DNA of 54,603 nucleotides from Thermodesulfobacteriota bacterium (GTDB lineage Bacteria; Desulfobacterota; GWC2-55-46), in NCBI GenBank assembly GCA_046757705.1, contig JBHHYT010000003.1, positions 1 through 54,603 of the forward strand, given 5' to 3'. Positions within the stretch are counted from its first letter, which is position 1. Each line of letters begins with the position of its first letter. Positions 1-54,603 of the stretch are shown here, one piece after another. The notes under the pieces are model-generated. The model was given only the letters and a program-made list of their open reading frames with translations, had not been told where the DNA came from and made no database searches. The position numbers and the translations under genes are program-made.

Positions 1-1
1 C

Positions 2-478
2 GCCGGCAAGGGGGGCGGCAAGGGGGCCGGCCATGGTGCAAAGCCCGCCGGGCAGCGGGGCGTCCGTCACAGCGGCTTCTGCGTCATAAATGTAGACGGG
101 GCCTCGAGGGGCAATCCCGGAGAGGCCGGGGCCGGGGCCGTTATAAAAGACCCGGAAGGCAGGGTATTGAAGCGGCTCAAAAAGTATCTCGGCACTACTA
201 CAAACAACATGGCCGAGTACCAGGCGCTTGTAATGGCGCTTGAGGCAGCACGCTCTTTAAAATTGGAAAGGATACGGGTGCTGGCCGACTCCGAGCTTAT
301 GGTTAAGCAGATAAACCGGGTCTACAGGGTAAAGAGCCCGGGGCTGAAACCGCTCTACGACAGGGCCAGGGCGCTGCTCGCGGGTTTCAGCAAGGACTCC
401 AGGGTCTCACACGTATACAGGGAGCAGAACGGCGAGGCCGACAGCCTCGCCAACGAGGCCATAGACGGCTCCCGGTAG
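2..478 (+). CDS. rnhA: Ribonuclease HI family protein, 5'-truncated by the window edge, with a Gly/Lys-rich N-terminal linker
   Basis: The frame of ORF 167..478 is open from base 2 and reads ...INVDGASRGNPGEAGAG...TNNMAEY...LADSELMVKQ...HVYREQNGEADSLAN, i.e. the RNase H D-E-D-D motifs. Confidence 0.9.
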   Translation, partial: AGKGGGKGAGHGAKPAGQRGVRHSGFCVINVDGASRGNPGEAGAGAVIKDPEGRVLKRLKKYLGTTTNNMAEYQALVMALEAARSLKLERIRVLADSELMVKQINRVYRVKSPGLKPLYDRARALLAGFSKDSRVSHVYREQNGEADSLANEAIDGSR

Positions 479-624
479 GGGCGTCTACGGCCTGGGGAGG
501 CGGCCCTCATCCACGGGGCGCAGGGGCCTCCTTGCGCCGGACGGACGGATGGTTGAAAACCCTTGTAAGAGCCGAGCAATATTAGATAAAATATATTAGA
601 GGTATTGAGCTCAATCATAGTCTT

Positions 625-999
625 CGGAGGGTGCCTGGCGGCCGCCGCCGCTGTAAGCGGCGGAGGAAAGTCCGGACACCACAGGGCAGGGAGGTCGCTA
701 ACGGCGACCGGGGGCGACCCCAGGGACAGGGCCACAGAAAACAGACCGCCCCTTTCGAGGGGTAAGGGTGAAAAGGCGGGGTAAGAGCCCACCAGCCGGC
801 CGGGTGACCGGCCGGGCTTGGTAACCCCCTCCCGGTGCAAGGCCGAATAGGTTCCGCATCAAGGACTGCCCGTCCTTTTTCCCTCACGGGAAGGGCGGAA
901 CGGGTTGGCTGCTCGAGGCCGCTGGCAACAGCGGACCCAGACGAATGGCCGCCGCCCCGGGCAACCGGGGGCACAGGATCCGGCTTACGGCATCCTCCG
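625..999 (+). ncRNA. rnpB: RNase P RNA, bacterial type A
   Basis: GAGGAAAGTCCGG near the 5' end, GCCACAGAAA, GGGTGAAAAGG..GGTAAGAGC, AGACGAATG and 3' ACAGGATCCGGCTTA are all present. P1 pairs CGGAGGGTGCC with GGCATCCTCCG, and P4 shows a compensatory A-U pair. Confidence 0.97.
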
Positions 1000-1099
1000 T
1001 TGTTTTTTTCTTCCATCCGCGTCCGGTCTCCGGCCCTCACGAAAAACGCAGAGGCGTGAGGGCGTGTACCCGCGGGGGCCACGGGGCCACGGGGCGCGA

Positions 1100-1158
1100 C
1101 CTTTAAAGGGGCCGCCGGGGGCGCCTTTCAAAGGGGCGCCCTTCAAAGGGGCCGCCCG
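1100..1158. repeat. Three tandem mini-palindromes CC(T/C)TT(C)AAAGGGG
   Basis: cctttaaagggg, cctttcaaagggg and cccttcaaagggg occur in series; related hairpins lie at about 4084, 34930 and 54110. Confidence 0.6.
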
Positions 1159-1689
1159 GTCGTGAATGGCGCACGTCTCTTTTTAGACCCTTGCGTGCTC
1201 TTGAGGAGCGCGCCTTCCCTGTGGGCCGCGTCGCCTCGAATCCCGGTGAAGCGGCCGATGCCGGACCTGAACGACGACCCCTGGTCTTTCCCTGTTGCCT
1301 AACGTTCCCGCACCGGCCCGAGGGCCATTTTCTCTTTATAAATTTTTTAATTTTAAACTTTCCGGAATTTAATTTTCCCGTCTTATAACATAGTCGTTCC
1401 ATGGCCGTCCCGGCGCGGCGCGGCGATGGCTTTACCGGCTGAACGGGCGTGTGCCCGAGGGCGGCCATAGTCTCTTCACCTTTGTTCATTTTCTTCTTTC
1501 CGGGGGAGACCTTCCTGGCCAACGTCAATATCGTGCTTTTTTTAAGTGGTCGTAACGCCTGGGTTTTCGGCCATTGTCGCGCGTCTTCCGGCGAGCCCCG
1601 GCGAATCTTTTCGGAGGCGGGTTGTCCCGTGTTACCATGAAGCACAGCCGCGGCATTCCCCTGTGGGGGCGCAAGGTACGGGTTGAGGC

Positions 1690-3123
1690 TTGAAGATAGG
1701 CATAAAGATAAAACTGGCGGCCATATTGTCAGGGCTTCTGGTCCTGATAATCTCGACCATCGGCTTCATTCTGATAGCCCACCAGAGGGCGTCTCTCGAA
1801 GCGCAGATGCGCTCCATGGCGGGCACCCTGACGCATGAGTTCGCGATAGACAGCAAGATACCGCTCATGCAGAAGGACAATCTGGCGCTGAGCCTGCTGG
1901 TGCAGAACATACTCAGGTACCCGGGCATAAAGGACGCCTACATACTGAACTACAACTTCGTCATCGAGGCGCACCCCGGGGCGCATGGCGATTCCGTAAG
2001 CTTCTACCGGGACAAGGAGAGCATACTGAGGATGCAGGGCCCCCCGCCGTGGCTCATCAAGGAATCGGCGGGCTCCCTGATCTTCGCCTCCCCGATAATA
2101 TTCAAGGGCACCACGGTCGGGTATACGGCAGTGGCCTTCTCGGACGAGTTCATACAGGAGAGGGTAAGGACCGCGATAAACAGGGTCATACTTATCACGG
2201 TCTTCGCTATCGTCGGCGTGTCGCTGCTCTCCATACCCCTTGCCTCCGGGCTCCTGAGGCCGATATTCCGACTTTTTAAAGGGACGGAGGAGATCGCCAA
2301 GGGCAACCTCGATTACCGTATCCGGGAGTCGAGAAATGATGAGATAGGCGACCTGGTCAAGTCCTTCAACAGGATGGCCTCCGAGCTGAAGAAAAAGGAG
2401 CTGATGAAGGGCGTATTCAACCGGTACGTCAGCAGGTACGTCGCCGACGAGATACTGAGGGAGCCGGAGAGGATACGGCTCGGGGGCGACAGGCGCGAGG
2501 TGACGGTCCTCTTCGCGGACATAAGGGGCTTTACCTCCGTCTCCTCCAAGATGGAGCCGGAGCTGGTCGTCGAGCTTCTCAACAGGTACTTCACGCTCAT
2601 AACCGAGGTGATATTCCGCTTCGAGGGCACGATAGACAAGTTCATCGGGGACGCGGTGATGAGCGTATTCGGCTCTCCGATAAGGAGTAACGTGCACCTT
2701 GAGCAGGGCGTAAAGGCCGCGATGGCGATAAGGCTGGCGGTCGAGGAGATGAACCTCCTGAACCGGAACAAGGGGCTCGTCGCGCTCGAGGTCGGCGTGG
2801 GGCTCGACTCCGGCACGGTCATAGTGGGCAACATGGGCTCGAAGATGAGGATGGAGTACACGGCGATGGGCTACGCGGTGAACATGGCCTCGCGCCTTAC
2901 CGACATCGCCAAGGGCGGCAACGTCCTCGTAAGCGAGACCGTCTACGATGCGATAAAGGGCAACGTTACCGCCGAGAAGATGGCGCAGGTGACGATCAAG
3001 GGTTTCGACGGCCCGGTGACGCTTTACAACCTCGTCGCCCTGAAGGCGCAGTGGGAGGACGAGGTAAAGGGGATCGTATATGAAGCTGTCAGAGAATTGG
3101 AAAGAGAAGGGGCTTTATCTTAA
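1690..3123 (+). CDS. Membrane-bound class III adenylate/guanylate cyclase (TM, periplasmic sensor, TM, HAMP, cyclase)
   Basis: Two hydrophobic segments, a HAMP motif (DEIGDLVKSFNRM), and cyclase motifs VLFADIRGFT, DKFIGDAVM and YTAMGYAVNMASRL; K and T specificity residues point to ATP. Confidence 0.93.
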   Translation: MKIGIKIKLAAILSGLLVLIISTIGFILIAHQRASLEAQMRSMAGTLTHEFAIDSKIPLMQKDNLALSLLVQNILRYPGIKDAYILNYNFVIEAHPGAHGDSVSFYRDKESILRMQGPPPWLIKESAGSLIFASPIIFKGTTVGYTAVAFSDEFIQERVRTAINRVILITVFAIVGVSLLSIPLASGLLRPIFRLFKGTEEIAKGNLDYRIRESRNDEIGDLVKSFNRMASELKKKELMKGVFNRYVSRYVADEILREPERIRLGGDRREVTVLFADIRGFTSVSSKMEPELVVELLNRYFTLITEVIFRFEGTIDKFIGDAVMSVFGSPIRSNVHLEQGVKAAMAIRLAVEEMNLLNRNKGLVALEVGVGLDSGTVIVGNMGSKMRMEYTAMGYAVNMASRLTDIAKGGNVLVSETVYDAIKGNVTAEKMAQVTIKGFDGPVTLYNLVALKAQWEDEVKGIVYEAVRELEREGALS

Positions 3124-4045
3124 GCTCGGGCTTCTGGCGGCGGTGTGCGTCTTGCTCGCCGGGTGCTCAGGGTTTTCGACCCTGGGCTCGTCGCTCTCTT
3201 CGCAGTTCCCGATGGTCGCCATGCAGATGGACTCGCGCTACCTGAACGGCAGCGCATATGACAGGGCCTTGCTGCTCTACGAGAAGGGGCTGCTTGTGGA
3301 GTCGAGGGAAAAGGCGCGCGCCGTGCCTAAGAACGACAAGCACTACGCGGACGCGCGCAGGCTCATAGCGGCCATCAACATCGTCGTCCTCCAGATATCC
3401 AAGGAGCACCTCGACCTCGGGGAGAAGTACGAGAAGGCGGGCATCTACGAAAAGGCGCTCTCCGAGTACAGGAGGTCTCTCGAGTACAACCCCGCGAACC
3501 TCAAGGCGAGCAGCCGCGTATACGTCTTGAACGAGATGATAAAGGCCGGCCGGCAGCCCGATATCGCTCGGGTGAACCTCGTGGAGAAGAAGGACGCGAA
3601 GAAGAAGGTGAAAAGGGAGAAGGCCGCCAGGGAGACGAAGGCCTTGAAGAAGAAGGAGAGGCCGCGGGAGGAGGACCCCGGGTACAAGGCCAGCGTGCAC
3701 TACGCCAACGGAAAGATCTACCTCGACGCCGGGGCCTACGCGAAGGCGTCCGAGGAGTTCAACCTCGCCCTCAGGTTCGTCCCGTCCTACTCCGACGCCG
3801 AGGAGCTGCTCGCGCTCTCCGAGAAGGAGAGGGACAAGGCGGTGGGAAAACACCTGAGGAAGGGCATCGGGTACTTCCAGGCCGAGGAGATGGAGCTTGC
3901 CATAAAGGAGTGGGAGATCGTTCTCCGGCACGACCCGGAGAACAAGACCGCGAAGGACTACAAGGCCAGGGCGGAGATAATACTCGAGAGGCTCAGGAAC
4001 ATCCGCAAGCAGCAGGCTGGCAGGCTCATGGGCCAGCCGCTGTAG
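3080..4045 (+). CDS. Tetratricopeptide-repeat lipoprotein
   Basis: Lipobox LLAGC and several TPR helices (LGEKYEKAGIYEKALSEYRRSLEYNP; AIKEWEIVLRHDPEN); overlaps the cyclase 3' end; start uncertain. Confidence 0.8.
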   Translation: MKLSENWKEKGLYLKLGLLAAVCVLLAGCSGFSTLGSSLSSQFPMVAMQMDSRYLNGSAYDRALLLYEKGLLVESREKARAVPKNDKHYADARRLIAAINIVVLQISKEHLDLGEKYEKAGIYEKALSEYRRSLEYNPANLKASSRVYVLNEMIKAGRQPDIARVNLVEKKDAKKKVKREKAARETKALKKKERPREEDPGYKASVHYANGKIYLDAGAYAKASEEFNLALRFVPSYSDAEELLALSEKERDKAVGKHLRKGIGYFQAEEMELAIKEWEIVLRHDPENKTAKDYKARAEIILERLRNIRKQQAGRLMGQPL

Positions 4046-4076
4046 ATAGCCCGGGCACTCCCGGCGAAAGAACAAC

Positions 4077-4116
4077 CCCCTTACCCTTTTTCAAGGGCAA
4101 GGGGATTTTTTATTTT
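4077..4116 (+). terminator. Putative intrinsic terminator
   Basis: Stem CCCCTTACCCTT...AAGGGCAAGGGG followed by a T-rich tract, just after the TPR gene. Confidence 0.6.
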
Positions 4117-4241
4117 AAGAACCCCCGCCTCTTCCGGCGGTTTTTTTCTTCGGTCCCCACCTGGGTCGAGCCCTCCCCCGGCCGCCTGAAAACGACCTTG
4201 TTTTGCCGGTATTTCCGCCTCGAATAATCCTTAGATTTCCC

Positions 4242-4270
4242 TTGACAAAAAAGGCCTTCAGGAATATAGT
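4242..4270 (+). promoter_or_regulatory. Sigma70 promoter of the dcw operon
   Basis: TTGACA-17 nt-TATAGT upstream of mraZ. Confidence 0.85.
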
Positions 4271-4279
4271 TTAGGCGAT

Positions 4280-4326
4280 AAGTGGTATGAAGTGGTATAA
4301 AGTGGTATAGAAGTATCCGTAAGTGG
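4280..4326 (+). promoter_or_regulatory. MraZ-binding direct repeats (dcw box)
   Basis: AAGTGG at 4280, 4290 and 4300 (10-nt period) and again at 4321, just downstream of the -10 element; matches the known GTGG/TGGG-type MraZ operator arrangement. Confidence 0.85.
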
Positions 4327-4473
4327 GATATGGGGCTATTTTAAGCCCAAAAGACAGGGCGGGTCAAAGGTTAAATACGCCCATCCCGTTTTGTCGTCGG
4401 GGGAACCCTTGGAGCCCCCCTGCGCCCCCGTCTTGATGGAGGGCGGGGGGCGGGTCCATCAAAAAAGGCCGCC

Positions 4474-4908
4474 ATGTTCAGAGGACGCTACGAACACACC
4501 ATAGATGCGAAGGGGAGGCTCAGCATACCCGCCAGGTTCAGGGAGACGCTGGGCGAGAGGTACGACTCCCGTCTCGTCATAACGACCTACGACAACTGCC
4601 TTATTGCGTACCCGCATCAGGAATGGCAGGTGCTCGAGGAGAAGGTGGCTGGCCTGCCCGAGTTCAAGAAGGACACCAAGGCGTTCCTGCGGTTCTTTTA
4701 CTCGAGCGCCGCCGACTGCAACATCGACAGGCTCGGCAGGATACTGATACCGCAGTCGCTCAGGGAGTACGCGAAGTTCGAGAAGGACGTGATGCTCGTG
4801 GGCACGTTCAGGCACGTCGAGATATGGAGCAAGGCGCTCTGGGAGCAGGCCGAGGCCCAGGCCTCCCAGGAGGACATAGTGAACACGCTCGAACGCCTCG
4901 GGCTGTAG
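4474..4908 (+). CDS. mraZ: Division/cell-wall cluster transcriptional repressor MraZ
   Basis: MFRGRYEHTIDAKGRLSIP and DRLGRILIP AbrB-like repeats. Confidence 0.97.
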   Translation: MFRGRYEHTIDAKGRLSIPARFRETLGERYDSRLVITTYDNCLIAYPHQEWQVLEEKVAGLPEFKKDTKAFLRFFYSSAADCNIDRLGRILIPQSLREYAKFEKDVMLVGTFRHVEIWSKALWEQAEAQASQEDIVNTLERLGL

Positions 4909-4909
4909 C

Positions 4910-5845
4910 GTGGAGTTCGCGCACAGGAGCGTCATGCCGCAGGAGGTGGTCGAGTACCTCCGGTGCGTCCCCGGCGGCGTTTACGTGGACGGCACCCTCG
5001 GGGGCGGGGGCCACGCCGCGAGGATACTCGAGGCGAGCGCCCCGGATGGCAGGGTCATCGGCATAGACCGCGACCAGGACGCCTTGAGCGCGGCCCGTGA
5101 GTTCTTGAAACCCTACGGCGCACGCGCGGTGCTCGTAAAGTCGGACTACAGGGACCTGCTCGTCGTGCTCGACGGGCTCGGCATAAAGGAGATCGACGGC
5201 ATCGTGCTCGACCTCGGGGTCTCGTCCTTCCAGCTCGAGAGCGGGGAGCGCGGTTTCAGCTTCGCGCGAGACGCCCGGCTGGACATGAGGATGGACAGGA
5301 CGCAGGGGCTTACGGCCTACGACATCGTAAATGGACAGAGCGTCGAGGAGCTGGCGCGGATACTGCGTGAGTACGGCGAGGAGAGGGACGCCAGGCGGAT
5401 CGCGCGGGCCATAGACAGGCAGAGGAAGATACGCCCCGTTGCCACGACCCTGCAGCTTGCGGCCATAGTGGAGGCGGCGGTGCCGAGAAGGTTCCAGCCC
5501 CGCTCCATACACCCGGCCACACGGGTCTTTCAGGCGCTGAGGATAGCTGTAAACGATGAGCTCGAGGGGCTCGCCCAGGGGCTCGAAGCCGGCCTGAGGG
5601 CGTTGAGGAGCGGAGGAAGGTTCGTTGTAATATCCTTCCACTCGCTCGAGGACAGGATAGTCAAGAGGTCTTTCAGGGATTTTTCCACGGGCTGCGTGTG
5701 CCCGCCCCGCATTCCCAAGTGTGTCTGCGGCCACGAGCCGGGCGCGAGGCTCCTTACGAGAAGGGCGGTCAAGCCTTCGGAGCAGGAGACGGGCTCCAAC
5801 CCGAGGTCGAGGAGCGCGAGGCTCCGGGCCGTGGAAAAGCTCTGA
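4910..5845 (+). CDS. rsmH: 16S rRNA m4C1402 methyltransferase
   Basis: YVDGTLGGGGHA, DLGVSSFQL, HPATRVFQALRIAVN, SFHSLEDR and NPRSRSA. Confidence 0.97.
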   Translation: MEFAHRSVMPQEVVEYLRCVPGGVYVDGTLGGGGHAARILEASAPDGRVIGIDRDQDALSAAREFLKPYGARAVLVKSDYRDLLVVLDGLGIKEIDGIVLDLGVSSFQLESGERGFSFARDARLDMRMDRTQGLTAYDIVNGQSVEELARILREYGEERDARRIARAIDRQRKIRPVATTLQLAAIVEAAVPRRFQPRSIHPATRVFQALRIAVNDELEGLAQGLEAGLRALRSGGRFVVISFHSLEDRIVKRSFRDFSTGCVCPPRIPKCVCGHEPGARLLTRRAVKPSEQETGSNPRSRSARLRAVEKL

Positions 5846-5919
5846 CGGGTTGCGCAACAAGCGACTTGCCCGGTTGTGATGCGTGCGCCAATTCACTGTT
5901 TCAGCCGCAGGAGGTAACC

Positions 5920-6267
5920 ATGTCACATACCGCCGCTAAGAAAATGAGCTTGACCGGCCTGCTCATCGGGCAGGACGTGAGGGTAAGGAGGGACGTAAAG
6001 GACCTGGGCTTCCTCTACCTCTCGGTCGCAAGCGCCTTCGTCCTCATCTGCGTGGCGCTTCTTTTCCTCTGGTGCAGGATGACGGTCGTAAACACCGGCT
6101 ATGAGATATCGAAGGCCAACACCGCCCGCGCCGGGCTCATAGACCGGAACAAGCGCCTGAGGCTCGAGTTCATGAAGCTCAAGAGCCCGGAGAGGATTGA
6201 GAAGATAGCCTCATCCGAGCTGGGGCTCGTGCACCCGACGGGCGGGCAGATAGTAAATATCAGATGA
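5920..6267 (+). CDS. ftsL: Cell division protein FtsL
   Basis: GGAGG RBS then ATG at 5920; single TM, coiled coil and SPERIEKIA...LGL; lies between rsmH and ftsI. Confidence 0.88.
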   Translation: MSHTAAKKMSLTGLLIGQDVRVRRDVKDLGFLYLSVASAFVLICVALLFLWCRMTVVNTGYEISKANTARAGLIDRNKRLRLEFMKLKSPERIEKIASSELGLVHPTGGQIVNIR

Positions 6268-8246
6268 GGAGGAAGAAACCGGCCAGGGACTACATGAAGT
6301 ACAGGGCCGGGTTCGTCTTCGTCTTCTTTATCCTGGTCTTCGGCGCCATATTCGCCAGGGCCTTTCAGCTGCAGGTCATCGACGGCCCGCGCCTGAAGAA
6401 GATGGCCTCGCGCCAGCACAACACGACCTTCAACATCCAGTCCCGACGGGGGGACATCTACGACAGGAACTCGAAGGAGCTGGCGGTAAGCCTGGAGGTG
6501 GACTCGGTCTACGCGCAGACACGGAAGGTGGGCTCGGCAAGGTCCGCCGCGCGCCGGCTCGCGCCGCTTCTTTCCATGAGCAGGTCGGAGATAGAGGGCA
6601 AGCTCAGGTCTATCCGGGGCTTTGTCTGGCTCAAAAGGCAGGTGGATCTCACCGACGAGCGCAGGGAGGCCGTAAAGTCCATCGACGGCATAGGGGTCAT
6701 CAAGGAGAGCAGGCGGTACTACCCGAACCGCCAGCTCGCCGCGAACCTGATAGGGTTTACCGGAACGGACGCCAAAGGGCTGGAGGGCGTCGAACTCAGG
6801 TACGACAAGATGCTCCGGGGGGCGTCACGCCAGATAACCGGGAGCAGGGACGCCAGGGGCAGGGTTATGCTCTTCGAGGACATCGACAAGGCCGTGCCCG
6901 TCGAGGGCAGGACCGTCGAGCTTACGATAGACAAGACCCTGCAGTACATAGCCGAGAAGGCGCTCGGCAAGGCGGTCGAGAGGTACCGCGCCAAAGGCGG
7001 CACGGCGGTGGTCATGGACCCGCTTACCGGCGAGATACTCGCCATGGCGTCCCGTCCCACCTACGACCCGAACGACATCGGCTCCTTCTCGGCGCGGGAC
7101 TGGCGCAACAGGAACGTGACCGACGCCTTCGAGCCGGGCTCCATATTCAAGCTCTTCCTCGTCTCGGCGGCGCTCGAGGAGAAGACGGTCAGCACCTCGG
7201 ACATCATCTACTGCGAGAACGGGAGCTACAGGGTCGCCGACAGGGTCTTCCACGACTCGTCGAAGCACGGGTGGCTCTCGGTGCCGCAGATAATAAGGTA
7301 CTCGAGCAACATCGGGAGCGCGAAGATAGGCGAGAGGCTCGGCGCCAAGCGGCTCTACAGGTACCTGAAGGCGTTCGGCTTCGGGAGCCGAACGGGCATA
7401 GACCTGCCGGGCGAGACCCGGGGGTCCCTGCGCAACTACAGGTCATGGTCCGGGGTGGCGGTGGACACCATATCCTTCGGCCAGGGTGTCTCGGCCTCGT
7501 CCGTGCAGCTCGTAACGGCGCTTTCGGCCATAGCCAACGGCGGTTTCCTCATGCGGCCATACGTCGTCAAGTCCATAAAGGACCCGGACGGAGGGACCGT
7601 GCGGGAGACGCATCCCGCGATAGTGCGCAGGGTCATCTCGGAGCAGGTGGCCCGAGAGGTCACCGAGATGCTCGTAGAGGTGACGAGGCAGGGCACCGGC
7701 GCCAAGGCCGCCATCGACGACTTCGAGGTCGCCGGGAAGACCGGCACCGCGCAGAAGGCCGACCTCGTAAACGGCGGGTACACGAAAGGCGCGTGGATGG
7801 CCTCCTTCATGGGCTTCGTGCCCGCGCGGGACCCGAGGCTCGCCATACTCGTGGCCGTCGACGAGCCGCAGGGCGAGTACCACGGTGGCTCGGTAGCGGC
7901 GCCGGTCTTCAGGGAGATAGCCTCGCAGGGGCTCTCGTACCTCGGGGTATTCCCGCACAACCCGGTCTCACCGTCCTCCCGGCCCTCGCCCCTGCCGAAG
8001 GTGCAGTTCGTAAAGGCGGGCCCGGGGGCGTGGGACAAGGGGGGCAGGGGGGGCAGGGGGGTCGGCGCGCAGAGCCTCAACGCGGTGCCCGATTTTTCCG
8101 GAAAGACCATACGCGCGGCGCTCCGGATGGGTATGGAACGCTCGCTCGAGGTCGAGGTAAAGGGCAGCGGCAGGGCGGTGGCCCAGAGGCCCGCGCCCGG
8201 AAGCCCGCTCCCCTCCTCGGGTAGGGCCGTTGTTACGTTCCGGTGA
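6264..8246 (+). CDS. ftsI: Class B PBP (PBP3) with a C-terminal PASTA domain
   Basis: RRGDIYDRN, EPGSIFK (SxxK), SSN and KTGT motifs; PASTA-like VPDFSGKT. Confidence 0.96.
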   Translation: MRRKKPARDYMKYRAGFVFVFFILVFGAIFARAFQLQVIDGPRLKKMASRQHNTTFNIQSRRGDIYDRNSKELAVSLEVDSVYAQTRKVGSARSAARRLAPLLSMSRSEIEGKLRSIRGFVWLKRQVDLTDERREAVKSIDGIGVIKESRRYYPNRQLAANLIGFTGTDAKGLEGVELRYDKMLRGASRQITGSRDARGRVMLFEDIDKAVPVEGRTVELTIDKTLQYIAEKALGKAVERYRAKGGTAVVMDPLTGEILAMASRPTYDPNDIGSFSARDWRNRNVTDAFEPGSIFKLFLVSAALEEKTVSTSDIIYCENGSYRVADRVFHDSSKHGWLSVPQIIRYSSNIGSAKIGERLGAKRLYRYLKAFGFGSRTGIDLPGETRGSLRNYRSWSGVAVDTISFGQGVSASSVQLVTALSAIANGGFLMRPYVVKSIKDPDGGTVRETHPAIVRRVISEQVAREVTEMLVEVTRQGTGAKAAIDDFEVAGKTGTAQKADLVNGGYTKGAWMASFMGFVPARDPRLAILVAVDEPQGEYHGGSVAAPVFREIASQGLSYLGVFPHNPVSPSSRPSPLPKVQFVKAGPGAWDKGGRGGRGVGAQSLNAVPDFSGKTIRAALRMGMERSLEVEVKGSGRAVAQRPAPGSPLPSSGRAVVTFR

Positions 8247-8257
8247 GGAAAATGGGT

Positions 8258-8286
8258 TTGAAACCGGGGCCCGGATGTGAGATAAT
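8258..8286 (+). promoter_or_regulatory. Internal dcw promoter upstream of murE
   Basis: TTGAAA-17 nt-GATAAT with an extended -10 TG. Confidence 0.55.
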
Positions 8287-8358
8287 ATCAAGCTTAACGG
8301 CTTGTTTTAAAAGGTTTTTTTAATGGAACCCCCGGGGCCGCCGAAAACCCCGGGGCCT

Positions 8359-8367
8359 TGTGGATAA
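8359..8367 (-). promoter_or_regulatory. Consensus DnaA box
   Basis: TGTGGATAA is the reverse complement of TTATCCACA, in the ftsI-murE intergenic region. Confidence 0.45.
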
Positions 8368-8415
8368 CCTGGGCGGGGGCGTGCTGCGCCAGGGGGGCAG
8401 AAAAACGGGGTTTTA

Positions 8416-9954
8416 TTGCAAGAGATGAGATTGAAGGACCTGATAGGCCCTCTCGGGGCCGTCCGTGTCATCGGAGGCACGGAGGCGGAGGTCACCGGTA
8501 TCTGCCTGGACTCGCGGGCCGTGGCCGGCGGCCCCGGCGGCGGCCCGCTCTTCGCGGCCATCCCCGGCGAGCACGTGGACGGCCACGAATTCATAGGCAA
8601 GGCGGTCGAGCTCGGGGCCTCGGCGGTGCTCGCGAGCCGGCCCGTGGAGGGGTTGCAAGTCCCGCAGGTCATAGTCGAGGATACGAGGGCGGCGCTCTCG
8701 AAGCTCTCGGACGTTTTCTACGCGAGCCCATCGAAGGAGATCTGCGTTCTCGGGGTGACCGGCACCAACGGGAAGACCACGGTGGCGTACCTTGTCGAGT
8801 CGATACTGCGCGAGGCGGGCTACTCGCCCGGCGTGGTCGGCACGGTCAACTACCGCTACGGCGGCAACTCGTACCCCGCGGCGCACACGACGCCCCAGGC
8901 CCCGGACCTGCACCGGATGCTCCGCGAGATGGCCGACTCCGGGGTTACGCACTGCGTGATGGAGGTCTCCTCCCACGCGCTCGAGCAGAAGAGGGTGGCG
9001 GACGTGGCGTTCAGGGCAGGGGTCTTTACGAACCTCACCCACGACCACCTCGACTACCACGCCACCATGGAGGAGTACTTCGGGTGCAAGTCCATGCTCT
9101 TCGGCCTTGTCGACGGCAACAGGGGCGTCCTGGTCACAAACATGGACGACGCGTGGGGCAGGCTCCTGAAGAGGGACTTTCCCGCTTCCGTGACCTGCAG
9201 CCTAGAAGAGGGGGCGGACGTATACCCGAGGACTGCCACGCTCGGAGACGGCATTACCAGCGCACGGATACGCACGCCGGCGGGCGATATGGATGTGACG
9301 TCGCACCTTGCCGGCGAGTACAACCTGCAGAACGTGCTTGCCTCGGTGGCCGCGGGCTTCGCCCTTGGCATCTGTGCGGAGGCGATAAAAAAGGGCGTCT
9401 CGGCGTTGGAGAGCGTCCCCGGAAGGCTGCAGAAGGTGGTCTCTTCCGATGGCTTTACCGCCTACGTGGACTACGCGCACACGGGGGACGCTCTCGAAAG
9501 GGCGCTCTCGGCGCTCAGGAATATCGCATCCGGCAGGATAATCTCGGTCTTCGGCTGCGGCGGCAACCGCGACAGGCTCAAGAGGCCGGAGATGGGCGGG
9601 ATATCCGCGCGCCTCGCGGACATATCCATCGTTACCTCGGACAACCCGAGGGACGAGGACCCGCTCGAGATAATAGAGGAGATAGAGGCAGGCATAAAGG
9701 GCATAAGGAAGTATTCGGAGGACGAGACCCCCGGCGGGCGCGGCTACATCGTGGTGCCCGACAGGGCGGCGGCCATAAGCAGGGCCGTGGGGCTTGCGCG
9801 CCGCGGGGACGTGATACTCCTTGCGGGCAAGGGGCACGAGGACTACCAGATAGTCGGGGGGCAGAGGCTCCACTTCAGCGACATGGAGGCCGTAAGCAGG
9901 GCCATAGGGGAACGGGAGGCGAGCGAGGCCGGAGGTGCGGCGCTGCCGCAGTAG
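8416..9954 (+). CDS. murE: UDP-MurNAc-tripeptide synthetase (mDAP type)
   Basis: GVTGTNGKTT, MEVSSH, DHLDYH, DYAHT, DNPR and AGKGHE; start 8416 or 8425. Confidence 0.97.
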   Translation: MQEMRLKDLIGPLGAVRVIGGTEAEVTGICLDSRAVAGGPGGGPLFAAIPGEHVDGHEFIGKAVELGASAVLASRPVEGLQVPQVIVEDTRAALSKLSDVFYASPSKEICVLGVTGTNGKTTVAYLVESILREAGYSPGVVGTVNYRYGGNSYPAAHTTPQAPDLHRMLREMADSGVTHCVMEVSSHALEQKRVADVAFRAGVFTNLTHDHLDYHATMEEYFGCKSMLFGLVDGNRGVLVTNMDDAWGRLLKRDFPASVTCSLEEGADVYPRTATLGDGITSARIRTPAGDMDVTSHLAGEYNLQNVLASVAAGFALGICAEAIKKGVSALESVPGRLQKVVSSDGFTAYVDYAHTGDALERALSALRNIASGRIISVFGCGGNRDRLKRPEMGGISARLADISIVTSDNPRDEDPLEIIEEIEAGIKGIRKYSEDETPGGRGYIVVPDRAAAISRAVGLARRGDVILLAGKGHEDYQIVGGQRLHFSDMEAVSRAIGEREASEAGGAALPQ

Positions 9955-9959
9955 TAGCG

Positions 9960-11357
9960 ATGGAGCTGAAGGTCAGTGAAATAGCGGAGGCCCTGAAGAG
10001 GGCCGGCAGGGGCGGCAGGCTCATCCGCGGCGGGGACGCCGTGGCGGGGGGCGTTGTCACCGATTCGAGGAAGGAGTGCAGGGGCGCGGTCTTCTTCGCC
10101 CTCAGGGGCCCCAACTTCGACGGGCACAGGTTCATAGCCGACGCCTTCGCACGGGGGGCCGTAGCCGCGGTCGTGGATGAGAAGGGCGCGGCGGCGCAAC
10201 CCGCCTGCGCGGCGATAATCGAGGTGGACGACACGCTATCGGCCCTCGGGTCGCTTGCCGCCTTTGTCAGGCGGGGCTTTGCCGGGCCGGTCGTGGCCGT
10301 AAGCGGGAGCGCGGGCAAGACCACGACCAAGGACATGACGGCCTCGATACTCGGCAGGTCGAGAAAGGTCCTGAAGACCGAGGGCAACAGGAATAACCTC
10401 ATAGGGCTGCCGCTTACGCTCTTCGGGCTCGACGGCAGCCACGGGGCGGCGGTCGTGGAGCTGGGCATAAGCGAGCCGGGGGAGATGGAGAGGCTCGCGG
10501 CGATAGCGAGGCCCGACGTGGCGCTCATAACCAACATAGGCCGGGGGCACCTCGAGGGGCTCGGCTCCCTCGAAGGCGTTGCGAGGGCAAAGGCCCCGCT
10601 GTTCGGCTGCCTCGAGGAGAAGGGCGTCATGGTGGTGAACCTCGACGACCCCTGGGTGGTGAGCATAGCCGGTACAATGCGTAACGCCGTCACCTACAGC
10701 CTCAAGGGGGCCGCGGACGTGAGGGTCAGGAGGTGCACCGAGGCCGGGCTTGCCGGCACCACCGTCACCTACGTGGTCAGGGGCAGGGACGTAACCGTAA
10801 GGCTTTCAGCCCCGGGCCTTGTGAACGTGATGAACGGCGTGGCGGCCATAGCGGCCTCGCTGCCGCTCGGCGCCGGGGAAAAGGACGTGGAAGAGGGGCT
10901 CGGCTCGTTCGTCCCGGCAAAGGGGCGCATGGAGGTCATAAGGGCCGGGGGGGCAGGGGGGGTCGCGGTCCTCGATGACACATACAACGCCAACCCCGAG
11001 TCCGTGGCGGCCGCCCTCGATACCCTGAGGAAGGCCGGGGGGCGGAAGGTGGCGGTGCTCGGGGACATGCTGGAGCTCGGCCCCTCGTCGAGGGACGAGC
11101 ACAGGGAGGCGGGCAGGCTCGCCGGCACCCTCGGCATAGAGGTGGTGGTGGCCGTGGGCTCTTACGCGGCCGACCTCCTCGAAGGCGCGGCGAGCGCCGG
11201 GGCCAGAGAGGTCTACGGTTTCAACAGCAGGGAAGAGGCGGCTGCCGCCCTCGGCGGCCTTATAAAGCGGGGGGACACCGTGCTTGTAAAGGGCTCGCGG
11301 GCGGTGGGGCTGGAGTATATTACCGATTGGCTCAAGACGGAGTTCGAGAAGGCCTGA
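9960..11357 (+). CDS. murF: UDP-MurNAc-tripeptide D-Ala-D-Ala ligase
   Basis: C-terminal part of ORF 8358..11357 from ATG 9960; [33 protein letters not shown] and VKGSR. Confidence 0.96.
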
Positions 11358-11433
11358 TGGGGCCTTGCTCGAACAGGCCGCGCGAGGGCGGATATTCAAC
11401 CTTTTTTTCTCCCGCAAGGGAAGGCCGGACCAG

Positions 11434-12504
11434 ATGCTCTATTATTTTTTATATCCGCTCGCGAAGCACCATACGATATTCAACGTATTCCAGTACATCA
11501 GCTTCAGGACCATCTACGCCGCGGTCACCGCGCTGGTCCTGAGCTTCCTCATAGGACCGATGCTGATAGAGAAGCTCAGGGCCCTGAACATGGGAGAGGT
11601 GATAAGGACGGACGGCCCCGCCACGCACTCCGTGAAGGCGGGCACGCCCACGATGGGCGGGGCGATAATACTGCTGGTGGTGATAGTATCCGTGCTCCTG
11701 TGGGGCAACCTCCAGAACTCGTACATCTGGCTGATGACGTTCGTTACCGTCGGAATGGGGCTGATAGGGTTTCTCGACGACTACAGCAAGGTGGTGAGGA
11801 AGAAGGGCGGGATGAGGGCGGTCACCAAGTTCTCCGCGCAGGTGGCCGTGGCGCTCGTCGCCGTGCTCTTCCTCTACTACACGGGCTTCGAGACGGTGGT
11901 GGCGATACCGTTCTTCAAGGAGGCCGCCATAGACCTCAAGGTCCTCTACATCCCGTTCGCGATCTTCGTGATAGTGGGGACGTCGAACGCGGTGAACCTC
12001 ACCGACGGGCTCGACGGCCTTGCCATAGGGCCGATGACCATAGCCGCGGCGACGTACATGCTCTTCGCGTACCTCGCCGGGCATATAAAGATGGCCACGT
12101 ACCTGCACATCATGCACGTGGCGCCTGCCGGGGAGCTTGCGGTATTCGCCGGGGCGATGGTCGGGGCGAGCCTCGGCTTTCTCTGGTTCAACACCTACCC
12201 GGCGCAGGTCTTCATGGGGGACGTAGGCTCGCTGTCGCTCGGGGGGGCGCTCGGCACGCTGGCCGTGATAACCAAGAACGAAGTGATACTGCTCGTCGTG
12301 GGCGGCATCTTCGTGGTCGAGGCGCTCTCGGTCATATTCCAGGTGGGCTCTTTCAAGCTCACCGGCAAGAGGGTCTTCGCCATGGCGCCCATCCACCACC
12401 ACTACGAGCTCAAGGGGTGGGCGGAGCCGAAGATAATAGTAAGGTTCTGGATCATAGCCATAATACTGGCGCTTATCGCCATAAGCACGCTCAAGATAAG
12501 GTAG
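11434..12504 (+). CDS. mraY: Phospho-MurNAc-pentapeptide transferase
   Basis: [28 protein letters not shown] and MAPIHHHYE; multi-TM. Confidence 0.97.
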
Positions 12505-12511
12505 GCGGACG

Positions 12512-13951
12512 ATGGACTGCGGGGAGGCCGTAACGCATACGACGGGAACGGGGACGTCAAGAGGGGCTGGCGACACCTTCGCCAGGGCGCGGCGCGCCCT
12601 GGCCGGGAAAAGGGCGCTTGTCGTCGGCCTGGCCAGGACCGGCGTCTGCGCGGCGCGCCTGCTAGCCAGGTGCGGCGCCGTCGTCACCGCCGTCGACGCG
12701 CTCCCCCTCGACAGGCTCTCCGGGGCCGGGGAGCTCTGCGCCCTCGGGGTCAAGATAAGGGCCGGTGGCGCGGGCGTGGACACACGCGGGGTGGAGCTCG
12801 TGGTCGTAAGCCCGGGCGTGCCCTCGAACTCGGCGGTCCTGTATGAGGCGCGCGCGAACGGGGCAGAGGTCATAAGCGAGATCGAGCTTGCGTACCGGTT
12901 CATGGACGCCCCGGTGCTCGCCGTGGCGGGCACGAACGGGAAGACGACGACGACGGCGCTGCTCGGAGAGGCGATAAAGGAGGCGGGCAAGAGGGTCTTC
13001 GTAGGGGGCAACATAGGCACCCCCGCCATAGAGTATATAGAGTCCGGCGGCGGCGCCGACCTCTGCGTGCTCGAGCTGAGCAGCTTCCACCTCGAGACGA
13101 CGGCATCTTTTGCCCCGAAGGTGGGCATACTCCTGAACATCACCGAGGACCACCTCGACAGGTACAGGGACTTCGGCCATTACGCCGAGACCAAGTTCAG
13201 GCTCTTCGAGAACCAGACCCCGGCGGACTTCGCCGTCGTAAACGCGGCGGACCCGGTCATAGCGCGGCGCATCAAGGCGTGGCCCGCAAAGGGCAGGGTA
13301 ATACCCTTTACCACTGCCGGGGCCTTGACCGAAGGGCTCATGCTCGATGGCGGCTCGGTGGTCTTCTCGCTCGACGGTGCCGTGGAGAGATACCCGGTGA
13401 GCGCGTTCCGGTTGAAGGGTGTGCACAACGTCGAGAACATAATGGCGGTGATAGCCGCCGCCCGGCTCGCGGGCGTGGAGCAAGAGCCCCTCCGGCGCGT
13501 GCTCGGGAGCTTCGGGGGGCTCGGCCACAGGATGGAGCGCGTGCGGGTCCTCGACGGCGTGACCTACATCGATGATTCCAAGGGCACGAACATAGGCGCG
13601 TTGATGGGGGCGCTCAAGGGGGTCCCTGGCCCGGTCGTATTGATCGCGGGAGGCAGGGACAAGGGCGGGGACTACGGGGCCCTCACGGATCTGGTAAAGG
13701 AAAAGGTCAGGCGCCTCGTGCTCATAGGCGAGGCCGGCGGCAGGATAAAGGCGGCGCTGGGCCACCTTACGGAGACCGTCGAGGCGTCCTCCCTCGACGA
13801 GGCGGTAAGGGTGGCGCGCGCAGCGGCGCGCGAGGGGGACACGGTGCTCCTGTGCCCGGCCTGCTCGAGCTTCGACATGTTCAAGGACTACAGGGAAAGG
13901 GGCGAGCGTTTCAGGGCCGCCGTAGAGGCCCTTCAGGGAATCTCTGAATGA
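12512..13951 (+). CDS. murD: UDP-MurNAc-L-Ala D-Glu ligase
   Basis: VVSPGVP, GTNGKTTTT, ELSSF, DDSKGTN and PACSSFDMF. Confidence 0.96.
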   Translation: MDCGEAVTHTTGTGTSRGAGDTFARARRALAGKRALVVGLARTGVCAARLLARCGAVVTAVDALPLDRLSGAGELCALGVKIRAGGAGVDTRGVELVVVSPGVPSNSAVLYEARANGAEVISEIELAYRFMDAPVLAVAGTNGKTTTTALLGEAIKEAGKRVFVGGNIGTPAIEYIESGGGADLCVLELSSFHLETTASFAPKVGILLNITEDHLDRYRDFGHYAETKFRLFENQTPADFAVVNAADPVIARRIKAWPAKGRVIPFTTAGALTEGLMLDGGSVVFSLDGAVERYPVSAFRLKGVHNVENIMAVIAAARLAGVEQEPLRRVLGSFGGLGHRMERVRVLDGVTYIDDSKGTNIGALMGALKGVPGPVVLIAGGRDKGGDYGALTDLVKEKVRRLVLIGEAGGRIKAALGHLTETVEASSLDEAVRVARAAAREGDTVLLCPACSSFDMFKDYRERGERFRAAVEALQGISE

Positions 13952-13990
13952 ATCGACCTTGAATTATTCGGAGACGAAAAAGAAAAAATG

Positions 13991-14046
13991 GCGACACGTC
14001 CATGTGCCGCGGAAGGTCTGAATAATCCACACCTTCCCTGGCGCAG
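13991..14046 (+). repeat. 56-nt two-hairpin element, copy 1 (upstream of ftsW)
   Basis: gcgacacgtccatgtgccgcggaaggtc-N12-accttccctggcgcag, colinear with the copy at 21667-21722. Confidence 0.8.
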
Positions 14047-14071
14047 AACGGAAGGCTTCGGAGGCAGTATA

Positions 14072-15172
14072 TTGGTAAAGCTCCGCGATCTCGACAGGCT
14101 GCTCATAATCTCCACCCTGCTGCTCGTGGCGGCGGGCGTGGTGATGGTCTACTCGACGAGCTACATCATGGCCATGAACAGGTTCGGCGACAAGTACTTC
14201 TTCGTCAAGAAGCACCTGACCTTCGCCGTGGCCGGGGTGATCTTCTTCATAGTGGCGGTCAGGGTGCCCTACGGGGTCTACCGCAAGATGGCGTACCCTA
14301 TACTCATACTCGCCATACTCTTGCTCGTGTGCATATACGTACCGGGGTTCGGGTTCACGGCGGGCGGTGCGCGCAGGTGGGTCAGGCTCGGGCCCGTGGC
14401 CTTCCAGCCCTCGGAGCCTGCCAAGCTCGCGGCCATAGTCTTTCTCGCGTACTCGCTGGCGGCCAAGGGAGAGGCGATAAAGAGGTTCTCCACGGGGCTT
14501 CTGCCGAACATACTCTTCCCCGGCCTCCTCGTCGGGCTCATCGTGATGGAGCCCGACCTCGGCACGGCGGCCACCGTCGGGGCGCTGGTGGTCATCATGA
14601 GCTTCGTGGCCGGGGCGCGGTTGACGCACCTGGGCATGCTCGGGGTTGCGGCCACGCCGTTCGTCTACATGGTGGTGCACAACTTCGGGTACATGATCAG
14701 CCGCCTTCAGGTCTATCTCGACCCGTGGAAGGACCCATCGGGCAAGGGCTTCCAGATGGTCCAGTCGTTCCTCGCCTTCGGCTCCGGCGGGCTCTACGGC
14801 GTGGGCCTCGGCGAGGGGCAGCAGAAGCTGTTCTTCCTGCCCGAGGCGCACACGGACTTCATCCTGTCCGTCATAGGGGAGGAGTTCGGCCTGCTGGGCG
14901 TCGGCATGATAATAGGTTTCTACGTGCTCTTTCTCTACTGCGGCACGAAGATAGCCATGAACGCGAAGGACAGGCACGGCACCTATCTCGCCCTGGGGCT
15001 TACCTTCATGGTGGTGCTTCAGGCGGCGATGAACATGGGGGTCGTGCTCGGGCTGCTGCCGCCCAAGGGGCTCGCGCTCCCGTTCGTAAGCTACGGCGGG
15101 ACGTCCCTGGTGGTGAACATGGTGGCGGTGGGCATAATACTGAACATATATATCAGGAAGAACGCGGCGTAG
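14072..15172 (+). CDS. ftsW: Peptidoglycan glycosyltransferase FtsW (SEDS family)
   Basis: GARRW, FQPSE, LPEAHTDFI and LPFVSYGGTS; GGAGG lies 7 nt before the TTG at 14072. Confidence 0.96.
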   Translation: MVKLRDLDRLLIISTLLLVAAGVVMVYSTSYIMAMNRFGDKYFFVKKHLTFAVAGVIFFIVAVRVPYGVYRKMAYPILILAILLLVCIYVPGFGFTAGGARRWVRLGPVAFQPSEPAKLAAIVFLAYSLAAKGEAIKRFSTGLLPNILFPGLLVGLIVMEPDLGTAATVGALVVIMSFVAGARLTHLGMLGVAATPFVYMVVHNFGYMISRLQVYLDPWKDPSGKGFQMVQSFLAFGSGGLYGVGLGEGQQKLFFLPEAHTDFILSVIGEEFGLLGVGMIIGFYVLFLYCGTKIAMNAKDRHGTYLALGLTFMVVLQAAMNMGVVLGLLPPKGLALPFVSYGGTSLVVNMVAVGIILNIYIRKNAA

Positions 15173-15213
15173 AGCCCTGAAAGGGCGCGTCGTTAAAAAT
15201 AGAGGAGTGCGGA

Positions 15214-16293
15214 TTGAAGCTTGTGATGGCCGGGGGTGGCACCGGGGGGCACCTTTTCCCGGCGCTCGCGCTCGCTGAGGAGTTCAAGAGGAAGGACCCC
15301 GGCGTGAAGATAATCTTCATGGGCGGCAGGGGCGGGCTCGAAGAGAGGATAGTGCCCGGGTACGGCTACCCCCTCGAGGTCTTCGACGTGGAGGGGATAA
15401 AGAGGCGGACCGGCATAAGGAGGATAAAGGCGATAGGCAAGGCGGCGCGCTCGACATTGAGGGCGCTCGGGCTGCTACGCTCGATGAGGCCGGACGGGGT
15501 CATAGGCAGCGGCTCCTACTCCTCGGCCCCGGTGGTGCTGGCGGCGCGGATGCTCGGCATAAAGACCGCGATACTCGAGCAGAACGCGCTGCCCGGCCTT
15601 ACGAACAGGCTGCTTGGCAAGGTCGTCAACAGGATATACATCGCCTTCGAGCAGGCGAAGGAGTTCTTCCCCGCCGGGCGCACGGTGCTGGCAGGGAACC
15701 CCGTGCGCCGGGAGATCATGGACGGCGTCAACGGGCGGGAGAAGAGGCGGGACAAGAGGTTCTCGATACTCGTCTTCGGCGGCAGCCAGGGCGCCACCGC
15801 CATAAACGCCGCGTTTCTCGACGCCACCGAGTACCTTACCGACATCTGGCCCTCGTTGAGGGTCGTGCATCAGGCGGGCAAGGAGGGCTTCGGCGCTGTC
15901 AAGGACGCGTACATGAGGAAGAACCTGAAGGTGGAGCTTCACAGCTTCATAGACGACATGGCCTCGGCGTACAGGTCGGCGGACCTCGTCGTATGCAGGG
16001 CGGGGGCGACGTCGATAGCGGAGATAACGGCCCTCGGCATAGCGCCGATACTCATCCCGTACCCCTTTGCCGCCGACGATCACCAGACCGTCAACGCCCG
16101 GTGCCTCGAGGAGGCCGGCGCGGCGGTGATGATAAGGCAGGACAGGCTTACCGGGAGCACGCTGGCCGCGGCCATACGCGGGCTCTACGAGAACCCCGGC
16201 GAGCTGAAGGAGATGAGGGAGAAGGTAAAGGGCTTCGGGCGCCCCCGCGCCGGAGAGACGATAGTGGAGAACTTTTTAAAGGTGTTGGGTTAA
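15214..16293 (+). CDS. murG: Lipid II GlcNAc transferase
   Basis: GGGTGGHLFP, EQNALPG, GNPVR, GGSQGA, RAGA and DHQTVNA. Confidence 0.97.
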   Translation: MKLVMAGGGTGGHLFPALALAEEFKRKDPGVKIIFMGGRGGLEERIVPGYGYPLEVFDVEGIKRRTGIRRIKAIGKAARSTLRALGLLRSMRPDGVIGSGSYSSAPVVLAARMLGIKTAILEQNALPGLTNRLLGKVVNRIYIAFEQAKEFFPAGRTVLAGNPVRREIMDGVNGREKRRDKRFSILVFGGSQGATAINAAFLDATEYLTDIWPSLRVVHQAGKEGFGAVKDAYMRKNLKVELHSFIDDMASAYRSADLVVCRAGATSIAEITALGIAPILIPYPFAADDHQTVNARCLEEAGAAVMIRQDRLTGSTLAAAIRGLYENPGELKEMREKVKGFGRPRAGETIVENFLKVLG

Positions 16294-16306
16294 GGATAGA
16301 GGGGCC

Positions 16307-17704
16307 ATGTACCGGGGCAGGATAAAGAAGATACACTTCATAGGCATAGGCGGCAGCGGCATGAACGGCATAGCCGAGGTGCTGCTGAACATGGGCTACA
16401 ACGTCACCGGCTCGGACCTCTCGGAGACCGACGTGACCAGAAGGCTCGAAAGCCTCGGCGCCACCATATTCACCGGCCACAGGAAGGAGAACGTGGCCGG
16501 GGCGAACTGCGTCGTCTACTCCTCTGCGGTGAAGCAGGACAACCCCGAGGTCAAGGAGGCCGTCTCCGGGCAGATACCCATCATACCGAGGGCCGAGATG
16601 CTCGCCGAGCTGATGCGTATGAAGTACGGGATAGCCATAGCGGGCACGCACGGGAAGACGACGACGACCTCCCTGGTCTCCTCCATACTCGCCGCCGCCA
16701 ACATGGACCCTACGATAGTTACCGGGGGCAAGCTCAACAGCATCGGGGCGAACGCGCGCCTGGGCACCGGGGACTTCCTCGTGGCCGAGGCGGACGAGAG
16801 CGACGGCAGCTTCCTGAAGCTCTCCCCGACCATAGCCGTTGTCACCAACATCGACCGCGAGCACATGGACCACTACATGGACATGGACGACGTCAGGGGC
16901 GCGTTCCTCGACTTCATGAACAAGGTGCCGTTCTACGGCTGCGCGATCATATGCCTCGACCACCCGGTCATCCAGTCGATGATACCGGACATAACCCGCA
17001 GGTTCATCTCCTTCGGGTTCACGGCGCAGGCCGACATAAGCGCGAGGGCCATCAGGTACGGCGGCATGAGGACGACCTTCGACGTATGGTACGGCAAGTC
17101 CAGGCAGGGGGAGATAGCCATAAACCTGCCCGGCGACTACAACGTCTACAACTCTCTGGCGGCCGTGGCGGTCGCCCGGGAGCTGGACGTCGGCTTCGAC
17201 AGGATAAAGGCGGGGCTCGAGGGCTTTACGGGCGTGGAGAGGAGGTTCCACGTCCGGGGCGAGCACGGCGGGGTTACGGTGGTGGACGACTACGGGCACC
17301 ACCCGGTGGAGATAAAGGCCGTCTTGAGGGCCGCGCGCAAGGGCTGGCCCGCAAGCCGTGTCGTGGCCGTCTTCCAGCCCCACAGGTACTCGAGGACGAA
17401 GGACCTCTTCACGGAGTTCCTCTCGTCCTTCAACGACGCCGAGAAGCTGCTGATAACCGACATCTACGCGGCGGGCGAGGAGAGGATAGAGAGCGTGAGC
17501 GGCGAGGCCCTTTACAGGGGGATAAAGGCATACGGGCACAAGGACGTGGCCTACGTGCCGTATAACGAGATACCCGGACGTCTGGCGGGGCTGGTGCAGG
17601 AGGGTGACATCGTCCTGACCCTCGGGGCGGGGGATGTGTGGAAGTCGGGTGTCTCCTTTCTTGAGCTTCTGAAGGCGCGGAGCGGGGATAATGCCAATGC
17701 CTAA
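16307..17704 (+). CDS. murC: UDP-MurNAc L-Ala ligase
   Basis: FIGIGGSGM, GTHGKTTTT, EADESD, DDYGHHP and FQPHRYSR. Confidence 0.97.
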   Translation: MYRGRIKKIHFIGIGGSGMNGIAEVLLNMGYNVTGSDLSETDVTRRLESLGATIFTGHRKENVAGANCVVYSSAVKQDNPEVKEAVSGQIPIIPRAEMLAELMRMKYGIAIAGTHGKTTTTSLVSSILAAANMDPTIVTGGKLNSIGANARLGTGDFLVAEADESDGSFLKLSPTIAVVTNIDREHMDHYMDMDDVRGAFLDFMNKVPFYGCAIICLDHPVIQSMIPDITRRFISFGFTAQADISARAIRYGGMRTTFDVWYGKSRQGEIAINLPGDYNVYNSLAAVAVARELDVGFDRIKAGLEGFTGVERRFHVRGEHGGVTVVDDYGHHPVEIKAVLRAARKGWPASRVVAVFQPHRYSRTKDLFTEFLSSFNDAEKLLITDIYAAGEERIESVSGEALYRGIKAYGHKDVAYVPYNEIPGRLAGLVQEGDIVLTLGAGDVWKSGVSFLELLKARSGDNANA

Positions 17705-18638
17705 AAACAGTTTGAACGCCGAAAAGAAGTCGTCGATGCAGTACTCGCTTTTTTTCATCCAGCGCTTCAAGGGCAAGGTGCTCTTCAACGTGCCGATGAG
17801 CAGGTACACCTCGCTTAAGGTCGGCGGGCCCGCAGACGTCATGGCCTTCCCGCAGGACGCCGGGGACCTGAAGGACCTCATCTCCTTCGCCGGGTCCAAG
17901 GGCTTCCCGTACTTCATCCTCGGCGCGGGCACCAACCTTATGGTGAGGGACGGGGGCTGGCGGGGGATAGTGGTAAACATGTGCGACGGGTTCAAGGACA
18001 TCACCTGGCAGGAGGACTCGAAGGTGGTGATGGGCGCCGGCGTAAGGCTCGTGGAGGCGCTCTCCAGGTGCGTCGATAAGGGGCTTGCCGGCCTCGAGTT
18101 CGCCGCGGGCATACCGGGCACGATGGGGGGCGCGGTCGTCATGAACGCCGGGGCCTTCGGTTCCGAGATGAAGGACATCGTCGAGGGCGTGGAGGTGGTG
18201 GACAAAAAGGGGCGCAAGGGTTTCATACCGAAGGACGAGATAGGCTTCTCATACAGGGGCTCCGCGCTGGCGCCGGACGCGGTGGTAGTAAGGGTGCACC
18301 TGAAGCTTGCGCCCGGGGATGCGCAGGGGATAAAGGACAAGATAAAGTTCTACCGCGAGAGGCGCAGGACCATAAGCAACGTGACCTTCCCGAACGCGGG
18401 TTCGATGTTCAAGAACCCGGAGGACAACTTCGCGGGCAAGCTCATCGACGAAGCGGGCCTCAAGGGAGAGCGTTCCGGCGACGCGCAGGTCTCGCAGGTG
18501 CACGCGAACTACATAGTCAACCTCGGCAACGCGAAGGCGAAGGACGTGCTCGCCCTCATGGCTACCGTAAGGGACAGGGTCTACTCCCGCACCGGCGTCG
18601 TCCTCGAGCCGGAGATAAGGGTGATAGGTGAGGACTGA
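17691..18638 (+). CDS. murB: UDP-N-acetylmuramate dehydrogenase
   Basis: VGGPAD, GIPGTMGGAVVMNAGA, GSMFKNP, HANYIVN and LEPEI; the true start may be 17736. Confidence 0.95.
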   Translation: MPMPKNSLNAEKKSSMQYSLFFIQRFKGKVLFNVPMSRYTSLKVGGPADVMAFPQDAGDLKDLISFAGSKGFPYFILGAGTNLMVRDGGWRGIVVNMCDGFKDITWQEDSKVVMGAGVRLVEALSRCVDKGLAGLEFAAGIPGTMGGAVVMNAGAFGSEMKDIVEGVEVVDKKGRKGFIPKDEIGFSYRGSALAPDAVVVRVHLKLAPGDAQGIKDKIKFYRERRRTISNVTFPNAGSMFKNPEDNFAGKLIDEAGLKGERSGDAQVSQVHANYIVNLGNAKAKDVLALMATVRDRVYSRTGVVLEPEIRVIGED

Positions 18639-19566
18639 CCGGCACCCCCCGGCGCTACGGGGGCTCAAGAAAAAAAGGGTCGGCGTGCTGATGGGCGGGC
18701 TCTCCGAGGAGCGGGAGATATCCCTCCTGACTGGGCGCGCGGTGCTCGAGGCGCTCATCGGAAAGGGCTACAACGCGACCGGCATCGACGTGGGAAGGGA
18801 TGTCGCCGCCGCGCTCAAGAGGAAGAAGATAGAGGTGGCCTTCCTCGCCCTTCACGGGCGTTACGGCGAGGACGGCTGCGTGCAGGGCATGCTCGAGGTT
18901 ATGGGCATCCCGTACACCGGCTCCGGCGTGCAGGCCTCGGCCGTGGCGATGGACAAGGCGGCGGCCAAGAAGCTGCTCGCCTTCCACGGCGTGCCGACCC
19001 CGGAGTTCAGGGTGGTGGACAGGGCCGCGGACGCCGCCGCTCTCGGCCTGCCGGTGGTCATAAAGCCGGCCTCCCAGGGCTCCGCCGTCGGGGTGAGCGT
19101 CGTAAGGGACGCCGCCGGGCTGGAAAAGGCGCTGCGCGCGGCCGGGCGTCTCTCCGGAGAGGTCATCGCCGAGAGGTACGTAGAGGGCAGGGAGCTGACG
19201 GTGTCCATATTGGACGCAGAGCCGCTGCCGGTGGTGGAGATACTGCCTAAGAAGGGTTTCTACGACTTCAAGGCAAAGTACACGCCGGGCATGACCGAGT
19301 TCGTCGTGCCGGCTGCGCTGAAAAAGACGGTGGAGAGAAGGGTGGTGGCGGCATCGCTCAGGTCTTACGAGGTCCTCGGCTGCCGCGGCGCGGCCCGAGT
19401 GGATGTCATGCTCGACGGGAAGGGAAAGGCGTACGTGCTCGAGGTGAACACCATACCGGGGCTTACGGAGCTGAGCCTGTTCCCCAGGGCGGCGGCAGCG
19501 GCGGGGCTCGATTACCCGGCGCTCGTTGAGCGCATGCTCAGGGGCGCGGGGCTGGAGAAACGCTGA
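18628..19566 (+). CDS. ddl: D-alanine-D-alanine ligase
   Basis: GGLSEEREIS, LHGRYGEDG, YDFKAKY and EVNTIPG. Confidence 0.96.
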   Translation: MRTDRHPPALRGLKKKRVGVLMGGLSEEREISLLTGRAVLEALIGKGYNATGIDVGRDVAAALKRKKIEVAFLALHGRYGEDGCVQGMLEVMGIPYTGSGVQASAVAMDKAAAKKLLAFHGVPTPEFRVVDRAADAAALGLPVVIKPASQGSAVGVSVVRDAAGLEKALRAAGRLSGEVIAERYVEGRELTVSILDAEPLPVVEILPKKGFYDFKAKYTPGMTEFVVPAALKKTVERRVVAASLRSYEVLGCRGAARVDVMLDGKGKAYVLEVNTIPGLTELSLFPRAAAAAGLDYPALVERMLRGAGLEKR

Positions 19567-19583
19567 TATCGTTGCGGAGGCCG

Positions 19584-20426
19584 ATGGCGCTGTTCGGTAA
19601 AAAGAAGAAGAGGCGTAACAGGAAGAGGCACAAGGAGCCGTTCGGCGCGCGGGCAAGGCGCGCTGTCCTGAGGACGCTCAAGGTCGTGCTCGTGCTCGCG
19701 GCCCTTCCGGCGCTCGGGTACGGGGGCCTTCGGTTCTACCGGGTGCTGGTTACGACCGAGTACCTCGCCGTAAGGACGATAAACGTGACCGGGGCCGAGA
19801 GGGTGGCCCCGGAGGACGCCATAGAGCTTGCGGGCATAACCGAGGGGATCAACATCCTCTCGTTCAAGGCCTCCGAGGCCGTGGAAGGGCTCAAGGCCAA
19901 CCCGTGGGTGAAGGCGGCGGAGATAAGGAGGAGGCTGCCGGACACCGTGGAGATACACCTTGCGGAGAGAAGGCCCATGGCGCTTGTGAGCCTCGACGGC
20001 CTCTACGTGATGGACTCCTCGGGCGTGGTATTCAAGAAGTTCGCTGTCGAGGACAGGCTCGACCTGCCGGTGGTGACCGGCCTTACGAGGGAAGGGCTGG
20101 AGGCGGGGGGCGCACAGAAGGGCCTCCTTGAGCTTGTCTCCATACTCTCGGGCAGGGAAGGCTTCAGCATGGAGAGCGTCTCCGAGATAAACGTGGACCA
20201 GACGTTCGGGCTTTCGATATACACGCTCAACGACGGTGTCAGGCTCGCCGTGGGCACGGACGGTTTCGAGGCGAAGCTCGCCTCGTTCGAGAAGGTGGTG
20301 GCTTCACGGGGCGGGGCCTTAAGGGGGGTGGAGGCGATGGACCTTAACAACTCCCGCTCGGTGGTTGTCAGGTTCGGTACCGGAGCATTTAAGGAAGGTG
20401 GTGATGCGCATGGCCAAAAGGGATAA
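19584..20426 (+). CDS. ftsQ: Cell division protein FtsQ/DivIB
   Basis: Basic N-tail, TM and POTRA domain (PWVKAAEIRRRLPDTVEIHLAER); lies between ddl and ftsA. Confidence 0.92.
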   Translation: MALFGKKKKRRNRKRHKEPFGARARRAVLRTLKVVLVLAALPALGYGGLRFYRVLVTTEYLAVRTINVTGAERVAPEDAIELAGITEGINILSFKASEAVEGLKANPWVKAAEIRRRLPDTVEIHLAERRPMALVSLDGLYVMDSSGVVFKKFAVEDRLDLPVVTGLTREGLEAGGAQKGLLELVSILSGREGFSMESVSEINVDQTFGLSIYTLNDGVRLAVGTDGFEAKLASFEKVVASRGGALRGVEAMDLNNSRSVVVRFGTGAFKEGGDAHGQKG

Positions 20427-21639
20427 TATCGTCGTCGGGCTCGATATCGGCACAACAAAGATATGTGCCATCGTCGGTGAGAAGACGAAGGACGGCGTGG
20501 AGATAATCGGTATCGGCACCACACCGTCCAAGGGGCTCAGGAAGGGCGTGGTCGTAAACATAGAGAGTACCGTGGATTCGATAAAGAAGGCCATCGAGGA
20601 GGCCGAGCTGATGGCCGGGTGCGAGATAAACCGCGTCTACTGCGGCATAGCCGGCGGCCACATAAAGGCGTTCAACTCCCACGGCGTCATCGCCATCAAG
20701 AACAGGGAGATAACGAAGGCCGACATCGACCGGGTCATAGAGGCGGCCCAGGCCGTGGTCATACCTCCCGACAGGGAGGTCATCCACGTGATCCCGCAGG
20801 AGTATATCGTCGACGACCACGAGGGCATCCAGGAGCCCCTCGGCATGATAGGCATGAGGCTCGAGGTGAAGGTGCACATCGTCACCGCCGCGGTCACCAG
20901 CGCGCAGAACATCATAAAATGCGCGAACAAGGCGGGCCTCGACGTGGCGGACATCTGCCTGCAGCAGATAGCGAGCTCGGAGGCGGTCCTCAACGCGGAT
21001 GAGCGCGAGATAGGTGTGGTGCTCGTGGACATCGGCGGCGGCACCACGGACATAGCCCTGTACCACGGCGGGACGATAAAGTACACCACGGTAATATCCC
21101 TGGGCGGGAACCAGGTCACGGGCGACCTCTCGGTGGGGCTGCGCACGACATCCAACGAGGCGGAGAAGATAAAGAAGCAGTGGGGCTGCGCCATGACGGC
21201 CATGGTGTCGCGCGACGATACCCTGGAGGTGCAGAGCGTCGGGGGAGGCAAGACCCGCACGGTATCCCGCTTCATGCTCTCGGAGATCATAGAGCCGCGC
21301 GTCGAGGAGATATTCCAGCTCGTGCAGCGCGAGATAATGAAGTCCGGGTACGACAGCCTCGTATCCTCGGGGGTGGTGCTGACCGGAGGCACGGCGGCCC
21401 TCGAAGGGGCCCCCGAGCTCGCGGAGCAGGTCTTCGACCTGCCGGTGAGAAAGGGGCTGCCCATGGGCATAACGGGCCTTACCGACGTGGTGAACGGCCC
21501 GATGTACTCGACGGGCGTGGGGCTCGTGCAGTACGGGGGCAGGCACATATCGGGCACGCAGTTCCACAGGGGCGGCGAGAGCAACCTCTTCGGCAAGCTC
21601 ACTACGAGGATGGGGAAATGGGTAAAGGAGTTCTTCTGA
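20410..21639 (+). CDS. ftsA: Cell division protein FtsA
   Basis: GLDIGTTKI, VDIGGGTTD and GVVLTGG; C-terminal amphipathic MGKWVKEFF. Confidence 0.97.
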   Translation: MAKRDNIVVGLDIGTTKICAIVGEKTKDGVEIIGIGTTPSKGLRKGVVVNIESTVDSIKKAIEEAELMAGCEINRVYCGIAGGHIKAFNSHGVIAIKNREITKADIDRVIEAAQAVVIPPDREVIHVIPQEYIVDDHEGIQEPLGMIGMRLEVKVHIVTAAVTSAQNIIKCANKAGLDVADICLQQIASSEAVLNADEREIGVVLVDIGGGTTDIALYHGGTIKYTTVISLGGNQVTGDLSVGLRTTSNEAEKIKKQWGCAMTAMVSRDDTLEVQSVGGGKTRTVSRFMLSEIIEPRVEEIFQLVQREIMKSGYDSLVSSGVVLTGGTAALEGAPELAEQVFDLPVRKGLPMGITGLTDVVNGPMYSTGVGLVQYGGRHISGTQFHRGGESNLFGKLTTRMGKWVKEFF

Positions 21640-21666
21640 TTCAATGGCTTTCAGACATCAAGAATT

Positions 21667-21722
21667 GCGGCACGTCCATGTGCCGCGGAAGGTCCCAATG
21701 AACCGGGCCTTCCATGGCACAG
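21667..21722 (+). repeat. 56-nt two-hairpin element, copy 2 (upstream of ftsZ)
   Basis: gcggcacgtccatgtgccgcggaaggtc-N12-gccttccatggcacag. Confidence 0.8.
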
Positions 21723-21789
21723 GCTGGCGAAACTTGCGTAACGGCACAAAAACCGGGGAAAACGGCGGAAAACCTTAGGAGGTTGACAA

Positions 21790-22953
21790 ATGGTATTTGA
21801 GATGGAGGAGAGCTTTAACAGAGGGGCACGGCTTAAGGTGGTCGGGGTCGGCGGATGCGGCGGCAACGCGGTCAACACGATGATAGAGAGCGGGCTGGAG
21901 GGTGTCGAGTTCGTGGCGGCGAACACGGACAGCCAGGCGCTTGAAAGGTCCATGGCCAACGTGAAGATACAGCTCGGGGCCACCCTTACCAAGGGTCTCG
22001 GCGCGGGCGCGAACCCGGAGACCGGCAAGAACGCCGCCATCGAGAGCAAGGACCAGCTCGTCGAGGCGCTTACCGGCTCGGACATGGTCTTCGTCACCGC
22101 CGGCATGGGCGGGGGCACAGGCACCGGCGCGGGGCCCATAGTGGCCGAGGCCGCCCGGCAGGCTGGCGCGCTCGTGGTGGCGGTGGTCACAAAGCCGTTC
22201 TCCTTCGAGGGCACGAGGAAGATGAGGCAGGCCGAGGACGGGCTCAAGAGGCTCAGGGACGTGGTGGACACGGTCATCACCATCCCCAACCAGAGGCTCC
22301 TGTCGGTGGCGAGCAAGAGCACCTCTCTTACCGATGCCTTCAAGAGCGCCGACGAGGTGCTGCTGCAGGCCGTAAAGGGCATCTCGGACGTCATAACCGT
22401 GCCGGGCCTCGTGAACGTGGACTTCGCGGACGTGAAGACCATCATGAGCGAGATGGGGCAGGCGCTCATGGGCAGCGGCGTGGCCAGAGGCGAGAACAGG
22501 GCAGCGGAGGCCGCCAGAAAGGCGATAAGCTCGCCCCTGCTCGAGGACATCTCGATAAACGGCGCAAAGGGCGTGCTCATCAACATCACCGGCTCTTCCG
22601 ACCTCAGCATACACGACGTGCACGAGGCGTCCACCCTCATCCACGAGGAGGCCCACGACGACGCGCACATCATATTCGGCGCGGTCATAGACGAGTCGAT
22701 GGGCGAGGAGGTAAGGGTGACGGTCATCGCCACGGGCTTCGGCAAGGCGGGGGAGATGAGGGAGAAAGACCCCATAGCCCCCGCGATGATAGTCGACGAC
22801 CTCGACGTGCCCACGGTATTGAGGCAGAGCAGGGAGAAGAGCCTCGAGCTCAAGAGCGGCGAGCTTCGCAGGCTTTCGAGCTACAGCGGCCTGAACATGG
22901 ACGACGAGGACATGTACGACACCCCGACGTTTCTGAGAAAGCAGGCCGATTAG
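21790..22953 (+). CDS. ftsZ: Cell division protein FtsZ
   Basis: GGGTGTG tubulin signature, NVDFAD and the C-terminal peptide [11 protein letters not shown]. Confidence 0.99.
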
Positions 22954-23053
22954 CAGGCTGCGGAAGGATGCAGCCTGCCAGGCAGTCCATGGACGGACCG
23001 TCGGATCGCGTGGCTGAAAAGGACCGGGAAGGGCTTTTTCAGCATCCTGTTAG
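22951..23053. repeat. About 100-bp MITE/REP-like element with imperfect terminal inverted repeats
   Basis: Left end tagcaggctgcggaa; right end tttttcagcatcctgttag (reverse complement ctaacaggatgctgaaaaa); internal hairpin gcaggctgc...gcagcctgc. Confidence 0.4.
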
Positions 23054-23214
23054 CGCCGACGGACCCATATAAGGGTCCGGCAGGCATTCCGTTTCTTCGT
23101 GTTTCCCCGGAGCCCCGGTGCGCGCCGCCGCGCGCACCGGGGCGGTTTGTGTGTGTATCACGCCGCCAGTCGTTTCGCCGCGCCCGGGGCCGGGCATAGA
23201 CCCCCCTTCATTCC

Positions 23215-23243
23215 TTGTAAACCATGTGGAAGTATGGGATAAT
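23215..23243 (+). promoter_or_regulatory. Putative sigma70 promoter for the radical SAM genes
   Basis: TTGTAA-17 nt-GATAAT with a TG extension. Confidence 0.55.
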
Positions 23244-23317
23244 TTCAAGTTAAAGGCCGAGTTCGCCTCTGGATAGGGGGCGAGTGTATCAACGGAAAGG
23301 CCTTTTGATAAACAGGG

Positions 23318-25030
23318 GTGCACGGTATCAGCTGGAAGCTTAAAAAGAAGGTGAGGGATACCCTCTCGAAGGAGAAGGGTACGGTCTACAAGGAGCACGG
23401 CGGCAGGGTAAGGGTCTGCCTCGTCTACCCGAACAGCTATTCGCTCGGCATGACCAACCTCGGCTTTCAGTCGGTCTACCACATGCTCAACTCCCTTGAC
23501 GGGTGCGTCTGCGAGAGGGCGTTCATGCCCGGCAAGGAGGATCTGGGGGAGTACGGGAGGACGTCCACCCCCCTGTTCTCCTACGAGACGCAGACCCCGG
23601 TAAAGGACTTTGACATAATAGCCTTCTCCGTGCCGTTCGAGGACGACTACGTCAACGTGCCGCGCATCCTCGAGCTTGCGGGCGTGCCTATTCTCTCCGT
23701 GGACAGGGCCTGCGCGCCGCTCGTTATGGCCGGCGGGGTGGCCGTCTCCCTGAACCCGGAGCCGGTGGCGGACTTCTTCGACCTCTTCATCGTGGGCGAG
23801 GGGGAGGGGGCCCTGGCCCCGGTGATCGACGCCTTCCGGGACGCGCGCGGCCACGGGCCTGGAGGGCAGGGGATATTAAGGGAGCTTGACCGGTTGGAGT
23901 GGGTCTACGTCCCTTCCTTTTACGTCTTTTCCTACGACGGGGTACGGATAACCCGGATAGAGGCGCTGCCGGGCGTGAAGAAGAGGGTGAGGGCCGCCAA
24001 GCTCCTCGACCTCGGGGCGTACCCGCTCCCTGAGAACTTCATACTGACCCCCGCCAGCGAGTTCAAGGACACCTCTCTTGTAGAGATAGAGCGGGGCTGC
24101 CCGCGCGGGTGCAGGTTCTGCGCCGCGGGCTTCCTCTACCTCCCTCCCAGATGGAGGGACTTCGGCGCCGTAAAGGACGCGGTCGGAAAGGGCGTGGAGG
24201 CCACGGGAAAGGTCGGCCTCGTGGGCACGGCGGTATCGGAGTACCCGGAGATAAAGCAGACGCTCTCGCTCGGCGTGGAGATGGGCGGGGCGGTAACGCT
24301 CTCATCGCTGCGCCTCGACAGGCTCGATGCCGGGTTCGTGGAGCTCCTTAAAAAGGGCGGCTACAGGACGGTCACCCTCGCCCCGGAGGCGGGCAGCGAG
24401 CGCATGAGGTGGGCCGTTAACAAGGGCATGACCGACGGGGAGATACTCGACGCCGTAAGGCTCATAACCGCCGCCGGCTTCCTCAAGATAAAGCTCTACT
24501 TCATCGTGGGCCTTCCCGCAGAGGTGGACGCCGACGCCGAGGCCATCGTCGCCCTCTCCAAAAGGATAAAGGCGGAGATGAAAAAGGGCTCGCTCACACT
24601 CAGCGTGAACCCCTTCATCCCGAAGCCGTGCACCCCCTTCCAGTGGCACCCCTTCGAGAGGGAGCAGGTCGTGGACAGGAGGCTCTCGATAGTGGAGAAG
24701 GGGCTCTCGAAGATCAAAGGGGTAAGCGTAAAGACGCTCTCGGCGCGCGAGGCGTTCGTTCAGGCGTACATATCGAGGGCCGACCGCCGGGCGGGCCGCT
24801 TCATAGCCGAGGCCGCCGAGAAGGGCTGGAGGCGCGTCATAAAGGAGAATTTGTCATTTTTCGAGGGGTCGGTCTACTCGGAGAGGGGCAGGGACGAGCC
24901 CCTTGCTTGGGATATGATAGACCACGGCGTAAGGAAGGGATATCTCTGGAAGGAGCATCAGAGGGGGGCGCGGGGCGAGCTTACGCCGCCGTGTGATGTG
25001 GGCAGGTGTTTCCGTTGCGGCGTCTGTTAG
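23318..25030 (+). CDS. Radical SAM protein related to the TIGR03960 family (putative B12-binding)
   Basis: RGCPRGCRFC (CxxxCxxC), YPNSYSLGMTNLG, TLAPEAGSER and a C-terminal CxxxxCxxCGVC. Confidence 0.9.
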   Translation: MHGISWKLKKKVRDTLSKEKGTVYKEHGGRVRVCLVYPNSYSLGMTNLGFQSVYHMLNSLDGCVCERAFMPGKEDLGEYGRTSTPLFSYETQTPVKDFDIIAFSVPFEDDYVNVPRILELAGVPILSVDRACAPLVMAGGVAVSLNPEPVADFFDLFIVGEGEGALAPVIDAFRDARGHGPGGQGILRELDRLEWVYVPSFYVFSYDGVRITRIEALPGVKKRVRAAKLLDLGAYPLPENFILTPASEFKDTSLVEIERGCPRGCRFCAAGFLYLPPRWRDFGAVKDAVGKGVEATGKVGLVGTAVSEYPEIKQTLSLGVEMGGAVTLSSLRLDRLDAGFVELLKKGGYRTVTLAPEAGSERMRWAVNKGMTDGEILDAVRLITAAGFLKIKLYFIVGLPAEVDADAEAIVALSKRIKAEMKKGSLTLSVNPFIPKPCTPFQWHPFEREQVVDRRLSIVEKGLSKIKGVSVKTLSAREAFVQAYISRADRRAGRFIAEAAEKGWRRVIKENLSFFEGSVYSERGRDEPLAWDMIDHGVRKGYLWKEHQRGARGELTPPCDVGRCFRCGVC

Positions 25031-25039
25031 AGCTACGGA

Positions 25040-25264
25040 GCGCCGGGACCGCACATACCTTTGTTGCTCCCCGTCGCGGCGCTGCGGCGTACCGGAGAGT
25101 ACGCCTCGCTCCGAGCCTTCGTCGCGCCTCGGTCTGTTTTGTTCGGGCGCTCCTCGGCGTATGGAGGGGTTTGGGCGGCGCCGGGACCGCACATACCTTT
25201 GTTGCTTCCCGTCGCGGCGCTGCGGCGTACCGGAGAGTACGCCTCGCTCCGAGCCTTCGTCGCG
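25040..25264 (+). repeat. 87-bp direct repeat, two copies (25040-25126 and 25178-25264)
   Basis: The copies differ at a single base (gctcccc vs gcttccc) and each contains the hairpin GGCGTAC-cggaga-GTACGCC. Confidence 0.92.
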
Positions 25265-25272
25265 GCGCTTAA

Positions 25273-25310
25273 ACCCTCCCCCTCGATGGGGGAGGGCAGG
25301 GTGGGGGTGA
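25273..25310. repeat. REP-like palindrome CCCTCCCC...GGGGAGGG followed by a G-rich tail
   Basis: ccctccccctcgatgggggagggcagggtggggg; relatives at 35229-35250 and 54556-54595. Confidence 0.6.
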
Positions 25311-25346
25311 ATTGAAGGATCAACCGTTATCAAGGGATTTAGCGAT

Positions 25347-27644
25347 ATGAGCGGCACTATCGACATCAAGGACTATCTGCCTCTGGTAAGGAGGCCTTCG
25401 CGGTACATCGGCGGGGAGGTGAACTCCGTGAAGAAGGACCTCTCGAAGGTGGCCCTTACCTTCGGCCTCGGTTTTCCCGACGCCTACGAGGTCGGCATGA
25501 GCCACCTCGGCATGCAGATACTCTACCAGATACTCAACGCGCGCGAGGATATAGCCTGCGAGCGCGTCTTCGCCCCGTGGAAGGACATGGAGGCGCTCCT
25601 GCGCTCCAAGGGCGTGCCGCTTGCGACGCTGGAGAGCGGCATACCTCTGAACAGGCTCGGCATAATGGGCTTCTCGCTCCAGTACGAGCTATCCTTTACC
25701 AACATCCTCAACATGCTCGACCTCGGCGGAATCCCGCTTCTGGCGAAGGACAGGGCGCAAGGGGACCCGCTGGTCCTCGGCGGCGGCCCGTCGGCCTTTA
25801 ACCCGGAGCCGGTGGCGGACTTCTTCGACGCCTTCCTCCTCGGTGACGGAGAGGAGGCCGTTGTCGAGATAGCCCGTGCGGTCATCGAGGGCAGAAAAAA
25901 CGGCGTGCGCAGGGAGGACATCCTGAAGAGGCTCGCCGGGATAGAGGGGGTCTACGTGCCTTCGTTCTTCGACGTCCTCTACAACCCGGACGGCACCGTA
26001 AGGGAGATACGCCCGCTTGTCGAGGGCTACGGGAAGATAACGAAGAGGGTCGCCCCGGACATAGACGACCTGCCGCTGCCGGCCAGGCCGGTGGTGCCCT
26101 TCATGGAGACGATACACGACAGGGTGAGCGTGGAGATAGCTCGCGGGTGCACGCGCGGGTGCAGGTTCTGCCAGGCGGGCTCCATCTACCGCCCGGTCAG
26201 GGAGAGGGCGCCCGGCAAGGTCCTCAGGATCATCGAGGAGGCGCTCGCGAACACCGGCTACGACGAGGTCTCCCTGCTCTCGCTCTCTACCGGGGACTAT
26301 ACGCTCATAGAAGAGCTTATCTGCGCCCTGATGAGCAGGCTCGACCCGGGCAGGGTGGCGCTCTCGCTGCCGTCGCTTCGCGTGGGCACGTTGAGCGCGC
26401 GCCTCGCCAACGAGATAAACAGGGTCAGGAAGACCGGGTTCACGCTCGCCCCGGAGGCCGGGAGCGAGCGCCTCAGAAGGCTCATAAACAAGGGCATAAA
26501 GGAGCAAGACCTCCACGCCTCGGCCCACGACGTCTTCTCGCTCGGCTGGAAGCTGATGAAGCTGTACTTCATGATAGGCCTTCCCACGGAGACCGACGCC
26601 GACGTGGAGGCGATAGCGGAGCTTGCCGGGTGCGTGCGCCGCATAGGCAGGCAGGCCTCCGGGAGGAACCCGCAGATAAACATAAGCGTCGCCTCCTTCA
26701 TACCCAAGCCCTACACCCCGTTCCAGTGGGAGCCGCAGATGCCCGTGGACGAGTGCAGGAGAAAGCAGGGGGTGCTCCGCAAGAGGCTTTCGTCCATGAA
26801 GCTCGGCTTCAAGTGGCACGACCCGGAGATGAGCTTCCTGGAGGGGGTCTTCGCCCGCGGGGACAGGCGGCTGTCCGTGGCCTTGCTCAAGGCGTTCGAG
26901 GCCGGGTGCAGGTTCGACGGCTGGAGCGAGGAGTTCTCCTACCCGGCGTGGCGCTCGGTGCTCGGGCAGGCCGGGCTCGACCCGGAGTTCTATACGACCC
27001 GGCGCCGCCCATTCGACGAGGTCCTGCCGTGGGACCACCTCGCGCCGGGCGTTACCAAGGAGTTCCTCAGGAAAGAGTATGAAAACGCCATCGAGCTTGC
27101 CGGGACGCCTGACTGCAAGGTGGGCAAGTGCACCAGCTGCGGCGTGTGCGACCACAGGGTGGTCAAGAACAGGACGGTGGAGGACGACGGGTCCATGGTG
27201 CCTGTCGATGGGCCGCCCGCCGCGCCGGCCGCGCCGTTGGAAGCCGGGGCCTACAGGGTGGCACTGCGGTTCTCGAAGACCGGGGACCTGAAGTACCTGA
27301 GCCACCTCGAGCTCATACGCGCCATGATAAGGGCCGTAAGGAGGGCTGGCCTTCCCATACGGTACTCTCGGGGCTTCCACCCCATGCCCAGGATATCCTT
27401 CGCCTCCACGCTGCCGGTGGGCATGGAGTCGCTCGACGAGCTGATGTTCATCGAGCTCGAACCCGCGGGGGGGCGCATCGGGCCTGACGAGATAACCGAA
27501 AGGCTCAACGCCGCGCTCCCCGAAGGGCTTAAATGCCTCGGGGGGGGGCGTGATACCCTTGAAACTTTCCAATCCCTCTGTTATTATGTCAGAGTATATA
27601 TTGTTTTTGAAAGGCAACCCTCTCGGGTTAGATATAGATATTAA
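25347..27644 (+). CDS. TIGR03960-family radical SAM fused to a TIGR03936/DUF2344 domain, frameshifted at G9 (27540-27548)
   Basis: RPSRYIGGE, FPDAYEVGMSHLG and RGCTRGCRFCQAG, then KYLSHLE...YSRGFHPMPRISF...GMES (DUF2344); the frame runs into an aberrant tail after the G tract. Confidence 0.9.
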   Translation: MSGTIDIKDYLPLVRRPSRYIGGEVNSVKKDLSKVALTFGLGFPDAYEVGMSHLGMQILYQILNAREDIACERVFAPWKDMEALLRSKGVPLATLESGIPLNRLGIMGFSLQYELSFTNILNMLDLGGIPLLAKDRAQGDPLVLGGGPSAFNPEPVADFFDAFLLGDGEEAVVEIARAVIEGRKNGVRREDILKRLAGIEGVYVPSFFDVLYNPDGTVREIRPLVEGYGKITKRVAPDIDDLPLPARPVVPFMETIHDRVSVEIARGCTRGCRFCQAGSIYRPVRERAPGKVLRIIEEALANTGYDEVSLLSLSTGDYTLIEELICALMSRLDPGRVALSLPSLRVGTLSARLANEINRVRKTGFTLAPEAGSERLRRLINKGIKEQDLHASAHDVFSLGWKLMKLYFMIGLPTETDADVEAIAELAGCVRRIGRQASGRNPQINISVASFIPKPYTPFQWEPQMPVDECRRKQGVLRKRLSSMKLGFKWHDPEMSFLEGVFARGDRRLSVALLKAFEAGCRFDGWSEEFSYPAWRSVLGQAGLDPEFYTTRRRPFDEVLPWDHLAPGVTKEFLRKEYENAIELAGTPDCKVGKCTSCGVCDHRVVKNRTVEDDGSMVPVDGPPAAPAAPLEAGAYRVALRFSKTGDLKYLSHLELIRAMIRAVRRAGLPIRYSRGFHPMPRISFASTLPVGMESLDELMFIELEPAGGRIGPDEITERLNAALPEGLKCLGGGRDTLETFQSLCYYVRVYIVFERQPSRVRYRY

Positions 27645-27921
27645 GAATATTGATGGGATTTTAAGAGATTTTAAAGACAGGGAATCCATAGTAGTGCGAA
27701 TCAAAAAAGTGGATAAGGTCCGGGAAATCGATATCAGGCCATACCTGGCCGAACTAACGCACGCCGGAGGCATGACATTGAGGCTCGTTCTCCGAAAAGA
27801 TGCCGGTGGCGCGAGCGTACGTCCTCATGATGTCCTGGCCTGCCTTTTCAATCTCTCCAGGGAAGACGCGTCCCTAATCCCCATCATAAAAACCAGGGCG
27901 GTATATAACACGCCTATCTGA
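27550..27921 (+). pseudogene. Out-of-frame C-terminal part of the DUF2344 domain
   Basis: The +1 frame reads VIPLKL...KKVDKVREIDIRPYL...SVRPHDVL; deleting one G joins it to the upstream ORF as an 857-aa protein. Confidence 0.75.
27559..27587 (+). promoter_or_regulatory. Promoter embedded in coding sequence, probably driving rng
   Basis: TTGAAA-17 nt-TATTAT with an extended TG, at the start of an AT-rich patch. Confidence 0.55.
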
Positions 27922-28033
27922 CAGGAACTGAAAAGCCTGGCCGCGCGCACCCGCGCCTTCTTACAAGGGGCTGGCGTATCCATGCGCGCGGCCCCTTCTT
28001 TCCGCGTAATTCCTGCCGGGGAACAGGATATTA

Positions 28034-29524
28034 ATGAAGAGCAATAAGACAGAGATTCTGATCGACGCAAACCCGTTCGAGATACGCGTCGCCCTTGTCG
28101 AGAAGGGGCGGCTCTCCGAGTTCTACGTCGAGAAGGCGAAGGAGCGCGTAATCACCGGCAACATCTACAAGGGCAAGGTCGTAAGGGTGCTGCCGGGCAT
28201 GCAGTCCGCCTTCGTGGAGGTCGGCCTCCAGAGGACGGCCTTCATCCACGTATCCGACATACAGGAGCCCTACGGCGGGCTCGACGAGGACGAGGAGGAA
28301 GAGGAGAGGGAGGAGGTAAGGAAGAGGGCGGCGAACGTCCGCATCCAGGACATCCTCAAGGAAGGCCAGGAGATACTCGTACAGGCCGCCAAGGAGCCGA
28401 TAGGCACCAAGGGCGCGAGGGTCACCTCCTATGTCTCCCTGCCCGGAAGGCACCTAGTATTCATGCCCTCCTACGACAAGGTCGCCATCTCGCGGAGGAT
28501 ATCGAGCGACAAGGAGAGGAAGCGCCTGAGGGAGATAGTCTCGCGTCTGCGCAAGCCCGGCCACGGCTTTATCATAAGGACGGTCTGCGAGGGCATGGGC
28601 GAAGATGACATAGCCGCGGACATGTACTTCCTCGAAAAGCTCTGGGAGAGCATCCTCAAGAAAAAGGAGAGGGTCAAGACCCCCGGGATAGTCTACGAGG
28701 AGCTCGACCTGACGCTGCGCACCATCAGGGACAGCTTCTCGAAGGACATAGACGCCGTGGTCATAAACTCCAGGGAGGAGTACGAGCGGGCCGTGAAGTT
28801 CATCACGGAGTTCATGCCTTCCCTGAGCGGGAGGGTGCGCCTGCACAAGGGCGAGGAGGACATATTCGACGCCTACGGCATCGAGATAGAGCTCGTCGAC
28901 GCCCTCGAGAGGAAGGTCTGGCTTCGCTCGGGGGGCCACATCGTCATAGACCAGCTCGAGGCGCTTACGGCCATTGACGTGAATACCGGCAAGTACGTGG
29001 GCAAGAAAAACTCGGACGATACGATACTCAAGACCAACCTCGAGGCCGTAAACGAGGTGGTCTATCAGCTCAGGCTGCGCAACATAGGCGGCATCATCGT
29101 CATAGACTTCATCGACATGGGAAGGGCCGCCGACCGGGAAAAGGTCTACAACGCCCTCAAGGAGGCCCTCAAGATAGACAAGGCGCGCACCAATATCCTC
29201 AAGATATCCGAGCTCGGCATAGTCGAGATGACGCGCAAGAGGGTGCGCGAAAGCCTCTCGCAGGCGCTCTGCGAGCCGTGCCCGTACTGCGAGGGCAACG
29301 GCCTGGTGAAGGCCCGCGAAAACATCATAATGGAGATATACAGGGAGCTTCTGCGTGAGCTTCCGAAGATGAAGAAGAAGGCCTTCCTGTACGTAAGCCC
29401 CTATGTGGCCGACCAGCTCAGGACGGAGGAAGGGGTGGTCAAGGACCTCGAGAAGAGGACCGGCAAGAAGATAGTAATAAAGGCCGTCGAGAGGTTCCAT
29501 CAGGAGAGGTACGAGCTCGCCTGA
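28034..29524 (+). CDS. rng: Ribonuclease G (Rne/Rng family)
   Basis: GNIYKGKVVRVLPGMQSAFV (S1 domain), IDVNTG, RLRNIGGIIVIDFIDM and the CPYC zinc link; no long C-terminal domain. Confidence 0.93.
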   Translation: MKSNKTEILIDANPFEIRVALVEKGRLSEFYVEKAKERVITGNIYKGKVVRVLPGMQSAFVEVGLQRTAFIHVSDIQEPYGGLDEDEEEEEREEVRKRAANVRIQDILKEGQEILVQAAKEPIGTKGARVTSYVSLPGRHLVFMPSYDKVAISRRISSDKERKRLREIVSRLRKPGHGFIIRTVCEGMGEDDIAADMYFLEKLWESILKKKERVKTPGIVYEELDLTLRTIRDSFSKDIDAVVINSREEYERAVKFITEFMPSLSGRVRLHKGEEDIFDAYGIEIELVDALERKVWLRSGGHIVIDQLEALTAIDVNTGKYVGKKNSDDTILKTNLEAVNEVVYQLRLRNIGGIIVIDFIDMGRAADREKVYNALKEALKIDKARTNILKISELGIVEMTRKRVRESLSQALCEPCPYCEGNGLVKARENIIMEIYRELLRELPKMKKKAFLYVSPYVADQLRTEEGVVKDLEKRTGKKIVIKAVERFHQERYELA

Positions 29525-29568
29525 GCTGTCAGGGGATGGCGGAACCCGATGATTTTAAAGTAAAATTC

Positions 29569-29598
29569 TTGACAACCGCCCCCCCGCTGCCGTACCAT
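29569..29598 (+). promoter_or_regulatory. Promoter of the cytochrome c pair
   Basis: TTGACA-18 nt-TACCAT with an AT-rich region upstream. Confidence 0.6.
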
Positions 29599-29630
29599 TA
29601 CAGGTGTTTCAAGTTACAGGGAGATGCTCT

Positions 29631-30296
29631 ATGAGGTTTGTCTCAGCCCTTTGCGTTCTATCGGCCGCCGTCCTGCTCGCCTGCTCCGTCGCCTCGGCCT
29701 CTGCCGGGCCTGATGCCGGCAAAAAGGTCTTCGAGGCCAGAAGGTGCGGCTCCTGCCACCAGACCGAAGGCCCCGCGCGCGAGAAGACCATAGCAGACCA
29801 GCTCGCCAAGAAGGGCCCCGAGCTCTGGTACGTAGGCAACAAGCTCAAAAGGGGGTTTCTGGCCTCGTGGCTCGCTGACCCCCGGCCCATAAGGCCCCTT
29901 AAGTACAACTCCCTTACGGAGAGGAACCCCGGGGACCACCCGAGGCTCTCCGTCCAGGAGGCGGCGTCCGTTACCGATTACCTGATGACGCTTACGTCGA
30001 GGGACGTGCGCCCATCGGGCGTAAGGGCGAGGGTGAACCCGCGCGGCAGGGTGATATTCATAAAGAAGCTGGCCTGCTACGGCTGCCACTCCGTAAGGGT
30101 GAGAGGCAAGATAGCCGGCGGGCTTTCCGGGCCTACCTTCGTTGGCGCCTCCAGCCGGCTCAACCCCGACTGGGTCTACGCCTTCCTCGTCAACCCGAAG
30201 GTCTTCAAGCCGGTAAAGGACATGCCCGTATACGCCGGCATACTCAAAAGCTCCGAGATGAAGGCGCTCGCGGCCTACGTCTGCGCCCTCGATTAG
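29631..30296 (+). CDS. Periplasmic diheme cytochrome c
   Basis: Signal peptide plus two CxxCH motifs (CGSCH and CYGCH); distal DMP Met in domain 2. Confidence 0.92.
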   Translation: MRFVSALCVLSAAVLLACSVASASAGPDAGKKVFEARRCGSCHQTEGPAREKTIADQLAKKGPELWYVGNKLKRGFLASWLADPRPIRPLKYNSLTERNPGDHPRLSVQEAASVTDYLMTLTSRDVRPSGVRARVNPRGRVIFIKKLACYGCHSVRVRGKIAGGLSGPTFVGASSRLNPDWVYAFLVNPKVFKPVKDMPVYAGILKSSEMKALAAYVCALD

Positions 30297-30314
30297 CATG
30301 TTCCGGTCCGAAAG

Positions 30315-30692
30315 GTGTTTCTCGTCATGTTCTTAAGATACTGCGCGAAGGCCGCGCTCGTCCTCATTGTCGTATCCGTCTTTGCCGGCGCCTCATTTGC
30401 CGCCACCGCCGCGCAGAACTACCACTTCTACTGCGCGCAGTGCCACGGTCTCGAGGGCAGGGGCGACGGCCCCAACGCCACGAGGAGCCAGCCGGTGGAC
30501 CCGAGGGACCACACCAGCGCCTACGAGATGAACAAGCTTACCGACGCGGAGATCATAGGCGCCATCACCGGCGGGGGCGCGGCCACGAGCAAGTCCACCC
30601 TCATGCCGCCCTTCGGGAAGACGCTTACGAAACGGGAGATAAAAGACCTCAAGGACTATCTGAGGAAGCTCTGCAAGTGCAAGGGCAAGTAG
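30315..30692 (+). CDS. Periplasmic monoheme cytochrome c
   Basis: Signal peptide, CAQCHG, MPPF axial Met and C-terminal LCKC; start 30315 or 30327. Confidence 0.92.
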   Translation: MFLVMFLRYCAKAALVLIVVSVFAGASFAATAAQNYHFYCAQCHGLEGRGDGPNATRSQPVDPRDHTSAYEMNKLTDAEIIGAITGGGAATSKSTLMPPFGKTLTKREIKDLKDYLRKLCKCKGK

Positions 30693-30780
30693 CGCAAGGT
30701 CGCGCTCTGCCGGGCTCGTGCCCGGGGGCGCGTCACGGACCGCCGGAGGTTTGCGGGAGATGGGAGGCGGCTTTGAAAAA

Positions 30781-30969
30781 ATGGTCTTTCTGCTCAACCT
30801 CCTCGGCGTGCTGCTCGTGCTTGAAGGCATACCGTACTTCGGCTTCCCGAGGGCGGTAAAACACTGGGCGGTCTTCCTCCAGAAGGCGCCGGAAAAAACC
30901 CTCAGGCTGATGGGCCTCGCCATAATCGTCATCGGGCTCGCAATGCTCTTCGCCCTCAGGTATGTCTGA
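30781..30969 (+). CDS. DUF2065-family small membrane protein
   Basis: LGVLLVLEGIPYFGFP...LRLMGL, two TM helices, about 62 aa. Confidence 0.8.
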   Translation: MVFLLNLLGVLLVLEGIPYFGFPRAVKHWAVFLQKAPEKTLRLMGLAIIVIGLAMLFALRYV

Positions 30970-30988
30970 GGCTGAAAGACTCTCATCC

Positions 30989-32080
30989 ATGAAAAAAAAC
31001 CTGTTGTTCTCAATCCTCCTGCTTACCTTCCTGCTTGTGGGCTGCGTAAGGGTCCCGACGGGCAACGCGAAAGAAGGCGAGATGATCCGCGTGCTCGTCA
31101 TACACAACGTCGGGTCGATATCCGTAAAGGGCACCTCCGGGGGCGGCGTGCTGGAGATAGGGACCGACGGCGACGGCCTCTCCGTAAACGGCTCGCCACG
31201 GCCCGTGCCCTTGAGGCTGAAACCAGAAGGCGAGTTCCTGTACATAGACAACAGGCCGTACCGGGGCTCCATAGAGGTCGTCCCGGCCTCCGGCGGCCTC
31301 ATGGTCATAGACGAGCTGCCGCTCGAGCGTTATCTGGTGGGCATCATCAACACCGAGATATCGTCGAAGTGGCCGCAGGAGGCGATAAGGGCGCAGGCCG
31401 TCGTGGCCCGTACCTACGCCATATTCAACAGGGCGAGGAGGAAAGACCCCCGGTACGACCTCGAAGGCTCGGTGCTCGGGCAGGTCTACTCCGGCGCGGC
31501 AGCCGAGGACGGGGCGGCCCGCAAGGCGGTGGGGGATACCGCCGGGGAGATACTCGCCTACGAGGGGGCCCCCGCCCTTACGGTCTATCACTCGAACGCC
31601 GGGGGCAGGACGGAGGCCGCCAGGGACGTCTGGCAGAGCGATTACCCGTACCTGCGCTCGGTGAGGAGCCCCTACGACGAGGCCGCGCCGAGGTTCACGT
31701 GGGAGTACTCGATAGAGGGCGGAGCGCTCGGGAAAAAACTCTCCGGCGCGGGCTTCGACATGGCGCGGCCCGCCTCCATAGAGCCGGCCATGGTGACGCC
31801 CGCGGGCAGGGTCAAGTCCCTCATCATAAGGGACTCCGACGGCGGCCGGGTCTTCCTCACCGGCGAGATATTGAGAAGGGTGCTCGGCTACAGCGTCCTG
31901 CGCTCGACCCGCTTCAAGGTCTCGAAGGCGGGCTCCGCCTTCGTATTCAAGGGCAGAGGCTCCGGCCACGGCGTCGGGCTCTCGCAGTGGGGCGCCAAAG
32001 GAATGGCCGAGAACGGCTATACGTACAGGGAGATACTCGAGCACTACTACCCCGGCACCGAGCTTATGAAGGCGTATTGA
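30989..32080 (+). CDS. SpoIID/LytB domain lipoprotein
   Basis: Lipobox LLVGC, LERYLVG...EAIRAQAVVARTYA, GHGVGLSQWGA and ILEHYYPG. Confidence 0.92.
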   Translation: MKKNLLFSILLLTFLLVGCVRVPTGNAKEGEMIRVLVIHNVGSISVKGTSGGGVLEIGTDGDGLSVNGSPRPVPLRLKPEGEFLYIDNRPYRGSIEVVPASGGLMVIDELPLERYLVGIINTEISSKWPQEAIRAQAVVARTYAIFNRARRKDPRYDLEGSVLGQVYSGAAAEDGAARKAVGDTAGEILAYEGAPALTVYHSNAGGRTEAARDVWQSDYPYLRSVRSPYDEAAPRFTWEYSIEGGALGKKLSGAGFDMARPASIEPAMVTPAGRVKSLIIRDSDGGRVFLTGEILRRVLGYSVLRSTRFKVSKAGSAFVFKGRGSGHGVGLSQWGAKGMAENGYTYREILEHYYPGTELMKAY

Positions 32081-32161
32081 CCCGTCCGCCTCGAAAAACC
32101 CCTAAACAAGGGCCCTTGCATCTCCCATAAACTGAAAAGGCGTGGCCCGGACATACATCGA

Positions 32162-33190
32162 ATGGAAACCAGAGAATTTGACTTCTACCTCCCCGAGGGC
32201 CTGATAGCGCAGTACCCGCTCGACGAGAGGGACTCGTCCCGGCTCATGGTGCTCTCGCGGGCCACCGGGGAGATACTCCACCGGTCCTTCCGCGAGATCG
32301 GGGAGTTCCTGCGCCCGGGCGACGTGCTCGTTCTCAACGATACGCGCGTCGTACCCGCAAGGCTCCTCGGCAGGAAGGCGACCGGGGGCAAGGTAGAGCT
32401 GCTGCTTACCGGGAAGGTCGGGCTGGCGCAGGCCGGAAAAGAGGCGTGGAGGTGCATGGTAAAGCCCTCCAAAGGTGTCGGGCCCGGCACGAGGTTCTTC
32501 TTCGACCATGGCGTGGAGGCCGTCGTCCTCGAGAGCGGCCCGGAAGGCTTCAGGGTCTGCGAGTTCACCTCGCCGCTCGACCTCGAAGAGATGGGCAGGA
32601 TACCCCTGCCCCCATACATCAGGAGGGACGCGGAGGAGAAGGACAGAGAGAGGTACCAGACGGTCTTCGCCGCAAGCGACGGCGCGGTGGCCGCGCCCAC
32701 GGCCGGGCTCCACTTCACCGCCCCGCTCCTCGACGGCCTGAGGGCCTCCGGGGTGGAGGTCCACAGGATAACGCTCCATACGGGGCCGGGCACCTTCATG
32801 CCCGTGCGCGTAAAAGACCTGAAAAACCACAGGATGCTCCCGGAGTTCTACACAATCCCCCCGGAGGTCTTCGCTTCCGTGGTAAAGGCCAGGGAAGAGG
32901 GCAGAAGGGTCATCGCAGTGGGCACCACGTCCACGCGCGCGCTCGAGGCCGCGGCAAGGGACGGCATAGACAGGCCGGTGCTCAAGGGCCCCACGGGCCT
33001 GTTCATATACCCCGGCTACGAGTTCAAGGTGGTCGACGCGCTGCTTACGAACTTCCACCTCCCCGGCTCTACGCTCATCATGCTCGTAAGCGCGTTTGCC
33101 GGGACCAGACGCGTAATGGACTCCTACGCCGAGGCCATAAAACAGGGGTACAGGTTCTTCAGCTACGGCGACGCCATGCTCATAGTCTAA
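32162..33190 (+). CDS. queA: S-adenosylmethionine:tRNA ribosyltransferase-isomerase
   Basis: PLPPYIRR, YQTVF, AAPTAGLHF, TNFHLP and FFSYGDAM. Confidence 0.97.
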   Translation: METREFDFYLPEGLIAQYPLDERDSSRLMVLSRATGEILHRSFREIGEFLRPGDVLVLNDTRVVPARLLGRKATGGKVELLLTGKVGLAQAGKEAWRCMVKPSKGVGPGTRFFFDHGVEAVVLESGPEGFRVCEFTSPLDLEEMGRIPLPPYIRRDAEEKDRERYQTVFAASDGAVAAPTAGLHFTAPLLDGLRASGVEVHRITLHTGPGTFMPVRVKDLKNHRMLPEFYTIPPEVFASVVKAREEGRRVIAVGTTSTRALEAAARDGIDRPVLKGPTGLFIYPGYEFKVVDALLTNFHLPGSTLIMLVSAFAGTRRVMDSYAEAIKQGYRFFSYGDAMLIV

Positions 33191-33212
33191 TGCCGCCGCT
33201 GAAAGGGTTTCC

Positions 33213-33365
33213 ATGGGGGGACCTTTCTATAGAAAGTTTCCCCCATACCCCCTTCAAAGATTTTTAGTTCCCGTGGCTGCCCCCTCCAAGGGGGCAGCCA
33301 CGGGAAGAACTGAAAGTTTTTGGAGAGAGTTTGAGAGAACCTTCTTTACAAAAAGGTTCTCTCAA
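33213..33365. repeat. Composite three-hairpin REP-like element between queA and tgt
   Basis: Hairpins at 33213-33246, 33268-33306 (perfect 18-bp stem) and 33331-33365 (perfect 13-bp stem). Confidence 0.75.
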
Positions 33366-33389
33366 GAAGTCCTCGCGGTGGCGGCATGA

Positions 33390-34520
<1,131 letters not shown>

Positions 34521-34580
34521 AGGTACCCGGTCCGGCCATTTGCTTGCTTAACGGTCTTTTAATTACAGGAGGATGCAAAA

Positions 34581-34913
34581 GTGTTATTTTTTCCGGTAGC
34601 TCTGGCTTACGCCGACGGCGGCGGCGGTGGCGGCGGTTCGCTTTTTGGCGGCGGCGGCATAATGAACATAGCACCGCTCATCATACTCTTCGTCATATTC
34701 TACTTCCTGCTCATCAGGCCCCAGCAGAAGAAGGCCAAGGAGCACAAGCAGATGCTCTCAGAGTTGACCAAGGGCGACAGCATCGTGACCAACGGCGGGC
34801 TCTACGGCAGGGTCACCTCCGTCTCCGATGAGACCTTGATGGTAGAGATCTCCGACGGCGTGAGGGTCAAGATAGCGAGGGCGGCCATATCCATGCGCAA
34901 GCCTCAGGGCTGA
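34581..34913 (+). CDS. yajC: Preprotein translocase subunit YajC
   Basis: FYFLLIRPQQKK...GDSIVTNGGLYG. Confidence 0.96.
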   Translation: MLFFPVALAYADGGGGGGGSLFGGGGIMNIAPLIILFVIFYFLLIRPQQKKAKEHKQMLSELTKGDSIVTNGGLYGRVTSVSDETLMVEISDGVRVKIARAAISMRKPQG

Positions 34914-35140
34914 ACGCCAGCCGCAACGCCCCTTCGCAAGGGGGCAAGGGGGCAAGGGGGAGGGTGGTGTAAGGGGGGAGAGAGTGGTGCATGGGGCGCA
35001 GGGTGCACAGGTGGGCGAGTGGTGCATGGCGTTTATGGGAGCGTATGCGACCCCCGCGAAAGTGTGTGGAAGACCTTCGATATACTAATGAGTTCCGCCT
35101 TTCGGCGGATATCAGGTAGGGGTCTGTTTTATATAATCGG

Positions 35141-35290
35141 TCAGAAAACCCCGAGCTTTTAAGCTCGGGGATGAATGGCCGCCCGGAGCGGAGCCAGATT
35201 TAGCCGGCGTAGCGGAGGTAATTTTCATCCCCTCCCTCGATGGGAGGGGAAGCGCGGAAACTCCGGGCTTTAGACCGATGCAGTCATTGA
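35141..35290 (+). mobile_element. Putative non-autonomous IS200/IS605-type mini-element (left-end and right-end hairpins, no ORF)
   Basis: GAAAACCCCGAGCTTTTAAGCTCGGGGATGAATGG resembles a left end; GGAAACTCCGGGCTTTAGACCGATGCAGTCATTGA resembles a degenerate right end. Confidence 0.5.
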
Positions 35291-35357
35291 GACCTTGCAC
35301 TTCTGATGGCAATAAGTCATTGAAAATGTGAGAAAAAATCGCATCTTTCTTTTTCGT

Positions 35358-35389
35358 CCCTGAATAATTCGCGGACGAATTGTTCAGGG
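35358..35389. repeat. 14-bp stem palindrome upstream of secD
   Basis: CCCTGAATAATTCG-cgga-CGAATTGTTCAGGG (one G-T pair). Confidence 0.6.
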
Positions 35390-35416
35390 GTTACATAAGT
35401 ATAAACGGAGCAATTA

Positions 35417-36997
35417 ATGAGGAGCATCTTCTGGAGGGTAATACTGCTGTCCATCTTTACGGTGGTAGCGCTGGTATTATTCCTGCCGTCAACGCCTTTT
35501 TCAAATAGACTCCCCTCCTTCTGGGCGGACTACATACCAAAGATAGTCCTCGGCCTCGACCTTCAGGGGGGCATGCACCTGGTGCTCGACGTGGACAGGG
35601 ACAAGGCCGTCGAGACCCATACGCAAAGGCTCGTAAGCTCTGTCGAGGACACATTGAGGGACAAGGACATACCCTACGGGTACGTCACCAGAGAGGGCAT
35701 ATCGGGTATCGTCGTATCCTATCCCGACGAGAGGACGGCTTCGGCGATAAGAAGGGTCCTCTCCGACGACTTCAGCGTCTTCGACAAGCCCGCGACGCAG
35801 GACGGCAAGCTTGTCGTGCACCTTCAGGATGACGAGGTGAACAGGCTCAAGGGGTGGGCGGTCTCTCAGGCGCTCGAGACCATAAGGAACAGGATAGACA
35901 AGTTCGGCGTGGCCGAGCCCGTGATACAGAAGCAGGGCGACAGCCAGCTCGTCATACAGCTCCCGGGCCTCAAGGACCCGGAGAGGGCCATACAGCTCAT
36001 CGGCAAGACCGCGGTGCTCGAGTTCAGGCTCGTGGACGAGTCCATGGACGCGTCCACCGCGCTGCGCACGGGAGCGCCCCCCGGCTCGGAGGTTCTCTAC
36101 GGGGAGGAGAAAGAGGGCGACGTCGTTACGAAGGTGCCCTACCTGGTAAGGAAAGAGGTGCTCCTTACCGGAGACTCGCTCTCGGACGCGAGGGTCGCCT
36201 TCGACAGCCAGTACAACGAGCCTTACGTCTCCATAGTCTTCGACTCCGCCGGCTCGCGGATATTCGACCGCGTAACCAGCCAGAACACCGGCAAGAGGCT
36301 CGCCATAGTCCTCGACGGCAAGGTGCACTCGGCCCCCCAGATAAGGGAGGCGATAACCGGCGGAAAGGCGCAGATAACCGGCAGGTTCACGTACGAGGAG
36401 GCGACCGACCTCGCGATAGTCTTGAGGGCGGGCGCGCTTCCGGCCCCGGTCGAGATCATACAGAACGTCACCGTCGGCCCCACGCTCGGCACCGACTCCA
36501 TCAGGGCGGGCGTAAGGGCGGCGCTTCTGGGGGCGGGCCTCGTGCTCCTGTTCATGATATTCTACTACAGGCTTTCCGGCGTTATAGCCGACTTCGCCAT
36601 ATTCCTCAACATCGTAATGCTCCTCGGGGCCATGGCGTGGCTCAACTCCACGCTCACGCTTCCGGGCATCGCCGGCATAATACTTACGATGGGCATGGGC
36701 GTCGACTCCAACGTCCTCATCTTCGAGAGGATAAAGGAGGAGATGAGGGGCGGAAGGACGCCGCGCAGCGCCATAAACGCGGGCTACGACCACGCGTGGT
36801 GGACCATCGTGGACTCCCATGTTACGACGCTTATCACCGCCGCCGTGCTCTTCCAGTTCGGCAGCGGCCCGATAAAGGGCTTTGCCGTAACGCTGAGCCT
36901 CGGCATACTGATAAACCTGTTCACATCGCTCGTCGGCACCAAGGTGGCCTTCGACATCCAGAGCGAGAAGTTCAGGATAAAGTCTTTGAGCATATAG
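35417..36997 (+). CDS. secD: Protein translocase subunit SecD
   Basis: LGLDLQGG, RIDKFGVAEP, LRAGALPAP, VDSNVLIFERI and GPIKGFA. Confidence 0.98.
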   Translation: MRSIFWRVILLSIFTVVALVLFLPSTPFSNRLPSFWADYIPKIVLGLDLQGGMHLVLDVDRDKAVETHTQRLVSSVEDTLRDKDIPYGYVTREGISGIVVSYPDERTASAIRRVLSDDFSVFDKPATQDGKLVVHLQDDEVNRLKGWAVSQALETIRNRIDKFGVAEPVIQKQGDSQLVIQLPGLKDPERAIQLIGKTAVLEFRLVDESMDASTALRTGAPPGSEVLYGEEKEGDVVTKVPYLVRKEVLLTGDSLSDARVAFDSQYNEPYVSIVFDSAGSRIFDRVTSQNTGKRLAIVLDGKVHSAPQIREAITGGKAQITGRFTYEEATDLAIVLRAGALPAPVEIIQNVTVGPTLGTDSIRAGVRAALLGAGLVLLFMIFYYRLSGVIADFAIFLNIVMLLGAMAWLNSTLTLPGIAGIILTMGMGVDSNVLIFERIKEEMRGGRTPRSAINAGYDHAWWTIVDSHVTTLITAAVLFQFGSGPIKGFAVTLSLGILINLFTSLVGTKVAFDIQSEKFRIKSLSI

Positions 36998-37093
36998 CGG
37001 GCCGCGTCTCTTGGCGGCCTGACAAAAGCATTCAGGGCCCCCTGCTTTTTGGGGCCCGGCCCCCGTGCAAGGGGCCCTTACGGAGGTCTTGAC

Positions 37094-38023
37094 TTGGACA
37101 TACTCGGTGAAACTCGAATAGATTTTCTCGGCAAACGGCGGATAACCTTCGTCATCTCCGGCCTGCTCGTCCTTCTGGGCATCGTGGCCGTCTTCGCCAT
37201 ACCGCTCGGCAAGGCCAACCTCGGCACGGACTTCGCCGGGGGCATCGCCATACAGTTCCGGTTCGAGAAACCCCTCGATATTCAGAAGGTAAGGGACCTG
37301 CTCGGCGACAGCGGCTTCAAGGACGCCAACCTCCAGCAGTTCTCGGAGCCGAACAAGCTGCTGGTGCGCCTCAAGAGGTCCGAGGGGAACCTGAGGCAGA
37401 TATCCGTATCCATCGGGGAGACCTTCGCCAAGGGGCTGCCGGGCAACCCGTACATCATCGACTCCACCACCGAGGTCGGCCCCACGGTAGGCAAGAAGCT
37501 GCAGAGCGACGCCATGTGGGCCATCGCCATCTCGCTTCTCGGCATACTCATATATGTGGCGTGGAGGTTCGAGTTCCGCTTCGGCGTGGCCGCCGTGGCC
37601 GCCACCTTCCACGACGTGCTCGTGGTCATGGGCATCCTCTTCATCCTCCAGAAGGAGATGACACTGCTCATCGTAACGGCGCTGCTTACCCTTGCGGGCT
37701 ATTCGCTCACCGACACCGTCGTCATATTCGACAGGATACGCGAGAACATGCACAAGAGGACGAGGGAGGAGTTCGACCCGCTGGTCAACAGGTCCATAAA
37801 CGAGGTGCTCAGAAGGACCATCGTCACCTCGCTTACCACACTCCTGGTGCTCCTCGCGCTGATTGTGCTCGGCGGAGAGGTCATCCACGACTTCTCCCTG
37901 GCCCTCTTCCTCGGTGTGCTCGTGGGCACCTACTCGTCGGTATTCGTCGCAAGCCCGCTGCTGCTGCTATGGAAGCCCGCCAAGAAGAAGCACGCGGCGA
38001 AACCGGCGCACGCAAGGCCATAA
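37094..38023 (+). CDS. secF: Protein translocase subunit SecF
   Basis: LGTDFAGG, FHDV, GYSLTDTVVIFDRIRE and GTYSS; GGAGG lies 7 nt before the TTG at 37094. Confidence 0.97.
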   Translation: MDILGETRIDFLGKRRITFVISGLLVLLGIVAVFAIPLGKANLGTDFAGGIAIQFRFEKPLDIQKVRDLLGDSGFKDANLQQFSEPNKLLVRLKRSEGNLRQISVSIGETFAKGLPGNPYIIDSTTEVGPTVGKKLQSDAMWAIAISLLGILIYVAWRFEFRFGVAAVAATFHDVLVVMGILFILQKEMTLLIVTALLTLAGYSLTDTVVIFDRIRENMHKRTREEFDPLVNRSINEVLRRTIVTSLTTLLVLLALIVLGGEVIHDFSLALFLGVLVGTYSSVFVASPLLLLWKPAKKKHAAKPAHARP

Positions 38024-38311
38024 ACGAAAAGTTAAGTTATTTTTTGTATCTTCCAACCTGCTGGATTACAAGGGGTTATTCGCCCTTCTCCCTTCACGTC
38101 CCTTCGCCTCCCTTAAAAAGCGGTTGTATTTTTTCGCGTTTTGTGGTATTTCAAGATAACACTTGGAATACGGTCGTTTTATGGGGGCCTTCCATAACAT
38201 CTCGATTCGTAAGGGTTTTTTGCTTCCAGAGGCTCAGGGAGGGCATCCGGGGGCATGAGGCTAAGACCGCCTCTGTACCGATTGAATCCTATTGGTATTG
38301 GAGGTTTTTTT

Positions 38312-39922
38312 TTGCAAAAAAACAGGACATGCATAGAGCCCACAGGCATCAGCGACGGCATGGAGAAGAGGATCAAAACCGTTACGACCGGGTCGTTGGA
38401 TTTGACCGGGTGGCGGGCTTTTCAGGAGGGGCTCTCGGGACTTCTTGGCATACCCGTCTCTCTGTATGACAGCGGCGCAAACCTGCTCGCCGCCTCGGCG
38501 GGCACGGACGCGCTCTGCCGCGCGGTGCAGTCCCACGTCGAGGGCGGGCCGCTGTGCGCCAGGACCTACGCCAACGCCGTCGCCCAGGTCATCGAGCGCG
38601 GCAAGACCTACATATACAAATGCCACATCAACAAGTATATCTTCGCCGTGCCGGTGGACGTCTCCCCCGGCCTTTCGGTCGTCGTCGTCGGCGGGCAGGC
38701 GTACCTTTCGGGAAACGAGCGGGAGCAGTACATAAGCGGCATGGCGCACCTCGGCCTTGACGAGTCCTCCGTGGCAAGCCTCGGGCAGGCTCTCAGGACC
38801 ATACCGCCCAAGTCAGTATTCACCCTGCCGACCATAATAAAAAACCTCTCGGCCCCGCTGCTCAAGTGCATATACAACCACACCGGGCCCGTACCCGGGC
38901 AGAAGGAGGGCGGGGGCGAAAGCCAGCTCAACATACTCGACCAGGTCTACAGGTCGATAGCCCCGGTGCTCGACAGGGAAGAGCTCTACGAGGCGATACT
39001 CGCCAAGTCATCGGAGCTCGTGGACGCTGACCGCGGCTCGCTTATGATACTCGACAACAAGAACGACGTCCTTTCGATAAAGGCCTCCAAGGGCATAGAC
39101 CCGAGGATAATAGACAGCCTCCGGGTAAGGGTCGGGGAGGGGATATCCGGGGCCATAGTGGCAAAGGGGCTGCCCGTTATCGTAAAGGACATAGAGAGCG
39201 AGGTGCCTTCGTGGACGAACAGGCCGCTCTACAAGACCAAGAGCTTCCTTTCGGTGCCGCTCAAGCTCGACGAAAGGGTCATAGGCGTAATAAACGTATC
39301 GGACAAGTCCACGGGCGCCTCCTTCTCCGACCACGACATGGAGCTGCTGCTCTCCTTCGCCAGCTTCGCGTCCATCGCCCTGGAGAGGGGCGCCTACTAC
39401 TCCATGAGCGAAGAGCTCAAGATGCTCTCCATGACGGACCCCCTTACGGGCCTGTTCAACAGGAGGTACCTGCGCGAGAGGCTCTACGAGGAGGTCGAGC
39501 GCGTAAAGAGGCACAGCGAGTGCTTCAGCACCTTCCTCATAGACATAGACAACTTCAAGAGCTTCAACGACAGGTTCGGCCACAGCGCGGGAGATGAGAT
39601 ATTGAAGGGGATATCGCACACCATAAGGGACGCGGTAAGGTCCATGGACGTGGTGGCCCGCTACGGGGGCGAGGAGTTCGCCGTGATACTGCCGCACACC
39701 GGCAAGAGGGACGCATCCATCATCGCCGAGAGGATACGCGAGGACGTGGAGGAGTACAGGCGCATGGTAAAGCCGTTCAAGGAATGGCCCACCATAAGCC
39801 TCGGGGTGGCGGAGTTCCCCAACGACGCAAACGATATAGACGAGCTGATAAACAAGGCCGACAGCGCGATGTACCACGCCAAGAGGACCGGCAAGAACAA
39901 GGTGGTGGTCTATGAAGGATAG
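38312..39922 (+). CDS. PocR-GAF-GGDEF diguanylate cyclase
   Basis: PocR-like Cys pattern (LCRAV...LC...YKCH...FAVPV...GGQ), GAF (SFLSVPL...IGVINV), TDPLTGLFNRR, RSMD I-site and GGEEF; start TTG 38312 (after GGAGG) or ATG 38360. Confidence 0.92.
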   Translation: MQKNRTCIEPTGISDGMEKRIKTVTTGSLDLTGWRAFQEGLSGLLGIPVSLYDSGANLLAASAGTDALCRAVQSHVEGGPLCARTYANAVAQVIERGKTYIYKCHINKYIFAVPVDVSPGLSVVVVGGQAYLSGNEREQYISGMAHLGLDESSVASLGQALRTIPPKSVFTLPTIIKNLSAPLLKCIYNHTGPVPGQKEGGGESQLNILDQVYRSIAPVLDREELYEAILAKSSELVDADRGSLMILDNKNDVLSIKASKGIDPRIIDSLRVRVGEGISGAIVAKGLPVIVKDIESEVPSWTNRPLYKTKSFLSVPLKLDERVIGVINVSDKSTGASFSDHDMELLLSFASFASIALERGAYYSMSEELKMLSMTDPLTGLFNRRYLRERLYEEVERVKRHSECFSTFLIDIDNFKSFNDRFGHSAGDEILKGISHTIRDAVRSMDVVARYGGEEFAVILPHTGKRDASIIAERIREDVEEYRRMVKPFKEWPTISLGVAEFPNDANDIDELINKADSAMYHAKRTGKNKVVVYEG

Positions 39923-42194
39923 GTTCCTGTTCAGCGTCTGTCCCGAGAACGAGTTCTTCGACAGGACGGGCGAGATAGAGTACATACTCGCCAGGGCCGG
40001 CGGGGACGCGCGTCCGCCCGGCCTATTCCTTTCCGGCGGCAGGTGGACCGGCAAGACCGAGATATTGCGCAGGGCCCACGCGAGCCTCTTCTGGGACCAG
40101 GCCCGGGTGCTCCCGGTCTACTACCAGTTCAGGGACTACGGCGCGGCCGAGGGGCTTGTAGACGACTACCTCAAAGAGGTGCTCAAACAGTTCCTCGCCT
40201 TCGGAAGGCGCGAGCCCGCCCTCGTCGGGCAGGACCTGACCCTGGGCAGGCTGGAGGAGATGCTCGCATGCGAGGGCCTCGACATGGCCGGGCCCATATC
40301 CATCCACAGGGACGCCCGGAAGGCCGGCGACATCATATCCGGCTTAAGGAACGTGGCCGGGCTGCCGAAGTGTATAACTGAACAGGCAGGTATTCCGGTA
40401 TACCTCATGCTCGACGACCTCGACGAGGGCGCGTCCATGCTTGCCGGATACGGCCCGGGGGCCGCCGGGGAGTTCATGGAAGCCTTCGGGCGCGGCGGGG
40501 TCCCGTTCGTGGCCTCCGGCTCCACGAAGGACGTGCTCGACAGCGGCGTGCTCGGCTCCGTGGAGCCGCTCCGCCTGCGCGGGCTCGAGCCCTCCGAGGC
40601 GGGCTCCATGATGATGGAGCTGTGCCGCCAGTACGACGTGGGGTTCGACTCCGAGGTCCTCTCGTTCGCCGCCGGGAAGCTCGAGGGCAACCCGATGTAC
40701 ATGAAAAACATCGTCTGGGCGGCCCGGAGGGCGTCCACCGGCTTTCTTACACTAAAAGATTTCATTGACCTCTATGCAAAAGAGCTTTTTGATGGTAATA
40801 TTGGCCTGGCCCTGCGCTCGTCCATCCGCCTGCGCGGGCTCGCGGAGCTAAAGGCGCTCCACGCCATCACCTCCGGCGGGACCTCTGAAGAGGCGCTCTC
40901 CGAGAGGTTCGGCCTGCCGGCCGGGCAGCTGCGCCAGACCCTCAAGGACCTCTGCGCCGAGGGGCTCGTGGACGCCGCCCTCGGCTCCGTAAGGTGGGCC
41001 GGCGACGGGGTCGCGCGCGACTTCGTAAGGTTCAATTACGAGACCCGCGTAAGGGGCAGGGACGCCGACGAGGTGCGCACCTTCATGGTAAGGGACGGCC
41101 TCAAGGAGGGCTTCGACCTCAAGGGCGCCGTCGTAAGGGGAAGGCTCAAGGAAGAGACCGCCTCGCTCCTCTCCCTATTCAACGGGCAGAAGGTCTTGAA
41201 GGTGCTCCTCGACAACCGTTCCTTCTGCGCGCGGTATCCCTCCGGCGCGGAAGGGGGCCACGGGGGCCACGGGGATCAAGGGGGCCAGGGGGGCCAGGGA
41301 GATGCGGGCCACGAGGGGCAGGGGGTACAGGCAGGGCAGGGGGTGCAGGGCTCCGCTGCGGACGAGTTGACGCTGCCGCAGATAATCGGTTGCTTCGACT
41401 CCACGGTCTGGGAGAAGAACGAGACGGGGCCGCCCGTTATAATAGCCAACGGTTTTGAGAACAACAGGTACGATGCCGGCAACGAGGTGGTCTGGGTGGC
41501 CGCCGTGAAGGACTCGCTCACCCCGGTCAACATAGGGGACGTGGAGAACTTCCTGAGGCGGGGCCAGATACTGAGGCAGAACTTCAGGACCACGCGCGTC
41601 TTCAAGTGGTTCGTGGGCAGGGAGGGCTTCACGCTCGAGGCGCGCAAAAGGCTCGATGCCGAGGGTGTCTTCTCCTCCGACCAGGAGCAGGTACGGGTCC
41701 TGCGGGACAGCCTCGAGGACAGGGAGGCCGCCGGGCCGCCGGGCACCGGCAACGTCGCCCCGAACAAGGAGTTCGAGGTGGTGCTCCCCGCCTCCACCAA
41801 GGCGGAGCTCGTGGCGGCGCGCGCCGTCGAGGAGATAGGCACCGAGATGGGCTTCGACGAGATAGCCATCGGCCAGATAAAGGCGGCCCTCATCGAGGCG
41901 TGCATAAACGCCTTCGAGCACAGCAAGGCCAAGGCGACCAAGGTCTTCCTGAGGTTCGTCTCCGGGGGTGGCAGGCTCGTTATCCATGTCCAGAACGGAG
42001 GGGTGGACTTCGACAGGGCCCCGGGCAGGGCCGTGACCGCCGCCGAGAGCGGGGAGCTCAGGAAACGCGGCTGGGGCCTCGAGCTCATGAAGGGGCTGAT
42101 GGACGAGGTCAGGTTCGAGAAGATACGCGGCGGCACCAAGGTCGTCATGGTCAAATATCTGATAAAAGGAGACAACAGGGATGAACAGGCATAA
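39912..42194 (+). CDS. P-loop ATPase (archaeal/STAND-like) fused to a C-terminal RsbW-type anti-sigma Ser kinase (HATPase_c_2)
   Basis: FFDRTGE, Walker A GGRWTGKT, Walker B LMLDD and GNP motif; C-terminal EACINAFEH, RGWGLELMKGLMDEV and GTKV. Confidence 0.8.
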   Translation: MKDRFLFSVCPENEFFDRTGEIEYILARAGGDARPPGLFLSGGRWTGKTEILRRAHASLFWDQARVLPVYYQFRDYGAAEGLVDDYLKEVLKQFLAFGRREPALVGQDLTLGRLEEMLACEGLDMAGPISIHRDARKAGDIISGLRNVAGLPKCITEQAGIPVYLMLDDLDEGASMLAGYGPGAAGEFMEAFGRGGVPFVASGSTKDVLDSGVLGSVEPLRLRGLEPSEAGSMMMELCRQYDVGFDSEVLSFAAGKLEGNPMYMKNIVWAARRASTGFLTLKDFIDLYAKELFDGNIGLALRSSIRLRGLAELKALHAITSGGTSEEALSERFGLPAGQLRQTLKDLCAEGLVDAALGSVRWAGDGVARDFVRFNYETRVRGRDADEVRTFMVRDGLKEGFDLKGAVVRGRLKEETASLLSLFNGQKVLKVLLDNRSFCARYPSGAEGGHGGHGDQGGQGGQGDAGHEGQGVQAGQGVQGSAADELTLPQIIGCFDSTVWEKNETGPPVIIANGFENNRYDAGNEVVWVAAVKDSLTPVNIGDVENFLRRGQILRQNFRTTRVFKWFVGREGFTLEARKRLDAEGVFSSDQEQVRVLRDSLEDREAAGPPGTGNVAPNKEFEVVLPASTKAELVAARAVEEIGTEMGFDEIAIGQIKAALIEACINAFEHSKAKATKVFLRFVSGGGRLVIHVQNGGVDFDRAPGRAVTAAESGELRKRGWGLELMKGLMDEVRFEKIRGGTKVVMVKYLIKGDNRDEQA

Positions 42195-42543
42195 GAACTT
42201 CAAGGAGCTCGGAGAGACGGTGGTCCTTTATCCCGACAACTATATAAACGACATAGAAGGGGAGAAGCTCGAAGAGCTCTGTGACGCCTTCCTCAAGAAG
42301 GGGTTCAAGAAGATAATAATAGACTTCTCGGAGACCGACCTCATAAACTCCATCGGCATCTCCATACTCATCGGGATAATAGAGAAGATAAAGGACAAAA
42401 AGGGCGTCATCTTCTTCTCCGGGCTCAAACCCGTCAACTACGACATATTCAACATCGTGGGCCTTACGAAGCACATACCCGTGTACAAGGACGAGGACGA
42501 GGCGGTAACCGTCGTGGACCACGAAGACCGCGCTATAATGTAG
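42181..42543 (+). CDS. STAS-domain anti-anti-sigma factor (RsbV/SpoIIAA-like)
   Basis: 120 aa; IIIDFSETDLINSIGISIL with Ser57 at the phospho-acceptor position; IFNIVGL. Confidence 0.9.
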   Translation: MNRHKNFKELGETVVLYPDNYINDIEGEKLEELCDAFLKKGFKKIIIDFSETDLINSIGISILIGIIEKIKDKKGVIFFSGLKPVNYDIFNIVGLTKHIPVYKDEDEAVTVVDHEDRAIM

Positions 42544-42613
42544 GCTTTTTCGGGCAGTCTTATCGGATTTCTAATAATATCTTTTTCCTGCGAAACAAGA
42601 GGGAGGTGCGTTA

Positions 42614-43846
42614 ATGGTGGATCTGGACCTTAGTCTCGAGAGGTTGCTCTTCAATCTCAACACACTCGCTGAACTGGGGGAAGAGGTCACCTCGCCCAAG
42701 GACTTTACCAGGGTGGTAAAATCCGCCCTTTACATGGTAATGGGCTCTTTTTCCGCCTCCAAGGGGGTCATATTCCAGAACGACCCGGAGTCCGCCACAT
42801 TCTCTCCCATAGCCTCCAAGGGCCTCGGGGACGTAAGGGGCGTGCGCTTCTCCGTTCCCGCCGGGGCGCTCGCCAGCTTCGTCGAGCACAACAAGCCCAT
42901 AGACCTTAAGCTCGACGCGGAGCGCGCCGCCCTGCTCGGCCCCGCCCGCGAGGAGCTCGAAAAGCTCGGCGCGCGCGCCATAGTCTTCCTCGTGGTAAAG
43001 GACGAGGTGCTGGGCCTTATCTGCATCAACGAGAAGTTCATCGGAGAGGAGCATTCGGTCTACGACTTCCAGCTCCTCTCGGTCATGGCCCAGCACATAG
43101 CCTTCTCACTGCAGGGCCACTCGCTGCTTATGAGGCTCATGCACAAGTACAACGAGAACAAGGGCCTGTACGAGAACCTGCGCCGCATATACTACGACAC
43201 CATACACGCCTTCGCCGCGGCCATCGACGCCAAGGACGCGTACACCAAGGGACACTCCCACAGGGTCTCGGCGTACTGCGCGGTGCTCGCGCGCGAGATG
43301 GGCTGGGCGAGCGACGAGATAGAGGGCATACGGATTTCCGGCCTTCTGCACGACATCGGCAAGATAGCCGTGGACAAGTCCATAATAAACAAAGCCACCC
43401 CTCTGACGAGCGTGGAGTGCAGGGAGCTGAACTCGCATCCGGTCATAGGCTACGAGATACTCTCGAAGATAAAGTTCCCCTGGAAGGGCATACCCATGAT
43501 GACGCGCAACCACCACGAGAAGGTCGACGGCAGCGGGTACCCGGACAGGCTCAGGAGGGAAGAGATACCCATGGGCGCGAGGATAATGGCGCTGGTGGAC
43601 GCCTTCGACGCCATGACGACCGACAGGCCCTACAGGCCGCGGCTCTCCTTCAAGGAGGCGATGGACGAGGTCAGGAGCAACTTCAACAAGCAGTTCGACC
43701 CGGACGTCGTTCAGCCCTTCATCTCGGTCATACGCAAGGAGGTCCTCGGAGAGGTGGAAAACCCCTCGATAGTGCCCCTCCTGCAGGAGCACCTCGACTC
43801 GGTGACCATAAACAGGCTGCTCGACGGTTTCCCGGGGTCGGCTTGA
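42614..43846 (+). CDS. GAF + HD-GYP cyclic-dinucleotide phosphodiesterase
   Basis: DAKDAYTKGHSHRV, LHDIGK, HHEKVDGSGYP, DAFDAMTTDRPYR and QFDP. Confidence 0.92.
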   Translation: MVDLDLSLERLLFNLNTLAELGEEVTSPKDFTRVVKSALYMVMGSFSASKGVIFQNDPESATFSPIASKGLGDVRGVRFSVPAGALASFVEHNKPIDLKLDAERAALLGPAREELEKLGARAIVFLVVKDEVLGLICINEKFIGEEHSVYDFQLLSVMAQHIAFSLQGHSLLMRLMHKYNENKGLYENLRRIYYDTIHAFAAAIDAKDAYTKGHSHRVSAYCAVLAREMGWASDEIEGIRISGLLHDIGKIAVDKSIINKATPLTSVECRELNSHPVIGYEILSKIKFPWKGIPMMTRNHHEKVDGSGYPDRLRREEIPMGARIMALVDAFDAMTTDRPYRPRLSFKEAMDEVRSNFNKQFDPDVVQPFISVIRKEVLGEVENPSIVPLLQEHLDSVTINRLLDGFPGSA

Positions 43847-43998
43847 GCGGTTTTGGCTCAAGTGCCCGGAAGACCTTGATAAAATCAGGTGAAAGGCCCG
43901 CTTTCGGCCCGCCCTCGGCGCGGGTTGCCGTGCCGGCGGGCGTTTGAAAAAAGCAATAGAGGCCGGGCCGTGGATAGCCTTGCAGGGCGATTCAAGGC

Positions 43999-44027
43999 TT
44001 GACCTCTTTTTTGTTTGCCGGTAAAAT
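43999..44027 (+). promoter_or_regulatory. Sigma70 promoter upstream of recJ
   Basis: TTGACC-17 nt-TAAAAT. Confidence 0.7.
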
Positions 44028-44219
44028 AAGGCAACGTTCCGACGGAGGATTTCCGGCCGGGGCGTGATGGGGCCTGCGCTCAGGAGGGGCCGGCACGCAG
44101 GGCCTGCGCGTCCGCGCGCGCCGCGGCTTTTCTTGCCTCCGGTTGCGCGCCCGCCCCCCGTTTACGCGGTATTCCAATTACGGAAGGTCTTTTCACAACC
44201 AGGAGCGGGGGAATGGGGG

Positions 44220-45962
44220 ATGGCGCAGATTGGGTGCGATGAAGTGAAAAAGAAGCGTTGGATGTTGAACCCTGTCAACAAGGAGCTGCAGGAGACCCTT
44301 GGCAGGGAGCTTGATATACTGCCCCTAACGGCGCAACTGCTTGTGAACAGGGGCCTTGTCGATTGCGACGGGGCCTCTTCCTTTTTAAGGCCCGTGCTTA
44401 CGGACCTCCACGACCCGTTTCTCATGAAGGGCATGGACCGGGCCGTCGGGCGCATCATGCACGCCATGGAGGCCGGGGAGAAGATAGCCGTCTACGGGGA
44501 CTACGACGTGGACGGCACCACCTCCACCGCCCTGCTCTTCCTCTTCTTCAGGGAGATAGGCGTCCACGTGGAGTGGTACATACCGGAGAGGAAGGCCGAG
44601 GGCTACGGCCTCAACGAGCAGGCGATAAAGAGGCTCCACGAGCAGGGCGTAAAGCTGGTCGTGACCGTGGACTGCGGCGTCTCCAACCGCGACGAGGTCG
44701 AGTGCGCCAGGTCGCTGGGCATCGACGTCATCATCACCGACCACCACGAGATGCCCGCCGACCCGCCAAGGGCGCACGCCGTGCTCGACCCCAAGCAGGA
44801 GGGCTGCGCCTTCCCGTTCAAGGGGCTTGCGGGTGTGGGCGTGGCCTTCAACCTCGTGATGGGCCTGCGCTCGCGCCTGCGAGAGGCGGGCTGGTTCAAG
44901 GGCGCAGAGCCGAACCTCAAGAAGTACCTCGACCTGGTCTGCATAGGCACCGTCGCAGATATGGTCCCGCTCGTGGACGAGAACCGGGTGCTCGTAAGCT
45001 ACGGCCTCAAGGAGCTCGAGAGGACCGGGAGGCCGGGCTTGAAGGCACTCAAGGAGTCGGTATCCCTCAAGCCGGGGCGCATCACCGCCGAGAACATAGC
45101 CTTCCAGATAGCGCCGAGGATAAACGCCGCCGGAAGGGTGGCAAAGGCCTCGATGGCGCTGCGCCTCCTTATAAGCGAGAGCGGCCGCGAGGCGGACGAG
45201 CTCGCCCGGAGGCTCGGCCGCGAGAACACCTCGCGCCAGAAGATAGAGGCCGATACGCTCAAGGAGGCGCTCGACATGCTCGGCAATGAAGTGAGCGACC
45301 GGGGCATCGTGCTCGCCCGCGAGGGCTGGCACCAGGGGGTCATCGGCATAGTCGCCTCCCGCCTCGTCGACAGGTTCTCGAGGCCGGTGGTGATGATAGC
45401 CCTGGACGGGGAGACCGGCAAGGGCAGCGCAAGGGGCGTAAGGTCATTCAACATCCTCGAGGGGCTCAAGGCCTGCGCCCCTCTGCTCGAGAAGTACGGC
45501 GGGCACAAGGCCGCCGCCGGGCTTACGGTCTCCAGGGCGAACCTCGAGTCCTTCAAGGCGGAGTTCATACGCTACATGAACTCCACGGTCGACGAGAAGG
45601 ACCTCGCCCCCGAGATAACCCTCGACGCCATCGTCTCGCTCGAGGAGGTCGACAACAGGCTGATCGCCGAGATAGAGACCCTCTCGCCCTTCGGCGTCTC
45701 CAACAGGGAGCCCCTGCTGTGCCTCGTGGACGTGGACATCGTGCATACCGAGGTCGTCGGCGCCCGGCACCTGAGGTTCAAGGTCACGCAGAACGGCTGT
45801 TCGAGAAGCGGCATAGGCTTCGGGCTGGCCGGCCTGCACCCGGTAAAGGGGGCGGGCTACGGCGTCGCCTTCTCGCCGTACATGGACGAATGGCGCGGTG
45901 CCAGGAACCTTCGCCTGAGGATAAAGGACGTGAAGCTGGAGTATGCAAAATTCTTGACATAA
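44220..45962 (+). CDS. recJ: ssDNA exonuclease RecJ
   Basis: YGDYDVDG, TVDCG, TDHH, PRINAAGR and GGHKAAAG. Confidence 0.97.
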   Translation: MAQIGCDEVKKKRWMLNPVNKELQETLGRELDILPLTAQLLVNRGLVDCDGASSFLRPVLTDLHDPFLMKGMDRAVGRIMHAMEAGEKIAVYGDYDVDGTTSTALLFLFFREIGVHVEWYIPERKAEGYGLNEQAIKRLHEQGVKLVVTVDCGVSNRDEVECARSLGIDVIITDHHEMPADPPRAHAVLDPKQEGCAFPFKGLAGVGVAFNLVMGLRSRLREAGWFKGAEPNLKKYLDLVCIGTVADMVPLVDENRVLVSYGLKELERTGRPGLKALKESVSLKPGRITAENIAFQIAPRINAAGRVAKASMALRLLISESGREADELARRLGRENTSRQKIEADTLKEALDMLGNEVSDRGIVLAREGWHQGVIGIVASRLVDRFSRPVVMIALDGETGKGSARGVRSFNILEGLKACAPLLEKYGGHKAAAGLTVSRANLESFKAEFIRYMNSTVDEKDLAPEITLDAIVSLEEVDNRLIAEIETLSPFGVSNREPLLCLVDVDIVHTEVVGARHLRFKVTQNGCSRSGIGFGLAGLHPVKGAGYGVAFSPYMDEWRGARNLRLRIKDVKLEYAKFLT

Positions 45963-45982
45963 CCCCGAAGAAATCATAGTCT
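45954..45982 (+). promoter_or_regulatory. Promoter overlapping the recJ stop codon
   Basis: TTGACA-17 nt-TAGTCT. Confidence 0.5.
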
Positions 45983-46015
45983 TATAAGTTGCTGATTTCA
46001 AGGAGAGCAGTTGGT

Positions 46016-46663
46016 ATGTTAGCCGTAGGATTAAACAGAAAGAGCATTAAAAAGGCCGCCGTGGTGATAGGTCTGGCCGTGGTGATGGAGGCGTGGCTGC
46101 TCCCGTCCTTCGAGAACAACTGGCATGCGCAGGACGCCTCCCAGGAGGCTTCAATGACGCGCCGTGGGGTGGTGGGCTACATGAGCGGGGTCTTCTCCCG
46201 CAACAGGACCGGGCTCGGCCCCCACGAGGAGGTGAAGCTCGCCGAGGTGATACTCGCCGAGAGCGTGCGCCACAAGCTCGACCCCCTGCTCGTGCTCGCC
46301 CTCATAAAGACGGAGTCCACCTACTACAACTGGTCGAAGTCCTTCAGCGGCGCCATCGGGCTCATGCAGATACGCCCCGCGACCGGGCAGGAGCTTGCCG
46401 GGCAGCTCAAGCTCGAGTGGAACGGCACGGAGACGCTCCTGAACCCTTACCTCAACGTGAAGATGGGCGTGCATTACTACTCCAGCCTCTACGCGCGCTA
46501 CAACGACGAGGAGAAGACCCTCGCCGCTTACAACATCGGCCCCGGCAGGCTCGCCTCACGCATGAGGCAGAACAAGGCCGTCTCGCGCAACTACGCGGAC
46601 AAGGTGCTCAGCAACTACAAAGACCTGAAAGAAAGGGCGGACTACTATTCCTATGGCGGATAA
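46016..46663 (+). CDS. Lytic transglycosylase (SLT domain), membrane-anchored
   Basis: N-terminal TM; motifs IKTES, GLMQI and AAYNIGPG. Confidence 0.92.
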   Translation: MLAVGLNRKSIKKAAVVIGLAVVMEAWLLPSFENNWHAQDASQEASMTRRGVVGYMSGVFSRNRTGLGPHEEVKLAEVILAESVRHKLDPLLVLALIKTESTYYNWSKSFSGAIGLMQIRPATGQELAGQLKLEWNGTETLLNPYLNVKMGVHYYSSLYARYNDEEKTLAAYNIGPGRLASRMRQNKAVSRNYADKVLSNYKDLKERADYYSYGG

Positions 46664-47696
46664 GGTTTCGAGCAAAAAGCTTTTGTGCAAGGCCGTAAGG
46701 CCAGTCGAGATAAAGGAAGGGGCGGGTGTCGAGGACCTCGTAAGGAGGATGGGCTCGACCGCCTTTCAGGGCAGGAACCTCTCGACCGCCGTGGACGTGT
46801 GGGAGCGGATGCTCAAGACCCGCACCACGGTCTTTTTCGGCCTTGCCGGGGCGATGGTGCCCGCGGGCATGCGCGAGCTGCTCGTGTACCTCATAAAGAA
46901 CCGCTTCATCGACTGCCTCGTCTCCACCGGCGCGAACCTCTTCCACGACATACACGAGGAGCTCGGGCGCGTGCACTGGCAGGGCAGCCACCACATGGAC
47001 GACAACCTCTTGAAGGATATGGGCATAGACCGCATATACGACGTCTTCGCCCTCGAAGAGGAGTTCAACGAGGCCGACAGATATATATTCGAGTTCGCCG
47101 AGGGGTTGGACGAGCGCCCATACACCACACGCGAGTTCCTCTCGCTTATGGGCAGGGACCTGGCCCGCAGGGGCAAGGCCGAGGGCGTCGTCAGCGCCGC
47201 GTTCAAGGCCGGCGTGCCTATATACTGCCCGGCGGTGGCCGACTCCTCCATAGGCATAGCCCTGGCGCTCAAGGACGGCCCCGGCCACTTCATCTTCGAT
47301 ATGATAGGCGACGTCAAGGAGACCGCCGAGATAGCCGCCCGCGCGCGGAACACCGGGGTCGTATACGTCGGCGGGGGAACGCCCAAGAACTTCATACAGC
47401 AGACCGAGGTCACGGCGGCGCTCCAGTGCAAGGACGTGAAAGGCCACAAGTACGCGGTGCAGATTACGGCGGACGCGCCCCACTGGGGGGGCCTTAGCGG
47501 GTGCACCTTCGAGGAGGCGCAGTCGTGGGGCAAGATAGCGAAGAAGTCGAGTCACGTGACCGTAAGCTCGGACGCGACCATAGCTTTACCCATCATAGTC
47601 ACCGCGCTGGCCGAAAGGATGAAGGGCAAGAAGAGGCAGGCCCCCGGGATGGACCTGAGCAGGTCCAACAAGGTGGCCAGGCGGATATGGGAGTGA
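46653..47696 (+). CDS. Deoxyhypusine synthase-like protein (probable homospermidine synthase, SpeY-like)
   Basis: STGANLFHD, DSSIG, GGGTPKNF and GGLSGCTFEEAQSWGK with the catalytic Lys. Confidence 0.9.
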   Translation: MADKVSSKKLLCKAVRPVEIKEGAGVEDLVRRMGSTAFQGRNLSTAVDVWERMLKTRTTVFFGLAGAMVPAGMRELLVYLIKNRFIDCLVSTGANLFHDIHEELGRVHWQGSHHMDDNLLKDMGIDRIYDVFALEEEFNEADRYIFEFAEGLDERPYTTREFLSLMGRDLARRGKAEGVVSAAFKAGVPIYCPAVADSSIGIALALKDGPGHFIFDMIGDVKETAEIAARARNTGVVYVGGGTPKNFIQQTEVTAALQCKDVKGHKYAVQITADAPHWGGLSGCTFEEAQSWGKIAKKSSHVTVSSDATIALPIIVTALAERMKGKKRQAPGMDLSRSNKVARRIWE

Positions 47697-48637
47697 GCAA
47701 AAGGGGCCTTGCGGTCGAAGGCATACTCAACTTCTGCGGCCTTTCAAGGGAGGAGCTCGAAGCCCATCCGCCTACCTTCTCCGTCCTGCCCGTGCCCTAC
47801 GACCTGACCGCCTCCTACGTCAGCGGTACGAGGAACGGCCCGAGGGCCATCATAGAGGCCTTCACCCACATGGAGCTCTACGACGACGAGCTCGGCCGCG
47901 AGGTCTGGGAGGCGGGCATAGAGACGCTGCCCTCGATGGAGCCAACGGCGCTCGGCCCCGGGGAGATGGTCGACAGGGTCCACGCCGCCGCCGACGAGAT
48001 ACTCGACGCCGGCAGGGTCCCGGTGATGCTCGGCGGTGAGCACAGCGTCACCCTCGGTCTCGTCAGGTCGCTCATAAAGAGATACCCCAAGATGTCGGTC
48101 CTCCAGCTCGATGCGCACGCGGACATGAGGGACTCCTATCAGGACACGCCCTTCAACCACGCCTGCATCGCCAGAAGGATCTCCGAGATATGCCCCATAG
48201 TCCAGGTCGGCATAAGGAGCCTGAGCACCGAAGAGGCCGTCTTCCTCGACTCGCAGAAGAAGGCGGGCCGCAGGGCCGCTACAAGGATAAAGACATGGTA
48301 CGCCGCCGAGGTGCTCAAGGGCGTGGACTGGTCCCGCGTGGTCAGGGGGCTTACGGACGAGGTCTTCATAACCGTCGACCTCGACGTCTTCGACCCGGCC
48401 GTAATGCCAGCCACAGGCACACCCGAGCCCGGGGGGCTCGGGTGGTACGACGCGCTCGGGGTGCTGCGCTCGGCCGCCGCCGGCAGGAAGGTCGTCGGCT
48501 TTGACGTCGTCGAGCTGTGCCCGCTGCCGGGCAACATAGCGCCGGACTTCCTCGCGGCGAAGCTCGTCTACAAGATGATGGGCTACGCTACCGAGGGCCG
48601 CGCCGGACGGTCCGCGCGCGGGCCACGCAAGAGGTAA
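47687..48637 (+). CDS. speB: Agmatinase
   Basis: GGEHS, DAHAD, DLDVFDP, GTPEPGG and DVVE. Confidence 0.92.
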   Translation: MGVSKRGLAVEGILNFCGLSREELEAHPPTFSVLPVPYDLTASYVSGTRNGPRAIIEAFTHMELYDDELGREVWEAGIETLPSMEPTALGPGEMVDRVHAAADEILDAGRVPVMLGGEHSVTLGLVRSLIKRYPKMSVLQLDAHADMRDSYQDTPFNHACIARRISEICPIVQVGIRSLSTEEAVFLDSQKKAGRRAATRIKTWYAAEVLKGVDWSRVVRGLTDEVFITVDLDVFDPAVMPATGTPEPGGLGWYDALGVLRSAAAGRKVVGFDVVELCPLPGNIAPDFLAAKLVYKMMGYATEGRAGRSARGPRKR

Positions 48638-48838
48638 GGCCCTCAGCGCAGGGGGCGGGTTTCCCGGGGCGGGCTCCTTCCGGGGGTATGGGGGGCAGTG
48701 GGCAGTGGGCAGGGGGCACGGGGGGGTGCGGGGGGCGGGTACGGTCTTTTCAGGGGTGGTTTTCCGGGGTGGTGTTCTTCAGATTTGTCTGCCCGAGTAC
48801 GGCATTCAACAATAAAAGTAAAAACCGGGGGTAATGAA

Positions 48839-49384
48839 ATGTTTGTACCTAAAAGGGTCTTTTTCACAAAAGGGGTGGGTACCCACAAAGAGGAGCTGAC
48901 CTCCTTTGAGCTGGCGCTCAGGGACGCTAACATAGAGAAGTTCAATCTCGTTCAGGTCTCGAGCATATTCCCTCCCTCATGCAAGGTCATCTCAAAGGCG
49001 GTGGGGTTGAAGAAGCTCGCCCCCGGACAGGTCGTCTTCTGCGTCATGAGCAAGCTTTCGAGCAACGAGCCGAGGCGCCTTATGGCCGCCTCCGTCGGGT
49101 GCGCCATCCCCATGGACAGGAAGCTCTACGGGTATCTGAGCGAGCACCACGCCTACGGCCAGACCGACGCCGCCGCCGGGGACTACGCCGAGGACCTCGC
49201 CGCGGCCATGCTCGCATCCACCCTCGGCATAGAGCTCGACGAGGACCTCGGCTGGGACGAGAAAAAGGAGATATACCGCATAAGCGACAAGATAGTAAAG
49301 ACCACCAACGTGACGCAGTCCGCGATAGTCAAGGGCGACGGCAAGTTCACCACCATAGTCGCCGCCGCGGTAATGGTACTCTGA
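48839..49384 (+). CDS. pdaD: Pyruvoyl-dependent arginine decarboxylase
   Basis: [19 protein letters not shown] (Ser-Ser autocleavage site) and GYLSEHH. Confidence 0.92.
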
Positions 49385-49454
49385 GGGGACGCGCGCCCCT
49401 CCGGGCGCGATGCCGGCCCTCTCGCGGCCCGGGCGCAACCGGTGGGATCAAGCC

Positions 49455-50486
49455 ATGAAGATAGGTCTTACATACAACCTCAAGAAGCAAGGAGCGCAAG
49501 GGGGCACGCCCTCCGGCTTTTGCGCCGGGAGCGGCGGGCTGGACGCCATAGAGGCGGTGCGCGATGCCCTTCTCGAACGCCACGCCTCGGTAGAGATGAT
49601 AGAGGCCGACGAGGACGCCTACGAAAAGCTCAGGGCCTCCCGCCCCACTATGGTCCTCAACATGGCCGAAGGGCTCCGGGGGCAGAGCAGGGAGTCGCAG
49701 ATGCCCGCTATCATGGAGATGCTCCGCATCCCGTACACCGGCTCATCCCCCCTTGCCCTCTCGCTGTGCCTCAACAAGGCGCGCGCGAAGGAGATGCTCG
49801 CCCACTACGGCATACCGACCGCGAGGTTCCTCGTCGCGCAGAGAGGGGACGCCGGCATCGAGCGTTTTCTGGCCTTCCCCATGGTGGTAAAGCCGCTCTG
49901 CGAGGGTTCGGGCAGGGGGGTAGGGGACGACTCCATCGTGCGCGGCCCGGAAGAGCTCAGGCGCAGGGTGGACAGGGTGGTCGGCGAGTACGGCCAGCCG
50001 GCGCTCGTCGAGGAGTACCTCGAGGGCAGGGAGTTCACGGTGGCGCTTCTCGGCAACGGCGAGAGCACGAGGACGCTGCCGATAGTCGAGATAAACTACT
50101 CGGCCCTGCCAGAGGGCGTAAACCCCATATACTCCAACGAGACCAGGTCTGTCCTCCACGGCCCGGGAGCGCCGCCAGACGGATTCACCTGCCCTGCCGG
50201 CGTCAACGACAGGCTCGGCTCGGCCATAGAGACGGTGGCGAAGGACGCGTTCAGGGCGCTGGAGGTGAGGGACTGGTGCAGGATAGACGTAAGGCTTGAC
50301 GCCGCCGGGGTGCCGCACGTGATAGAGCTCGACCCGCTGCCCGGCATACCGATGGCCCCGAACGCCGACTCGTGTTTTTCCATGGCCGCCCGCGCCGCTG
50401 GCATGAGCCGCGGCGACCTGGTCAACGGTGTTGTGGACATAGCCCTTGAAAGGTACGGGATATCCCCCTCGGACAGGCCGAACTGA
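49455..50486 (+). CDS. Ddl-like ATP-grasp protein, divergent
   Basis: IPYTGS, LNKARAK, VKPLCEGS, EEYLEGREF and RIDVR; ELDPLPG stands in place of ExNxxPG. Confidence 0.82.
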   Translation: MKIGLTYNLKKQGAQGGTPSGFCAGSGGLDAIEAVRDALLERHASVEMIEADEDAYEKLRASRPTMVLNMAEGLRGQSRESQMPAIMEMLRIPYTGSSPLALSLCLNKARAKEMLAHYGIPTARFLVAQRGDAGIERFLAFPMVVKPLCEGSGRGVGDDSIVRGPEELRRRVDRVVGEYGQPALVEEYLEGREFTVALLGNGESTRTLPIVEINYSALPEGVNPIYSNETRSVLHGPGAPPDGFTCPAGVNDRLGSAIETVAKDAFRALEVRDWCRIDVRLDAAGVPHVIELDPLPGIPMAPNADSCFSMAARAAGMSRGDLVNGVVDIALERYGISPSDRPN

Positions 50487-50945
50487 CGTTAGATGGCGAC
50501 GGCTGCGACCGTTACGGCTTCGACGGCAGGGAGGAAAAGGATTGCGCCACGGGACTTCTTGATATATACTTGAATAAACCCGCCTGAAATGATTATTTTT
50601 TATCGTCGATACTGATTGTCCCGGCCACCCCATCGGATGTGTTTGTTATGGAAAAAACTCGTTTACCGGCAGGGTTTGTGACCTGTACAGTATAATGGCG
50701 GACGAATAAAGAAGGAAAGGCACCGGCAGGGCCCTGCCCGGGCATACCGGGGGCTTGTAAGGGAGCAAGACGCGAGGAAGTTAGCGGCGGAGCCTTCGGG
50801 GGTGTCCGCATGCGGGCCCGCCAGCCGGTTTTACATAAAGAACGGCTTCTAGGAGGAGGCGCGGACAAGATAGTACCAGAAACCCGGAAACGACCTCATC
50901 ATATACGTCAGCAGACCGCTGGCACACACTATCTGAAAAGAGGGT

Positions 50946-51569
50946 TTGACATTGGAACTGGAAAGTATCAAGAAGATATACGCCGGATATTCGGGTGTTT
51001 ACGATAGGCTCTTCAAGAGGTTTTTCTACCCGAGGATCAAGCACGCCATCAACTACATGGACATAAAGCCGGGGGACAGGATCCTCGACGTGGGCATCGG
51101 CACCGGGCTCTCCCTCTCGGAGTTTCCCAGGCATTGCAGCGTCGTGGGCATCGACCTGTCCACCGAGATGCTGCGCAAGGCCAAGGAGAAGATAGGGGAT
51201 ATGCGCCTCGACAACATCTCCGTGCTCTCCATGGACGCCATGAGCATAGGCTTCAAGGACGACACCTTCGACAAGATATTCATCTCGCACGTCGTTAGCG
51301 TCGTGCCCGACCCGTACAAGGTCATGAGCGAGGTAAGAAGGGTCTGCCGCAAGGGCGGTGAGGTCGTCATAGTCAACCACTTCAAGAGCAGGAACAAGAT
51401 CGTCGAGACCGTGGAGAAGATAATCAACCCGGTCTGCGAGAAGATAGGCTGGCGCTCGGACCTCTGCCTGAACGAGTTTATCAACAGGTCCGGCCTCAAT
51501 GTCAGAGAGAAGTACATGCTCAAGAAGCTCGACTTCTGGCACATCGTCTTTGCCACCAACGAGAAGTAA
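50946..51569 (+). CDS. Class I SAM methyltransferase, PmtA-like (phospholipid N-methyltransferase)
   Basis: Y...YD..F, ILDVGIGTG, GIDLSTEML, VVSVVPDP and VNHF. Confidence 0.8.
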   Translation: MTLELESIKKIYAGYSGVYDRLFKRFFYPRIKHAINYMDIKPGDRILDVGIGTGLSLSEFPRHCSVVGIDLSTEMLRKAKEKIGDMRLDNISVLSMDAMSIGFKDDTFDKIFISHVVSVVPDPYKVMSEVRRVCRKGGEVVIVNHFKSRNKIVETVEKIINPVCEKIGWRSDLCLNEFINRSGLNVREKYMLKKLDFWHIVFATNEK

Positions 51570-51827
51570 CCGGCCTCCCACCGGGGCCACCGAGCCCGGG
51601 GGGGGCAAAGGGGCCTGGGGGCCAATCGCGCAGGGGGGCAAAGGGGAGTCAGAGGGGGTGCTCAGGGGGCCTGGAAGGCGTCTTCGGTGTGGTTTGTGCC
51701 TGTCTGGCGGTTCCGTGCGGCCGGCATCTCAATCGGATAGCTGTATCTACAGGGGCGAATGGGCCCCTTTTTTCTGACAGGGCGCGGGCCGTGCCGCCCC
51801 AATCCCAAAAAAAGCCGACTTAAAAAC

Positions 51828-52298
51828 TTGTTTTCAGACCAGGACATCCTCCCCGGCCGCAAGCTCCGGCCCATGACCGCCGAAGACCTCGGCGACGTCC
51901 TCGATATCGAACGGGTATCTTTCCCCAACCCCTGGAGCAGGGAGATGTTCGTCCAGGAGCTGAGGAACCCGGTCTCGAGGCGGTACGTGCTCAGGCTGCC
52001 GGAGGACGGGGGCGAGGTGCTCGCCGCCTACATAATCTTCTGGGTGGTACACGGGGAGGCGCACATCCTGAACATAGCCGTAGACCCGCGGTTCAGGGGA
52101 AAGGGTGTCGCCGGCAGGGTCCTTGCCGAGGCGCTCGACATGATGCGCGCCGAGCTGGTCTTCGAGGTCTTCCTCGAGGTCAGGAGGTCTAACATGCCCG
52201 CCCGCGCCCTCTACAGGAGGTTCGGCTTCAAAGAGGTCTACGAGAGGAAAGGCTACTACGGGGACGAGGACGCCATAGTCATGTCCCTTAATCTTTAG
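51828..52298 (+). CDS. rimI: Ribosomal protein S18 alanine N-acetyltransferase
   Basis: IERVSFPNPWS, EAHILNIAV, LEVRRSN, RKGYY and EDAIVM; start approximate. Confidence 0.92.
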   Translation: MFSDQDILPGRKLRPMTAEDLGDVLDIERVSFPNPWSREMFVQELRNPVSRRYVLRLPEDGGEVLAAYIIFWVVHGEAHILNIAVDPRFRGKGVAGRVLAEALDMMRAELVFEVFLEVRRSNMPARALYRRFGFKEVYERKGYYGDEDAIVMSLNL

Positions 52299-52352
52299 CG
52301 GGCCGCGGGAAGACGCGGCCCGTCGAGCAACCCATGCCCCGGGTGGACTGTC

Positions 52353-53150
52353 ATGGAATCGGTACGGACACGCATACTATATAACGACCGGGTGGCTCCG
52401 GGGTACTATCGCCTCGGGCTCGCCTGGAAGACCCCGTCCATCGTGCCGGGGCACTTCGTCATGCTCAGGGTGGAGCACGGGCTCGACCCGCTCCTCAGAA
52501 GGCCCTTCGGCATATACAGGGTGCTCGGTGCGCGCGGCAGGCGCAAGCTGCGGGGCAGCGGCATAGAGATACTCTATCAGGTCGTGGGCAAGGGCACCTC
52601 CATACTCTCCATGAAGGCGCCGGGCGAAACGATAGACCTGCTCGGCCCCCTCGGTGGCGGGTTTCCCGCGCCCGCGCCCGGCCGGAGGGTGATACTCGCC
52701 GCCGGGGGCATGGGCATAGCCCCGCTATACCTCCTGGCGCGCACCCTCAAAGGGGGCGTGCTCCTCTTCGGCGCGAGGGACAGGACGGTTGCGCGCATAG
52801 CCCGTGAGTTCAAGTCCTTCGACTGCAAGGTGCGGATAGCCACCGATGACGGGAGCGCCGGGCGCAAGGGCTTCGTAACGGAGCTTCTGGGCGAGGAGGT
52901 GACGGAGGATAGCGTGGTCTACGCGTGCGGCCCCGTGGCGATGCTCAAGGCCTCGGCCGCCATAGCACAGAAGGCCGGGGCGCTCTGCCATGTCTCGCTC
53001 GAACGCTCCATGGCCTGCGGCATCGGGGTCTGCCTCGGGTGCGCCGTCAGGATGAAGGTCCGCAACGAAGAAGAGAACAAAAACTACCGCATGGTCTGCT
53101 CCGAAGGCCCCGTCTTCGACAGCCGCGACATAGACTGGGACGTATTGTGA
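52353..53150 (+). CDS. pyrK: Dihydroorotate dehydrogenase electron-transfer subunit
   Basis: LRRPF, GPLG, GGMGIAP and MACGIGVCLGC...VCSEGPVF. Confidence 0.95.
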   Translation: MESVRTRILYNDRVAPGYYRLGLAWKTPSIVPGHFVMLRVEHGLDPLLRRPFGIYRVLGARGRRKLRGSGIEILYQVVGKGTSILSMKAPGETIDLLGPLGGGFPAPAPGRRVILAAGGMGIAPLYLLARTLKGGVLLFGARDRTVARIAREFKSFDCKVRIATDDGSAGRKGFVTELLGEEVTEDSVVYACGPVAMLKASAAIAQKAGALCHVSLERSMACGIGVCLGCAVRMKVRNEEENKNYRMVCSEGPVFDSRDIDWDVL

Positions 53151-54070
53151 AGGGTGTGAATAAAAAAAGGCTCGCCGTAGAGGTGGCGGGCATCAGGCTC
53201 AAGAACCCGGTGATGACCGCCTCCGGCACCTTCGGCTACGGCAGCGAGTTCGCCCCGTATACCGACCTCGGCCGCCTCGGCGCGATCATCGTAAAGGGGC
53301 TCTCCCTCAAGCCCCGCCAGGGGAACCCCTCCCCGCGCATCGTTGAGACCCCGTGCGGGATGCTCAACGCCATCGGCCTGCAGAACGTCGGGGTTGAGGC
53401 CTTCATAACCGGGAAGCTTCCGCTTCTCAGGAAGGTCGGGACGCCTGTTGTCGCCAACATATTCGGCGAGACGGTCGAGGAGTACAAGGAGGTCGCCCGC
53501 AGGCTCGACGGCGTGCCGGGTGTTGCCGGGGTGGAGGTAAACATCTCGTGCCCCAACGTCAAGAAGGGCGGCATCGTCTTCGGCACCGACCCGAAGGAGG
53601 CCGCCCGCGTTATAGGCGCCGTGAGGAAGTCCACGAAGATGCCGCTTATAGCGAAGCTCTCCCCGAACGTGACCGACATAGGGGTGATGGCAAGGGCCGC
53701 CGAGGAAGCGGGCGCCGACGCCATATCGCTCATAAACACCCTGACGGGCATGGTGGTGGACGTGGAGAAGAGAAGGCCGGTGCTCGCCACTGCCACGGGC
53801 GGGCTCTCGGGGCCCGCCATAAGGCCCGTGGCCGTAAGGATGGTCTGGCAGGCGAGAAAGGCGGTGGGCGTGCCCTTGATAGGCTCCGGCGGCATAATGA
53901 CCGCCCGCGACGCCCTCGAGTTCATCATAGCCGGCGCATCTGCCGTTCAGGTCGGCACCGCAAGCTTCATAGACCCGGACTCGGCGGTAAAGGTCGCCGC
54001 GGGCATAGACGAGTACCTCGCCCGCCATAAGACCACCGTGGCGAAGCTCATCGGCTCGCTGGAGAGCTGA
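53147..54070 (+). CDS. pyrD: Dihydroorotate dehydrogenase 1B catalytic subunit
   Basis: NPVMTASGT, NAIGLQN, NISCPN, KLSPNVT and GGLSGPAI. Confidence 0.96.
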   Translation: MKGVNKKRLAVEVAGIRLKNPVMTASGTFGYGSEFAPYTDLGRLGAIIVKGLSLKPRQGNPSPRIVETPCGMLNAIGLQNVGVEAFITGKLPLLRKVGTPVVANIFGETVEEYKEVARRLDGVPGVAGVEVNISCPNVKKGGIVFGTDPKEAARVIGAVRKSTKMPLIAKLSPNVTDIGVMARAAEEAGADAISLINTLTGMVVDVEKRRPVLATATGGLSGPAIRPVAVRMVWQARKAVGVPLIGSGGIMTARDALEFIIAGASAVQVGTASFIDPDSAVKVAAGIDEYLARHKTTVAKLIGSLES

Positions 54071-54108
54071 TCCTTTAAACACCGCCCACGATTGAAAATC
54101 CCCCTATG

Positions 54109-54135
54109 TCCCCCTTTCCAAAGGGGGATTTTTTT
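54109..54135 (+). terminator. Intrinsic terminator after pyrD
   Basis: TCCCCCTTT-cc-AAAGGGGGA followed by T7. Confidence 0.75.
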
Positions 54136-54194
54136 CTTGTGAGGAGAGGGCATGACTCGCTGGTGCGGCTTCAGGCGCTCAACCAGAGGTTAGC

Positions 54195-54278
54195 GTCATC
54201 CTGAACGAAGTGAAGAACTCGGTGCATCTGTCGTCAAACGCCGGGGTTCTTCGGCCGCTTGCGCTCCCTCAGAATGAC
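54195..54278. repeat. REP-like element GTCATCCTGA...TCAGAATGAC
   Basis: Terminal inverted repeats GTCATCCTGA/TCAGAATGAC and an inner stem GAAGAACTCGG/CCGGGGTTCTTC. Confidence 0.7.
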
Positions 54279-54603
54279 ACGAAGGAAGGTTTTTTGTCTT
54301 TAAACAAACCCCGGGTGATTAGAGCGAGCGTCGCTTTGGGAAGAGGCGGGCAAGCGCGCCGGGGTGGTCCTCAGGGCGCGTAGCGTTTGTAAGGGGCGCG
54401 CGAGCGGGGAAGAGGCGGCCTCTTCTGAGAGCCTGATCACCGGAAGCGCCCGGAGGGGCGCAAACGGCGTTGAAAGATTATTAAAAATACATGGCCAACG
54501 GCCAGCCCCGGACTGAAGCTTCAAGACTTCTGCAATATAAAATGTGGATTTTTTCTCCCTCTCCCATGAAGGGAGATGGCAGGGGTGAGGGGGGCATTGC
54601 GAG

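What the first reader, a model, noticed from the sequence alone, without database searches (positions are those of the whole stretch)
38312..43846. Candidate new c-di-GMP partner-switching system: DGC, ATPase/RsbW kinase, STAS and HD-GYP, with no sigma factor or phosphatase
Seen: four co-oriented genes between secF and recJ. The DGC overlaps the kinase by 11 nt, the kinase overlaps STAS by 14 nt, and 70 nt separate STAS from HD-GYP. The DGC has an intact GGEEF and RxxD site, the PDE has intact HD-GYP motifs, and STAS keeps Ser57. Known: RsbW/RsbV modules normally include a sigma factor and a PP2C/SpoIIE phosphatase, while SiaABCD and HsbRAD (Pseudomonas) and BgrUVW (Sinorhizobium) show that partner switches can gate diguanylate cyclases. 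Inference: STAS phosphorylation toggles synthesis versus breakdown of c-di-GMP by the two flanking enzymes, under the control of a large nucleotide-sensing ATPase-kinase. I do not know of a characterised system with this architecture.
Basis: partly seen in the sequence, partly recalled or inferred. Interest (0 to 1): 0.85.

Follow-up and report, generated by a model that had tools for sequence, protein, structure and literature searches.

The report
Conserved STAS-kinase cassette flanked by c-di-GMP enzymes
Four neighbouring genes (a c-di-GMP maker, a large ATPase fused to an RsbW-type kinase, a small STAS protein and a c-di-GMP breaker) form a cassette that recurs in distant bacteria, and it looks like an undescribed partner-switch that sets c-di-GMP levels without a sigma factor and usually without the expected phosphatase.

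Summary
Window 38255/38312-43846 holds four co-oriented genes: a PocR-GAF-GGDEF cyclase, a 760-aa Walker-ATPase/Mrr-like/RsbW-kinase fusion, a STAS protein and a GAF-HD-GYP phosphodiesterase. Overlaps are 11 and 14 nt, the gap is 70 nt, and all motifs are intact.

The cassette is not a local accident.
- It sits between secDF and recJ across the window's order.
- The same four-gene order recurs in Pyrinomonadaceae-like soil contigs, where the kinase is about 27% identical, beside unrelated genes. It is complete in 50 of 57 fully assessable loci.
- Other clades carry kinase-STAS-HD-GYP without the cyclase.
- Among 41 relatives, kinase and STAS co-occur exactly (22/22), and only where the cyclase is present. 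The HD-GYP gene is present in 21 of those 22.

The own genome has no PP2C hit and no SigB/F/G-type sigma. Nineteen of 22 carrier genomes lack SpoIIE and PP2C_2 hits.

A STAS/HD-GYP complex model gave weak support only. The G1-box Asp of the kinase is Asn, and the ATPase Walker lysine is lost in the soil clade.

I read it as a new variant of partner switching that controls c-di-GMP turnover. The mechanism is inferred, not shown. Seven literature searches found no description.

The parts
38312..39922 (+). Diguanylate cyclase, PocR-GAF-GGDEF. The ORF is open from ATG 38255; alternative starts are TTG 38312 (after GGAGG) and ATG 38360.
   Evidence: Orthologues are 42-67% identical in 27 of 40 relatives (28 of 41 genomes with the window's own).
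39638..39679 (+). I-site RSMD (39638-39649) and active-site GGEEF (39665-39679).
   Evidence: R and D are kept in 86 of 86 aligned rows; GGEEF in 82 and AGDEF-type in 4 (rows include some loci fetched twice).
39912..42194 (+). 760-aa multidomain kinase protein (KIN). It overlaps the cyclase gene by 11 nt.
39912..41249 (+). KIN residues 1-446: Walker-type P-loop ATPase with helical and winged-helix parts. Walker A GGRWTGKT is at 40035-40058 and Walker B LMLDDL at residues 165-170.
   Evidence: Foldseek best matches are 2qen (E 3.4e-09, TMt 0.65), 2fna, Cdc6/Orc1 2qby and Apaf-1. Motifs. K48 is kept in the own and phylum clades but in only 7 of 70 soil-clade rows.
41250..41351 (+). KIN residues 447-480: Gly/Gln/His-rich low-complexity linker.
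   Evidence: pLDDT is below 50 for residues 444-480. The long insertion is present only in the window's row of alignment A1.
41352..41729 (+). KIN residues 481-606: alpha/beta domain that resembles Mrr_cat/DUF234 (restriction-endonuclease-like fold). No conserved acidic/Lys catalytic triad was seen.
   Evidence: Atlas structure rows have TM 0.58-0.74 to Mrr_cat/DUF234-bearing clusters (a lead only). The domain is absent from the ~550-585-aa short forms.
41766..42161 (+). KIN residues 619-750: RsbW/SpoIIAB-type GHKL serine-kinase domain. N-box EACINAFEH, G1 VQNGGVDF (Asn695 in place of the G1 Asp), G2 RGWG.
   Evidence: HATPase_c_2 6.2e-18. RsbW 6m36 at 9.7e-09 with alignment. Foldseek RsbW 6m37/6m36 TMt 0.88-0.93. 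Conservation.
42181..42543 (+). Single-domain STAS protein. It overlaps KIN by 14 nt and is preceded by AAGGAG.
   Evidence: STAS 5.4e-13. The profile matches SpoIIAA 1th8_B at 1.2e-11. Present in exactly the 22 of 41 relatives that carry KIN.
42349..42351 (+). Codon of Ser57, the putative phospho-acceptor in the motif INSIGIS.
   Evidence: It aligns with the first Ser of the SpoIIAA FMDSSG motif. N56, S57, G59 and S61 are kept in 135 of 135 rows (rows include some duplicates).
42614..43846 (+). GAF-HD-GYP c-di-GMP phosphodiesterase, 70 nt after STAS and preceded by GAGGGAGG. GAF-like residues ~28-148, long helix 149-207, HD-GYP ~200-380 (HDIGK, HHEKVDGSGYP).
   Evidence: HD_5 2.7e-38. Model pLDDT 85.8. 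Foldseek best match is 4mcw, a GAF-like HD-GYP, at E 2.1e-15; GAF domains 5w10 and 3trc give TMt 0.68-0.72. Catalytic residues are kept in every row that has a residue there.

Best explanation
The region is a self-contained c-di-GMP control cassette built around a sigma-less partner switch.

Proposed mechanism:
1. The C-terminal RsbW-type domain of the 760-aa protein binds the STAS protein and phosphorylates it on Ser57 (inferred from homology).
2. Kinase output is set by the N-terminal Walker ATPase / winged-helix / Mrr-like module, which acts as the sensor or assembly switch (inferred).
3. One phospho-state of STAS docks on the GAF-HD-GYP phosphodiesterase encoded next to it and changes its activity (weak model support only). 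It may also act on the PocR-GAF-GGDEF cyclase encoded upstream.
4. The switch thereby sets the balance between synthesis and breakdown of c-di-GMP.
5. Kinase-STAS is a regulatory layer added to an enzyme pair that can also work alone.
6. In this lineage no PP2C is found, so resetting must rely on another phosphatase, on turnover, or on nucleotide-state-dependent binding (unknown).
For: Domain identities and intact catalytic motifs of all four proteins.

Conservation of the cassette in different contexts:
- In the own order, 18 fetched loci keep secDF-DGC-KIN-STAS-HDGYP-recJ wherever the contig reaches.
- In 80 metagenome loci (the best of 585 relatives), the cyclase is the upstream gene in 64 of 69 assessable, STAS is the next gene in 67 of 72, and HD-GYP follows in 61 of 64. 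The order is complete in 50 of 57 fully assessable loci.
- Seventy of these 80 loci form the soil clade, where the kinase is ~27% identical to the window's. One of them (L116) was used as a query and its close relatives carry Pyrinomonadaceae (Acidobacteriota) names. The flanks there are opp-type ABC transporter genes and an FHA/STPK/PP2C/FtsW cluster.
- In 20 distant loci of the window's phylum, STAS follows KIN in 20 of 20 and HD-GYP follows in 12 of 20. The flanks differ again: radical SAM/RNase G, TPR, DctM.

Phyletic nesting in 41 relatives:
- KIN and STAS are found in the same 22 genomes and in none of the other 19.
- All 22 have the cyclase orthologue, and 21 of 22 have the HD-GYP orthologue. 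The exception, G017, has STAS at a contig end.
- Three KIN-less genomes keep the cyclase and HD-GYP: adjacent in G012 and G027, on separate contigs in G022. Three keep the cyclase only.

Sequence conservation: Ser57 and its motif are invariant in 135 of 135 rows. The N-box E/N and the G2 glycines are invariant wherever a residue is present.

Exclusivity: this is the only RsbW-type HATPase_c_2 hit in the genome (69.6 bits; the next, 27.8 bits, just clears the 27.4-bit cut-off and five more fall below it). STAS is one of only two STAS hits; the other sits in a 634-aa ORF.

The N-terminal domain of the HD-GYP protein travels with the module. Five genomes with KIN-STAS but no adjacent HD-GYP have matches only to the catalytic half.

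Complex model of STAS with HD-GYP: weak support, score 0.53 (runs 0.53/0.56/0.52), best of 3 controls 0.00. The mark was reached by 58 of 80 solved complexes and 2 of 110 mismatched pairs. At 0.60 or under it was reached by only 7 of those 80 and by both mismatches that passed. The runs agree in at least 87% of contacts and the partner pLDDT is at least 82. My own alignments were used, so these counts hold only roughly.
Against: - No experiment or RNA data exist.
- The only binding test is weak, and by its own calibration such a pass is more often wrong than right unless the guess was likely beforehand.
- The G1-box Asp that contacts adenine in GHKL kinases (role recalled from general knowledge) is Asn in all 29 own-clade rows and Ser or Asn in all 70 soil-clade rows. 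It is Asp in 14 of 17 rows of cyclase-less clades. Phosphotransfer is therefore not assured.
- Eight of 20 distant loci have KIN-STAS with no HD-GYP next to it. No full-length orthologue was found elsewhere in the five such genomes searched. KIN-STAS can therefore exist without this enzyme.
- The cyclase and HD-GYP persist without KIN-STAS in six relatives, so regulation is dispensable.
- The Walker A lysine is lost in 63 of 70 soil-clade proteins.
- The genome has six sigma-70-family genes, so a distant sigma target is not excluded.
- The many soil loci are related to each other, so the counts overstate independence.
Confidence: 0.5

Rival explanations
1. Same cassette, inverted wiring. The RsbW-like domain of KIN, not STAS, is the direct binder and inhibitor of HD-GYP or the cyclase, taking the place of the sigma factor in a classical switch. 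Unphosphorylated STAS releases the enzyme by competing for KIN.
For: This is the classical RsbW/SpoIIAB logic. The kinase domain superposes on RsbW at TMt 0.88-0.93. The cyclase gene overlaps KIN by 11 nt here and by a few nt in orthologous loci, as expected for proteins made together. The STAS-HD-GYP model was only weak.
Against: In the known c-di-GMP partner switches the STAS-like protein is the enzyme's partner (PMC8457831, Introduction and Discussion passages). The 3-gene and 2-gene forms show KIN does not need the cyclase.
Confidence: 0.2
2. KIN-STAS controls a target encoded elsewhere, such as a sigma factor or another protein. The two c-di-GMP enzymes are merely neighbours kept by synteny.
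For: Six sigma-70-family genes are present in the genome. Eight of 20 distant loci lack an adjacent HD-GYP. Within the own order the cassette is inherited vertically between secDF and recJ.
Against: - The same four-gene order is kept beside unrelated genes in a second phylum, at ~27% kinase identity.
- In 41 relatives KIN-STAS never occurs without the cyclase, and occurs without HD-GYP only at a contig end.
- No sigma gene reaches the SigB/F/G cut-off (best 141.1 bits against 234.35).
- No sigma gene was seen among the flanking genes scanned.
Confidence: 0.12
3. There is no phosphorylation cycle. With the G1 Asp replaced and no PP2C present, the GHKL domain is a nucleotide-dependent binding module (pseudo-kinase, or with altered nucleotide preference). 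STAS-KIN association is then governed by nucleotide state or by the N-terminal ATPase, and Ser57 is conserved for structure or binding.
For: The G1 position is Asn in 29 of 29 own-clade rows and Ser/Asn in 70 of 70 soil-clade rows. Nineteen of 22 carrier genomes have no SpoIIE or PP2C_2 hit. The own genome has none for three PP2C families.
Against: The N-box Glu and Asn, His670, the RGWG G2 motif and Ser57 are invariant, which is the pattern expected for a working Mg-nucleotide site and acceptor. The CapK-CapS pair is a published kinase/STAS pair for which no dedicated phosphatase is mentioned in the text I read (abstract and three passages of PMC13373217).
Confidence: 0.1
4. The cassette is an anti-phage or conflict system: a STAND-like NTPase with a nuclease-like domain and a nucleotide-signal maker and breaker.
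For: The N-terminal fold resembles STAND/Apaf-1/NLR ATPases. The middle domain resembles Mrr-type nucleases.
Against: - PADLOC gives no family for three of the four proteins and only a 17.3-bit Cas3c (HD-domain) hit for the phosphodiesterase.
- The cassette is fixed between housekeeping genes across an order.
- No catalytic nuclease residues are conserved among the invariant columns of A1.
- The GGDEF, I-site and HD-GYP motifs are those of ordinary c-di-GMP enzymes.
Confidence: 0.02

Closest known systems
HptB-HsbR-HsbA partner switch acting on the cyclase HsbD (Pseudomonas aeruginosa), and BgrSTUWV acting on BgrR (Sinorhizobium meliloti)
   Same: A STAS protein whose phosphorylation state controls a GGDEF enzyme. 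This is stated in the Introduction and Discussion passages of PMC8457831.
   Different: Those systems include a PP2C phosphatase (recalled, not checked here) and act on a cyclase only. Here there is no PP2C in the genome, an HD-GYP phosphodiesterase is the most constant enzyme partner, and the kinase is fused to a ~610-aa ATPase/Mrr-like module.
SiaABCD (P. aeruginosa)
   Same: The kinase SiaB phosphorylates the STAS-like SiaC. Unphosphorylated SiaC binds and activates the cyclase SiaD (PMC8457831, abstract and passages).
   Different: SiaC is a DUF1987 protein, not a Pfam STAS. The window's cyclase is not a SiaD equivalog (182.1 bits against a cut-off of 290). Here there is no SiaA-type PP2C, and the cassette adds a PDE.
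RsbW-RsbV-SigB and SpoIIAB-SpoIIAA-SigF (Bacillus)
   Same: The kinase domain and STAS are homologous and superposable. Ser57 aligns with the phosphorylated Ser of SpoIIAA; the identity of that residue is recalled.
   Different: There is no cognate sigma, no RsbU/SpoIIE, the G1 Asp is replaced by Asn, and the kinase protein is five times larger. Scores are far below the equivalog cut-offs (RsbW 46.8 against 145; SpoIIAA 38.3 against 114.75).
CapK-CapS (PMC13373217)
   Same: An anti-sigma-type kinase and a STAS substrate work without a sigma factor, and the kinase is switched on by a ligand (abstract). No dedicated phosphatase appears in the passages I read.
   Different: CapS is a DNA-binding repressor of immune operons and CapK senses single-stranded DNA. 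Here STAS is a bare 120-aa domain next to c-di-GMP enzymes, and PADLOC finds no defence family.
PmGH-type GAF-HD-GYP phosphodiesterase (PDB 4mcw)
   Same: The whole-protein fold match is the best hit (E 2.1e-15, 379-418 aligned columns, 22-24% identity). All HD-GYP metal and motif residues are kept.
   Different: 4mcw is not known to me to be paired with a STAS or kinase gene (recalled; not checked).
Archaeal Walker ATPases PABY2304 (2qen) and SSO1545 (2fna), the PF01637 ATPase_2 family often followed by DUF234
   Same: They are the best fold matches to KIN residues 1-~400. The middle domain resembles DUF234/Mrr_cat. Precomputed Pfam lists PF01637 or PF13191 on many homologues.
   Different: None of those proteins carries a GHKL kinase domain. 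The window's own sequence stays below the Pfam cut-offs.

Membership tests
RsbW/RsbV-type partner-switching system | RsbW/SpoIIAB-type GHKL serine-kinase (anti-sigma) domain | tested here: met
   HATPase_c_2 6.2e-18. RsbW 6m36 at 9.7e-09. Foldseek TMt 0.88-0.93 to RsbW.
RsbW/RsbV-type partner-switching system | Complete nucleotide-binding motifs of the kinase (N-box E/N, G1 DxG, G2 GxG) | tested here: inconclusive
   The N-box and G2 are invariant, but the G1 Asp is Asn695 here and Ser/Asn in the soil clade.
RsbW/RsbV-type partner-switching system | Single-domain STAS antagonist with the conserved phospho-acceptor Ser | tested here: met
   STAS 5.4e-13. Ser57 aligns with the SpoIIAA DSSG Ser and is kept in 135 of 135 rows.
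RsbW/RsbV-type partner-switching system | PP2C (RsbU/RsbP/SpoIIE) phosphatase partner | tested here: not met
   No PF07228, PF13672 or PF00481 hit in the 97.7%-complete genome. Nineteen of 22 carrier relatives have no SpoIIE or PP2C_2 hit. Soil-clade loci do have a nearby PP2C gene.
RsbW/RsbV-type partner-switching system | Cognate alternative sigma factor | tested here: not met
   None in the cluster. The best SigB/F/G score in the genome is 141.1 bits against a cut-off of 234.35. Six sigma-70-family genes exist elsewhere.
RsbW/RsbV-type partner-switching system | Phosphorylation-dependent exchange of binding partners | not testable with these tools
   Needs biochemistry.
Partner switches that gate diguanylate cyclases (HsbA-HsbD, BgrV-BgrR, SiaC-SiaD) | STAS-like protein and its kinase encoded with a GGDEF enzyme | tested here: met
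   The cyclase is upstream of KIN in 64 of 69 assessable metagenome loci.
Partner switches that gate diguanylate cyclases (HsbA-HsbD, BgrV-BgrR, SiaC-SiaD) | Orthology to a named member (SiaD equivalog) | tested here: not met
   NF038266 gives 182.1 bits against a cut-off of 290, and only the GGDEF domain matches.
Partner switches that gate diguanylate cyclases (HsbA-HsbD, BgrV-BgrR, SiaC-SiaD) | Direct binding of the STAS protein to the enzyme | tested here: inconclusive
   STAS + HD-GYP gave weak support: 0.53 against a best control of 0.00, with the calibration caveats.
Active GGDEF diguanylate cyclase | GG(D/E)EF active site and RxxD I-site five residues upstream | tested here: met
   RSMD-VVARY-GGEEF. 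Conserved in 86 of 86 rows for R and D.
HD-GYP c-di-GMP phosphodiesterase | HD, HHE and GYP metal-binding and signature residues, with the fold of solved HD-GYP enzymes | tested here: met
   Foldseek matches 4mcw, 9rbz and 4r8z (TMt up to 0.86).
PF01637-type Walker ATPase with DUF234/Mrr-like tail | Walker A and B motifs and the fold | tested here: met
   GGRWTGKT and LMLDDL. 2qen and 2fna are the best fold matches.
PF01637-type Walker ATPase with DUF234/Mrr-like tail | Score above the Pfam cut-off | tested here: not met
   Only AAA_16 at 17.2 bits against 32.6. The middle domain is known only from Atlas leads.
Anti-phage defence systems (PADLOC) | Match to a defence-system protein model | tested here: not met
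   No family for 3 of 4 proteins, and a 17.3-bit Cas3c HD hit for the fourth.

The most novel reading that the evidence does not exclude
This is a phosphatase-independent partner switch that acts on a phosphodiesterase, which would be the first of its kind.
- A STAND-like ATPase/Mrr-like sensor is fused to an RsbW kinase whose adenine-contacting Asp has become Asn or Ser in the two cyclase-bearing clades (and Asn in one small cyclase-less family). This may shift its nucleotide preference, for instance toward guanine nucleotides.
- The kinase sets the state of a STAS protein.
- STAS reciprocally gates a dedicated GAF-HD-GYP / PocR-GAF-GGDEF enzyme pair, giving a self-contained c-di-GMP toggle.
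- The toggle is shared by Acidobacteriota and an uncultured deltaproteobacterial lineage.
Probability: 0.25. Interest if true: 0.8.

Novelty: new variant of a known kind. Interest (0 to 1): 0.62.

Why it matters
In the text I read (PMC8457831), partner switches that control c-di-GMP are known only for cyclases, and by recall they come with a PP2C phosphatase. This cassette would extend the principle in three ways.
- To an HD-GYP phosphodiesterase, a class whose regulation is, by my recollection, poorly understood.
- To a paired maker/breaker module.
- To a kinase that carries its own large sensor ATPase.

The family is not rare. A kinase profile finds 417 representative clusters at E <= 1e-30. 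A soil-clade query finds 1262 proteins at E <= 1e-20, and its best listed hits carry Pyrinomonadaceae or 'RsbW' names. The module may therefore be a common but unstudied way for abundant soil Acidobacteriota and subsurface bacteria to set biofilm or motility decisions.

The large number of natural instances also makes co-evolution analysis and simple in vitro tests feasible.

Tried and rejected
- Defence-system reading: rejected (PADLOC).
- 'The cyclase is a lineage-specific add-on': I held this, where 1 of 20 distant loci had it. The metagenome scan showed the full four-gene order in a second phylum, so I dropped it.
- 'KIN-STAS-HD-GYP are lost as one unit': suggested by G005 and G009. Searches showed three relatives that keep the cyclase and HD-GYP without KIN-STAS, so I refined it.
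- Order of deep kinase clades, to decide whether the cyclase is ancestral: unresolved. The deep forks have support of 30.
- Promoter and terminator scan of 37900-44200: nothing beyond shuffle expectation for terminators (5 found, 5.0 expected). Four promoter-like sites were found against 1.3 expected, one of them before recJ. This is not informative on operon structure.
- Rfam at gathering threshold: no riboswitch near the cassette. No tRNA in the window.
- Expression: no RNA holder is listed for the stretch.
- The search for related loci on named genomes returned only 2 loci, so wider taxonomy rests on source names.
- The phylum of the window is inconsistent across sources: 'Deltaproteobacteria bacterium', 'Thermodesulfobacteriota bacterium', and the treekit label 'Myxococcota' for L032. 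I leave it open.
- Supplementary files of papers were not consulted. They are unlikely to bear on the claims, except that a supplementary gene-neighbourhood table somewhere could list this architecture.

Full report
**What is there.** Between secDF (35417-38023) and recJ (44064-45962) lie four genes on the + strand.

- A 555-aa ORF runs from 38255 to 39922. Its domains are PocR, GAF and GGDEF.
- A 760-aa ORF (39912-42194) has a C-terminal HATPase_c_2 domain.
- A 120-aa STAS protein is encoded at 42181-42543.
- A 410-aa HD_5/HD protein is encoded at 42614-43846.

**The large protein.** An AlphaFold model built on a 22-row alignment has a mean pLDDT of 79.7 and splits into three folded parts joined by disordered linkers.

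- *Residues 1-~440.* These match archaeal Walker ATPases 2qen and 2fna best, then Cdc6/Orc1 and Apaf-1/CED-4/NLR ATPases. The Walker A motif (GGRWTGKT) and Walker B motif (LMLDDL) are intact.
- *Residues 481-606.* This is an alpha/beta domain that the ESM Atlas relates to Mrr_cat/DUF234 (TM 0.58-0.74; leads only). No conserved nuclease residues appear among the invariant columns.
- *Residues 619-750.* These superpose on RsbW (TMt 0.88-0.93) and align with RsbW at E 9.7e-09.

In that alignment the G1-box Asp of RsbW faces Asn695. The N-box (E662, N666), H670 and the RGWG motif are invariant across the family.

**STAS and the enzymes.**

- The STAS profile matches SpoIIAA (1th8_B, 1.2e-11). Ser57 faces the first Ser of FMDSSG. 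N56, S57, G59 and S61 are kept in 135 of 135 rows, some of which are duplicates.
- The phosphodiesterase model (pLDDT 85.8) matches the GAF-like HD-GYP enzyme 4mcw over nearly its whole length. Its N-terminal part matches isolated GAF domains.
- The catalytic residues of both enzymes are conserved in every row that has a residue at those columns.

**Is the linkage real?** Four lines of evidence bear on this.

*Own order.* The kinase is found in 22 of 41 genomes. In 18 fetched loci the order secDF-DGC-KIN-STAS-HDGYP-recJ is kept wherever the contig reaches. Taken alone, this could be plain vertical synteny.

*Metagenome scan.* A scan with the kinase alignment gave 585 relatives among 600 matched stretches, and the best 80 loci were examined. 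I annotated them with profiles built from the orthologues.

| Neighbour of KIN | Present | Assessable loci |
|---|---|---|
| Cyclase, directly upstream | 64 | 69 |
| STAS, next gene downstream | 67 | 72 |
| HD-GYP, gene after STAS | 61 | 64 |
| Full four-gene order | 50 | 57 |

Seventy of the 80 loci form one clade whose kinase is about 27% identical to the window's. I used the kinase of one of these loci (L116) as a query. Source names on its close relatives read Pyrinomonadaceae, which is Acidobacteriota. The flanks there are opp-type ABC transporter genes on one side and an FHA/Ser-Thr kinase/PP2C/FtsW cluster on the other. The upstream gene is again PocR-GAF-GGDEF.

*The window's phylum.* The kinase occurs in 34 of 401 sampled genomes. 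In 20 distant loci, STAS follows it in 20 of 20, HD-GYP follows in 12 of 20, and the cyclase is present in only 1 of 20. The flanks are different again.

*Phyletic pattern among the 41 relatives.*

- Kinase and STAS occupy exactly the same 22 genomes.
- All 22 have the cyclase orthologue.
- Twenty-one have the HD-GYP orthologue. The exception, G017, has STAS at a contig end.
- Three kinase-less genomes keep the cyclase and HD-GYP: adjacent in G012 and G027, on separate contigs in G022.
- Three more keep the cyclase alone next to secF.

The regulators are therefore nested inside the distribution of the enzymes. That is what a dispensable regulatory layer on an enzyme pair would give.

A FastTree of 71 of 123 unique kinases resolves five or six deep clades, each with 100% support, but not their order. 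Whether the four-gene form is ancestral is open.

**What is missing.**

- *PP2C.* The genome (97.7% complete) has no hit to SpoIIE, PP2C_2 or PP2C. Of the 22 carrier genomes, only G038 has a SpoIIE hit, and only G017 and (weakly) G007 have a PP2C_2 hit. Nineteen of 22 have neither.
- *Other switch parts.* The kinase domain is the only clear RsbW-type HATPase_c_2 in the genome (69.6 bits; the next hit, 27.8 bits, just clears the 27.4-bit cut-off). The only other STAS hit lies in a 634-aa ORF.
- *Sigma factor.* Six sigma-70-family genes exist. None reaches the SigB/F/G cut-off (141.1 against 234.35 bits).

**Mechanism.** The best-supported reading is a sigma-less partner switch that controls c-di-GMP turnover.

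- *Shown:* domain identities, motif integrity, conserved adjacency in several contexts, and exact kinase-STAS co-occurrence.
- *Inferred:* phosphorylation of Ser57, sensing by the N-terminal module, and direct action of STAS on HD-GYP and perhaps on the cyclase.

The one binding test gave weak support.

- The score was 0.53 (runs 0.53, 0.56, 0.52), with 0.00 for the best of three controls.
- In the calibration the mark was reached by 58 of 80 solved complexes and 2 of 110 mismatches.
- At 0.60 or under it was reached by only 7 of those 80 and by both mismatches that passed.
- The runs agree in at least 87% of contacts, and the partner pLDDT is at least 82.
- My own alignments were used, so these counts hold only roughly.

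Indirect support also exists. The GAF-like N-terminal half of the HD-GYP protein is found only with the module. Five genomes with kinase-STAS but no adjacent HD-GYP have matches only to the catalytic half.

**Points against a simple story.**

- The G1 Asp is Asn in all 29 own-clade rows and Ser (60) or Asn (10) in the soil clade. It is Asp in 14 of 17 rows from cyclase-less clades. The change therefore tracks the clades that carry the cyclase, apart from two Asn rows of family f12. What it means for nucleotide use is unknown.
- The Walker A lysine is kept in only 7 of 70 soil-clade proteins, so ATP hydrolysis by the N-terminal module cannot be essential everywhere.
- Eight of 20 distant loci have kinase-STAS without an adjacent HD-GYP.
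- In the soil clade a PP2C gene sits three genes away, so 'phosphatase-less' may be a feature of this lineage only.

**Comparison with known systems.** Partner switches that gate cyclases are established: HsbA-HsbD, BgrV-BgrR and SiaC-SiaD (PMC8457831, abstract and four passages read). A kinase/STAS pair that works without a sigma factor has been described: CapK-CapS (PMC13373217, abstract and three passages read).

The window's proteins fall far below every NCBIfam equivalog cut-off for RsbW, SpoIIAA and SiaD. Seven full-text searches found no paper describing a kinase-STAS module linked to an HD-GYP enzyme or fused to such an ATPase. The one comparative paper I opened for this, PMC7159879, mentions STAS only in another context. 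Public annotations call the large protein 'ATP-binding protein' or 'serine/threonine-protein kinase RsbW'.

**Verdict.** This is a real, conserved and apparently undescribed variant of a known kind of system. It is widespread: 417 representative clusters at E <= 1e-30. The claim that STAS toggles both enzymes remains a hypothesis. The strongest statement the data allow is that kinase-STAS is a dedicated regulatory pair attached to a GAF-HD-GYP / PocR-GAF-GGDEF enzyme pair.

Noticed in passing
window 626-1002 (+): Bacterial RNase P RNA class A, 286.8 bits, full length. It is the only Rfam match at gathering threshold in the window. There are no tRNA genes in the window.
   Followed up: no
window 41250-41351 (KIN residues 447-480): A Gly/Gln/His-rich low-complexity insertion in the linker. 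It is long only in the window's protein among the 22 aligned kinases and is modelled as disordered.
   Followed up: no
G012:C83:2658-5629 and G027:C121:6685-9608: In these relatives the cyclase orthologue is followed directly by the HD-GYP orthologue, with no room for kinase-STAS between them. G022 has both orthologues on separate contigs (C257; C276 and C144). These look like natural deletion forms of the cassette (coordinates only, loci not fetched).
   Followed up: partly
L174 (G005:C10) and L175 (G009:C112): The order is secDF-cyclase-recJ in L174 and secDF-cyclase in L175. The cyclase is kept (51% and 47% identity) while kinase, STAS and HD-GYP are gone.
   Followed up: yes
G038:C11:20636-21031 and G038:C11:26196-26771: The one carrier genome with SpoIIE-type PP2C genes also has a second, small RsbW-like hit about 5 kb from one of them. 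This looks like a separate classical partner-switch locus.
   Followed up: no
L139:10978-16190 (-) and the same positions in many soil-clade loci: Convergent with the cassette lies a conserved cluster: FhaA-like FHA protein, Hanks-type Ser/Thr kinase, PP2C phosphatase and FtsW/RodA. The PP2C could in principle serve the STAS protein in that clade.
   Followed up: partly
L137:4073-5936 and L151:9496-9888: In two soil-clade loci, one or two extra ORFs are inserted between the kinase and STAS genes.
   Followed up: no
G000:C47:9919-10179: The only other STAS domain in the genome lies inside a 634-aa ORF. It may be a SulP-type transporter, but this was not checked.
   Followed up: no
window 38146-38171 (+): A terminator-like hairpin (10 pairs) with a T-rich tail lies in the secF-cyclase spacer. 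The terminator-like count in the region equals the shuffle expectation.
   Followed up: no
window 38255-43846: Near-identical DNA (0.99 and 0.95 of sampled words) is held by two runs of one study labelled hydrothermal vent metagenome. One of them may be the source of the window.
   Followed up: no

Follow-up and report, generated by a model that had tools for sequence, protein, structure and literature searches.

A multidomain NTPase with an apparently disabled PD-(D/E)xK fold and an RsbW-like domain in a conserved c-di-GMP operon

The window, i.e. the whole analysed stretch of 54,603 nucleotides, encodes a 760-residue protein that combines a P-loop NTPase and a winged helix with an apparently inactive PD-(D/E)xK fold and a C-terminal RsbW-like domain. 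Its gene is locked in an operon with genes for a STAS protein and a GAF-HD-GYP phosphodiesterase, usually also a PocR-GAF-GGDEF diguanylate cyclase. We give roughly even chances to the reading in which this protein serves as the sensor and kinase subunit in a partner switch that lacks a sigma factor and a dedicated phosphatase and has c-di-GMP turnover as its output. The fusion and the conserved operon point to an undescribed way of controlling c-di-GMP. For the coordinates of all features see Table 1.

Table 1. Features of the 760-residue protein and its operon; positions refer to the window.
Feature	Residues or length	Positions	Strand	Basis
PocR-GAF-GGDEF diguanylate cyclase	555 aa	38255..39922	+	Pfam GGDEF E 6.6e-50, GAF_2 1.9e-20, PocR 2.3e-13
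Multidomain gene: NTPase, winged helix, putatively inactive PD-(D/E)xK fold, RsbW-like domain	760 aa	39912..42194	+	ORF
P-loop NTPase with helical lid, including FFDRxxE, Walker A, Walker B and GNP	~12-300	39945..40811	+	Foldseek, Pfam, hhalign
Walker A, GGRWTGKT	42-49	40035..40058	+	fits GxxxxGKT
Walker B, YLMLDDLD, form hhhhDD	164-171	40401..40424	+	D168/D169 invariant; aligns with DE of ATPase_2 proteins
Winged helix-turn-helix	~310-362	40839..40997	+	DSSP H310-320, H326-333, H337-349, E353-356, E359-362
PD-(D/E)xK (restriction-endonuclease-like) fold	412-606	41145..41729	+	domain model, VIA-align, Foldseek
Gly/His/Gln-rich disordered linker	445-483	41244..41360	+	pLDDT < 50
(D/E)xK motif position, Ala-Val-Lys	531-533	41502..41510	+	hhalign to DUF234
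RsbW/SpoIIAB-like GHKL domain	618-752	41763..42167	+	Pfam, PDB profile, Foldseek
G1-box Asp position, Asn codon	695	41994..41996	+	aligns with Asp of RsbW ADEG and SpoIIAB RDEG
STAS protein, anti-sigma-antagonist type	120 aa	42181..42543	+	Pfam STAS E 5.4e-13
GAF-like domain and HD-GYP phosphodiesterase	410 aa	42614..43846	+	Pfam HD_5 E 2.7e-38, HD 5.8e-16, GAF_3 0.0053

The open reading frame and all motifs listed in an initial annotation of this DNA are present in the translation. FFDRTGE comprises residues 15–21, GNP residues 259–261, the helix-turn-helix stretch residues 325–353, and the segment VWVAAVK ... WFVGREGFTLEA residues 527–577. These motifs are not a product of chance, because the following positions do not vary among 40 aligned full-length homologues (W45, G47, K48, T49, D168, D169, N260, P261, E525, W528, K533 and G572). 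The start codon matches the N-termini of the homologues, overlaps the upstream stop codon and is preceded by a Shine-Dalgarno-like AAGGTGG. Homologues of the protein form 43 clusters, whose full-length members have ~730–750 residues. The full structure model has a mean pLDDT of 78.4. The interpretation given in the initial annotation stood as far as the domain readings are concerned and needs correction or toning down where it calls the fusion unusual, the Walker B motif non-canonical, the scaffold conflict-type and the protein a Ser kinase. "Unusual" was an overstatement: with residues 1–612 as query, 317 clusters were found (E ≤ 0.001), and the kinase domain is present in many. The gene is patchy in its distribution: of 201 genomes sampled from the phylum, 10 gave a match at E ≤ 1e-10, as did one of four from the same order.

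The profile and structure searches that had been proposed matched both the P-loop and the restriction-endonuclease-like fold. The P-loop module is of the archaeal ATPase_2/Orc-Cdc6/STAND kind and is followed by a winged helix, as had been suggested. Foldseek matched the NTPase to 2qby_A (4.6e-10), 2fna_A (6.4e-10) and 2qen (8.9e-9), and among STAND proteins to CED-4 (2a5y_B, 4.1e-7) and Apaf-1 (~5e-7). In 40 family members Pfam found AAA_16 in 39 and ATPase_2 in 30 (E ≤ 0.1); for the window's own protein AAA_16 scored 17.2 bits, below the Pfam cut-off of 32.6, and ATPase_2 was not among the matches listed. An hhalign comparison with ATPase_2-DUF234 proteins covered residues 14–363 (probability 73.9%, E 2.9e-5). 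For the winged helix, the secondary structure is accompanied by weak matches to GntR, MarR and TFIIE_alpha in family members and weak PDB profile matches to 2d1h and 6cmv, and the Foldseek alignments with Cdc6/Orc1 span the region. Since hhhhDD is the usual form of Walker B in STAND NTPases, the motif, previously described as non-canonical, is no anomaly.

The middle domain is built up from N-terminal helices (residues 412–441) and a β-β-β-α-β core (residues 484–606), joined across the linker. Its model (pLDDT 86.4, pTM 0.79) was best matched by VIA-align to 1y88_A (Z = 10.6, r.m.s.d. 2.6, 110 aligned residues), followed by Can2, N.BspD6I, NucS, AspBHI and MspJI at Z = 8.0–8.5. The whole-model count gave six chains at Z ≥ 8, and the seven top matches (Z ≥ 8.0 after realignment) are without exception nucleases or nuclease-like folds. 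MspJI, Cdn1, AspBHI and EndoMS head the Foldseek matches (E 2e-3 to 2e-2), and Mrr_cat and DUF234 are structural neighbours in the Atlas. The fold proposed in the initial annotation was thereby recovered. Profile alignment of EVVWVAAVK with ETIYFGEVK of DUF234 (hhalign probability 72.6%, E 3.2e-5) places Ala531 at the ExK glutamate, which had been considered lost, retains Lys533 and aligns GFT with GFS. The residue two before Lys533 is Ala, Gly or Ser throughout the family, and a distant subfamily has lost the lysine instead. By eye, no conserved acidic residue was seen in strand β2 (residues 509–515) of the alignments. Judged from these residues, the fold is probably catalytically disabled. 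The motif D...(D/E/Q)x(K/R) is kept in 9 of 24 examined kinase-less relatives (by eye), which fits the earlier suggestion that a nuclease scaffold may have been taken over for signalling.

The C-terminal assignment is borne out by Pfam HATPase_c_2 (residues 635–748, E 6.2e-18, 65.5 bits against a cut-off of 27.4). Profile comparison with the PDB gave RsbW (6m36_A, 7.2e-17) and SpoIIAB (1til_A, 1.6e-7), and Foldseek gave 6m37_C with a TM-score of 0.89 by target. With 46.8 bits against a cut-off of 145, the NCBIfam RsbW equivalog model is missed by a wide margin. An invariant N-box (E662, N666, H670) and an equally invariant G2 box (RGWG) speak for binding of nucleotide and Mg by the putative kinase domain. 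ATP-dependent kinase activity is uncertain because the G1-box aspartate is replaced by Asn695. At this position 81 kinase domains carry Asn (49), Asp (28) or Ser (4), and 93 relatives with a locatable N-box carry Asn (60), Ser (30), Asp (2) or Ala (1). With this substitution and no PP2C phosphatase found in the genome, the label Ser kinase is not safe.

The gene overlaps the GGDEF gene upstream by 11 nt and the STAS gene downstream by 14 nt, and the HD-GYP gene follows. The initial annotation had missed this GGDEF/STAS/HD-GYP operon, which is the main context of the gene. The cyclase translation contains GGEEF and the RxxD site, and the HD and HHExxDGxGYP residues of the phosphodiesterase are invariant in 44 sequences. 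Across 44 STAS sequences N56, G59 and S61 show no variation, and S57 is retained in at least 90%; Ser57 (codon at 42349–42351) aligns with residue 58 of the SpoIIAA chain 1th8_B. The gene is translationally coupled to that of a STAS protein with a phosphorylatable serine. Among loci with room for the respective neighbour (detection by tblastn), close orthologues have STAS downstream in 42 of 42, HD-GYP downstream in 39 of 39 and GGDEF upstream in 32 of 37 cases. For 22 distant multidomain relatives, STAS was detected in 13 and HD-GYP in 15, leaving 9 and 7 loci without a tblastn match, for which the query may have been too far from these relatives. The HD-GYP linkage holds down to ~25% identity and was seen in 0 of 12 loci of small stand-alone RsbW-like proteins. 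Such neighbourhoods show functional linkage, not binding partners.

Potential switch partners were searched for in the window's own genome, which is 97.7% complete. The 760-residue protein is its only clear RsbW-type match (69.6 bits); a second one, in a 476-aa frame, barely exceeds the cut-off (27.8 against 27.4 bits). The neighbouring STAS protein is the only small STAS protein. SpoIIE, PP2C_2 and PP2C gave zero matches in this genome, and a phosphorylation cycle would have no known reset since no PP2C phosphatase was found. SpoIIE occurs in one of five and one of five genomes of relatives, which come without completeness figures. Several sigma-70-family genes are present, the best of which reached 141 bits against the SigBFG cut-off of 234.

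The predicted complex of the STAS and HD-GYP proteins scored 0.58, compared with 0.00 for the best of three controls; at least 94% of the contacts recurred between runs, and the partner had a pLDDT of at least 83. Of the 157 solved complexes 116 passed the mark for a complex, as did 2 of the 215 mismatched pairs, and passing scores of at most 0.60 belong to just 18 of the 157 solved complexes and to both passing mismatches; these calibration counts hold only roughly, since we used our own alignments for the prediction. The model lends weak support to binding of the HD-GYP enzyme by the STAS protein.

Based on these results we propose the following mechanism. Upon a signal, the P-loop module would bind or hydrolyse nucleotide and thereby change the conformation or the oligomeric state of the protein. 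The dead nuclease fold would act as a scaffold and relay this change to the RsbW-like domain, which would then bind the STAS protein and probably phosphorylate Ser57. Free or modified STAS protein might bind the HD-GYP enzyme, perhaps also the cyclase, and in this way set the local c-di-GMP level. A precedent is the STAS protein HsbA of Pseudomonas aeruginosa, which is reported to bind the diguanylate cyclase HsbD (available part of PMC5085249).

The RsbW-like domain could instead be a pseudokinase that holds the STAS protein stoichiometrically, without phosphotransfer, until a change in the NTPase frees it to act on the HD-GYP or GGDEF enzymes. We regard this as unlikely, although several observations speak for it: the G1 aspartate is replaced by Asn, Ser or Ala in 91 of the 93 relatives and by Asn or Ser in 53 of the 81 kinase domains, the genome yielded no PP2C phosphatase, and some ~540-aa relatives seem, by eye, to have no N-box. 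Against it stand the invariant N-box and G2 box, the conserved phosphorylatable Ser/Thr of the STAS protein and the activity described for the Asn-G1 histidine kinases VanS and ThkA (available part of 10.1101/2022.12.12.520123). Still less probable is a classical anti-sigma factor that sequesters a sigma factor encoded elsewhere, with the STAS protein as antagonist and the c-di-GMP genes as merely co-regulated neighbours. Such a role would suit the homology to RsbW and SpoIIAB, the sigma-70-family genes mentioned above and HsbA, which is described as an anti-anti-sigma factor besides being a partner of HsbD (PMC5085249, in part). However, the cassette contains no sigma gene, no sigma factor of the genome exceeds the SigBFG cut-off, the RsbW equivalog score is low, and the HD-GYP linkage persists among distant relatives and is absent beside small RsbW-like proteins.

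We consider it highly improbable that the protein belongs to an active conflict or defence system, i.e. a triggered ATPase-nuclease that cuts nucleic acid and is regulated by the kinase domain. The parent architecture, ATPase_2 with a restriction-endonuclease-like domain, and structural neighbours such as the nuclease domains of Can2, Cap4, Avs3 and MspJI would be in line with this role. Neither the altered ExK glutamate position nor the acidic residue missing from strand β2 agrees with it, nor does the loss of the lysine in the distant subfamily; PADLOC returned no match for the gene, which lies in a core region between secDF and recJ whose flanking synteny recurs in related MAGs.

The closest known proteins combine ATPase_2 (PF01637) with DUF234 (PF03008) or Mrr_cat (PF04471), e.g. 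SSO1545 (2fna) and PABY2304 (2qen). They share with the present protein the collinear FxGR, Walker A, Walker B, G(G/N)P and winged helix as well as the fold of residues 1–420, and DUF234 aligns with the middle domain from strand β3 to the end, including GF(T/S). Proteins of ~565 aa with ATPase_2, HTH and Mrr_cat are structural neighbours in the Atlas. DUF234 has been classed with the PD-(D/E)XK families and occurs fused to an AAA+ ATPase (PMC3424549, in part); PF03008 has zero matches anywhere in the window's genome. The present protein differs in Walker B (DD instead of DE), in the missing Asp and Glu of the nuclease motif, in the appended RsbW-like domain of 140 residues and in its signalling context. 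STAND NTPases (Apaf-1, CED-4, plant NLRs, bacterial Avs) are characterized by FFGRxxE, an hhhhDD Walker B and a GxP motif. The core of P-loop, helical lid and winged helix is shared with them (Foldseek ~4e-7 to 2e-6), as are FFGRxxE before Walker A, hhhhDD and GxP. In contrast, the top Foldseek matches here are Orc/Cdc6 and ATPase_2, TPR, WD40 or LRR sensor repeats are absent, and the effector is a GHKL domain.

HsbR of Pseudomonas aeruginosa is composed of a response regulator, a PP2C phosphatase and a kinase domain, and the anti-sigma factor FlgM is a further target of HsbA. The HsbR-HsbA-HsbD system likewise wires a STAS-type antagonist to a c-di-GMP enzyme, with HsbA assigned to the HptB pathway and located beside flagellar genes (PMC5085249, available part). 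Here, the input is an NTPase, no PP2C phosphatase was found, and of the neighbours the HD-GYP phosphodiesterase is conserved best. The pairs RsbW-RsbV and SpoIIAB-SpoIIAA (6m36/6m37, 1th8, 1til) have in common with our system a GHKL domain in which N-box and G2 box are present, a STAS gene that directly adjoins and overlaps, and a phosphorylatable serine at the SpoIIAA position. Differences are ~610 additional N-terminal residues, Asn for Asp in G1, a score under the NCBIfam RsbW cut-off, the linkage to HD-GYP and GGDEF genes and the fact that neither a linked sigma factor nor one of SigB/F/G type nor a PP2C phosphatase was found. The exchange of Asp for Asn at the adenine-contacting G1 position is shared with the histidine kinases VanS, ThkA and BA2291 of Bacillus anthracis, which are two-component proteins, whereas the domain here is of RsbW type and has Ser in 30 of 93 relatives. 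In histidine kinases Asn at G1 is described as compatible with activity, with weak ATP binding in VanS and, in one kinase, alongside a GTP preference (available part of 10.1101/2022.12.12.520123, citing Scaramozzino 2009).

The long form of the linker is specific to the window's protein. It is absent from 39 other homologues in one alignment and from 35 of 36 others in a second one, where the remaining sequence (L040) has a different long insert at the same place. Its coding sequence contains 9-nt and 27-nt tandem repeats at positions 41251–41350.

The switch gene is an open reading frame of 760 residues. Its product comprises, from the N- to the C-terminus, a P-loop NTPase with a winged helix, a PD-(D/E)xK fold and an RsbW-like GHKL domain. 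All motifs quoted in the initial annotation were found in its translation and are listed in the table of positions. A word-indexed search gave 43 homologous clusters, the full-length ones about 730–750 residues long at 44–69% identity. Residues W45, G47, K48, T49, D168, D169, N260, P261, E525, W528, K533 and G572 are invariant in 40 aligned homologues, so the motifs are conserved features and not chance strings. With residues 1–612 as the query, a full HMMER scan returned 317 clusters at E ≤ 0.001 (171 at E ≤ 1e-10, 32 at E ≤ 1e-30), whose lengths cluster near 710–790 and 540–600 amino acids. Among 48 relatives of 500–660 amino acids, 24 carry HATPase_c_2 straight after the NTPase and the winged helix, with no nuclease fold. 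The gene is widespread yet patchy: a sample of the phylum contained a match at E ≤ 1e-10 in 10 of 201 genomes, and in one of the four from the same order.

Positions of the cassette genes, their flanking signals and the motifs of the switch protein
Feature	Position	Remark
Terminator-like hairpin	38146-38171	after secF
PocR-GAF-GGDEF cyclase gene	38255-39922	GGEEF and RxxD present
Switch gene	39912-42194	+ strand
STAS protein gene, 120 aa	42181-42543	STAS E 5.4e-13
GAF-like + HD-GYP phosphodiesterase gene	42614-43846	
Promoter-like site	43999	before recJ
FFDRTGE	residues 15-21	switch protein translation
Walker A GGRWTGKT	residues 42-49	switch protein translation
Walker B YLMLDDLD	residues 164-171	switch protein translation
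GNP	residues 259-261	switch protein translation
Helix-turn-helix-like stretch	residues 325-353	switch protein translation
VWVAAVK to WFVGREGFTLEA	residues 527-577	switch protein translation
HATPase_c_2 (PF13581), C-terminal	residues 635-748	Pfam E 6.2e-18, 65.5 bits vs cut-off 27.4

An AlphaFold model of the full protein was built from the alignment of the 40 homologues (mean pLDDT 78.4). The N-terminal P-loop ATPase read from the sequence in the initial annotation was borne out by a Foldseek search of the PDB with this model. The best matches were archaeal Cdc6/Orc1 (2qby_A, E 4.6e-10), the archaeal AAA+ ATPase SSO1545 (2fna_A, E 6.4e-10, TM by target 0.57) and the Walker-type ATPase PABY2304 (2qen, E 8.9e-9, TM by target 0.60). 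The STAND NTPases CED-4, Apaf-1 and NRC4 (2a5y_B, 3shf and 9cc8_A) ranked below the Orc/Cdc6 and ATPase_2 proteins, at E values of about 4e-7 to 2e-6. The alignments span about 400–450 columns, and the model contains a P-loop core, a helical lid and a winged helix of the ATPase_2/AAA_16 kind. In STAND NTPases such a core is followed by a repeat domain or another sensor domain and by an effector; the switch protein contains no repeat domain. The switch protein itself stays under the Pfam cut-off for AAA_16 (PF13191; 17.2 vs 32.6 bits), and ATPase_2 (PF01637) is unlisted for it at E ≤ 0.1. Within the family, AAA_16 is matched at this threshold by 39 of 40 members (best 9.8e-8), ATPase_2 by 30 of 40 (best 4.2e-8) and NACHT by one of 40 (E 0.024).

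Walker A fits GxxxxGK[ST] (G42-x4-G47-K48-T49, with G42 at least 90% conserved in the 40 sequences) and aligns with GRRRVGKT of ATPase_2 proteins. Walker B fits hhhhD[DE] (L-M-L-D168-D169) and aligns with their DE. It had been described as non-canonical; hhhhDD is usual among STAND NTPases, and we dropped it as an anomaly. For a closer comparison we used 11 ATPase_2+DUF234 proteins of about 460–500 amino acids from genomes of the same phylum. A profile-profile alignment placed residues 14–363 collinear with them (probability 73.9%, E 2.9e-5, 275 columns), lining up the FxNR motif, the P-loop, Walker B (DD here vs DE there), GNPMY vs GGxPxY and the winged helix. In one full-length distant relative from a Pyrinomonadaceae MAG (L048, match 10001–12211) the Walker A position reads SAGVSE, without GK[ST]; to judge by this stretch, its NTPase may be degenerate.

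The middle domain (residues 412–612) was folded separately from 37 sequences (pLDDT 86.4, pTM 0.79). A Foldseek search with this model gave nothing at E ≤ 0.001; its best rows were MspJI, Cdn1, AspBHI and EndoMS (2.4e-3 to 2e-2), and nucleases made up almost all of the weak top rows. Comparison with 48,161 representative chains by VIA-align resulted in a top row of AF1548 (1y88_A) with a Z of 10.6 and an rmsd of 2.6 Å for 110 aligned residues, which confirms the restriction-endonuclease-like fold proposed in the initial annotation. Best Z values of 7–8 are common with this program; the top row exceeds them, and the high rows are almost exclusively PD-(D/E)xK folds. Can2, N.BspD6I, NucS, the small subunit of R.BspD6I, AspBHI and MspJI followed at Z 8.0–8.5, and FokI, LlaBIII and Card1 lower down. 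The alpha-beta-beta-beta-alpha-beta core of the PD-(D/E)xK superfamily is present by VIA-align and, more weakly, by Foldseek. The structural neighbours of the modeled domain in the Atlas independently agree with a nuclease fold. They comprise domains of the Mrr_cat and DUF234 families as well as proteins of some 565 amino acids that combine ATPase_2, a helix-turn-helix and Mrr_cat.

Sequence models did not recognize this domain. A Pfam scan of the 37 middle-domain sequences yielded no family and two chance-level rows, and the domain is matched by neither the PF03008 nor the PF04471 model. Its profile found only chance matches among PDB sequences (a de novo TIM barrel and a glucanotransferase), and a PF03008 search of the window's genome gave no match. 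At the sequence level the suggested link to DUF234 comes from profile-profile alignment only: hhalign against the C-terminal 175 residues of DUF234 proteins gave a probability of 72.6% and an E value of 3.2e-5 over 70 columns. Steczkiewicz et al. (2012, PMC3424549) include DUF234 among the PD-(D/E)XK families, in combination with an AAA+ ATPase.

In this alignment EVVWVAAVK is paired with ETIYFGEVK, and GFS with the GFT of DUF234. The glutamate position of the ExK motif is therefore Ala531, whereas the lysine is kept as Lys533, in agreement with the loss of the glutamate read from AVK in the initial annotation. Family-wide, A, G or S occupies the position two residues ahead of Lys533. An invariant E-I-D marks the strand preceding the ExK motif in DUF234; its counterpart in the middle domain, strand beta2 (509–515), closes with the invariant G514-F515, and inspection of the sequence alignments by eye revealed no conserved acidic residue there. 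The catalytic D...(D/E)xK set is thus incomplete in the middle domain. In a distant subfamily the motif position reads D-V-T, the lysine being the residue lost instead. Among 24 kinase-less relatives of 500–660 amino acids found via the N-terminal region, nine retain both D...(D/E/Q)x(K/R) and GF(T/S), as judged by eye, and Pfam finds Mrr_cat in two of 48 relatives of this length. This residue pattern in kinase-bearing and kinase-less relatives fits an ATPase-nuclease scaffold that was taken over while its active site decayed, as had been suspected at the outset.

A Gly/His/Gln-rich disordered linker (residues 445–483) is coded by short tandem repeats at 41251–41350, with 4.9 copies of period 9, two copies of period 27 and another array of 9-nt units. 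Nearly all aligned homologues lack the linker, and only L040, one of the close loci of our genome scan, carries a different long insert at that place. The linker looks like a recent repeat expansion at a tolerant site.

In the C-terminal domain HATPase_c_2 is matched by 40 of 40 family members, the family profile matches B. subtilis RsbW (6m36_A, E 7.2e-17) and SpoIIAB (1til_A, E 1.6e-7), and Foldseek pairs the domain with 6m37_C with a TM of 0.89 by target. The NCBIfam equivalog models are far from being reached (NF003144, RsbW, 46.8 vs 145 bits; TIGR01925, SpoIIAB, 28.3 vs 135 bits). Essentially no variation is seen in the N-box EACINAFEH or the G2 box RGWG. In RsbW (ADEG) and SpoIIAB (RDEG) the G1 box contains an aspartate, whereas the aligned residue of the switch protein is the invariant Asn695, and the GHKL box set is thereby incomplete. 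The 81 kinase domains taken from the fetched loci have Asn as the G1 residue in 49 cases, Asp in 28 and Ser in four; Asp is seen only in small stand-alone RsbW-like proteins and in a distant subfamily of multidomain proteins. For 93 of the 148 relatives retrieved with residues 1–612 the column could be placed (60 Asn, 30 Ser, two Asp, one Ala).

According to a preprint on the structure of VanS (10.1101/2022.12.12.520123), the G1 aspartate normally forms a salt bridge to the adenine amine, and asparagine, though rare at this position, occurs in VanS and ThkA, which are active kinases. The same source describes ATP binding by VanS as weak and cites Scaramozzino 2009 for a GTP preference of one kinase with a G1 asparagine. 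The label of serine kinase given to this domain in the initial annotation is therefore plausible but not safe. Seven relatives of about 530–560 amino acids (P0110, P0120, P0125, P0128, P0162, P0163 and P0168) have a C-terminus that still resembles the RsbW-like start (ELVA..LEQIA). The N-box Asn/His is missing in them by eye and Pfam finds no HATPase_c_2; they may represent a further-decayed pseudokinase form.

The switch gene belongs to a tight row of four genes, in which it comes second. The first two junctions of this cassette are overlaps of 11 and 14 nt with Shine-Dalgarno-like sequences. The surrounding order (dcw cluster, RNase G, queA, tgt, yajC, secD, secF, cassette, recJ) is that of core chromosome, not of an island. 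Ser57 of the STAS protein aligns with residue 58 of SpoIIAA (chain 1th8_B), the phosphorylated serine of that protein, and is conserved, with one Thr, in an alignment of 44 sequences of which half of the rows were displayed.

Scanning species-representative genomes gave 80 loci, which we then searched by tblastn with the neighbours in the window as queries, allowing for contig ends. At the 44 close loci (L001–L044) a STAS gene lies downstream in 42 of 42, an HD-GYP gene downstream in 39 of 39 and a GGDEF gene upstream in 32 of 37; the five that lack the latter comprise L040 and four from Brocadiaceae. Distant multidomain relatives (23 loci, about 25–35% identity), among them Rokubacteria, Pyrinomonadaceae, Gemmatimonadota and Nitrospiraceae MAGs, gave STAS in at least 13 of 22, HD-GYP in at least 15 of 22 and an upstream GGDEF in at least two of eight, all lower bounds because the tblastn queries are distant from them. 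Thirteen loci have only a small stand-alone RsbW-like gene; here STAS was found in 9 of 13 and HD-GYP in none of 12, and no contig offered room for an upstream GGDEF gene. The HD-GYP link is thus specific to the NTPase-fused form. MAGs with the cassette come from uncultured Thermodesulfobacteriota/'Deltaproteobacteria', Brocadiaceae, Acidobacteriota, Gemmatimonadota, Nitrospiraceae and Rokubacteria.

A partner-switching system consists of a kinase, a STAS antagonist, a PP2C phosphatase and a target. The adjacent STAS protein with a phosphorylatable serine is present here, whereas the phosphatase is not: searches of the window's genome (2.30 Mb, 97.7% complete) with SpoIIE (PF07228), PP2C_2 (PF13672) and PP2C (PF00481) gave no match. 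The switch gene is the sole clear RsbW-type HATPase_c_2 match in this genome (69.6 bits), a second one in a 476-aa frame being barely over the cut-off (27.8 vs 27.4 bits), and the only small STAS protein is its neighbour. Across the genomes of ten relatives, whose completeness is unknown, SpoIIE occurs in one of the five with Asn and one of the five with Asp at G1; its presence does not track the G1 residue. The lack of a phosphatase seems to be general and independent of this residue.

Based on these results we propose the following mechanism. The P-loop module would act as a nucleotide-dependent switch, like its Orc/Cdc6, ATPase_2 and STAND relatives, and the dead nuclease fold would couple it to the RsbW-like domain. 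The latter would bind the STAS protein and probably phosphorylate it. The STAS protein could then act on the HD-GYP enzyme, and possibly also on the cyclase, to set the c-di-GMP level. In Pseudomonas aeruginosa the STAS protein HsbA has been described as acting on the c-di-GMP enzyme HsbD (PMC5085249), which provides a precedent. We also predicted the complex of the HD-GYP and STAS proteins from a 44-row alignment of each. The score was 0.58, graded as weak support, with the best of three controls at 0.00, at least 94% contact agreement between runs and a partner pLDDT of at least 83. Of 157 solved complexes 116 reach the mark, as do two of 215 mismatched pairs; with a score of 0.60 or under, just 18 of the 157 and both passing mismatches do so. 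As we used our own alignments, these reference counts hold only roughly. This score makes a small addition to the neighbourhood evidence.

The main rival to phosphotransfer keeps the same wiring without it: the RsbW-like domain, as a pseudokinase, would merely sequester the STAS protein. Asn695 weighs on its side, the retained N-box and G2 box on the other. A classical anti-sigma role, as the likeness to RsbW and SpoIIAB might suggest, is less likely: the cassette contains no sigma gene, and none of the genome's sigma factors is over the cut-off of the SigBFG model (best 141 vs 234 bits). An active defence nuclease, for which the fold of the middle domain could speak, is also less likely; catalytic residues are missing there, and PADLOC returned nothing for the switch protein and only chance-level rows for the HD-GYP and STAS proteins.

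A more far-reaching variant, which we consider a long shot, is that Asn or Ser at G1 turns the pocket away from ATP, possibly to GTP. In that case the module would take its input from the guanine-nucleotide pool, or from c-di-GMP itself, and need no phosphatase, the NTPase loading and unloading the STAS protein on the HD-GYP enzyme. If true, it would be a self-contained c-di-GMP feedback controller of a kind not described before.

Returning to the proposed STAS-mediated control of the HD-GYP enzyme, the compact and strongly conserved four-gene cassette would connect partner switching and c-di-GMP signalling, two of the major bacterial post-translational controls, with links known from few cases. 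It would depart from the textbook partner switch in that an Orc/Cdc6- and STAND-like NTPase stands in for the usual phosphatase input, a nuclease fold has become a scaffold and the likely target is an HD-GYP phosphodiesterase, not a sigma factor. We found no description of the NTPase/RsbW-like fusion or of the cassette in open-access papers and bioRxiv. The components are all of known kinds; as far as we could find, new is the combination of an NTPase input replacing the phosphatase, a disabled nuclease connector, a substituted G1 box and HD-GYP as the conserved partner. The cassette offers a testable example both of an ATPase-nuclease architecture taken over for signalling and of a partner switch working without a dedicated phosphatase.

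Other genes of the window deserve brief mention. At 1690–4045 a HAMP and adenylate/guanylate cyclase gene (477 aa), another nucleotide second-messenger gene, is followed by an overlapping TPR protein. Two adjoining radical SAM genes at 23318–27644 each contain Radical_SAM_N2, the second also DUF2344. The genes at 47501–50486 likely form a polyamine cluster; they code for an arginase/agmatinase-family protein, a pyruvoyl-dependent arginine decarboxylase and a D-Ala-D-Ala-ligase-like ATP-grasp protein.
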